Positions 1-36,648 are shown, counted from the first letter of the stretch. The stretch is 36,648 nucleotides of DNA from Candidatus Eiseniibacteriota bacterium (GCA_034440375.1 JAWXBZ010000146.1:1-36648), one strand, 5' to 3'. Numbers and translations are program-made. Notes: generated by a model not told the origin, from the letters alone.

Positions 1-3
1 AGA

Positions 4-1096
4 TCAGGGTGCGTAGATCGGCGCGATCTGCGAGTCCACGGAGAAGCTGACAAGACCGCTTTCCCCGACCGCGAGACGTCGGCGATGGTGGGACGGCGGG
101 AGGTCGTTATTGGAGCTGTCCTCGATCGGCACGTCCCCCTCGCCGTAGCGTCCGACCTCGTATCCGGGCCGATTCAGAACGACCACCGCGCCTCGACCCG
201 TGTCCATGATATGGAGAAACCCGGCTCCGTCCGAGGCGATGGCGGCCGGAGCGACCAGATCGGCGGATTCAAGCACCGACCAGTCGTCCGCGGTGCCCCC
301 GGCGAATCGCAGATCGGCCTGACGGATGACACCGTCCGTATCCAGTAGCCAGGCGTGGCCGCGGGGATCGATGGCGACGTCAATGTAGGCGTGCTCTCCC
401 GGTGCTGGGAGCGTGAACGATTTTCCCGAGGTCCCGTCACGGCCCCGAATTTCGAGCGTGGCGGGGGCCGTATCCCGGCTGTTGACGAGAGGAGCCAGTC
501 CGCGATCCGCCAGTGGTTCAAAATCCCGCACGGAGACGGATTTTCTGGAAACCTGATTCGGCCACCTCGCGAGAGTGCGGCCGGACGGATCGATCAGTGT
601 GAAGAAACCGTCGTGCCCCAGGACCCACAGTCCTCCGTCACGGGCACCACGAAGTTTCGATATCCCCTGCCTGGGATCTGACGGGAAGGGGATCGCCTTT
701 GGATCGCCTCCCGAGCTGTCAAACGACTCAAGGAGCCGACGGTCGCTATCCCGGATGACCACCCGATCCGGCCCGAGGATTGCCACGTCATCAATGTGCA
801 GCACTTCACCGGGCCGGCTTAGCGGTAATCGTGAGAAGGCGAACATCCTCCCCTTCCATGTTGAATCGCCGGATCTGGCCGCCTTCCTGGTTGGCGAAAA
901 TGGTGCCATCCGACGCCACCTCCATCTCGACAATCGGCCCCAACCCGGTTCCCATCCCCACAGTGATCGCGCCGCGGCGAGTCGGGGGGGAGAATTCGTC
1001 TGGCGGGGAATCCGTGTCGTCGCCGCAGGCACCAAGCGACAGGAGCGCCGTGGAGGCGAGGAGTCGGAGCGGTTTGCGCCGGTGGACCCGAGTCAT
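4..1096 (-). pseudogene. NHL/six-bladed beta-propeller-like lipoprotein, split by a frameshift near 810-840
   Basis: ATG at 1096 gives MTRVHRRKPLRLLASTALLSLGAC (signal peptide, lipobox LGAC), which stops at 806. Propeller-like blades (IDDVAILGPDRVVIRD, IDVAIDPRGHAWLLD, PAAIASDGAGFLHIMD) continue in the frame of ORF 4..1035. Confidence 0.6.
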
Positions 1097-1214
1097 TTGT
1101 GACGACCTCCGGTTGATGGGGCGGGGTGGCCCAGCGGGGAGACTCCCTCCCACAACTATCTCATACCACCGGCCCTGCCGGACCTGCCCCACCCTCTGTT
1201 ACGCTCCCCGCCCC

Positions 1215-2768
1215 ATGTCAAAATCGCCTGTCCGACGAGCGCAGACATCCGCCAATCCGGCACCCGTGGTGCCGCACCAGCCCGCAGGCGCGCCAAAACG
1301 GACGCCGCCCGGCCCTCCACCGCTCACCATCGCCTTCGTCACCTCGGAACTGGCGCCCTTCGCGAAAGCCGGCGGCCTTGCCGACGTCTCGGCCTCGTTA
1401 CCGGCCTATCTTCACAAGGCCGGGCACGATGTCCGTGTCTTCGTGCCGTTGTATCAAAGCATTCAATGGGAGCGATTCGGGATTCGGCCGGTGGATGGAG
1501 TGCAGGGTATTGGTGTTCGGCTGGGCGAGGCGACTTATACATTTGATTTGATGACGGCACGCCTGCCGGGCACGGGGCTGGATGTCTACTTCGTTCATTG
1601 TCCGGCGCTGTACGGACGGCCCGGTACGTATACGAGCGATCCCGACGAGCACCGGCGCTTCCTGCTTCTCGGACGGGCCGCCATCGAATCGATGCAGCGG
1701 CTCGGCATCGCACCGGACATTGTGCATGTTCACGACTGGGCGACGGCCATCGTACCGCTCTATCTCAAGACCATGTACGCATGGGATCAGCTCTTCGCCA
1801 GGACGAAAACCGTGCTCACGATCCACAACATCGGCTACCAGGGGACTTTTGGCACCGAGATACTCAAGGAGCTGAACCCGATCGGCACGCAATACTTTGA
1901 CGGCGAGGACCTGCGCAACGGGCGGGTGAATCTGCTCAAGACGGGGCTGGTGCATGCGCACCAGTTGACGACCGTGAGTCCGACCTACGCGCGGGAAATC
2001 CAGACGCCCGAGTACGGCTACGGACTCGATGGGTTGCTGCGGATGCGCTCGGGGGATCTGGCCGGGATATTGAACGGAGTGGATTATTCACAATGGAATC
2101 CGGCAACAGATGTGCACCTGGCGGCGAACTATTCACCGGATGATCTTTCCGGGAAGGGCGTGAACAAGGAAGCGCTTCTGGCCGCCGTGGGTCTGGCGCC
2201 CGCTTCGCAGGCGCCCGTTGTTGGCATCGTGAGCCGGCTGGCGCATCAGAAGGGGCTGGACCTGCTGTTTGACACGATGCCGGCCCTGCTGAACCGCCGC
2301 GATTTCCGATTCGTTGCGCTGGGCAGCGGCGAGCCGAAGTACGAAGGATTTTTCAGAAGCCTGGTGATCCGGTATCCGGGGCGGGTGTCTTTCTACTCGG
2401 GGTACCAGGAAAAGCTGGCCCACCTGATCGAGGCCGGCGCCGACATGTTCGTCATGCCGAGCCGTTACGAGCCATGCGGGCTGAACCAGATGTACAGCCT
2501 CAAATACGGGACGATTCCGGTGGTTCGGAAAACCGGCGGCCTGGCCGATACCGTGGCGATGTACGACCCCGCGACCGGCCAGGGGAACGGCGTCCTCTTC
2601 GAACACTTCACCTCCGAGGGGCTCCACTGGGCCTTGGATACCGCCATGAACCTGTACCAGAGCGACGACGACTGGTATCGGATGATGCAAAATGGCATGG
2701 TGGCCGATTTTTCGTGGGAAGTCGAAGGGGCACGATACGTGGCGCTGTATCGGCGCCTGGGCACGTGA
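1215..2768 (+). CDS. glgA: Glycogen synthase (GT5, ADP-glucose type)
   Basis: AFVTSELAPFAKAGGLADV (KxGGL), HVHDW, TIHNIGYQG, GILNGVDY, SRLAHQKG, MPSRYEPCGLNQMY, VVRKTGGLADTV. Start placed at ATG 1215 rather than at 780. Confidence 0.96.
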   Translation: MSKSPVRRAQTSANPAPVVPHQPAGAPKRTPPGPPPLTIAFVTSELAPFAKAGGLADVSASLPAYLHKAGHDVRVFVPLYQSIQWERFGIRPVDGVQGIGVRLGEATYTFDLMTARLPGTGLDVYFVHCPALYGRPGTYTSDPDEHRRFLLLGRAAIESMQRLGIAPDIVHVHDWATAIVPLYLKTMYAWDQLFARTKTVLTIHNIGYQGTFGTEILKELNPIGTQYFDGEDLRNGRVNLLKTGLVHAHQLTTVSPTYAREIQTPEYGYGLDGLLRMRSGDLAGILNGVDYSQWNPATDVHLAANYSPDDLSGKGVNKEALLAAVGLAPASQAPVVGIVSRLAHQKGLDLLFDTMPALLNRRDFRFVALGSGEPKYEGFFRSLVIRYPGRVSFYSGYQEKLAHLIEAGADMFVMPSRYEPCGLNQMYSLKYGTIPVVRKTGGLADTVAMYDPATGQGNGVLFEHFTSEGLHWALDTAMNLYQSDDDWYRMMQNGMVADFSWEVEGARYVALYRRLGT

Positions 2769-2793
2769 TACCCGTCAGGAAGGGGTGACCGCA

Positions 2794-4017
2794 ATGCACG
2801 TCGTCTTCATCGAACCCAACTTTCCGGCCAACCAGCGGGAGTTCGTCCGGGCCCTGAAAGAAGTCGGCGCCGTCGTCACCGGAATCGGCGAGTGCCCCAA
2901 AGACAGTCTGGACCCGCAGTTGCGCGAGTGGCTCACTCACTACGAACAGGTGCCGTCGGTTGTTGATGACGGCGCTCTGCTCGGTGTCGTCAACTGGATA
3001 AAGGAGCGGTCCCGTATCGACCGGCTCGAAGCGGTCGTGGAGGCTCATATCCAGTCAGCCGCCCGGGTGCGTGCGGCGACCGGTATTTCCGGTACCAGCG
3101 AACGAACCGCCTTCCTCTGTCGGGACAAGCCGGCCATGAAAGAGGTCCTGCGCGCCGGCGGAATTTCCTGCGCGGCCTCGGAGGGCATCGATTCGGCCGA
3201 GGCGGCCCGCGAGTTCGCGGGGACGGTGGGCTACCCGGTCATCGTCAAGCCGCGTGCGGCGGCGGGTGCCTCGGGCACCTATCGCGCGGGTAACGCCGAC
3301 GAACTCGATGCGGTCATCCGAACCAGCGGACTCGACCGTGGGCAGCCGGCGGCAATCGAGGAGTTCATCGAGGGGCACGAGGGGTTCTACGACACGATCA
3401 CGATCGGCGGGCAGGTCGTCCACGAATTCGTCTCACATTATTATCCGAACGTCCTCGAAGCGATGCGTAATCGCTGGATCAGCCCGCAGTTCATCGCCAC
3501 CAACCGGATCGACTCGGCCGAAGGGTATGCCGGTGTGAAGGAAATGGGCCGGCGCGTTCTGCCGCTCCTTGGCATCGACACGTCGGCCACTCATATGGAG
3601 TGGTTCGCTGGACCCAGGGGGCTGAAATTCTCCGAGATCGGCTGCCGTCCGCCCGGCGTGCGCGCCTGGGATCTGTACGCAGCGGCGAACGACATGGACA
3701 TCTACAAGGAGTGGGCGATGGCCGTCTGCTGGGGGCGCTCCTCGCAACAGGCTTCTCGGCGATTCTCGGCGGGCATCATCGCGCTGCGCCCGGAGCAGGA
3801 TGGTTTGATCTGCGGCTACTCCGGGCTCGACGCGATCCAAAGGGCCTTCGGGTCGTGGATCATCGATTACCACCTGCCACCCGACGGAACGCCGACGCAG
3901 CCGGTTGAGGCCGGCTACATGGCCAACGCCTGGGTCCAGATGAAACACCCCGACTACGACGAGCTGCGCCGAATGCTGAACCTGGTCGGCGAAACGGTCC
4001 GGGTGCACGCCCGTTGA
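2794..4017 (+). CDS. ATP-grasp domain protein (putative carboxylate-amine ligase)
   Basis: RDKPAMKE, GYPVIVKPRAAAGASGT, IEEFIEGHE, THMEWF, FSEIGCRPPG. AGGAAGGGG upstream of ATG 2794. Confidence 0.88.
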   Translation: MHVVFIEPNFPANQREFVRALKEVGAVVTGIGECPKDSLDPQLREWLTHYEQVPSVVDDGALLGVVNWIKERSRIDRLEAVVEAHIQSAARVRAATGISGTSERTAFLCRDKPAMKEVLRAGGISCAASEGIDSAEAAREFAGTVGYPVIVKPRAAAGASGTYRAGNADELDAVIRTSGLDRGQPAAIEEFIEGHEGFYDTITIGGQVVHEFVSHYYPNVLEAMRNRWISPQFIATNRIDSAEGYAGVKEMGRRVLPLLGIDTSATHMEWFAGPRGLKFSEIGCRPPGVRAWDLYAAANDMDIYKEWAMAVCWGRSSQQASRRFSAGIIALRPEQDGLICGYSGLDAIQRAFGSWIIDYHLPPDGTPTQPVEAGYMANAWVQMKHPDYDELRRMLNLVGETVRVHAR

Positions 4018-4991
4018 CGACATCCCCCGCCGCCGGTTCCACCGACATCGTCACCCTGCTCGGGCCGCAACGATTTCAGCGGACACTGCATGACGTGCTC
4101 CGGTCGCGCCAGATTGACGGCCCCGTGGCCGTGATCACCGCCGGGTGGCAGGAGCGCGAGCATGACGACCAGGAACTGCGGGACCACCTGGGCGGACGCG
4201 CCCTCAACCTGGAACTGCATACACGCACCGAGCGGATCTTCGACCACGACCCGGAGTTCGCTGCGGCACACCATGAGAAGCAGGCCATGTTGAAGGGCAT
4301 TCAGGAGCTTTACGACCTGCGCCTCGGGCATGTCATGGAGGGGGCCCGCCAGTTGCTCAAGCGGCGGGGCGATCTCAAGGTGCTCGGTCCCGAACGACTC
4401 GAAGCCCTGGAGGATGTGCGCGGCCTGGACCGGCGTCATCTCGATAGAATCCGGCAGGTTCATGTCGAGTTCGAGCAAATTTGGAATCCCGGCCGGCGCC
4501 CGGCAATCCTGGCCCAACGGGCGGAGGTTGAGCAAATGGTGCGACGCTCATCGGCCATTGCCATCGCCGGCGGTCATGTGGCCGTGCTGCTCAACCGCCT
4601 GCGCCTGTTCGGCTTAGGTCCCCTGGCGGCCGGCCGGCCGGTCATCGCCTGGGCTGCCGGCGCCATGGCGATCGCCGAGCGGGTCGTCCTGTTCTACGAC
4701 GATCCGCCGCACGGCCCGGGCAACGCCGAGGTGCTGGACGAGGGGCTCGGCCTGGTACGCAACATCGTGCCGCTGCCGCACGCCGGCGTCCGGCTCAAAC
4801 TGGAAGACAAATCCAGGGTGGCGCTCTTCGCCAGTCGCTTCGCCCCGGCGGAATGCCTCACGCTCGATCCTGGTGCCCGCCTCGACTGGCAGGATGGCCG
4901 CGTCGTCCCGGTGGCGGATGAAACGTTTGGAGGCCCGCGCCATGTGTTTCAACTCCGTCCCGATGGCGAGCTCTCGGTGGTCAAGGCATGA
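4014..4991 (+). CDS. Peptidase S51 (dipeptidase E/cyanophycinase)-like, class I glutamine amidotransferase-like fold
   Basis: VAVITAG, AIAIAGGH, VIAWAAGAMA (S51 nucleophile elbow, normally xSAGA), GLGLV..LPH. TTGA overlap with the upstream stop. Confidence 0.7.
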   Translation: MTTSPAAGSTDIVTLLGPQRFQRTLHDVLRSRQIDGPVAVITAGWQEREHDDQELRDHLGGRALNLELHTRTERIFDHDPEFAAAHHEKQAMLKGIQELYDLRLGHVMEGARQLLKRRGDLKVLGPERLEALEDVRGLDRRHLDRIRQVHVEFEQIWNPGRRPAILAQRAEVEQMVRRSSAIAIAGGHVAVLLNRLRLFGLGPLAAGRPVIAWAAGAMAIAERVVLFYDDPPHGPGNAEVLDEGLGLVRNIVPLPHAGVRLKLEDKSRVALFASRFAPAECLTLDPGARLDWQDGRVVPVADETFGGPRHVFQLRPDGELSVVKA

Positions 4992-6154
4992 ACCCGCAGC
5001 TCCCGGCCGGATGGGCCGGATCCGACGCCTTTCGCCGCTTCGCGGACCAACCGCTGGTCACGGCGGAGGCCGTTGATGCCTTCCTTGCCAGCCACCCGAT
5101 GCCGATCGTGGAGGGCTCCAACTGCACCTTCGTCTGGCGGGGCGAGGCGGACGAGGTTCGCCTGCGCCACTGGATCTTCGGCCTGGCCACCGCCCAGCCG
5201 TTCATGAGGCTGATCGGAACCGATCTATGGTTCATCACCATGGAACTGCCCGTCAAAAGCCGCGTCGAGTACAAGATCGAGGTGGAGCGGGGGGGGCGGG
5301 TCGAATTGCAGATGGACCCGCTGAATTCCATGATGGCCCGCGACCCGTTCGGGGCCAATTCCGTGGTGTCCGGTACCGGCTATGAGGTTCCCGACTGGGT
5401 CCGGTTCGACCCCGATGCACGCCCCGGCAATCTCGAGGATCTGGTCGTGAGGAGCCCGGCCATGGGGCGCGATCAGCATGTCATGCTGTATCTGCCGGCC
5501 CGATTCCGGCGCACCCGCCGCTATCCCCTCCTGGTCGTGCACGATGGTGGCGATTTCCTGGAGTACTCCGGGATGAAGACGATCCTTGACAACCTGATCC
5601 ACCGTTTCGAGATTCCGGAGATGATCGTGGCCTTTACCTATCCGGGGCAGCGTCTGGTCGAGTACGCGCACGACGAGGTTCACGCGCGGTGGCTGACCGA
5701 GGACCTGGTGCCGAAACTCGAGGCCAACTACCCGGTGTCCAGTCGTGCCGAAGAGCGGGGCCTGATGGGCGCCTCGTTTGGCGCGGTGGCCAGTTTTTCA
5801 GCGGCCTGCCGCTACCCGGGGTTCTTCGGCCGGCTTTTTCTGCTGTCCGGTTCGTTTGCCTTCACCGACATCGGCCGGCACCAGCGTGGCCCCTACTTCG
5901 ATCCGGTGGTGGAGTTCATCAACGGCTATCGAATGAACCCGCTGGCGGTGAGCAGCCGGGTGATGGTGACCTGCGGCACCTACGAATCGCTGATCTACGA
6001 GAATCGGAGCTTCATTCCCCTGCTCCAGAGCACCGGGATGGAGGTTCGATACACTGAGGCCCGCGACGGCCACAACTGGGAAAACTGGCGGGATCGCCAG
6101 CGGGAGGGGCTGGCCTGGCTGTTTCCAGGACCCCTCTGGATGGTGTATTTATAG
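4988..6154 (+). CDS. Fes/antigen-85-type alpha/beta-hydrolase (putative esterase) with N-terminal Ig-like (E-set/CBM48-like) domain
   Basis: YLPARF..RYPLLVVHDG, GASFG nucleophile, DGHNWENW catalytic His. N-terminal TFVWRGEADEV...LW...EYKI...DPLN pattern. ATGA overlap. Confidence 0.88.
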   Translation: MNPQLPAGWAGSDAFRRFADQPLVTAEAVDAFLASHPMPIVEGSNCTFVWRGEADEVRLRHWIFGLATAQPFMRLIGTDLWFITMELPVKSRVEYKIEVERGGRVELQMDPLNSMMARDPFGANSVVSGTGYEVPDWVRFDPDARPGNLEDLVVRSPAMGRDQHVMLYLPARFRRTRRYPLLVVHDGGDFLEYSGMKTILDNLIHRFEIPEMIVAFTYPGQRLVEYAHDEVHARWLTEDLVPKLEANYPVSSRAEERGLMGASFGAVASFSAACRYPGFFGRLFLLSGSFAFTDIGRHQRGPYFDPVVEFINGYRMNPLAVSSRVMVTCGTYESLIYENRSFIPLLQSTGMEVRYTEARDGHNWENWRDRQREGLAWLFPGPLWMVYL

Positions 6155-6231
6155 GGGTTCAAATCCCATTGTGACACGTCGCCGCGCACCGCCTCCGGTC
6201 GCGCGACTCCTTTCGAATCGAGGTCAACCTC

Positions 6232-7707
6232 ATGCCATCCGTCACCCGACGCATCGGGCTTTCCCTGGGCGCCGACATCTGCTGGCCCATCTGCTACGAA
6301 GAGATCCTGAAGCGGCTTGATCTGAACCTGTCGATCGGCAAGGACAGCGTCCGTTTCGAGGTCGAGCGGGTTTCCATCGAACCGTACAGCCTGTCGGGGC
6401 CGGCCAAGTACGACCTGGTCGTCGACCGCCTGACGCACTGGTACCACGTCAGCCGCGAATGGATCAAGAAATCGATCCTTGCCGATGACCTGTACGTCTT
6501 CAACAACCCATGGTCGATCCAGTCCAACGAAAAGCACACCAGCTACGCGGCCATGATGGCGCTGGGCTTCCCCATTCCTGAAACGTGGATGGTGCCGCCG
6601 AAGGAGTACGAACCGAAGGCCGATCTGGACGTCACACTCAAGAGTTACGCGCGCATGTTCGACCTGGGCGAAATCGGCCAGAAGATCGGCTACCCGCTCT
6701 TCATGAAACCGTACGACGGCGGTGGCTGGGTCGGAGTGTCCAGGATCACCAATGACGACTCACTCCGCGCTGCCTACGAACTCAGCGGTCGCCACATCAT
6801 GCACCTGCAGAAGGCTGTCGACCCGTTCGACCTCTTCGTCCGGGTGATCGGATTCGGACCGCAAACGTATTTCATCAAGTACGACGCGTCCAGGCCGCTC
6901 CACGACCGCTACACGATGGAGGAGAACTTCCTCACGCCGGCCGATCGAGAGCTCCTGGCCGACATGACGCTGACGATCAACGCCTTCTTCGGCTGGGATT
7001 TCAATTCGTGCGAGGTCCTGCGTCAGAATGGCCAGTGGTTTCCGATCGACTTTGCCAACGCCTGTCCGGACAGCCAGGTGACCTCGCTGCACTACCACTT
7101 TCCCTGGCTGGTCGTGGCCAATCTGAAGTGGTCGATTTACGTGGCCGCCACGCGCCGGAAGATGCGGAAGAACCTTGACTGGGAGCCGTTCTACGCAATC
7201 GCACGGACCGACGCGCCGTTTCGGGAAAAGCTCTCGCAGTACGCGGCGATCGCCCGTAAGCACTTCGAGCTCGATCACTTTCAGGAGTTCTGCGATCGCC
7301 ACCTCCCGCACCTCGAGGAAGCGGCCTGGGAATTCTTCGCCTCGGACATCGCCCGTCAGGCCGTGCAGCAAAAGACCGCCGCACTGTTCCCGGCCCACGA
7401 GGTGGAAACCTATACCGACCTCTTCTTCAGCCGCATCCAGATGTGGCGGGAACGAAGCTTCGATCGCATCCAACGGGAGAAGGCCGAGGCGATGAATCGA
7501 ATGCTGGGCACGCACCCGAAGGAGCCGGCGGTGACCCGTTCGGTGGCGCCGGCGAAACCGGTATCCCGAAACACGGCCGTCGTCCAACCGGCCCCAAGGG
7601 CCGTCAAGGCCGTCGCTCCCAGGGCCGCGACATCGGCCCGTCCGGCCACGCCATCTCCGGCCACGCCACCCGGAAAATCCACACCGACTCGGAAAGGACG
7701 GGCCTGA
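6232..7707 (+). CDS. RimK/glutathione-synthase-like ATP-grasp protein with Pro/Ala/Lys/Arg-rich C-terminal tail
   Basis: YVFNNP, NEKHT, PIPETW, GYPLFMKPYDGGGWVGV, HLQKAV, FNSCE, PIDFANACPD. Confidence 0.82.
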   Translation: MPSVTRRIGLSLGADICWPICYEEILKRLDLNLSIGKDSVRFEVERVSIEPYSLSGPAKYDLVVDRLTHWYHVSREWIKKSILADDLYVFNNPWSIQSNEKHTSYAAMMALGFPIPETWMVPPKEYEPKADLDVTLKSYARMFDLGEIGQKIGYPLFMKPYDGGGWVGVSRITNDDSLRAAYELSGRHIMHLQKAVDPFDLFVRVIGFGPQTYFIKYDASRPLHDRYTMEENFLTPADRELLADMTLTINAFFGWDFNSCEVLRQNGQWFPIDFANACPDSQVTSLHYHFPWLVVANLKWSIYVAATRRKMRKNLDWEPFYAIARTDAPFREKLSQYAAIARKHFELDHFQEFCDRHLPHLEEAAWEFFASDIARQAVQQKTAALFPAHEVETYTDLFFSRIQMWRERSFDRIQREKAEAMNRMLGTHPKEPAVTRSVAPAKPVSRNTAVVQPAPRAVKAVAPRAATSARPATPSPATPPGKSTPTRKGRA

Positions 7708-7709
7708 TC

Positions 7710-8438
7710 GTGAAGGAGGTGAACCGCTGGTATTCGGATCGCATCAAGCAGGACATCACCGTGGTTCGATGGGGACACTTCGGCACTCCGGTGCTGCTCT
7801 TTCCCACTGCCGGCGGTGACGCCGAGGAAATTGAGCGCTTTCACCTGGTGCGGGTCATCCAGCCGCTGATCGACGCCGGACGGGTCAAGATCTACTCCTG
7901 CGATTCGAGCGCCGGCCGTACCATCCTCGAGGGTCACAACAGCCGCCACTGCGCCTGGATGCTGAACCAGTACCAGAACTTTATCCGCCACGAACTGGTA
8001 CCGGCCATCCGGATGGATTGCCAGGACCCCGACATCGAGGTGATTGCCGCCGGAGCGTCCATCGGAGCCTTCAACAGCCTGGCCATCCTGGCCCGCTACC
8101 CGGAGGTCTTTCGGGCTGCCATCTGCATGAGCGGTACGTATGACATGGATCGATTCCTGCCGGGCGAAACGAGCGAGGACTACTACTATTCCTCCCCACT
8201 CCACTTCCTGCCCGGCCTGGGTGGCGACACGCTCGAGAAGCTCAAGACGCGCTTCGTTCTCCTGGCATCCGGCGAAGGCCGCGCCGAGAACATCGGCGAA
8301 TCATGGCGCGTGGCCCACATCCTGGGCCAGCTTGGCGTCCCCAACCGTGTCGACTCCTGGGGCGCCGAGTGGCACCACGATTGGCCCACCTGGCGAAACA
8401 TGATGCCGAAGTACCTGGAGGAGCTGGTTCCGGCCTGA
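7710..8438 (+). CDS. Putative esterase (alpha/beta-hydrolase, Fes/antigen-85-like family)
   Basis: WGHFGTPVLLFPTAGGD, GASIG nucleophile, AICMSG, HHDWPTW. GTG start 2 nt after the upstream stop, preceded by GGAAAGGA. Confidence 0.88.
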   Translation: MKEVNRWYSDRIKQDITVVRWGHFGTPVLLFPTAGGDAEEIERFHLVRVIQPLIDAGRVKIYSCDSSAGRTILEGHNSRHCAWMLNQYQNFIRHELVPAIRMDCQDPDIEVIAAGASIGAFNSLAILARYPEVFRAAICMSGTYDMDRFLPGETSEDYYYSSPLHFLPGLGGDTLEKLKTRFVLLASGEGRAENIGESWRVAHILGQLGVPNRVDSWGAEWHHDWPTWRNMMPKYLEELVPA

Positions 8439-8491
8439 TTCACAACGGAGCCGATACTCCCGGTTTTCTACTTGACTGCCGATACCCCGGC

Positions 8492-8763
8492 TCAGTTCAG
8501 AAGTGTCTTGATCGCCGTCCAAGTGGTCGGAAGAATTGTCACCGGATCGCCGACACGCGTACCGGTCGTCCGGCAGCACATGTCTTCCGGATCGTTGCAT
8601 CGGAAAGGGGCGCAGGGGCCCGGGCCAATTTCAAAGTCGACAAAGATGTCGAAGAAACTGTCGACAGCGCCGGCGGCATCCGGAGTCATGTCATGCAGTT
8701 CGATAAAGACGTCGAAGAACGACATCCGACCGCCCGGCGACACACGGTGACAGTACGTTTCAT
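8492..8763 (-). pseudogene. Remnant of a secreted protein with C-terminal PTTWTAIKTL motif, probably internally deleted
   Basis: GGGAGG RBS and ATG at 8763 (MKRTVTV...) are out of frame with the downstream SFFDVFIE...DSFFDIFVD...PVTILPTTWTAIKTLLN* segment. Confidence 0.5.
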
Positions 8764-8832
8764 GAAAAGGGGTCCTCCCGGGAAGCGGGGACTTGGGCAG
8801 CCGTGGCGATGGAATTCGTCACTGGGCCAATT

Positions 8833-8871
8833 TGACTCAATTATGTCACAGGATTGTCGCTGATCTGTCGC
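8833..8871 (+). promoter_or_regulatory. Four 11-bp-phased direct repeats (TGACTC, TGTCAC, TGTCGC, TGTCGC); putative transcription-factor site
   Basis: Hexamers start at 8833, 8844, 8855 and 8866. TGAC-N8-GTCA at 8833-8848 is also an inverted repeat. Confidence 0.45.
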
Positions 8872-8933
8872 CAATGCCGGGATTTCCTCATTATGCCAAT
8901 CAGTAACCTCTTTGGTAGTGTCAGAATCCGGAA

Positions 8934-8949
8934 TGGCGTGGCCGTTGCG
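8934..8949 (+). promoter_or_regulatory. Putative sigma54 (-24/-12) promoter
   Basis: TGGCGTGGCCGTTGCG has exact GG-N10-GC spacing with TGGC and TTGC boxes, about 65 nt upstream of the TTG at 9014. Confidence 0.5.
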
Positions 8950-9013
8950 CCAGCCATCCGTTCCGGCTAAGATTCACCCTCACAAAAGATTATCCGCGCG
9001 GGGGCGATTTATT

Positions 9014-10933
9014 TTGGGTACCTTGGAACTCCAGACTGATTTTTCGGGCGTCGAGCGTCGTAAATTCATGCGGGCGCTGCTGGCCGACGTTCGGGCCCTG
9101 GAACGAATGATGGCCGAAGGGATGATCGAGGACGGAGTTCGTCGGGTCGGTGCCGAGCAGGAAGTCTTCCTGGTGAACAAGGCCTGGCATGTGGCTCCGG
9201 CGGCCGACGACATCCTTCCCCTCCTTTCCGACGACCACTACACAACCGAATTCGGCATCTTCAACCTCGAGTTCAACATGGACCCGCTGGTCTTCGGCGG
9301 GGATTGCCTCTCCCGGATGGAGAGTCAGATCAATGAACTCCTGTTGAAACTGCGGGTGGCGGCCGCGAAAAAAGATGTCGAGATCCTGATGGTCGGCATT
9401 CTGCCCACCATCCGGAAATCAGACCTGGGTGAGGAGAACATGACTCCCCGGGCCCGCTATCACGCCCTGAATCGGGCTCTGACGGCACTCCGTGGCGGCA
9501 CGTATGAGTTCTACATCAAGGGGGTGGATGAGCTCCTCCTGAAGCACGATTCGGCCATGCTCGAAGCGTGCAATACCAGCTTTCAGGTTCACTTTCAGGC
9601 CGGGGCGAAGGAGTTCGCCAACCTGTATAACATTGCCCAGGTGGCCGCCGGGCCCGTGCTGGCCGCCGCCACCAACAGCCCTCTCCTCTTCGGGAAGCGG
9701 CTCTGGGCCGAAACACGCATTGCCCTGTTTCAGCAGGCCGTGGATACCCGCTCGTCGGGTCACCACATGCGCGAGCGGAAATCCCGGGTCACGTTCGGCA
9801 ACGACTGGTTGCGCGGATCGGCAGCGGAAATCTTCAAGGAGGACATCGCCAGTTTCCGGGCGCTGGTCGGTATTGAGCAGGACGAGGATCCCTTCGAGAT
9901 TCTGAAACGGGGCGGAGTCCCCGAGCTGAATGCCCTCCGTTTGTTCAATGGCACGGTCTATCGATGGAACCGACCCTGTTACGGCATCATCGACGGCAAA
10001 CCCCATCTCCGCATCGAGAACCGGGTCCTGCCGGCCGGCCCCACGGTGGTCGATGAGGTGGCCAACGCCGCATTCTGGTTCGGCGTCATCAGCGGGCTCT
10101 CCGACCAGTACGATGACATTACCCAGGTCATTGACTTCGAGGCCGCCTCCATGAACTTCATGTCGGCCGCCCGGATCGGCCTCTCGGCCCAGTTTCACTG
10201 GCTGGAGGGGAAGGAAGCACCGGCCCAGACGCTGATCCTGGATACACTGCTCCCGATGGCCCACGCGGCGCTGATCCGCCGCGAGGTCAAGGCCGCGGAC
10301 GTCGATCGCTACCTCGGCATCATCGAGCACCGGGTTCGCACCGGCAGGACCGGCAGCCGCTGGATGATCACATCGCTGGCCGGCCTGAAAGACAAGGGAA
10401 CTCCGGGCGAACGGCTGAACGCACTGACGGCCGCGTCGATAGCCCGCCAGAAGGAAGGCTTGCCCGTCGCGGAGTGGAAGCCGGCTGACCTTTCCGAAGC
10501 CGGGGGCTGGCAGCATAACTATGCCGTCGTCGAGCAGTACATGGTCACCGAGATTTACACGGTGCAGCCCGATGAGCCGATCGACCTGGTGGCCAACCTG
10601 ATGGAGTGGCAGCGCATCCGCCATGTGCCGGTCGAGGATCAGGAGCATCACCTGATCGGCATCGTGTCGTACCGCGCGGTGCTCCGGGCACTGGCGCATG
10701 GTCATCACAGCCTGGACGGCATGCCGCTGGCGGTGGCCGACATCATGAAGAAGAATCCGCTGTCGGTAGCACCGGATACCCCAACGCTCGACGCGATCGC
10801 CCTGATGCGACAGCACCAGATTGGTGCGCTGCCGGTGGTTCACAACGGACGGTTGATCGGCATCATCACCGAACATGACTTTCTCGACATTGCCGCCGAA
10901 CTTCTGGAACAGAAACTTCGGGAGCATGCGTGA
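9014..10933 (+). CDS. Glutamate-cysteine ligase family 2 (GCS2)-like carboxylate-amine ligase fused to a C-terminal CBS pair
   Basis: VGAEQEVFLV, TTEFGIFNLEFN, CNTSFQVH, ATNSPLL, YRWNRP, LRIENRVLPAGP. CBS motifs IRHVPVED..LIGIVS and IGALPVVHNGRLIGIITEHD. TTG start at 9014 is inferred. Confidence 0.85.
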   Translation: MGTLELQTDFSGVERRKFMRALLADVRALERMMAEGMIEDGVRRVGAEQEVFLVNKAWHVAPAADDILPLLSDDHYTTEFGIFNLEFNMDPLVFGGDCLSRMESQINELLLKLRVAAAKKDVEILMVGILPTIRKSDLGEENMTPRARYHALNRALTALRGGTYEFYIKGVDELLLKHDSAMLEACNTSFQVHFQAGAKEFANLYNIAQVAAGPVLAAATNSPLLFGKRLWAETRIALFQQAVDTRSSGHHMRERKSRVTFGNDWLRGSAAEIFKEDIASFRALVGIEQDEDPFEILKRGGVPELNALRLFNGTVYRWNRPCYGIIDGKPHLRIENRVLPAGPTVVDEVANAAFWFGVISGLSDQYDDITQVIDFEAASMNFMSAARIGLSAQFHWLEGKEAPAQTLILDTLLPMAHAALIRREVKAADVDRYLGIIEHRVRTGRTGSRWMITSLAGLKDKGTPGERLNALTAASIARQKEGLPVAEWKPADLSEAGGWQHNYAVVEQYMVTEIYTVQPDEPIDLVANLMEWQRIRHVPVEDQEHHLIGIVSYRAVLRALAHGHHSLDGMPLAVADIMKKNPLSVAPDTPTLDAIALMRQHQIGALPVVHNGRLIGIITEHDFLDIAAELLEQKLREHA

Positions 10934-11895
10934 TCTTGCGAGCCGACGATTTTCCTCCCGTGATGAGCGCTCCACCCACGCGCCGCCTGGGTATGGCGCG
11001 GTCCGAACATCCGGGCCCGACGCTGCTGATCATTGCCGGCATCCATGGCAATGAGCCGGCGGGTGTCGCCGCGGTACGCTGTTTCCTCGACACGTTCTCG
11101 GAACAGGAATCGGACTTCATCGGAGAGATCGTGGCGCTCTGCGGCAACATCGGGGCATCCCTCGCCGGGAGGCGATACCTGGATCACGACTTGAACCGTC
11201 GATGGAGCTGCGAGCGGGTAATGGGCCTGGCTTTGGCCGGCCCGTCCGATCGCGACCGGGAGGATGACGAGCAGCTGGCGCTCTCCCGGGAAATAGACGA
11301 CGCCATGGCCCGGGCCCGAGGGCCTGTTTATTTTCTCGATCTGCACACGACATCGGCCGCCGGTTACCCATTCAGCATGATTGCCGACCACCCCGAGCAG
11401 CGGGAATTCGCCCTCCAGTTTGAGCTGCCGATCCTCCTGGGGCTCCTGGAGCAGGTCGACGGCGTTCTCCTGGAGTATCTTCGGCGTCGAGGGTGTATCT
11501 GCCTGGGGATTGAGGCGGGCCAGCACGAGCGATCTCAGTCGATCGAGCACCACCTGGCCGCCCTCCGAATCGCCGTGGTGGCCGCCGGCCTCCTGCCGGC
11601 CGATTCGACACCGGAACTGCTCAAAACCAGCCTTGAAACTCTTAATCGCGCGCGCGGCGAGTTGCCCCGCCTGATGCGCGTCGAGAATCGACATGGCATC
11701 CGCCCGGACGATCAGTTCCGGATGGAGCCGGGATTCGCCAACATCGAAATGATTGAAAAGGGGCAGCTGTTGGCCCGCGACCGGAAGGGCGAAATTCGTG
11801 CCCGCGAAACGGGCATTCTGTTCATGCCGTTGTATCAGGGCCTGGGCGATGATGGATTCTTCACCGGTCGGGCCCTGACGATCGATATCGAGTAA
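10930..11895 (+). CDS. Succinylglutamate desuccinylase/aspartoacylase family (M14 Zn amidohydrolase)
   Basis: AGIHGNEPAG (HxxE), DLNRRW, LDLHTTS, IEAGQH. GTGA overlap with the ligase stop. Confidence 0.88.
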   Translation: MILRADDFPPVMSAPPTRRLGMARSEHPGPTLLIIAGIHGNEPAGVAAVRCFLDTFSEQESDFIGEIVALCGNIGASLAGRRYLDHDLNRRWSCERVMGLALAGPSDRDREDDEQLALSREIDDAMARARGPVYFLDLHTTSAAGYPFSMIADHPEQREFALQFELPILLGLLEQVDGVLLEYLRRRGCICLGIEAGQHERSQSIEHHLAALRIAVVAAGLLPADSTPELLKTSLETLNRARGELPRLMRVENRHGIRPDDQFRMEPGFANIEMIEKGQLLARDRKGEIRARETGILFMPLYQGLGDDGFFTGRALTIDIE

Positions 11896-11979
11896 TGTTG
11901 CGCGATGCGCCGCCGGGAGTTCCGGCGACGCCTGTTAAGGCCGCCGATCACAACACGGCGGGCCGGAAAGGATACTGTC

Positions 11980-12744
11980 TTGGTCATTCCGATTTTCTTC
12001 GTCAGTCACTGGATCATCTCCGTCTTTTTCCAGAGTTTCTTTCTGCACCGGTATGCCGCCCACAAGATGTACACGGTCGGCCCCCGGACAGAGCGTGTCA
12101 TCCACTTCCTGACCTGGCTGACCCAGGGGGCCTCTTACCTCCTTCCCCGGGCGTACGCCATCCTGCACCGTGAGCACCATGCGTACTCGGACAGTGAGCT
12201 GGATCCGCACTCGCCGCACCAGAACTCCAATGTCTTCACCATGATGTGGAAGACCAAGAAGCGCTACGGCGGCATTTCGCGCCGGACGCTGGCCGTCGAA
12301 AAACGATTCCTCGGCGGCTATCCCGAGTGGCCATTGCTCGACAAGATTGGTGAGTCGTACATCGGCCGCACGGCCTGGGTCGTGGCCTACTTCTTCTTCT
12401 ACATGGCCTTCGCCACCGCCTGGTGGCAGTGGCTCCTCTTTCCGTTCACGATTGCCATCGGGCCGGTCCATGGCGCCATCGTCAACTGGTGCGGCCACAA
12501 GTACGGCTATCGCAACTGGAACACGGGTGACGACAGCAAGAACACGCTGCCGATCGACATCGTGACCATGGGCGAACTCTTCCAGAACAATCACCATCGT
12601 TCGAGCCGCCGGGCGAATTTTGCCACCCGGTCCTACGAGGTCGATCCGACCTTCGTGATCATGCGGCTACTCGACAAGATGCGGGTGATCACCCTGCTGA
12701 AGCCGCGCGTCAGTGAGGCCGCCACGGCGGCCAAGGCGGCCTAG
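11980..12744 (+). CDS. Membrane acyl-CoA/fatty acid desaturase (delta-9-like)
   Basis: His boxes HRYAAH, HREHH and QNNHH; DPHSP; VNWCGH; hydrophobic segments. TTG start after GGAAAGGA. Confidence 0.9.
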   Translation: MVIPIFFVSHWIISVFFQSFFLHRYAAHKMYTVGPRTERVIHFLTWLTQGASYLLPRAYAILHREHHAYSDSELDPHSPHQNSNVFTMMWKTKKRYGGISRRTLAVEKRFLGGYPEWPLLDKIGESYIGRTAWVVAYFFFYMAFATAWWQWLLFPFTIAIGPVHGAIVNWCGHKYGYRNWNTGDDSKNTLPIDIVTMGELFQNNHHRSSRRANFATRSYEVDPTFVIMRLLDKMRVITLLKPRVSEAATAAKAA

Positions 12745-14007
12745 GTGATCCGTCGACTCATCGCCCCTGGCCTCATCCTGACCGCCGCGCTGCTCGTCGG
12801 GTGCGGCGGCCAAAAGGCCGGTGTTCAACCCATGATCGACGAGTTCTCGAGCTATGAGCAGGATGTCATGGCACTGAACCCGCTCCCTCCGGCGTTGGAT
12901 GTCCTGAAGCTGGGTGAGTCGAAGCGGGACGCGGCGAAGCCCCTGTCCGACAAGGGACAGGTCAAGCTGGCCCAGCCGGCAATGGAGGAAGCCCTGGCCG
13001 ACGTCCGGGTGGCACTGGCGCTGGCCCGGGCCGACGCGGCCCGCAACAAGGCCGACGGCTGTCTGCAAAAGGTGGACCGTGCTCGGGAGGGGTGGAACGA
13101 GGTCATCCTCATGCTCGAGCAGACAGAGAGAGTGGCTGCCCGAAGCGTTTCGGAGATTGCGCGGGAGGAACCGGAAATGCCGGCCCAGCCGCCGCTCCCC
13201 GCTTCGACGATCGACGGTGCGGCCGTGCCGACCATGCCCACCACCGAACTGCGGCCGGCCTTTGCCGCCTGGCGGGACCTGGCCCGGAACGCGGGGCTGA
13301 GCGCCGGCGATCTGGAGACCCGGTTCAACGACCGGGCGGGTCTGGCCGACGATCCCAAGGGGAAGGACCTGGACAAGGCCCGTAACCGCTACGTGGCCGC
13401 CCGGACACTCCAGGAAATGGAGGCCCGGGTGCGGGAGCAGCGGGCGGTCGAATTGTGCGCCCAGTCCACCGAACTGTCATCCCGCTTCGGCGATTCCCGC
13501 GAGCAGGCCCTCCGTGCCACCCTGGAACTGGAGCGAAGCCTCAAGGACGACTTGAAGACCGAGTTGGACGCTGCCCGGGCCGAAGCGGAGGCGCGCCAGT
13601 CGGACCTGTACGAATCGCTGCAGAAGCTGGAAGGGCGATTCGCCAGCATCAAGAAGACCGCCCGCGGCACGATCGTCAGCCTTGCGGACATTCTCTTCGA
13701 TTTCGGCAAGGCCACGCTGAAACGGGATGTCGAATTCAACCTGGTGAAGATTGCCACGATCCTCGAGCAGTATCCCGAAATGCAGATCGCGGTCGAGGGG
13801 CACACCGACAACGTCGGCTCGGAGGAGTACAACCTCGAACTCTCGACGAAGCGTGCCGCAGCCGTGGCCGATTTCATGGCCACCCAGGGCCTCACGAAGG
13901 AGCGGCTCACGGTGGCCGGCTACGGATTCTCGCGACCCCAGGAAGACAATTCCACCGAGAGCGGCCGGCAAAAAAACCGGCGCGTTGATCTGGTCATCAA
14001 CGAGTAG
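12745..14007 (+). CDS. OmpA-family peptidoglycan-binding lipoprotein with long helical/coiled-coil N-terminal region
   Basis: Lipobox LLVGC; ILFDFGKATL, VEGHTDNVG, NLELSTKRA, GYG..RP, NRRVD. Confidence 0.9.
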   Translation: MIRRLIAPGLILTAALLVGCGGQKAGVQPMIDEFSSYEQDVMALNPLPPALDVLKLGESKRDAAKPLSDKGQVKLAQPAMEEALADVRVALALARADAARNKADGCLQKVDRAREGWNEVILMLEQTERVAARSVSEIAREEPEMPAQPPLPASTIDGAAVPTMPTTELRPAFAAWRDLARNAGLSAGDLETRFNDRAGLADDPKGKDLDKARNRYVAARTLQEMEARVREQRAVELCAQSTELSSRFGDSREQALRATLELERSLKDDLKTELDAARAEAEARQSDLYESLQKLEGRFASIKKTARGTIVSLADILFDFGKATLKRDVEFNLVKIATILEQYPEMQIAVEGHTDNVGSEEYNLELSTKRAAAVADFMATQGLTKERLTVAGYGFSRPQEDNSTESGRQKNRRVDLVINE

Positions 14008-14017
14008 GCGGGGTTCG

Positions 14018-14419
14018 TCAAGATTCGTTGAGAATTGACAGAAACCGACGGATCGGACCGAGCTCGTCCATCGCCTCGACCACACGATTCATGTCGAGAG
14101 CCACGTAGTCATGGACGAGCACATTCCGGAAGCCCGGGAGTCGCTCCAGCACTTCGATGATCTCGTCACTGAACCGTGCGTCCCGTCGCAGATTCCGAAC
14201 GGCCTCGGTATAGTCTTCGAAGCGATCACCCCTCGCGGCTGACAGCTCGCCGCAAATGTCGATGACGAGCTGGCAGACCGTGAAGAGCGAGAAGAGGACG
14301 TCGTTGTGCAGCGACAGGTCCCGCTCGAGCTCTGCCGCCCCCCGAACGCGCGGACGCAACTCATCCAGATGATCCAGGTGGCGCCGCAGTTCAACCAGGC
14401 GTTCGGTGAGCGGAGTCAT
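14018..14419 (-). CDS. hepT: HEPN (DUF86) RNase toxin
   Basis: GFRNVLVHDY matches the R-X4-H-X-Y motif; 133 aa; overlaps the MNT gene stop. Confidence 0.88.
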   Translation of the reverse strand: MTPLTERLVELRRHLDHLDELRPRVRGAAELERDLSLHNDVLFSLFTVCQLVIDICGELSAARGDRFEDYTEAVRNLRRDARFSDEIIEVLERLPGFRNVLVHDYVALDMNRVVEAMDELGPIRRFLSILNES

Positions 14420-14844
14420 CGGTTTCTCAGGTAGTCCCGCTTGAGCCTGTCCATGCGGACCAGGAAGGGACCGATATCGGCGGCCCGGAGTTGGATGGCA
14501 CAGACGTAGTCACTATCAATGGCCGGATCGAGGCAGACGATCCGTTCCCCGTCGAGTACGATGCGTCTCCCCAGCAGTGGCGCCGCCTCGTTAAGGATGA
14601 CCAGGTCGACCGGGCGGCCCGCCAGGTTGGAGGTCAAGCGGGCCATGAGCCGAACTCGAAGATCGAACCGGGAGCGCGCGGTGGCATACATCTCCCGGCG
14701 AACCAGAACGGCGAGGTCCACGTCGCTCTCCCGATGCTCCCGCCGTTCGGCGACGCTGCCGAACAGGTAGGCGGAAACCAGCCCCGGGCCGACCAGTTCA
14801 ACCAGGGTGGAACGAATTGTCTCTCTCAGTTGCGGTTTGCTCAT
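14416..14844 (-). CDS. mntA: Minimal nucleotidyltransferase antitoxin
   Basis: YLFGS-VAERREHRES-DVD matches GS-X10-DXD; RPVDLVILN. Confidence 0.88.
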   Translation of the reverse strand: MSKPQLRETIRSTLVELVGPGLVSAYLFGSVAERREHRESDVDLAVLVRREMYATARSRFDLRVRLMARLTSNLAGRPVDLVILNEAAPLLGRRIVLDGERIVCLDPAIDSDYVCAIQLRAADIGPFLVRMDRLKRDYLRNR

Positions 14845-15106
14845 CGGCTCGTGAATCTCCAATGGTACGCTTCGCGACGTATCCGCTCATGACTCTACCA
14901 GTCTGACCCGGCTCGCCACAGCGGCTCGAGTCACAATCGCGACACTCATTTCAAATTTCATCTACACATCCGTGCTCCAGTGTGATTGAATCCCGAAGTT
15001 ACTTCGCCATATGCTGTTCGGGGCGTGTTCGGAATCAGCCGGACTCGCCCCGAACGTTTTGATTCAATCCTGGCGGCGGCCCCCGCTCATGACACCCGGG
15101 AGATAC

Positions 15107-16249
15107 ATGGGACAGATTCTGGCGATCGTTTCCTCCAAGGGGGGCGTGGGCAAGACGACGACAGCGGTAAACCTGGCCGCGGCCTTTGCCTCGCACAACT
15201 TCCCGACCCTGTTGATCGAGGCCGATCCGCAGTGCGGGCTTGTCGCCAATTTTGGCTACGACCGTTTCGACATCCCGAAGGGACTCAGTGACGTGGCCCG
15301 CGGCGAATGCCGGATCGAGGACACGACGTTTGAGACACCCGTCCCGGGGCTTCACGTGGTATCCAGCAACGTCTGGAGCCAGGAGGAAGAGGCGCTCTAC
15401 CTGGGCGCACTCGAGCGCGACCCGTTGGTTTTCAAGCGAGCCTTCACCTCGCTCCGGGATGGTTACGACTACCTGATCATCGACGCGCCACCCATGCTCG
15501 GGCCGATCAGCATGGCCATTCTGGCGGCGGCCGACCGATTCATCGTGCCGGTCCAGACCGAGCCGCAATCGGTGCGGGCCCTGTCGCGATTGGTCGAGAC
15601 GTCGATCAAGATTCGGGAGCGATTCAACCCCGGCCTCATCTTCGACGGCATCGCGCTGACCATGGTCGACAGCCGCACCCGCATGAGCCAGCAGCTTGAA
15701 GAGGAGGTCCGTGCCAGGTGGCCGGATCAGGTTTTCGTGGCAACGGTGCCCCGAAGCGTGCGCCTGGCCGAAATTCCCGGCTCGGGACGGCCCCTGGTCC
15801 TTTCGTCACCGGCCTCGCGCGGCGCGCGTGCCTATTCGAGCCTCGCCCACGAAATCCTCCTTGTGCATGCCCGCGAACGCGCCATGGCCCGGCCCATGGA
15901 GGGTGTTGACCCGGACACCTCCGATGACGACGTGCCGGCCTCGCCACCCTCGGATGCGCAGGACAGCAGCATGACCCGCTTTCTGACCGCGATGTCGGCT
16001 CAGGCGGTGGCGCCCCATTCGGCGGAGCGAAGCGAACCCGCCGAGGCGCCACGCGCCGGCCAGAACGGGGCTTCCGAATCGCCCGATCTGGCTCTCCTCG
16101 ACCTTCCCGCCGAGGAGGAGTGGGACGATCGCTTCGTGGATCTCGAGACATTCCTGGAAATCGAGGCGGGCGGCACGGCGAAGACGGCCGTGGCCGATGA
16201 TGACTACGAAGAGGACGAATGGAGTGCCTGGGATCGGGACGAAAACTGA
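15107..16249 (+). CDS. ParA/Soj-family ATPase with acidic C-terminal extension
   Basis: KGGVGKTT deviant Walker A, ADPQ, YDYLIIDAPP, IVPVQTE, VPRSVRLAE. Confidence 0.9.
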   Translation: MGQILAIVSSKGGVGKTTTAVNLAAAFASHNFPTLLIEADPQCGLVANFGYDRFDIPKGLSDVARGECRIEDTTFETPVPGLHVVSSNVWSQEEEALYLGALERDPLVFKRAFTSLRDGYDYLIIDAPPMLGPISMAILAAADRFIVPVQTEPQSVRALSRLVETSIKIRERFNPGLIFDGIALTMVDSRTRMSQQLEEEVRARWPDQVFVATVPRSVRLAEIPGSGRPLVLSSPASRGARAYSSLAHEILLVHARERAMARPMEGVDPDTSDDDVPASPPSDAQDSSMTRFLTAMSAQAVAPHSAERSEPAEAPRAGQNGASESPDLALLDLPAEEEWDDRFVDLETFLEIEAGGTAKTAVADDDYEEDEWSAWDRDEN

Positions 16250-16289
16250 GGCGTCCTGCGGCAGGGCTGTCTGCCGTGCGGCGTGGTCT

Positions 16290-17573
16290 TCAATCCGGCG
16301 GCGAGACGGGGTTGGCGAACGCCTCGCCCAGCACCTCCCACATTCCCATGGCGCCGATCTGACCGGCGTCGCTCACCGTCACGCCGAAACTTCCCCTCTG
16401 AAGTGTCTGGATGGCTTCAAGGAGCCGCCCCGGGCGGTTCTGGTACTGCTCGACAATCAGTATCAATCCCACCGGCCGCTCCTGGTGCGTTGCCCGCTTG
16501 ACCCCGGTCATGATCTCCCGGATGGCCGCGGGGTTGGCGTCGCGCGAGACGAGCGCCAGTTCGTCCACAAGGTCGGCCAGTGAGCGCGAGCGGAATCGCT
16601 CGGTCGAGTACCAGAGCGACGACTTGAACCTGGAATGGGCCCAGTTCACACCCAGGGTCGTGGACGCCTCATAGTAGGCTGGCGCCGACAGAATGATTGG
16701 AACTCCGGGGGCCACGCCGTCACGCAGCGTCTTGATCCGATTGACGAACTCGTGAATGATGCCGACCCGGAAGGCCTGCCAGAGTGGAAAGCGCGGGTGA
16801 TCCTTGTCGAGGACATCTTTCGGCCACTCGAGCGGCGAGAGCCCCGTCCAGGCATCGAAAAGAATCCGCGTCGAATCAGACAAGTCCGACTCGCGGCTGA
16901 CGAACCGGATCTCGTTCAGCAGGATGGCGTCCGGTTTCAGGTTCTGGATCATGTCCGAGATCGCTGTCGTCTCGTAACGCTGGACCGCGGGGAGTAGCGG
17001 ATTCAGCAGGATGAACTGCCCCGCCTGTGGCGAGTCCGTCTGGCGCATGACCCCGCGCTCCGGAATATTCAGAACCTGCTGCCACTCCGGCCGATCATAG
17101 GCCAGTCCGCGGCCGGTGCTCGGATTCCCATCGGCGAAAACCGAGGCGTACGCGATCACTTCCAATCCGTGTCGCTCGGCCGCCTGGCGGAACGCGCCAA
17201 AGTAGTCGAAACCGGGATCAATCGGGGGCGCGACCCGGCTCGGAAAGACCACCCGGCCGTCGCGCAACTTCACATCGACGATGAGGCGCTTGAAGCCGGC
17301 ACGGGCGACGGTATCGACCAGTGCATTCACCGCCTCGACCGAATTCAGGCGGACCAGATTGCGATCGAGGTCGATCATGATCGCGGGCGCGGGCGCCGGC
17401 GGCATGGGCGGCAGCGGGGTGGTATCCGCCTTCGAGGTGTCGGTGATAGCCGGAAGCGGATTCAGGTGCCCCTGTCCCATGGCCGCCGGGGCGGTAAGGA
17501 GCAGAAGCAGCGCTGCCGAAAACCGGATGGCGTCAGGCCAGGATTTTTTCGATCCGCTTGAGGATGTCGTCAT
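16290..17573 (-). CDS. Secreted GHL10/DUF187-like glycoside hydrolase-like TIM-barrel protein
   Basis: Signal peptide, Pro-rich linker, AGFKRLIVDVK..DGRVVFPS, AERHGLEVIAY, RPEW, LNPLLPAVQ, DAILLNEIRF. Confidence 0.6.
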   Translation of the reverse strand: MTTSSSGSKKSWPDAIRFSAALLLLLTAPAAMGQGHLNPLPAITDTSKADTTPLPPMPPAPAPAIMIDLDRNLVRLNSVEAVNALVDTVARAGFKRLIVDVKLRDGRVVFPSRVAPPIDPGFDYFGAFRQAAERHGLEVIAYASVFADGNPSTGRGLAYDRPEWQQVLNIPERGVMRQTDSPQAGQFILLNPLLPAVQRYETTAISDMIQNLKPDAILLNEIRFVSRESDLSDSTRILFDAWTGLSPLEWPKDVLDKDHPRFPLWQAFRVGIIHEFVNRIKTLRDGVAPGVPIILSAPAYYEASTTLGVNWAHSRFKSSLWYSTERFRSRSLADLVDELALVSRDANPAAIREIMTGVKRATHQERPVGLILIVEQYQNRPGRLLEAIQTLQRGSFGVTVSDAGQIGAMGMWEVLGEAFANPVSPPD

Positions 17574-17772
17574 GGTCGGGAAATTTTCCTGTCTCGAGCT
17601 TGGACCAGATGTTCTTGCCGTCCGCGGTCAGTTCGAATCGTCCGCCGTCGGATGGGATGAGAAGCAAGGATTGAATTCGAAACTTCAACCGTGGAAGCAG
17701 GTGGGCCGCCAGACCGACGGCCTGAGGTTCGTAGTTTCACTCCGCGCAATAGACAAGCTTGAGTTCCATCAT
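17533..17772 (-). CDS. SelW/SelT/SelH-like Rdx-family selenoprotein (79 aa, CxxU), absent from the ORF track
   Basis: GGAGG RBS, then MMELKLVYCAE-U(TGA at 17739-17737)-NYEPQAVGLAAHLLPRLKFRIQSLLLIPSDGGRFELTADGKNIWSKLETGKFPDHDDILKRIEKILA*. Rdx signatures YCxxU, GGxFE and IWSKxxxGxFP lie on both sides of the TGA. Confidence 0.92.
17710..17724 (-). promoter_or_regulatory. Putative bacterial SECIS hairpin
   Basis: CAGGCC-GUC-GGUCUG stem-loop begins 12 nt after the in-frame UGA, with G first in the apical loop. Confidence 0.6.
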
Positions 17773-17805
17773 CCAACCCTCCGCCATGTCTTCCAAAGGA
17801 CGTGA

Positions 17806-18432
17806 CTACGGTGTCCGGGGGTAGAACTGCCCCTCGAGGTTTCGCTCGTCCTTGATGCCCAGTTCCATCGCCTTCTTGAAGTGTTCGCGGCCAACCGCAC
17901 GATCGCCCATGGCAAACAGGAACGCCAGCGCGTAGTGAGCCTCTCCATAGTTCGGATCAACCGCCACGGCCCGTTTGTAGGCGGCCAAGGCTTCCGTGCC
18001 GCGATCCATGTTGAACAAAGCGTACCCCAGGACGCGATAGGCCGGTGCGTATTCCGGTTGCGCCGAGATGATCGTTCCGATCAACCGGGCCGACTCCGGG
18101 TAGTTCCGTTCGGCCACCCGGGCCGCGAAAGCCAGGCGGAATGCCATCTCGTACGAATTCTTGAGAGCTGCCGTGTCGAGGCGGGCCCGGTCGCGCGTCA
18201 TTTCCTCGGCACTGGAAAGGCCGGCTAGCTTGAGCCGAATGGCATGGTCATCGGTGGGTCCGTCGGCGTCGGCCATGCCCTGGAAGGGGCCCCGGGGTGC
18301 GGCCACCGGCGGGGCATCGGCAGAAGGTGTTACGGTGGCTTGATCCTTCGCGTTCTGACAACCGGCCACGACCGGAACCAGCCCGATGGCTGCGATCAAG
18401 CCCAGGCGCGGGACCCATGCAAGTCGGCTCAA
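17806..18432 (-). CDS. Tetratricopeptide-repeat lipoprotein
   Basis: Lipobox VAGC; TPRs PEYAPAYRVLGYALF, ALAAYKRAVAVDPNYGEAHYALA. GAAGGAG before TTG. Confidence 0.82.
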   Translation of the reverse strand: MSRLAWVPRLGLIAAIGLVPVVAGCQNAKDQATVTPSADAPPVAAPRGPFQGMADADGPTDDHAIRLKLAGLSSAEEMTRDRARLDTAALKNSYEMAFRLAFAARVAERNYPESARLIGTIISAQPEYAPAYRVLGYALFNMDRGTEALAAYKRAVAVDPNYGEAHYALAFLFAMGDRAVGREHFKKAMELGIKDERNLEGQFYPRTP

Positions 18433-18449
18433 GAAATCTCCTTCATGGG

Positions 18450-19619
18450 CTATTCCACCCAGTCGGCAAGGAAAATGTTCGTTTCGCCCGGGGCTTCCGC
18501 GTTGCGGTTGGACGCAAATACGAGCTTTGTGCCGTCAGGACTGAACATTGGGAAGCCGTCAAAGGTTTCGTTGAAGGTGACCCGATCGAGTCCAGTGCCG
18601 TCCAGGTTCACCAGGTAAAGGTCGAAATTGCGCCCCTTCGGATCGGCCAGATTCGAGGCGAATATCAGCTTCTTTCCCGAAGGATGGAAGAACGGTGCAA
18701 AATTTGCCTTGCCGTTCGAAAACACCACCTGCTGGTTGCCTCCGTCCCGGTTCATCACCATGAGGTCGAGCACGCCGGGCTTGATCAGGTTCTCGGCCAA
18801 CAGGCTCCGATACTCGGCCAGCTCGGCCGGGTCGGTTGGATGGTGAGCGCGGTAGCAGATCAATTTCGAATCGGGCGAGAAAAATGCGCCACCATCGTAC
18901 CCCGGCTTGTTCGTCAGTCGTTTCACGTTCTGCCCGTCGAGGCTCATCGAGTAGAGTTCGAGATCGCCATCTCGGTCCGAGGTGAAGACAATCGTCTTTC
19001 CGTCCGGCGATATCGTGGCCTCGGCGTCGTAGCCCAAGCTTGCCGTCAGCGGCTTCTGGATCCGACCATCCAGACCGGCCTGATAAATGTCGTACGACGG
19101 ATAGAGAGGCCAAACGTAACCGCGCTCGAAGGACGGTTTCGGCGGACATTCCGCGCCGCCGCCGTGGGTCGATGAATAGAGAATGGACTTGCCGTCGGGA
19201 AAGAAGTACGAGCAGGTGGTTCGCCCCATCCCGGTCGACACCAGCCGGCCGGCGAACTCGCGGCCCGCATCCTTGGCCGGGATGTCCATCACGAAAATCT
19301 GGTCGCACGCATACGGCGGACGGCTGGATTGAAGCGTGAGGCGATCGCCATCGAACGAGAAGTAGGCCTCGGCGTTCTCTCCGCCCCGGGTGAGCTGGCG
19401 AATGTTGGCCAGGTGAGGCTCATCCGGAAGCACGGCGAAGTGCGTGCCTTCCGTGCCGACGTCCGTGCTGTCAGCCGGGTGTGTCGACGGGATCCCGAGC
19501 GGTTGATCCGGCGGCACCTGGAGGATTGGCCGGGTGGGCTCCGCCCGGCCACCGGACGCCAACAGACCAACCAGCAAGCCAACGATCAGGGAGACGGCCC
19601 GGACAGCGTGTCGTGTCAA
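18450..19619 (-). CDS. TolB-like PD40/WD40 beta-propeller secreted protein
   Basis: Signal peptide; repeats AYFSFDG, FFPDGKSILY, ISPDGKTIVFTS, FSPDSK, FHPSGKKLIFAS, FSPDGTKLVFAS. Confidence 0.88.
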   Translation of the reverse strand: MTRHAVRAVSLIVGLLVGLLASGGRAEPTRPILQVPPDQPLGIPSTHPADSTDVGTEGTHFAVLPDEPHLANIRQLTRGGENAEAYFSFDGDRLTLQSSRPPYACDQIFVMDIPAKDAGREFAGRLVSTGMGRTTCSYFFPDGKSILYSSTHGGGAECPPKPSFERGYVWPLYPSYDIYQAGLDGRIQKPLTASLGYDAEATISPDGKTIVFTSDRDGDLELYSMSLDGQNVKRLTNKPGYDGGAFFSPDSKLICYRAHHPTDPAELAEYRSLLAENLIKPGVLDLMVMNRDGGNQQVVFSNGKANFAPFFHPSGKKLIFASNLADPKGRNFDLYLVNLDGTGLDRVTFNETFDGFPMFSPDGTKLVFASNRNAEAPGETNIFLADWVE

Positions 19620-20737
19620 TTGAGTGATCCCTTGGTGTACTCGCGGGCCAAAATCCAGTCGTTCGTCTTGAAGATGTCCTTGAGCAGGAGCCGGTCGCGG
19701 TCATTCGGCAAGGCATCATCGAGGTGGCGGTCGTAAGCTTCCGGGGAGAGGAGATCGCCCGTGACGCTGTATGGCTTGCCGGCGTACTCACCAATGGCCC
19801 GTTGAAACTTGACGTCCGGCACCCGGAACGGCGTCTCGCCAGGCGCAATCATCTTGTTGAAACGGCTGACGAGATCCGTCACCTCGGCGTGATACAGGGT
19901 GCGGTTGTACTCGTTCAACTGATCGAGGTCGGCTTCATCCTGGTTCACTTCCTCGTCAAATCGTCCCTTCAGCCCCCAGACATAGGCCCAATGGGCCGAG
20001 GACGAGTGCGAGCTGCCAAACAGGTCGTAGGCCGTCGCAATCCACTTGTTCAGGTACTTCTGGACGATGGCGTTCGGCACCTTTCCGGCCTGGATGATGC
20101 GGCGCAGCCCGTTGTTTCCGGTGCCAAGATGGAAAGACTCCTCGCGCAGCATCGGCGGCATGCTTCGGGCCAGCGGTGCGAAGGCCGAGTGGCTGAGCAT
20201 CTTGAGCTGAAACTTGCCATCGCGGTCGATAAAATCGGCATAAGTGAAAAAATCGAGCCAGTGCTCGATCGGCTCGTTGAACGTGTTGAGAAGCCGTTCG
20301 AAATTGTCGGCGTTGCGCGAGAGGAGTTTCTGCGCCTCCACGCGACCCGTGGTCCCGAAGTACTTCACGAGCAGGTAGGACATCTGCCATCCGTGCCGCA
20401 TCTCCTCGCGCATGACCCGGGCCATGGACATGAGGTCATACGTGTTGGGCGCGGTGTTCAGCAGGAGTTTCTGCTGTTCGACCGAGGCGAACTCGGTGTC
20501 GCCCTGGTAGACGATCAGATGAATGAGCGCATCCCGCACCCGCTGATCGGGTATTTCAATCACCTTCTCCCACTTCCGGCCGCCGGCGTAGGCCCCAAAT
20601 TCGATCTCATCGGAATGAACACCGCCGAAGAGATGTTCGAACTTGTATTCCTCCATCAACTCCTTGTCGATGCCGAGCTTGTCGCGCCAGGTACGGAAGA
20701 GATCGATCCAGTCGTCAAAGGTCGTGATGAGCCGCAT
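19616..20737 (-). CDS. BoxB/PaaA-like ferritin-like diiron aryl-CoA epoxidase/oxygenase subunit
   Basis: QGDTEFASVEQQ, EEMRH and EESFH (two ExxH), DRDGKFQL, SAFAPLAR, DLFGS, GLKGRF. GGAGG RBS. Confidence 0.82.
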   Translation of the reverse strand: MRLITTFDDWIDLFRTWRDKLGIDKELMEEYKFEHLFGGVHSDEIEFGAYAGGRKWEKVIEIPDQRVRDALIHLIVYQGDTEFASVEQQKLLLNTAPNTYDLMSMARVMREEMRHGWQMSYLLVKYFGTTGRVEAQKLLSRNADNFERLLNTFNEPIEHWLDFFTYADFIDRDGKFQLKMLSHSAFAPLARSMPPMLREESFHLGTGNNGLRRIIQAGKVPNAIVQKYLNKWIATAYDLFGSSHSSSAHWAYVWGLKGRFDEEVNQDEADLDQLNEYNRTLYHAEVTDLVSRFNKMIAPGETPFRVPDVKFQRAIGEYAGKPYSVTGDLLSPEAYDRHLDDALPNDRDRLLLKDIFKTNDWILAREYTKGSLN

Positions 20738-20928
20738 GCGGGATGGGCCTCCTGTGCGTGGCCGTGGTCATTTGTCTGGCGTTGCGCTTCGCCATCTGCA
20801 GTTTGTTGCCGTTTAATGGGTTAGCAGCAGTAATGGTGCTACTGCGGGCGGTAAGAATACATGAGTGGATCGCCCTCACGCAATTCCTCGATTGCTTCCT
20901 GGAAGGACTTGAGGAGATGAACTGACAA

Positions 20929-20981
20929 TTGACACCTCGGAAACGCGTGTGAGACTCTTTGGACTAATTAGTGGACTAAGT
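20929..20981 (+). promoter_or_regulatory. Putative promoter/operator of the vapBC pair
   Basis: TTGACA at 20929-20934; palindrome ACTAATTAGT at 20963-20972; GGACTAA repeated at 20961 and 20973. Confidence 0.45.
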
Positions 20982-21003
20982 TACCACACTAACGGAGCGA
21001 CCA

Positions 21004-21318
21004 ATGCCGCGTCCCACAAAGTCCAAACTCCCCCCGGAGACGAGGACTGAAATGAATGTGCACGAGGCGAAGACGCACTTCTCCAAAATCCTCGCCCGCG
21101 TCGAATGTGGCGAAGAGATCACGATCATGCGGGATGGCGAGCCGGTGGCGAAGGTGGTGCCGATCCACCGGCCGCGAATCCTGGGCCAGGATCGTCACCT
21201 GCTGGAAAAAGGAATTGTCTGGATCTCACCGGATTTTGACGAATCGCTGGAAGAGGATGACCTGTTCCATCTGGACGATCCCGATGACCCCCTGTTCAGC
21301 GGGGGAAAAAAGTCGTGA
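21004..21318 (+). CDS. vapB: Phd/YefM-family antitoxin (alternative start at 21052)
   Basis: NVHEAKTHFSKILARVECGEEITIMRDGEPVAKVVP; acidic C-terminus; overlaps the toxin start. Confidence 0.88.
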   Translation: MPRPTKSKLPPETRTEMNVHEAKTHFSKILARVECGEEITIMRDGEPVAKVVPIHRPRILGQDRHLLEKGIVWISPDFDESLEEDDLFHLDDPDDPLFSGGKKS

Positions 21319-21710
21319 CGCTTCTCCTGGACACCCACGTCTTCCTTTGGATGAGCGTGTCTCCGGAACGCCTCAATGCAAACGTTATCGATCGATTGAG
21401 TGAACCGGGAGCCAGGATCTTCCTGTCGGCAGCCACTGCGTTGGAGCTTTCCATCAAGGTTGCCCGGGGTAAGCTCTCCCTTGGCGATTCCGTCGAGACG
21501 TTTCTCGGAGATCGCATGCGCCGCCATCAGCTGATGGAGTTGCCGATGACCAGCCGCCATGCCATCGAGGTCGGCCGGCTGGAATGGCACCATCGCGACC
21601 CGTTCGATCGAATCCTCGTGGCGCAGGCACGATGCGACGACCTGACGCTGGTGACAGGCGACCCACGCATCCTTCGCTATGACGCACAATTTCTTGACGC
21701 ACGCCTATGA
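21315..21710 (+). CDS. vapC: PIN-domain toxin
   Basis: LLLDTHVFLW, ALELSIK, HRDPFDRILVAQA, LVTGD. Confidence 0.92.
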   Translation: MTLLLDTHVFLWMSVSPERLNANVIDRLSEPGARIFLSAATALELSIKVARGKLSLGDSVETFLGDRMRRHQLMELPMTSRHAIEVGRLEWHHRDPFDRILVAQARCDDLTLVTGDPRILRYDAQFLDARL

Positions 21711-23600
21711 GCCATCCGACTTCCATGCGCCAAGCAGTGCCAGCATCCAGAGGAAGTTGCCGCGATCCTCGGAGCCGCTTGAATTGTCACGGATCACCTG
21801 ATCCAGGACCCCCTCGTCGACCATTCCGGACAGCCCTGCCCGCAGGTCTTCCAGGATCGGGTTCGCGGATTCCTTTCGGAACCAGCTCCGGAGTGGTACG
21901 GCAAACCCCTTCTTGGGAGCCGACAGGATCGCCGGCGGCAACCGCCGGCCGATGGTGCGGCGCAAGACGCTCTTCCTCTCGTAGCCGGACATTTTCACAT
22001 CCCGATGAACCCCGACCATCAGTTCGACCAGCCGGAAGTCCAGGAATGGCAGACGGGTTTCAAGGCCATTAGCCATGCTCATCCGATCGACTTTGACGAG
22101 CATATCGTCCGGAAGGCTCACTTTCAGGTGGAAATACATGTGCCGATAGAACGGGTCGGACCACGGGCAGCGACCCATGACGTTGTCCACGTACTCCTCG
22201 ATGGCCACCCGGCGCGGCGCCGGCTGGAGCAAGGCCTTGACCTGGGCCAGGGGCGCCCATCCAACCTTGGCAATCAGCCGGTCTCGGTAAGGCTGATTCG
22301 ACGATTCCAGCACGTTGCGAACGCGATTCGCCCGGTAGCGCAGTCCGCCCCGGGCGAGGCCGGCGGCGGCGCGAGCCAGCACCGGGATCGCCCCGCGTAT
22401 CGGCGACGGCATCCTCTGGAATTGGGCGGCAAACTTCTCGCCCTGGTAACTGGTGTAGCCGGACAGCACCTCATCGCCGCCATCGCCGGTCAGCACCATT
22501 TTCACGTGCCGGCGAGCGGCCCGGCAGACCTGGTAGGTCGGGATCGCCGATGAATCTCCGAACGGCTGATCCGCATGGAGTGACATCGACTGGATCGCCT
22601 GCGGCAGTGTTTCGGCCTCGACCTCTTCCTCGTGATGCCGGGTGCCGAATCGTCCGGCCACGAGCCGGGCCAGTTCCCTCTCGTCATACTCCCGATCGTC
22701 AAAGCCCATCGTGAATGTCCGGACCGGCTCGGTGGTCACGCGGACCATGCTCGAGATGATGCTGGAAGAGTCGAGCCCGCCCGAAAGGAAGGCGCCGAAT
22801 GGTACGTCGCTGCGCATCTGGATTCGAACCGCGTCGTCGAACAGTTCCTCGAATCGAGTGTCCACCGCCCTCCGGTCGGTGCGCATGTCCGACTCCGGCA
22901 CGACAGGCAGCTCCCACCAGGTCGATTCGCGCGGCAGGCCGTCGGCCTCAACGACGAGGCTGTGGCCGGCCGCCAACCGGTGAACATGCCGGTAAAACGT
23001 CTGCGGCGCGGGGACGTAGCCCAGGACCAGGTACACCTCGACCATGTCCAGGCTTTTCTCGTCCGGCACCCCGCCGGCCAGGACACCCCGGATCGTTGAG
23101 GCAAAGACGAGCCGATTCTCATGCACGGCCCAGTGGAGCGGTTTCTCCCCCAGCCGGTCCCGGGAGATGAGGAGACGTCGGCGTCGCTGGTCCCACAGGG
23201 CGAAGGCCCACATGCCGTTGAACTTCGCCTGGCAGGAGTCGCCCCACTGTTCGTAGGACGCCAGGATGACTTCCGTATCGGAGGTCGTTTGGAACTCATG
23301 GCCGAGCCCCTCGAGTTCCGCCTTCAACTCGAGGTAGTTGTAGATCTCACCGTTGAAGGCGATGACCGCATCGCGCCGGGCGTTGACCATCGGCTGGTCG
23401 CCGGTCGACAGATCGATGATGGCAAGCCGCCGGTGGCAAAGAGCCATCCGACCGTCGTCGAAGAACCCTTCGCCATCCGGGCCGCGGCGGGCGAGCGCGT
23501 CGGTCATCGCGCGGAGGCAAAGGCGAGCCTCTTCGACAGCATCCATGCCGGGCAGGCCGGCGGAGCCGTTCAGCCGAAGGAAACCCGCAATTCCGCACAT
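21705..23600 (-). CDS. asnB: Asparagine synthase (glutamine-hydrolyzing) family amidotransferase
   Basis: MCGIAG Ntn Cys, RGPD, FNGEIYN, RDRLGEKPL, FLSGGLDSS, LTGDGGDE, KVDRMSMA, RLPFLD, KKGF. Confidence 0.93.
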   Translation of the reverse strand: MCGIAGFLRLNGSAGLPGMDAVEEARLCLRAMTDALARRGPDGEGFFDDGRMALCHRRLAIIDLSTGDQPMVNARRDAVIAFNGEIYNYLELKAELEGLGHEFQTTSDTEVILASYEQWGDSCQAKFNGMWAFALWDQRRRRLLISRDRLGEKPLHWAVHENRLVFASTIRGVLAGGVPDEKSLDMVEVYLVLGYVPAPQTFYRHVHRLAAGHSLVVEADGLPRESTWWELPVVPESDMRTDRRAVDTRFEELFDDAVRIQMRSDVPFGAFLSGGLDSSSIISSMVRVTTEPVRTFTMGFDDREYDERELARLVAGRFGTRHHEEEVEAETLPQAIQSMSLHADQPFGDSSAIPTYQVCRAARRHVKMVLTGDGGDEVLSGYTSYQGEKFAAQFQRMPSPIRGAIPVLARAAAGLARGGLRYRANRVRNVLESSNQPYRDRLIAKVGWAPLAQVKALLQPAPRRVAIEEYVDNVMGRCPWSDPFYRHMYFHLKVSLPDDMLVKVDRMSMANGLETRLPFLDFRLVELMVGVHRDVKMSGYERKSVLRRTIGRRLPPAILSAPKKGFAVPLRSWFRKESANPILEDLRAGLSGMVDEGVLDQVIRDNSSGSEDRGNFLWMLALLGAWKSDGS

Positions 23601-23722
23601 GTCAGGCCGGGGAGGAAACGTTGATGGGTGGCGAGGGGGACCATGCTTGAATCACCCCTTCAGTATATCGGAAACAGCGACCGCGCTTGCTGCGCCGGGC
23701 TTGCCATCCCATACTCGACCGC

Positions 23723-25969
23723 ATGAAACGAATGTCTGCCGCCGGCGGCTGGGCTGCGATCCTTTACTCGCTCGAGAAATCAAGAGAGGCCGGCGGGCTC
23801 TGGCGTCTGTACCAGCGACTGAACAGCCGGAATGCCTGCAAGACCTGCGCCTTCGGCATGGGCGGACAAACGGGCGGCATGCGCAACGAGTCGGGTGCCT
23901 GGCCGGAAGTGTGCAAGAAATCGATCCAGGCACAGGCGGCCGACATGCAGCCCCCCATCGCGCTCGACCTGTTCGAGCGGACGTCCGTCCGGTCCTTCGA
24001 ATCGATGGATCACCGAACCCTGGAATACCTGGGCCGGATCGGTCACCCGATGGTGCTGGCACCCGGTGATACGCACCTTCGGCCCGTCCAGTGGACCACC
24101 GCCCTCACCGCCATCGCGAACGACTTTCGACGCTTCGCGCCGGATGAGCTGACCTTCTATTCGTCGGGTCGCGCCAGCAATGAAGCGGCGTTCCTGCTTC
24201 AATGTGTGGCCCGGGCAGCCGGCACCAACAACGTTCACAACTGTTCCTTCTACTGTCACCAGGCTTCCGGCGTCGGCTTGACGGAGGCACTCGGATCGGG
24301 AACGGCCTCGGTCACGCTGGACGACCTGGAGCACGCCGACTTTGCCTTTGTCATCGGGGCCAATCCGGCCTCGAACCACCCGCGGCTGATCACCCAGCTC
24401 GTGGCCCTGCGCGAACGCGGCGGGCAGGTGCTGGTGCTCAATCCGGTGCGGGAACTTGGCCTCGAACGGTTCCGTATCCCCTCGAGGCCCTTCTCGCTCC
24501 TGTTCGGGTCACGCGTGTCGGATCTTTATCTTCAACCGCGGATCGGCGGGGACATCGCGGCACTCAAGGGAATGCTCAAGGCCCTGCTGAGTTTTGAAGG
24601 CGCCACCCCGGGCGCCATCGACCGGGCGTTTCTCGATCGGTGCGTCAGCGGGTGGCCGGCGGTGGAGGCCGATATCGCCGCCGTTTCGTGGGAAACCATC
24701 GAGCGACACTCCGGCCTCACCCGCGCGGCCCTGGAGGATGCGGCACGACGCTATGCGAAGTCCCGCGCGGCCCTCTTCCTCTGGGCCATGGGGATCACCC
24801 ACCACGTGCACGGCGTCGACAACGTGCTGGCCATCACGAATCTGGCGCTGGCCCGCGGCATGGTTGGACGACCCCATGCGGGCGTCATGCCGATTCGCGG
24901 CCATTCCAACGTACAGGGAATTGGCTCAGTGGGCGTGGCGCCGGCGCTGAAGGAGGCCTTCGCCGAGCGCCTGACGCGACTGTACGGCATCGAAGTGCCA
25001 AAGGCCCCCGGCCTCGACACGTTTTCGACGATGCTGGCCATGGACGCGGGAAAGATCAAGGGTGCCCTCTGCCTCGGCGGCAACCTCTACAGCTCGAACC
25101 CGGACTCAAGATTCACGAAGCAGGCCATGCAGAAGATCGAGACGACGGTCTACATCTCGACGAAGCTGAATCCGGGGCACTTCCTGGGGCGTGGCCGGAC
25201 GACGTACATCCTTCCCTGCCTGGCGCGTGACGAAGAACGCCAGAAGACGACGCAGGAGAGCATGTTCAACTTCGTGCGACTCTCCGAGGGGGGCTCCGAA
25301 CCCCTGTCGCCCGACATGAAGAGCGAAGTGGAAATCATCGCCAGCCTGGCGGAACGACTCCTGCCCGGAGGAAAGGTCGACTGGTCCCGCTTCCAATCAC
25401 ACGACACGCTTCGCGAGGCCATTGCCGCGGTGGTGCCGGGCTGGGAGGCGCTCAAGGATCTCGGAAAAGGTGGCCGGGAGTTCACGGTTGAGGGACGTGT
25501 CCGGCATGAGCCGAACTTCCTGCTGCCGGGTGGCAGGGCCCGCATGTTCGTCACACCGATCCCGAATAATATCCCGCCGCCCGGGCATCTCATGCTGATG
25601 ACATTTCGGAGCGAGGGGCAGTTCAACACCGTCGTCTATGACAAGGAAGACATCTACCGGGCCATCGACCGCCGCGACGTCGTCCTGCTCAACAGGGAGG
25701 ACGCAGGCGAAATGGGCCTCCAGCACGACGACATCGTCCGGGTGGAAACCGAAGCGGCCCAACTCGACGGCCTCCGGGTCCGATTTCTCGATGTCTCGCG
25801 TGGGAGCCTGGTCATGTACTACCCCGAGGCCAACGCCGTCGTCCCCCGCCGAATCGACCCGAAATCGGGCACGCCGGCATTCAAGAGCACGCTGGTCCGG
25901 CTGGTCAAATCGACGACCCGGCCGGTTGCGCATCATGCGCGAAAGAGTGAGCCGGTCGGCGCGGGATGA
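23723..25969 (+). CDS. FdhF/YdeP-family molybdopterin oxidoreductase
   Basis: CKTCAFG...EVCKK, FYSSGRASNEAA, NCSFYCHQASG, GANPASNHPR, PIRGHSNVQG, RSEGQFNT, YYPEAN, TPAFKS. Confidence 0.9.
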   Translation: MKRMSAAGGWAAILYSLEKSREAGGLWRLYQRLNSRNACKTCAFGMGGQTGGMRNESGAWPEVCKKSIQAQAADMQPPIALDLFERTSVRSFESMDHRTLEYLGRIGHPMVLAPGDTHLRPVQWTTALTAIANDFRRFAPDELTFYSSGRASNEAAFLLQCVARAAGTNNVHNCSFYCHQASGVGLTEALGSGTASVTLDDLEHADFAFVIGANPASNHPRLITQLVALRERGGQVLVLNPVRELGLERFRIPSRPFSLLFGSRVSDLYLQPRIGGDIAALKGMLKALLSFEGATPGAIDRAFLDRCVSGWPAVEADIAAVSWETIERHSGLTRAALEDAARRYAKSRAALFLWAMGITHHVHGVDNVLAITNLALARGMVGRPHAGVMPIRGHSNVQGIGSVGVAPALKEAFAERLTRLYGIEVPKAPGLDTFSTMLAMDAGKIKGALCLGGNLYSSNPDSRFTKQAMQKIETTVYISTKLNPGHFLGRGRTTYILPCLARDEERQKTTQESMFNFVRLSEGGSEPLSPDMKSEVEIIASLAERLLPGGKVDWSRFQSHDTLREAIAAVVPGWEALKDLGKGGREFTVEGRVRHEPNFLLPGGRARMFVTPIPNNIPPPGHLMLMTFRSEGQFNTVVYDKEDIYRAIDRRDVVLLNREDAGEMGLQHDDIVRVETEAAQLDGLRVRFLDVSRGSLVMYYPEANAVVPRRIDPKSGTPAFKSTLVRLVKSTTRPVAHHARKSEPVGAG

Positions 25970-26027
25970 GCCGGAACGGGGTGCGACCCGGAATCGTCCG
26001 ACCCCGTGCCCCACTCCAACGGAACCT

Positions 26028-26630
26028 ATGGACGCCACCGTCACCATCCGCCACGAATCGGACGCCTCGATCCTCGAATCCCGGCAGTGGGTTGACCGCT
26101 CCCTCGAGGCGGTCTTCCCCTTCTTTGCGGATCCGCACAATCTGGAGAGGATTACGCCGGCATTTCTGAAGTTCAAGGTGCTTTCGATGGATACCCCCAC
26201 GATCGAGAGCGGAACGTTGTTGCGCTACCGGCTCAAACTGCACGGCCTGCCCATCCATTGGACCACCCGGATCAAGGATTGGAATCCCCCCCACTCGTTC
26301 CGCGATGTCCAGCTTTCGGGTCCATACCGGCTATGGGATCACACGCATCGCTTCGAGCGGCGGGAGGGCGGAACGCTCATGACGGATATCGTCCGTTTCC
26401 GTACGCCTTTCGACATCCTGCGTCGCACCCCGCTGCTGTCGTGGATCAACCGGGATGTCGAAGCCATCTTCCGTTACCGGCAGACGGTGATCGAGACGAT
26501 GTTGGGCCTGCGATGGGCCGTGTCAGCCCCCCACTCCGACCACCGTGCCGGCGGATTGTGTCACCCCACCGCCGCCACCGCCGCCACCACCGGTCCCGTA
26601 CGGGCCGAAGCTGCTCCTTCATGTCGGTGA
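26028..26630 (+). CDS. SRPBCC/START-like family protein; C-terminus appears extended by a junction
   Basis: VFPFFADPHNLERITP, YRLKLHG, WNPPHSFRDVQLSGPYRLWDHTHRF, IFRYR. Confidence 0.82.
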   Translation: MDATVTIRHESDASILESRQWVDRSLEAVFPFFADPHNLERITPAFLKFKVLSMDTPTIESGTLLRYRLKLHGLPIHWTTRIKDWNPPHSFRDVQLSGPYRLWDHTHRFERREGGTLMTDIVRFRTPFDILRRTPLLSWINRDVEAIFRYRQTVIETMLGLRWAVSAPHSDHRAGGLCHPTAATAATTGPVRAEAAPSCR

Positions 26631-27225
26631 CGTGGTCACCAAGAATCAATGCGCGAGTGGAAGACTGGATCGCTGCGATCAGGCGCTGACGGCGGCCGGT
26701 TTGAGCACGCCGGACGGCCCGTTTTACTACCTGTATCTGCTGGCCGCGCGCGGGACCCAGCCTACGATGTCGGGACTCATGGTTGGGATCGACTACGAAT
26801 CGAGAGCCGCAGGCGATGTGAACAACGGCACGGGCGTCGATGTCTTCTCCTGGACCCTTTGCGCCACCGCCGAATATATCCGGGCCACAACCAACACCTG
26901 GCCCGAGCCGGGGGGATCCAACATCATCGTCTGGAATTACATCGACGACTGCCAGACCAGCGAGATTGCAGTGGCCGGCTACTTCTACACCGGCGTCTAT
27001 TCACCCGATCGCTTTCGCCTGACGCCGGATGAACTAAGCAACGATGTCCAGGTCAGCAACTGCGATCTGCAAGGATTCGACCTCGCGGCAAAAGACCTTG
27101 GCTACGTCGAGTTTTCGGACGGCGCCAAGGCGCGCGGCTGCAATCCATGTCTCGTGGATTGTTCCGGGGCGGTAACGGTGGCTCCGACAACCTGGAGTCG
27201 GATCAAGACACTCATCGGGAAATAG
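26506..27225 (+). pseudogene. 5'-truncated Cys-rich extracellular protein with poly-Pro linker and C-terminal PTTWSRIKTL motif
   Basis: Frame is open from about 26491 (ACDGPCQPPTPTTVPADCVTPPPPPPPPP...) but has no RBS or signal peptide. Ends GCNPCLVDCSGAVTVAPTTWSRIKTLIGK*. Confidence 0.55.
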
Positions 27226-27231
27226 ATTGAA

Positions 27232-27264
27232 TGAGGGGCGCGCCGCGTCAGGGCGCGCGCCTCA
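27232..27264. terminator. GC-rich hairpin at a convergent gene junction (possible terminator)
   Basis: TGAGG-G-GCGCGCC...GGCGCGC-G-CCTCA inverted repeat; no clear poly-U tail. Confidence 0.3.
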
Positions 27265-28294
27265 CCAGCACATCGCCCGAGCCTGTTTCGATGACAACCG
27301 TTCCCTTGCCGTCGCCGACCGTGCCCCGGAATTCGTTGCGGCGGACGCGGGTGGCCTCGTGGGGGGCGTCGATGTCAATGGAGCCGCTTCCGGTTTCAAT
27401 GTCGAGGCTGGCCCCCAGGATAGTGCCGACTTCCAGGGTGACGTCCCCGGAACCGGTATCTAAATTGCCGCCATCGAGATCACTGCCCAGTGACACGAGG
27501 ATCGAGCCGGAGCCCGTGTCGCAACTGATCGTTCGGACCTGGACGCGCTTCAGCGAGATGTCGCCCGAACCGGTGTCCATCGAGAGTTGGTCGCAGGCCA
27601 GTCGCTCACCCTCGATGTGGCCGGAGCCGGTATCGGCATCGACGACATCGCCCGTGATGTCGGCCAGGATCACCGAGCCGGACCCGGTGTCAACACCGAC
27701 ATTGCCGGTGATTCGGGCCAGTTCGACATCGCCCGAACCGACGTCCACGCCGACATCACCGGTGATGCCGCGAGCTTCCACGTCGCCCGACGCCGTGTCG
27801 AAATCGAGGTCGGCGCTGACACTCTCCGCGCTGATGCGACCGATGGCATTGTAGAGCTTGAGGCTGGCGTCTTTCGGTACTACGATCCGGAGATCGGCCC
27901 AGAGTTGGCGGCCGCTTCCGGTGCCGGCTACCTTGACCTGCCTGCGGTTGACCATGTTCGAGCCGCCAAAGCTGCCATCCGGGCTGATGGAGATGCTGGA
28001 ATTCGAGCCGATCCGCATGGCCGGGTAGACGAACCGATCCCCCCTGTAGCGAAGGCGCAGGACCTCGGTATCGCCGTCTTTCTCGGTCGCGATCTCGAGA
28101 TCCGCGGCATCCCCGCCACCCCGGGTGATTTCGACCTGAAAGCCGGGGCCGGAGCCGGCCACCACGGTGGCCTTGCCGATCAAATTGTGGATACGGAGTT
28201 TCTTGCCCGTGAAGGATCTGGTTTCGGCGTGGGCGGCGACGCTGAGCAGGATACCAACAGCAGCAATTGACACGATCGGGCGGAAATGCGACAT
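27248..28294 (-). CDS. DUF4097/putative adhesin beta-strand repeat protein, secreted
   Basis: Signal peptide ending AHA; nine DTGSG/ETGSG-like repeats, mostly about 19-22 aa apart. GGAGG before ATG 28294. Confidence 0.85.
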   Translation of the reverse strand: MSHFRPIVSIAAVGILLSVAAHAETRSFTGKKLRIHNLIGKATVVAGSGPGFQVEITRGGGDAADLEIATEKDGDTEVLRLRYRGDRFVYPAMRIGSNSSISISPDGSFGGSNMVNRRQVKVAGTGSGRQLWADLRIVVPKDASLKLYNAIGRISAESVSADLDFDTASGDVEARGITGDVGVDVGSGDVELARITGNVGVDTGSGSVILADITGDVVDADTGSGHIEGERLACDQLSMDTGSGDISLKRVQVRTISCDTGSGSILVSLGSDLDGGNLDTGSGDVTLEVGTILGASLDIETGSGSIDIDAPHEATRVRRNEFRGTVGDGKGTVVIETGSGDVLVRRAP

Positions 28295-28361
28295 GGACCC
28301 CTCCATTGAAGGTGAGTGACGGAGGGATTAGACGACAGCCGCGGCCCCGATGTTGCCTGGA

Positions 28362-29072
28362 TTAATCGCGGGTGCTGTAGAGCTTGAATCGCCCGCGGCA
28401 CTCGACCACGGTGCGGACCATGTCGAACTGGATGGCGTTCCCCTGTGCATCCACCAGGGTGACATCCATGTCGTCGTGCAGCTTGAAGTTCGTGTAGGTG
28501 AAGACTTTACCGACTTTTATCGACGCCACTTTCAGCCCCTTGCCATGCATTTCGCCGGTGGTCCGGTTAAAGGAGGCCATGTGACGGCGGCGAAGGAAAT
28601 CCCAGGACTCGTTGATCGGTACCCCGGCCGCCGGACGGCTCTGCGGAAATTCCGGCCAGAGGATCGATTCGAAATCGCCGAATGTCACGGCGCTCCGGTC
28701 GAGCATGGCGCCGTCACCCAGGTCGAGTCCGATGGCGATCATCTGGACCAGATCGTCCATTGAAGCCGCGCCGCCGGTCAGAAAGGTACGATCGCTCACC
28801 GGGACTGTCCGGTAGCCGCGGGCGGCAGCCTCCGACTCGGGATCATTGGCACCGGGCTTGTAGTCCGGGTAGGCCTCCCGCAGCGACATCGTTTTGCCCG
28901 GCTCCACGTTGGACGCGGCGGCGTGGCGCGTCTCACTGGAGGAACCGTCGGTCAGGCGGCTGGCCGCCGGCACGGATGCCCCGGAGGCCGTGGGCGTGTC
29001 GGTGCGCCGGGCGCAGCCGACGGTGGTCGCCAACATGGCAAAGAGAAACGCGGTGCGGACAGATCGAATCAC
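28362..29072 (-). CDS. Hypothetical lipoprotein
   Basis: Hydrophobic signal with lipobox TVGC; AGGAGG RBS; lies directly after the TonB-dependent receptor. Confidence 0.7.
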   Translation of the reverse strand: MIRSVRTAFLFAMLATTVGCARRTDTPTASGASVPAASRLTDGSSSETRHAAASNVEPGKTMSLREAYPDYKPGANDPESEAAARGYRTVPVSDRTFLTGGAASMDDLVQMIAIGLDLGDGAMLDRSAVTFGDFESILWPEFPQSRPAAGVPINESWDFLRRRHMASFNRTTGEMHGKGLKVASIKVGKVFTYTNFKLHDDMDVTLVDAQGNAIQFDMVRTVVECRGRFKLYSTRD

Positions 29073-29087
29073 GAAGCCTCCTGAATG

Positions 29088-32000
29088 CTAGTCACCGAAT
29101 CCGAGCGAGATGCCGAAGCTCGAACCGGTCGTGAAGTCCTCGCGGACCTTTCCACCCTGCGTCTTCCGCTGGGGGGTGTTGGTGATGTTCTTGCCGACAA
29201 TCTTGAGTTTGAGCGCGCGACCGAGGCGCTGGGAAAGCGAGGCATCCAGCGTCACCCGTCCCTCCTCGTACACATCCGGCTGGCCGTAAACCCCCACGTC
29301 GGTCAGGCGTCGACCGAACTTGTTGAAGAAGAATGACGCCTCCGTCCGGCTGGAACGACTGGTGTAAAAGAGCGCCAGGTTCTGGACGAGCCTCGACTGG
29401 TCGGTGAGCGGCCGGACGCGGGAGGTCTGGACACCGTCAGACCCGGTGAATTCGACCCGGCTGTCGACGATGATCAGGTTGCCACTGACGGAGAACCGGT
29501 TCAGCCCTCCCCATAGATGGCCCAGGCCGAGTCGCCCTTCGAGCTCCAGGCCGTAGTTTCGTCCTTCGGGTGTGTTCACCGGCTGCTTGCGCGGGGATTC
29601 GCCGCCCTGGATATTGTTTTCAATGGCGTCGGTCAACTTCTTGTAGAAACCGCCAACCGACACCAGTTCGGAGAGCGATGGGAAGAGTTCCCAGCGGAGA
29701 TCATAGGAATCGATCTCGGCCCGGCGCAGGGCTGGATTGCCGATGAAGGGCGCACCACTCTCGTAATCGGTTATCTCGGTGGGAGACAGCTCGCGGAGGT
29801 CCGGCCGGTTCAGCGTCCGGCTCCAGGAAGCACGAACATTCTGCCGGCCGGCCGGCGCCCAGGTCAGGTTGATCCCCGGCAGGAAGTCACGGTCGTGATG
29901 CTGATTCCCGGCAAACTCATTGGTGAAGGCATCTTTCGCGTAGTACTCGATGCCCTGCCAGGCGTTTTCCATCCGTCCGCCGGCAACCGCTCGCAGCCTC
30001 TTGAGAAGTGGAAAATCGAACATGAAATACCAGGCACTGATTGACTGGTCGCCCCAGGTGTAGTCGGTATTGCGCGTATTCTCCTTGAACTCCAGGCCAT
30101 GCCCGATATTGGAATTGGCCAGAACCGAGTCAACCGGCTCCCCCAGATCGAGGCCGGAGAGGGGTCGATAAGTGAACCGACGGGTCCAGGAATTGCGTTC
30201 CTTGTCCGAGACCCATAGACCGGTGCGGAATCGGGCCTCCCCTTCCGCGTAGGAGTAGAACGGGATGGTCAGGTTCAACTCGGCGCCCTTCTCGGTGTCG
30301 TCCAGGAAGCCGAACAGGCGGTCAGCGCCTCGCCCGGAAAAGGCCCAATAGGTGGTGTCGCGGACGGTCGAGCCGTTCTCGCCTTCCTCGACGATCTGAT
30401 TGGTGGTCCTGGCGTAGAAGCTTTCACGGCGGTCGGGCTCGTCGCGATGGGCCATCGATCGATTGAGCTTCCAATCGAGGCGCGATCCGAGGAACGGCAT
30501 ATGATGTTCGCCGCTCAGCGTTCCAGAAAAAAGGGCACGTTCCTGGAACAGGAGCCGATCCACCCGGAAAGTGGCGTTGGCGTCGAGGTAGTACCCCTCG
30601 TACCGACGCGCCTCGTCATCACTGCTCGACGTGTACAGGGTGTTCAACTTCAGCGAGGACTGCTCACCGAGGCGGAGGCTCAGGTTGCCGATTCCGCCCA
30701 GCAGGACGCTTTGCGTCGTGCGTGTTACCTCGTAGTCACCCTTGATCGTGGAGAGAGTGTTGTCCTCATAGTTCAACACCTTGCCAACATCCGTGTTGTA
30801 TCCGTTCTGGTAGGCCAGGGCGCCCACGAAACCGAATGGCTTGTCCATGACCGTGGTGCGCTGCCCGAGGGCCATGTTCCAGGAACTATTCACCGGCGGA
30901 CGACTGTCCTGAACGGACCAGGTGGGGTTGAACGACCGGGCCAGGGTGAGGAAATCATCCTTGCTGAATCCAGGGCCGTCCGGCTTCAGCGGGCTTCGCT
31001 GCACAATACGCTTATTGCCGGCCATGTCGGCGACAAGGTCGGGGAAGCTCCGCGCGCCGTCATCCATGCCGAGGAAATCCAGATTGCCGCCGGCATATCC
31101 GAGGCCGTCCGTGCCGGTGGTGCCGGAGCGCCAGCCGGTTCCGATTGAACTTGTCAGCACCGGATTCTCAGGGACATCCCGGGTACTGATCTGTACCGAG
31201 GCGCCGCCGAAATCACCCTGCAGGTCCGGTGTCCAGGTCTTCTGGAGCACCACGTTGTCGAGCAGGCTGGCGGGAAAAATGTCCATCGGAACGACCTTGC
31301 GATTGGCCTCGGGGCTGCCGACCCGCACGCCGTTGACCTGGGTTGAGGCATAACGCTCACTCATCCCGCGGATAACGAGGAACTTGCCGTCCTTGACTGA
31401 CACGCCGGTCACACGGCCGAGCACCTGGGCCGCGTCGGAGTCGGTGCCCTTCTTGATCGATTCACGGGAAATGCCGTCGGTGACCGCGGCCGACTGGCGA
31501 CGGGTCGAGAGTTCCGACACGGCCGAATTTCGAATGCGATTGCCGCGGACGTTGACTTCCTGCACCGTGACCTTGGCCTCCGGCAGCATTTCGACGCGAA
31601 GGGCCGTATTGAAGCCGGAGGAAACCGACACGCGGGAAATGACCCGCCTGGCATAGTTCAGCGCCAGAACGGTGACTTCATACGTTCCAGTCGGCAATTT
31701 GATGGAAAATCGGCCGTCCGCGCCGGTGACGACCCCGTACGGCCGGACGGTCGGATCGACCGGCATCGGCGCAAAGGCCACGGATGCCTGGCTGATATTT
31801 TCGAGAGTGCTGAGTCCATCGACGACGTGCCCGCGAAACTCCTTCAGCGTCTGGTCGGTCAGCGTCAGCTCGAGGGCGACCGCCTCGCCCGGGTTCACCT
31901 CGACGCCCTCCAGGGTCTTTGCCGGCCAGAGGAGGTGTTCGACCAGGACGTTCCAGCGGCCGGCGCGGACCTCTGCGCTCCAGAACCCTTCCGCGTTGGT

Positions 32001-32321
32001 CGTCAGGACACGCTTTGGCCCCGAGCCGTCGGCCGGGGTCAGGGTCACGTAGGCGAAGGCCAGCGGCTCCCCGCTGTCGACTTTGGTCAGCCGGCCGCGG
32101 AGGACGCCCCTGGCCGACTCGGGCAACGCTGCCGCTACCTTACTTTCCGAGACCACCAACGCACTATCCGAGACCGCCACCTCCTTATCTGAATCCTTCA
32201 CCTGAGCCGCTGCCGGGGCAAGCCCAACAGTCAGCGGGAAAAACCCGACAGTCACCGGAGCCGAAGCTCCGGTGACCGCCAGGATAAGTATGGAGAGTAG
32301 TGCCGAACGGAGTCTTGTCAT
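29088..32321 (-). CDS. TonB-dependent receptor with two N-terminal carboxypeptidase-regulatory-like domains
   Basis: Plug DGISRESIK..DAAQVLGRVTGVS..IRGMSERY, DIFPASLLDNVV.KTWTPD; barrel GNPAL, YDLRWELFP, GLELE, KNIT; ends ISLGFGD. Confidence 0.92.
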   Translation of the reverse strand: MTRLRSALLSILILAVTGASAPVTVGFFPLTVGLAPAAAQVKDSDKEVAVSDSALVVSESKVAAALPESARGVLRGRLTKVDSGEPLAFAYVTLTPADGSGPKRVLTTNAEGFWSAEVRAGRWNVLVEHLLWPAKTLEGVEVNPGEAVALELTLTDQTLKEFRGHVVDGLSTLENISQASVAFAPMPVDPTVRPYGVVTGADGRFSIKLPTGTYEVTVLALNYARRVISRVSVSSGFNTALRVEMLPEAKVTVQEVNVRGNRIRNSAVSELSTRRQSAAVTDGISRESIKKGTDSDAAQVLGRVTGVSVKDGKFLVIRGMSERYASTQVNGVRVGSPEANRKVVPMDIFPASLLDNVVLQKTWTPDLQGDFGGASVQISTRDVPENPVLTSSIGTGWRSGTTGTDGLGYAGGNLDFLGMDDGARSFPDLVADMAGNKRIVQRSPLKPDGPGFSKDDFLTLARSFNPTWSVQDSRPPVNSSWNMALGQRTTVMDKPFGFVGALAYQNGYNTDVGKVLNYEDNTLSTIKGDYEVTRTTQSVLLGGIGNLSLRLGEQSSLKLNTLYTSSSDDEARRYEGYYLDANATFRVDRLLFQERALFSGTLSGEHHMPFLGSRLDWKLNRSMAHRDEPDRRESFYARTTNQIVEEGENGSTVRDTTYWAFSGRGADRLFGFLDDTEKGAELNLTIPFYSYAEGEARFRTGLWVSDKERNSWTRRFTYRPLSGLDLGEPVDSVLANSNIGHGLEFKENTRNTDYTWGDQSISAWYFMFDFPLLKRLRAVAGGRMENAWQGIEYYAKDAFTNEFAGNQHHDRDFLPGINLTWAPAGRQNVRASWSRTLNRPDLRELSPTEITDYESGAPFIGNPALRRAEIDSYDLRWELFPSLSELVSVGGFYKKLTDAIENNIQGGESPRKQPVNTPEGRNYGLELEGRLGLGHLWGGLNRFSVSGNLIIVDSRVEFTGSDGVQTSRVRPLTDQSRLVQNLALFYTSRSSRTEASFFFNKFGRRLTDVGVYGQPDVYEEGRVTLDASLSQRLGRALKLKIVGKNITNTPQRKTQGGKVREDFTTGSSFGISLGFGD

Positions 32322-35300
32322 CGGATGTAGACCAGTTTCCCCGTCGCCTTCCGATCACCGGCATCCACTGCATAGAAGTAGATCCCTTCGGAAAGATCGC
32401 TCGGCGTCCAGTCCATCTCGTGGAGACCCGCCTCGAGGTTCCCCTCGGCGAGCGTGGAGACAAGCTGACCACTCAGCGAGAAGATCTTGACGGTGGCCCT
32501 GGCGGCCACCGGCAGCGTGAACGAAATGCGGGACGAGGAGCGAACCGGATTCGGATATGCCCGGGCCAGCAGGCCCTTCGCACCGTTACCGGCATCGGCA
32601 ATGACGCCCGACGTCACGGAACAGAACACCGTGCCGTTCCCGCCAAAGCCGCCGGCCACCGTTTCGGCGTCGTCGAAGTCGAAGCCGCATGTCTTGAATC
32701 CGAGGACGATCGAGTTGCAGACCTCGCCACGGGCGCCACGGCGGAAATGAATGCCCTGACCACCGTTGCTGGTGGTGGAATTGCCGTCCGTGGTGCGAAC
32801 GCCCACAAGCGTCAGGTTGTAGAACTGGGGGTTGGAGCGGCAGAGCGAATTCGCGAAGTTGAACTCGTTGTTATCGCCTTCGATCCCCTTGTCCACCGTA
32901 TTGGCGGCCGGGTTCGCCTCCTGCTGGACGATGGCAAACTGAACCTTCCCGCGGTAGCCCATCTGGAAGTCGAGGCCGTCGTCATCGCCGTGCGTGGCCA
33001 GGAGGTATTTGCTGCGAACGGTGCCACCGAACCACTCGAAAAGATCGTCCGAACCCTGGTGCGTCTGGATGTAGTTGATCGACGTCCCCTGGCCGAGCGC
33101 GTTCATGGTCAGGCAGTTCAGTTCATTGTTCGGGGCCACCTGGAAACCGGCGAACTCGACACGGGCCCAGCCGAGTGATCCACCGTTGTACTCATCGTCG
33201 ACGCCTCCGAAGCTGCCGGCATTGCCTTCCGAGACACACGAATCGCCGGCCGCCGTGTTGGCGCAGTTGGCGCACGCACGACCGTGCCACACGAAACCGC
33301 CCCAGTTACCCGGAGCCGCGGAGCCGGCCGGAGCCAGTTCCGAAGTGAAAATGATCGGAGCCTGGCGGGTGCCGTTGGCGAGAACCTGTCCGCTCCGCTC
33401 GATGACAAGATAGGAGGGCGTCACGGTCGTCGAGCCAAAGATCGCCGTGCCAGCCTGGATCATCAGGGTCCGACCACCGGCCACCGACACACGGCCCTCG
33501 ATGATGTAATTGTTGGTGTTGTTCATGACATAGCCGTCCGGCAGATTGCCGGCCGTCAGCGTCACCAGTGGCTTGCTCAGGTCGAAGTCAGCCGGGTTAC
33601 CGTTGGGATCGTAGGTGGTCCAGCCCTGTGTCCAGTCCTGCGCCGGATCCTGCGACAACGCGCCGGCATAGTTGGTCTGGGTCATGAAGCCGTCATCCTT
33701 GACCACGACAACCGGATGAAAATTGGCGCAGAGCGCGCCGCTGGCCGGCTGAGGAACGAAATTGGGGTTCGAAAGGCTGGCCGGGTTCGTCAGGATCGGA
33801 TTGACCGCGCGATTGTGTGTGAACGGCGAACCGAAGAGGACGGTGTTTTCGAGGAATCCGCCTGTCGCCGCATCGCTGCAACCGTTCGGATTGTTGTTGA
33901 AGGTGACGTTGCCATCCCAGGTAATCACCGGGTCCTTCACTTCCTTCGGGCAAACCGGATCGCCATCCGGGCCGAAGCCACCGGCCACGGTTTCCGCGTC
34001 GTCGAAGTCAAAGCCGCAAGTCTTGAAGCCGAGGATGATGGAGTTGAGAACCTGGCCGCGGGCGCCGCGGCGGAAGTGGATCCCCTGCCCGCCGTTGCTG
34101 GTAGTGGCCGGGCCGTCGGTGGTCCGAACGCCGACCAGGGTCAGGTTGGCGAATGTCGGGTTCGAGCGACAGAGTGAGTTGGCGAAATTGAACTCGTTGT
34201 TGTCGCCTTCGATGCCCTTGTCGACCGTATTGACGGCCGGATTGGCCTCCTGCTGGACGATGGCGAATTGAACCTTGCCGCGGTAGCCCATCTGGAAGTC
34301 GAGACCGTCGTCATCGCCGTGCGTGGCGATCAGGTACTTGTGGCGGGTGGTGCCGCCGAACCACTCGAACAGGTCGTCGGAACCCTGGTGGGTCTGGACG
34401 AAATTGATCAGGGTCCGGTCGCCGAGCGCATTCATGGTCAGGCAGTTGAGTTCGTTGTTGGGGGCCACCTGAAAGCCGGCGAACTCGATGCGGGTATAGG
34501 TCATCGTGCCGCCGTCGTAAGTGTCGTCGGTGCCGCCGAAGCTGCCAGCATTGCCTTCCGACACGCACGAATCGCCGGCCGCCGTGTTGGCGCAGTTGGC
34601 GCAGGCATGGCCGTGCCATACAACACCACCCCAATTACCCGGTCCGGCGGTGCCGCCCGGAGCCAGCTCGGAGGTAAAGACGATTGGCTGGCTCGGCGAA
34701 CCGTTGGCGACGAGCTTGGCGCCCCGCTCAACCACAAAATAGGACGGGGTCACGGTGGTGGAGCCGAAGATCGCCGTGCCCGGCTGGATGGTGGCTTTCC
34801 GACCCGTGGCCACCGAAACGCGCCCCTCGATCAGATAGTTGTTGGTGTTCATGAAGACGTAGTTGGCCGGCAGATTCCCGGCTGTCAGCGCCACCAGGGG
34901 CTTGCCAAGATTGAACTCCGCCGGGTTGCCGTTCGGGTCATAGGAAACCCAGTTCCCCACGGCCCAGTTTTCCGCTGCAATCGGCGAAAGAGCGCCGGCA
35001 AACTTCACCTGGTCAAAAAAACCATCCGTCGGGACGGCAATGACCGGGTGCGTATCGCAGACTGAGTTGCCGCCGGCCGACGGCCGGAAGTCCGGAGCCG
35101 TCAGGCTGGACGGGTTAATCAGTTGCGGATCGACAAACCGGTTGTGAGTAAACGGCGATCCCAGGAGGACGTTGTTCTCGAGGAAGCCTCCGGTGGCCGC
35201 ATCGCCGCAGCCGTTCGGGTTGTTGTTGAAGCTGATGTTTCCGTCCCCGACGATGGTCTGGGATGCCGCCGTGCCGGCAAGGACAAGCCCGAACGACGCG

Positions 35301-35326
35301 GCCAGTGCCACTTTCAGTAGCTTCAT
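32318..35326 (-). CDS. Secreted beta-helix-type protein with two tandem 443-aa units and a C-terminal T9SS-A/FlgD-like sorting domain
   Basis: GGAGGA then MKLLKVALAASFGLVLAGTAAS signal; PIVFTS...GNWGG, RIEFAG...NELN, DDLFEWFGGT, DDDGLD each occur twice; C-terminal YPNP...GIYFY...KLVYIR. Confidence 0.85.
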   Translation of the reverse strand: MKLLKVALAASFGLVLAGTAASQTIVGDGNISFNNNPNGCGDAATGGFLENNVLLGSPFTHNRFVDPQLINPSSLTAPDFRPSAGGNSVCDTHPVIAVPTDGFFDQVKFAGALSPIAAENWAVGNWVSYDPNGNPAEFNLGKPLVALTAGNLPANYVFMNTNNYLIEGRVSVATGRKATIQPGTAIFGSTTVTPSYFVVERGAKLVANGSPSQPIVFTSELAPGGTAGPGNWGGVVWHGHACANCANTAAGDSCVSEGNAGSFGGTDDTYDGGTMTYTRIEFAGFQVAPNNELNCLTMNALGDRTLINFVQTHQGSDDLFEWFGGTTRHKYLIATHGDDDGLDFQMGYRGKVQFAIVQQEANPAVNTVDKGIEGDNNEFNFANSLCRSNPTFANLTLVGVRTTDGPATTSNGGQGIHFRRGARGQVLNSIILGFKTCGFDFDDAETVAGGFGPDGDPVCPKEVKDPVITWDGNVTFNNNPNGCSDAATGGFLENTVLFGSPFTHNRAVNPILTNPASLSNPNFVPQPASGALCANFHPVVVVKDDGFMTQTNYAGALSQDPAQDWTQGWTTYDPNGNPADFDLSKPLVTLTAGNLPDGYVMNNTNNYIIEGRVSVAGGRTLMIQAGTAIFGSTTVTPSYLVIERSGQVLANGTRQAPIIFTSELAPAGSAAPGNWGGFVWHGRACANCANTAAGDSCVSEGNAGSFGGVDDEYNGGSLGWARVEFAGFQVAPNNELNCLTMNALGQGTSINYIQTHQGSDDLFEWFGGTVRSKYLLATHGDDDGLDFQMGYRGKVQFAIVQQEANPAANTVDKGIEGDNNEFNFANSLCRSNPQFYNLTLVGVRTTDGNSTTSNGGQGIHFRRGARGEVCNSIVLGFKTCGFDFDDAETVAGGFGGNGTVFCSVTSGVIADAGNGAKGLLARAYPNPVRSSSRISFTLPVAARATVKIFSLSGQLVSTLAEGNLEAGLHEMDWTPSDLSEGIYFYAVDAGDRKATGKLVYIR
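32633..35255 (-). repeat. Intragenic tandem duplication with a 1329-bp period
   Basis: The NNNPNGC codons at about 35211 and 33882, and the ETVAGGFG codons at about 33975 and 32646, are both offset by 1329 nt. Confidence 0.92.
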
Positions 35327-35475
35327 CGATTTCCTCCAGGTCGCAGATGCGTGGCGAGGACACTTGGTGACAACCGTCACCAGCGTTTGGTCGCGACGTG
35401 GAAGGTAGAGAAGCGGCTTGTCGGCGGGATGAAGTTGATGTGGCGTCATGGCGACGAGAATATTGTCGGGCTTCC

Positions 35476-35492
35476 ATGACGATTCGGTGACG
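35476..35492 (-). promoter_or_regulatory. Pho-box-like tandem repeat (GTCAC-N6-GTCAT)
   Basis: Minus strand cGTCACcgaatcGTCAT has 11-bp spacing and lies about 150 nt upstream of the beta-helix/TBDR operon. Confidence 0.4.
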
Positions 35493-35506
35493 GGATGGGG
35501 CGGAAA

Positions 35507-35749
35507 TCAGCTCTTCTTGCGGGAGGCCATGATGGCGGACAGCAGTCCCTCGGGTACGCCGGGTGGTACATCGTGGTCGACATGCGGAAAGGCACCCGCC
35601 TCGAGCTGAACGGTTTGCTCGTAGGTGGCCAGGTAGGCCTGGCAGTCCGGGCACTGGTGTAAGTGACGATCGAACTCGAATCGTTCGTCTGGCAGCAAAT
35701 CACCGCCAAGGTAATCGATCAGGAATTCGATGAATTCACGACATGTCAT
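35507..35749 (-). CDS. Small soluble zinc-binding anti-sigma factor (zf-HC2/ZAS)
   Basis: MTCREF...DYLGGDL...HLHQCPDC (C...HxxxCxxC); ATGA overlap with the sigma gene. Confidence 0.9.
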   Translation of the reverse strand: MTCREFIEFLIDYLGGDLLPDERFEFDRHLHQCPDCQAYLATYEQTVQLEAGAFPHVDHDVPPGVPEGLLSAIMASRKKS

Positions 35750-36372
35750 TGCGGGCCCTCCCGAAAACTGGGATCAAGAAGTGTGCGCAAGCCCTGGCGG
35801 GCCCGGTGCAGTCGAACCTTGACGGCATTTGCGCTGATTCCAAGTGCGCGGGCCGCATCCTCGGTGTCGTAACCTTCAATGTCGCGCAACAGCAAAACCG
35901 TTCGATATCCCTCCGGGAGCCGGTCGATGTTGCGCCGCACCAGGAGCCTGATTTCCAGCGAGGCGGCCTCCGGTCGGGCGGAATCGTTCCAGAGGACGGC
36001 CGGATCGAGCTGATGCCCGTCCTCCTGAAATCGGGGCAGGAGGTCCTCAATCGACTCCTCGGGCTTGCGGCGCCGGGTCCGCAACTTCATCAACCCGGCA
36101 TTGACGACGATCCGGTGGAGCCATGTGGTGAGGCGGGCGTCTCCCTGGAAGCGTTCGAGCGATTTGAACGCGGAAAGAAATGCATCCTGGACGGCATCGC
36201 GACTGTCATCCTCGTTTCGCAACAGGCGCCGGGCCACCGCAAGCAGGCGGGGGCCATACAGCAGGACCATCTCGGCGAATGCCGATTCATCTCCACGGCG
36301 CAGCCGCAAGAGGAGATGAGTTTCGTCCTGCCGTTCGGGATTCTCCGCCGTCGTCGAGGTAGGCATCGTCAC
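35746..36372 (-). CDS. ECF sigma-70 family RNA polymerase sigma factor
   Basis: DAVQDAFLSAF, TWLHRIVVN, LPEGYRTVLLLRDIEG, AVKVRLHRAR. Confidence 0.93.
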   Translation of the reverse strand: MTMPTSTTAENPERQDETHLLLRLRRGDESAFAEMVLLYGPRLLAVARRLLRNEDDSRDAVQDAFLSAFKSLERFQGDARLTTWLHRIVVNAGLMKLRTRRRKPEESIEDLLPRFQEDGHQLDPAVLWNDSARPEAASLEIRLLVRRNIDRLPEGYRTVLLLRDIEGYDTEDAARALGISANAVKVRLHRARQGLRTLLDPSFREGPQ

Positions 36373-36513
36373 CAGATCCAGTTCCTCCGCCCCCGGTCCA
36401 GGGGGCCTTGTTACCCGTTGGATGCCGCCGGCCGGCCACGGTGTCGCCGGTTCGCCCGGGTGGTACGTTTCACGAACTTTACCTCTGGCCTGGTCCGAGC
36501 AAGGAGAATTTCG

Positions 36514-36648
36514 TTGGCCCCAACAAGGAAAGCCGGGCCGCCGGGAAGCCGGCGGCGAGGGATCATCGCCGAGCGCGCCCGGCTGGAGGAGGATCGCCGC
36601 CGCGACCGGAACTGGAAGCGCTGGGGCCCATACCTTGCGGAACGCCAG
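36514..36648 (+). CDS. N-terminus of a GH63/MGH1-like glucosidase (runs off the window; absent from the ORF track)
   Basis: AAGGAG RBS, TTG at 36514, then MAPTRK...AERARLEEDRRRDRNWKRWGPYLAERQ, matching the WxxWGPYLxERQ N-terminal signature of this family. Confidence 0.75.
   Translation, partial: MAPTRKAGPPGSRRRGIIAERARLEEDRRRDRNWKRWGPYLAERQ

Follow-up and report, generated by a model that had tools for sequence, protein, structure and literature searches.

A conserved bacterial gene cassette links a glycogen synthase to ATP-grasp ligases, serine esterases and an S51-like protein

In cyanophycin metabolism, the ATP-grasp ligase CphA1 is paired with an S51-fold hydrolase, CphB, a make-and-break logic for a reserve compound that the gene cassette described here appears to share. 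Other ATP-grasp enzymes act on proteins: RimK modifies ribosomal protein S6, and LysX and ArgX modify LysW. Some are able to form esters, as do the VanA-type D-Ala-D-Lac ligases and the microviridin enzyme MdnC. We are aware of no ATP-grasp enzyme that esterifies a polysaccharide, and literature searches aimed at the gene set gave nothing for or against such a reaction. Likewise, to our knowledge no described glg operon carries ATP-grasp ligases, S51-like proteins or PF00756 esterases. Literature searches on ATP-grasp enzymes with glgA or glycogen synthase returned nothing relevant, and no paper was found on the cassette gene set.

The DNA analyzed here (the window) is a stretch of 36,648 nucleotides from Candidatus Eiseniibacteriota bacterium (GCA_034440375.1). 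Pfam and NCBIfam profiles identified six genes in one orientation at positions 1215-8438, encoding a glycogen synthase (GlgA), an ATP-grasp ligase (AG1), an S51-like protein, a serine esterase (Est1), a second ATP-grasp ligase (AG2) and a second esterase (Est2). A preliminary description of this DNA had proposed the same co-oriented set, and its gene identities were correct. The close junctions that it listed could also be read in the sequence: AG1 and the S51-like gene overlap in TTGA (4014-4017), the S51-like gene and Est1 overlap in ATGA (4988-4991), and AG2 is joined to Est2 by TGA-TC-GTG, leaving a 2-nt gap before 7710. A gap of 25 nt separates glgA from the AG1 start codon, ATG at 2794 (orthologs do not begin at the ATG found further upstream, at 2692), and 77 nt separate Est1 from AG2. 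Judged from these junctions, the cassette may be co-transcribed. Just 5' of the Est1 stop codon, at 6124-6140, is a weak hairpin that resembles a terminator; the total of terminator-like sites in the region was not above shuffled expectation.

The gene set, for which no function has been described, was found again in 80 loci from 7 phyla; this recurrence is more than chance and places the set in at least seven bacterial phyla. The preliminary description had proposed a search for recurrent linkage of the ligases and esterases to glycogen genes across phyla, and the outcome was clearly positive. In 44 loci AG2 was flanked by 8 kb or more on either side; in 24 of these glgA lay within 10 kb, with the AG1 ortholog directly after it in 20; by our rough estimate, the chance rate of glgA in a 20-kb span is below 1%. 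When all 32 loci holding glgA were considered, the AG1 ortholog stood directly behind it in 27, and glgA headed the string. The link of the cassette to glycogen is real. Est1 (42/44) and Est2 (34/44) form part of a near-universal core, Est2 being found behind AG2 in 62 of the 80 loci. This core, S51-Est1-AG2-Est2, occurred without glgA within 10 kb in 20/44 full-flank loci, and it was present with no AG1-type gene at all in 3 of the 5 gammaproteobacterial genomes checked. As regards the classical glg operon (glgBXCAP), 5-6 of the 80 loci contain glgB and 6 contain glgC, and one or the other adjoins the cassette in some of them.

Whole-genome family searches placed two copies of glgC on contig C63, glgB on C220, a phosphorylase-like gene on C257 and debranching-like genes on C138 and C148. 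With these genes on other contigs, none is in the window, as had been stated for glgB, glgC, glgP and glgX. A window without glgB is nevertheless no sign of a special system: the glgB of this genome directly follows two ligase genes paralogous to AG1. The originally proposed extent of six genes was accurate for the genes that it named but too narrow for the system, which also takes in these two paralogs and two genes downstream of Est2. The first of these (8912-10933, plus strand, start codon uncertain) encodes a GCS2-type carboxylate-amine ligase fused to a CBS pair (CBS, E = 1e-29; GCS2, weak). It lies about 470 nt 3' of Est2 here and abuts Est2 in loci of Planctomycetota and Myxococcota, and an ortholog follows Est2 in 13/80 loci (after a 10-nt gap in one of them, L023) and in G001, a relative from the same family. 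Its stop codon is overlapped by a gene (10930-11895, plus strand) for an AstE/AspA-like zinc amidohydrolase of the succinylglutamate desuccinylase / aspartoacylase family (PF24827, E = 1.3e-17), with an ortholog after GCS2-CBS in 3/80 loci and in G001. In G001, a single 17-kb stretch contains the entire cassette together with glgA, the paralogs and glgB.

GlgA (1215-2768, plus strand) is an ADP-glucose-type glycogen synthase of family GT5 and, as in classical glg operons, a bona fide member of TIGR02095 (548.3 bits over model positions 2-477, cut-off 328.45; PF08323, E = 9e-77). It begins with a Pro/Ala-rich extension of about 36 residues. In what we take to be the N-terminal K-T-G-G-L loop it reads KAGGL where orthologs read KTGGL, a Thr16Ala change that 28 of 30 orthologs do not share; YEPCGL and KTGGLADTV, presumably the C-terminal E-P-C-G-L and T-G-G-L motifs, are present and conserved. 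The window's GlgA sits with all 32 AG1-adjacent GlgAs in one clade that spans phyla (43 rows, SH-aLRT 95), of which the remaining 11 rows likewise belong to cassette genomes. These cassette-type GlgAs are set apart from other GlgAs by six positions, none of them outside the N-terminal half. Outside the clade were the second GlgA of this genome and the GlgAs of class relatives that lack the cassette and have one copy each, of which the tree covers 23 out of 30; all except one (L150/G020) were in a separate clade. Two GlgA copies were found in 8 of the 11 cassette genomes of the window's class and in none of the 30 cassette-less ones. Of 20 cassette genomes in which glgA is not linked, at least 12 have GlgAs exclusively from outside the cassette-type clade. 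In a further one (G054), a GlgA of the clade type is encoded next to AG1 on a different contig, and in one cassette carrier (G058) no GlgA was found.

AG1 (2794-4017, plus strand) is an ATP-grasp ligase and a candidate L-amino-acid ligase, with weak profile matches to several families (CPSase_L_D2, E = 9e-7). The nearest solved sequences are L-amino-acid ligases of similar length, 4wd3 (E = 1.5e-11, partial coverage at residues 37-277) and 3vot. The similarity is low, however, and the conservation of AG1 across phyla, with a mean column identity of 73% over 48 orthologs from several phyla, far exceeds what is usual for ligases of antibiotic pathways; AG1 is also tied to glgA and not to a secondary-metabolite cluster.

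AG2 (6232-7707, plus strand) is a divergent and very conserved ATP-grasp ligase. Its only Pfam match, to Dala_Dala_lig_C, is sub-threshold (19.5 against 24), and its more than 6,000 homologs (60-85% identity) are without exception named 'hypothetical'; conservation across phyla is 54%. A RimK/LysX/synapsin-like core takes up residues 1-310, helices form a C-domain at 310-425, and residues 436-491 make up a disordered basic tail rich in Pro, Ala and Lys. The AF2 model (pLDDT 83.8) predicts an ATP-grasp fold over residues 4-310, with Z scores of 17-20 to many ATP-grasp enzymes in VIA-align. RimK 5zct was the best match (Z 20.3, rmsd 2.8 over 264 residues), followed by synapsin 1pk8 (Z 19.1), ArgX 3vpb (Z 18.6) and ITPK1 2qb5 (Z 18.6). 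MdnC was also among the fold matches of AG2, at rank 36. As synapsin and ITPK1 are within 2 Z units of RimK, the fold of AG2 does not fix its reaction. The likeness to RimK is one of fold only, with no match to PF08443 at E up to 0.01; in contrast to RimK, LysX and ArgX, with which it shares only 13-16% identity, AG2 has the extra helical C-domain and the basic tail, and no partner gene resembling S6 or LysW is conserved near the cassette.

The S51-like protein (4014-4991, plus strand) has a cyanophycinase/peptidase-E fold. Its match to PF03575 (E = 1.3e-4, 22.2 bits) is below the 23.9 cut-off, and it had no NCBIfam match. In an unbiased comparison of its AF2 model (pLDDT 91.3) with 48,161 chains, the top six were all S51 entries, led by pseudo-CphB 7uqv at Z 16.3 and cyanophycinase 3en0 at Z 16.0, with peptidase E at Z 13.2-14.5 behind them; the next unrelated chain scored Z 9.5. 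Unlike cyanophycinase, the protein contains a long helical hairpin of about 110 residues, inserted at approximately residues 68-177. Judged from the aligned orthologs, the family as a whole keeps the nucleophile serine and the copy in this genome has lost it: the elbow reads AWAAGAM here and WSAGAM in 47/47 other orthologs and 10/10 class relatives, with Ala214 (codon GCT, 4653) in place of the serine and a further change of His228 to Tyr (TAC, 4695). Alignment of the elbow to CSAGS of peptidase E is weak (E = 0.2). Neither codon differed in the contigs of 4 runs. A serine peptidase was thus ruled out for this copy, which could at most bind.

Both esterases belong to PF00756. Est1 (4988-6154, plus strand; E = 1.4e-18, 68.0 bits against a cut-off of 22) is a Fes/CE1-type serine esterase, sharing with Fes and with CE1 feruloyl and acetyl-xylan esterases that have CBM48-like N-domains a two-domain build, here a beta-sandwich N-domain followed by an alpha/beta-hydrolase domain, and the Ser/His pair. 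Ser263 (in GASFG, 61 orthologs) and His362 are at least 95% conserved. Solved relatives are Fes 2b20 (E = 3e-9), the feruloyl esterases 8bbp and 6rzn, and 6ne9, called an 'isoamylase protein' (E = 9e-8); polysaccharide-ester cutters with CBM48-like N-domains are among them (6ne9, 8bbp). Est1 was rejected as a Fes equivalog (NF007758, 80.8 bits against 222), and no siderophore genes recurred in the cassette neighborhoods. Its N-domain has a weak Enterochelin_N match (PF11806, 22.4 against 27.1). All 58 orthologs scanned matched PF00756; Enterochelin_N was matched by 49 at E up to 0.01, CBM_20 by 7 and CBM_48 by 1, these carbohydrate-binding matches (8/58) being weak, with a best E of 0.0018. 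Many CE1 enzymes are secreted, whereas Est1, in which no signal peptide was seen by eye, is predicted to be cytoplasmic. The smaller Est2 (7710-8438, plus strand; E = 4.5e-9, 36.9 bits against 22) has Ser117 (in GASIG) and His223 at least 95% conserved in 72 orthologs.

These parts suggest that the probable role of the module is to attach amino-acid units and take them off again, either on the stored glycogen or next to it. The preliminary description, whose interpretation is supported in part, had offered an acylated or aminoacylated glucan or a peptide polymer formed together with glycogen, and both are among the readings weighed below. Among the readings considered we favor, tentatively and well short of even confidence, one in which amino-acid or peptide units are linked to the glucan by esters and the genes form a write-and-erase module with a dedicated glycogen synthase. 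In this scheme the alpha-1,4-glucan is made by cassette-type GlgA together with GlgB and GlgC, whose genes lie nearby or at other sites. AG2, AG1 and the two AG1 paralogs would convert amino-acid carboxylates into acyl-phosphates, from which one ligase would esterify a unit onto a glucose hydroxyl and the others would extend it through peptide bonds. Est1 and Est2, as relatives of Fes and CE1 enzymes, would strip the ester-linked units, and the S51-like protein, together with the AstE-like hydrolase where present, would degrade the freed peptide. The net outcome would be a reversible decoration of glycogen that serves as a combined carbon and nitrogen reserve. The analysis itself establishes the gene identities, the folds, the conservation and the association of the cassette with GlgA, by linkage and by co-occurrence; every substrate in this scheme, and the ester link to the glucan, is what we infer from the parts.

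Decoration of the glucan is favored by the glgA linkage, the dedicated GlgA clade and the co-occurrence with GlgA in a second phylum; by two core serine esterases with polysaccharide-esterase relatives and weak CBM matches; and by the AG1 paralogs beside glgB here, together with the 17-kb stretch in G001. Against it stand the core loci without glgA, the cassette genomes with only other-type GlgAs and the gammaproteobacterial cores without an AG1-type gene. Amide-type parts dominate (AG1, AG2, the cyanophycinase-like fold, GCS2, AstE/AspA), four or five ligases are many for a simple decoration, the CBM matches are confined to a minority of orthologs, and no ATP-grasp precedent on a polysaccharide is known to us. 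Transfer of a single storage island as a unit would also produce the co-occurrence and the common GlgA clade, and related genomes do not count as independent samples. It is conceivable, although less likely than not, that thousands of species carry glycogen with a reversible, ATP-dependent aminoacyl or peptidyl ester, written by ATP-grasp ligases onto the glucan of a dedicated GlgA and erased by cytoplasmic PF00756 esterases. If so, glycogen in those bacteria would not be a plain glucan but a combined carbon-nitrogen reserve, and the ligase would be the first ATP-grasp enzyme to acylate a polysaccharide.

The amide-type parts lend themselves to a separate cyanophycin-like amino-acid polymer made beside glycogen, a possibility that we rank only slightly below decoration of the glucan. 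AG2 would then make an acidic backbone, AG1 and its paralogs would add side-chain residues, the S51-like protein would depolymerize, and the alpha/beta-hydrolases would cut side-chain isopeptide or ester links; glgA would be merely co-regulated, or co-transferred in a storage island. Pseudo-CphB and cyanophycinase are the nearest folds to the S51-like protein, the best AG2 match, RimK, is a poly-glutamate synthetase, and AG1 is nearest to L-amino-acid ligases. The additional GCS2 and AstE/AspA-like genes suit amide chemistry, and the CBS pair may provide energy-state control. That the core stands apart from glgA in 20/44 loci agrees with such a polymer. In an all-amide polymer, however, the two near-universal esterases have no clear role, and a second, cassette-type GlgA beside a housekeeping GlgA in 8/11 class genomes is hard to explain if any GlgA would serve. 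The place of glgA at the head of the string, directly before AG1 in 27 of the 32 loci with glgA, also speaks against it. The cassette further departs from cyanophycin systems in that it has a GlgA of its own, a pair of esterases and four separate ATP-grasp ligases. No CphA-type multidomain synthetase or Mur-ligase-like domain was found in the scanned cassette proteins (C220 paralogs excluded), and TIGR02068 was not found in this genome. As a true cyanophycin synthetase, over or near the cut-off, coexists in approximately 7/34 cassette genomes, the cassette is neither a CphA replacement nor a CphA accessory.

The kinship of AG1 with makers of di- and oligopeptides, and the several ligase types, would also fit stepwise assembly of a small soluble product, either a peptide or an N-acyl amino acid, that would serve as compatible solute or signal and have its pool tied to carbon storage. 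Known peptidase E enzymes of S51 cut dipeptides, and AstE/AspA enzymes, by their family name, cut N-acyl amino acids. We consider such a product unlikely, as pathways for small metabolites do not usually show the very high cross-phylum conservation seen in AG1 and AG2, the neighborhoods share no recurring gene for a transporter or regulator, and the dedicated GlgA clade is left unexplained. High conservation would suit a macromolecular substrate, and the RimK and ArgX/LysX folds, the GlgA-AG1 adjacency and the six distinguishing GlgA positions raise the prospect that GlgA itself or a granule protein is modified, with hydrolases reversing the mark to regulate glycogen synthesis. This is less probable still: AG1 resembles ligases of free amino acids, and no conserved small ORF for a carrier or precursor lies in or near it, the best cluster covering 4 of about 84 loci scanned and consisting of shadow frames. 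Least probable, and disfavored, is the absence of any functional link, with glgA a chance or hitch-hiking neighbor of an unrelated ligase-hydrolase operon. The loci without glgA within 10 kb and the cassette genomes that use other GlgA types would agree with it, but glgA is linked in 24/44 loci from 7 phyla, cassette-linked GlgAs form their own clade, and within the class only cassette genomes have two GlgA copies. Co-occurrence argues likewise: in a sample of one gammaproteobacterial order, GlgA was found in 16/17 AG2-positive and 7/24 AG2-negative genomes, and leaving out one unpublished genome (G161) gave 15/16 against 7/24.

Open reading frames in the window were listed and then assigned with Pfam and NCBIfam profiles. 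This analysis bore out the six co-oriented genes of the preliminary description, all on the forward strand: a glycogen synthase, GlgA (1215-2768; TIGR02095 at 548 bits, cut-off 328); an ATP-grasp protein, AG1 (2794-4017); an S51-like protein (4014-4991), which scored 22.2 bits with PF03575, just below the cut-off of 23.9; a Fes-type esterase, Est1 (4988-6154; PF00756, E 1.4e-18); a second ATP-grasp protein, AG2 (6232-7707), with no above-threshold Pfam family; and a small esterase, Est2 (7710-8438; PF00756). The close junctions claimed for these genes were also found in the sequence, with TTGA at 4014, ATGA at 4988 and 2 nt separating AG2 from the GTG at 7710. AG1 starts 25 nt after glgA, and 77 nt lie between Est1 and AG2. 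From the junctions we infer that the cassette genes are co-transcribed.

Downstream of Est2, on the same strand, are a GCS2-type ligase fused to a CBS pair (GCS2-CBS; 8912-10933) and an AstE/AspA-like amidohydrolase (10930-11895). Est2 and GCS2-CBS are separated by about 470 nt (8439-8911) and abut in other phyla; within the gap, an imperfect direct repeat, roughly AAAGAYGTCGAAGAA, occurs twice in a hairpin-like context at about 8640-8730. Fatty-acid desaturase-like and OmpA-domain genes (11905-14007) follow the AstE-like gene co-directionally with gaps of 9 and 0 nt, and neither was seen beside the cassette in 80 related loci.

The host assembly comprises 3.96 Mb in 264 contigs and is 93.7% complete, the window being the whole of contig C146. 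As previously described, the window holds no further glg gene, since whole-genome family searches placed these genes on other contigs: glgC on C63, glgB on C220 and debranching-like genes on C138 and C148. The sole glycogen phosphorylase family match was weak and partial (C257, 42.9 bits), and no glgX above its cut-off was detected in the whole-genome search of this 93.7%-complete assembly. Contig C220 carries two paralogs of AG1 (146-1351 and 1363-2538) directly before the only glgB of the genome (3505-5373). As a relative of the same family (G001, locus L185) holds glgB, both paralogs, glgA, AG1, the S51-like gene, Est1, AG2, Est2, GCS2-CBS and AstE in a single stretch, C220 probably adjoins the start of the window by synteny. 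No overlap between the ends of C220 and C146 was found.

More than 6,000 AG2 homologs were retrieved at E values up to 0.001; the best 120 were 61-83% identical to AG2, and all named ones among them were annotated as hypothetical. A scan of species genomes yielded 592 AG2 relatives, and the best 80 loci, which are top-scoring and in part mutually related, were examined. By record title these belonged to Eisenbacteria, Myxococcota, Planctomycetota, Pseudomonadota, Actinomycetota, Acidobacteriota and Gemmatimonadota. Window proteins were placed on them by tblastn, which can miss divergent genes, and in the 44 loci whose flanks reached 8 kb or more on both sides of AG2 this recovered Est1 in 42, the S51-like protein in 37, Est2 in 34, an AG1 ortholog in 32, glgA in 24, at least two AG1 paralogs (30-38% identical) in 23, GCS2-CBS in 8 and the AstE-like protein in 2. 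The glgA gene was followed directly by the AG1 ortholog in 20 of these 44. Across all 80 loci, glgA was present in 32 and adjacent to AG1 in 27 of those, with glgB in 5-6 and glgC in 6.

Three modules could be distinguished: a core of S51-Est1-AG2-Est2, glgA-AG1 with the pair of AG1 paralogs, and GCS2-CBS with AstE. Of five core-bearing gammaproteobacterial genomes examined, three had no AG1-type gene anywhere. The conserved set includes up to five ligases and four hydrolases. Unbiased clustering of neighbours added only GlgB, GlgC and a PGM1-type ATP-grasp protein to the known parts, in 3-4 loci each, and these counts are unreliable because the simple ORF caller used takes antisense shadow ORFs in high-GC DNA. 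The PGM1-type protein (PF24923, PF18105), a fifth kind of ligase, follows glgA-AG1 at L072:6775-8313 and in three further gammaproteobacterial loci. Candidate natural fusions were rejected for both ligases. The three long AG2 relatives were frame-shifted or mis-joined gene calls; the eight long AG1 relatives, including one GlgA plus ATP-grasp call and two ATP-grasp plus esterase calls, were all single-sequence clusters with partial coverage. One protein record from a cultured Actinoplanes (P0127) joins AG1-like and Est1-like parts in a single gene call; the fusion is probably an artefact, and the record points to a culturable carrier of the cassette.

The cassette proved to be tightly and non-randomly tied to a dedicated glycogen synthase. 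In a midpoint-rooted tree of 82 GlgA sequences (IQ-TREE quick search, LG+G4, SH-aLRT support only, three long branches flagged), a single clade of 43 sequences with support of 95 took in all 32 AG1-adjacent GlgAs, and its remaining 11 members all came from cassette-bearing genomes. Among cassette-less genomes of the window organism's own class, 22 of the 23 single GlgAs fetched fell in a different clade, together with the second GlgA of the host (C229); the GlgA of one cassette-less class genome (G020, locus L150) was placed elsewhere, still outside the cassette-type clade. AG1-adjacent copies of any phylum were 48.5-62% identical to the window GlgA, and those of the cassette-less class relatives 39-47%. 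The cassette-type clade differs from the rest at six positions, all of which lie in the N-terminal half; these are offered as a lead only.

Copy number and co-occurrence followed the same pattern. The S51-like gene was present in 11 of 41 genomes sampled from the class, and two GlgA matches (E up to 1e-60) were found in 8 of these 11 versus 0 of the other 30. A class-wide sample of Gammaproteobacteria was uninformative on co-occurrence, with AG2 in 1 of 81 genomes, the seed itself; therefore, one gammaproteobacterial order was sampled, in which 17 of 41 genomes carried AG2. There, GlgA was present in 16/17 AG2-positive versus 7/24 AG2-negative genomes (15/16 versus 7/24 when the unpublished genome G161 was excluded). 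The cassette-linked GlgA was the sole GlgA in four of five genomes of other phyla. Cassette genomes lacking a linked glgA numbered 20; a GlgA lies elsewhere in 19 of them, and one (G054) has a clade-type, AG1-adjacent copy on another contig. At least 12 of the 20 have only GlgA types from outside the clade, and such unlinked, non-clade enzymes speak against strict dependence.

The closest solved sequences to AG1 were L-amino-acid ligases (4wd3, E 1.5e-11), and its mean column identity was 73% over 48 orthologs. AG2, modelled from a 67-row alignment (pLDDT 83.8), has a predicted ATP-grasp fold closest to RimK (5zct; Z 20.3, rmsd 2.8, 264 residues aligned). Synapsin (Z 19.1), ArgX/LysX (Z 18.6) and ITPK1 (Z 18.6) follow so closely that the reaction cannot be read from the fold. 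An ESM Atlas search returned only clusters named "putative ATP-grasp domain-containing protein". Beyond the predicted fold, AG2 has a helical C-domain (residues 310-425) and a disordered basic tail. The tail (residues ~410-491, window 7460-7707) is rich in Pro, Ala and Lys, varies in length and is missing in many orthologs; it may resemble the histone-H1-like tails of some granule-associated proteins.

Est1 resembles Fes (2b20, E 3e-9) and also feruloyl esterases whose N-domains are CBM48-like (8bbp; 6ne9, E 9e-8). Its 58 orthologs matched PF00756 in all cases, Enterochelin_N in 49, CBM_20 weakly in 7 and CBM_48 in 1. The Ser and His of both Est1 and Est2 are conserved. A siderophore role for the Fes-like Est1 was rejected, as no NRPS or uptake genes recur in the neighbourhoods.

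A model of the S51-like protein (pLDDT 91.3) was searched against 48,161 chains with no Foldseek pre-filtering. The top matches were pseudo-CphB (7uqv, Z 16.3), followed by cyanophycinase (3en0, Z 16.0) and by four entries for peptidase E (Z 13.2-14.5); no other chain scored above Z 9.5. The S51-like protein carries an insert in the form of a hairpin of two long helices. Among 47 orthologs, 36 columns were at least 90% conserved, and the window copy departs from them at exactly two: Ser214, present in 47/47 orthologs, is Ala (4653-4655), and His228, present in 46/47, is Tyr (4695-4697). Both residues were kept in 10 of 10 class relatives, and His256 (LPHA) is retained in the window copy. These changes are real and not assembly errors; both codons were covered by contigs of four sequencing runs, three from microbial mat and one from sediment, with no difference. 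Position 214 lies in a G-x-S-A-G elbow that aligns weakly with the nucleophile elbow of the peptidase E entries, and because this Ser is replaced by Ala we regard the host copy as lacking a nucleophile, a feature seen in this genome only. Ligand binding by this copy may persist. The other 34 of 36 conserved columns are intact, and the loss resembles a targeted change to a non-catalytic form more than gene decay. The best fold match of this serine-less copy happens to be the entry named pseudo-CphB.

Every substrate proposed here for the cassette enzymes is inferred. We tentatively favour a model, itself possible rather than probable, in which one ATP-grasp ligase would ester-link amino-acid or peptide units to the glucan, the remaining ligases would extend them, and Est1 and Est2 would take them off again. 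It is preferred because esterases belong to the core, because the relatives of Est1 include polysaccharide esterases, because a cassette-type GlgA is retained as a second copy alongside the housekeeping enzyme, and because glgA stands first in the gene string. A separate cyanophycin-like polymer, merely co-regulated with glycogen, is the main rival; it accounts better for the S51, RimK-like and L-amino-acid-ligase-like components but offers no explanation for either the esterases or the dedicated GlgA, and we consider it only slightly less likely than the favoured model. About 7 of 34 cassette genomes have a cyanophycin synthetase (TIGR02068) match above or close to its cut-off, and the host genome gave none; the cassette does not depend on this synthetase.

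A small soluble peptide is an unlikely product of the ligases, and modification of proteins appears less likely still; a scan of 2,044 small ORFs within or next to the cassette revealed no conserved one of the kind of a RiPP precursor or LysW-like carrier, and the best cluster consisted of shadow frames in 4 loci of close relatives. That the genes have no functional link is very improbable, the tie to cassette-type GlgA being non-random.

In textbooks, glycogen is the carbon reserve of bacteria, made by a pathway that is regarded as complete. If the cassette decorates the glucan, as we favour, the nature of bacterial glycogen itself would have to be reconsidered; a separate polymer would instead be a second nitrogen store of the cyanophycin type, assembled from other components. 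In both cases, the loci would point to an uncharted, abundant storage metabolism of soil, sediment and mat bacteria. The cassette set lacks the defining features of the cyanophycin system and, at family level, those of Fes and RimK. Literature searches on ATP-grasp proteins with glgA, glycogen synthase, or S51 plus esterase gave nothing relevant, and no paper joining cyanophycinase with Pseudobacteroides cellulosolvens was found. No glg operon with such genes was found in the literature searched; the amidoligase-neighbourhood survey of Iyer et al. 2009 may cover parts of the set. Newly described here are the GlgA clade and copy-number pattern, co-occurrence in another phylum, the folds assigned to AG2 and to the S51-like protein, the nucleophile loss in the host, and the placement of AG1 paralogs beside glgB. 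The cassette enzymes are soluble, and cultured carriers seem to exist; going by record names, candidates are an Actinoplanes, Archangium or other Myxococcaceae, and Woeseia.

On the minus strand, at 29088-35449, the window also encodes a TonB-dependent receptor carrying carboxypeptidase-regulatory-like domains and, next to it, a protein of 1,043 residues bearing a type-9-secretion sorting tail, a pair that fits an FCB-group (Eisenbacteria-like) organism.
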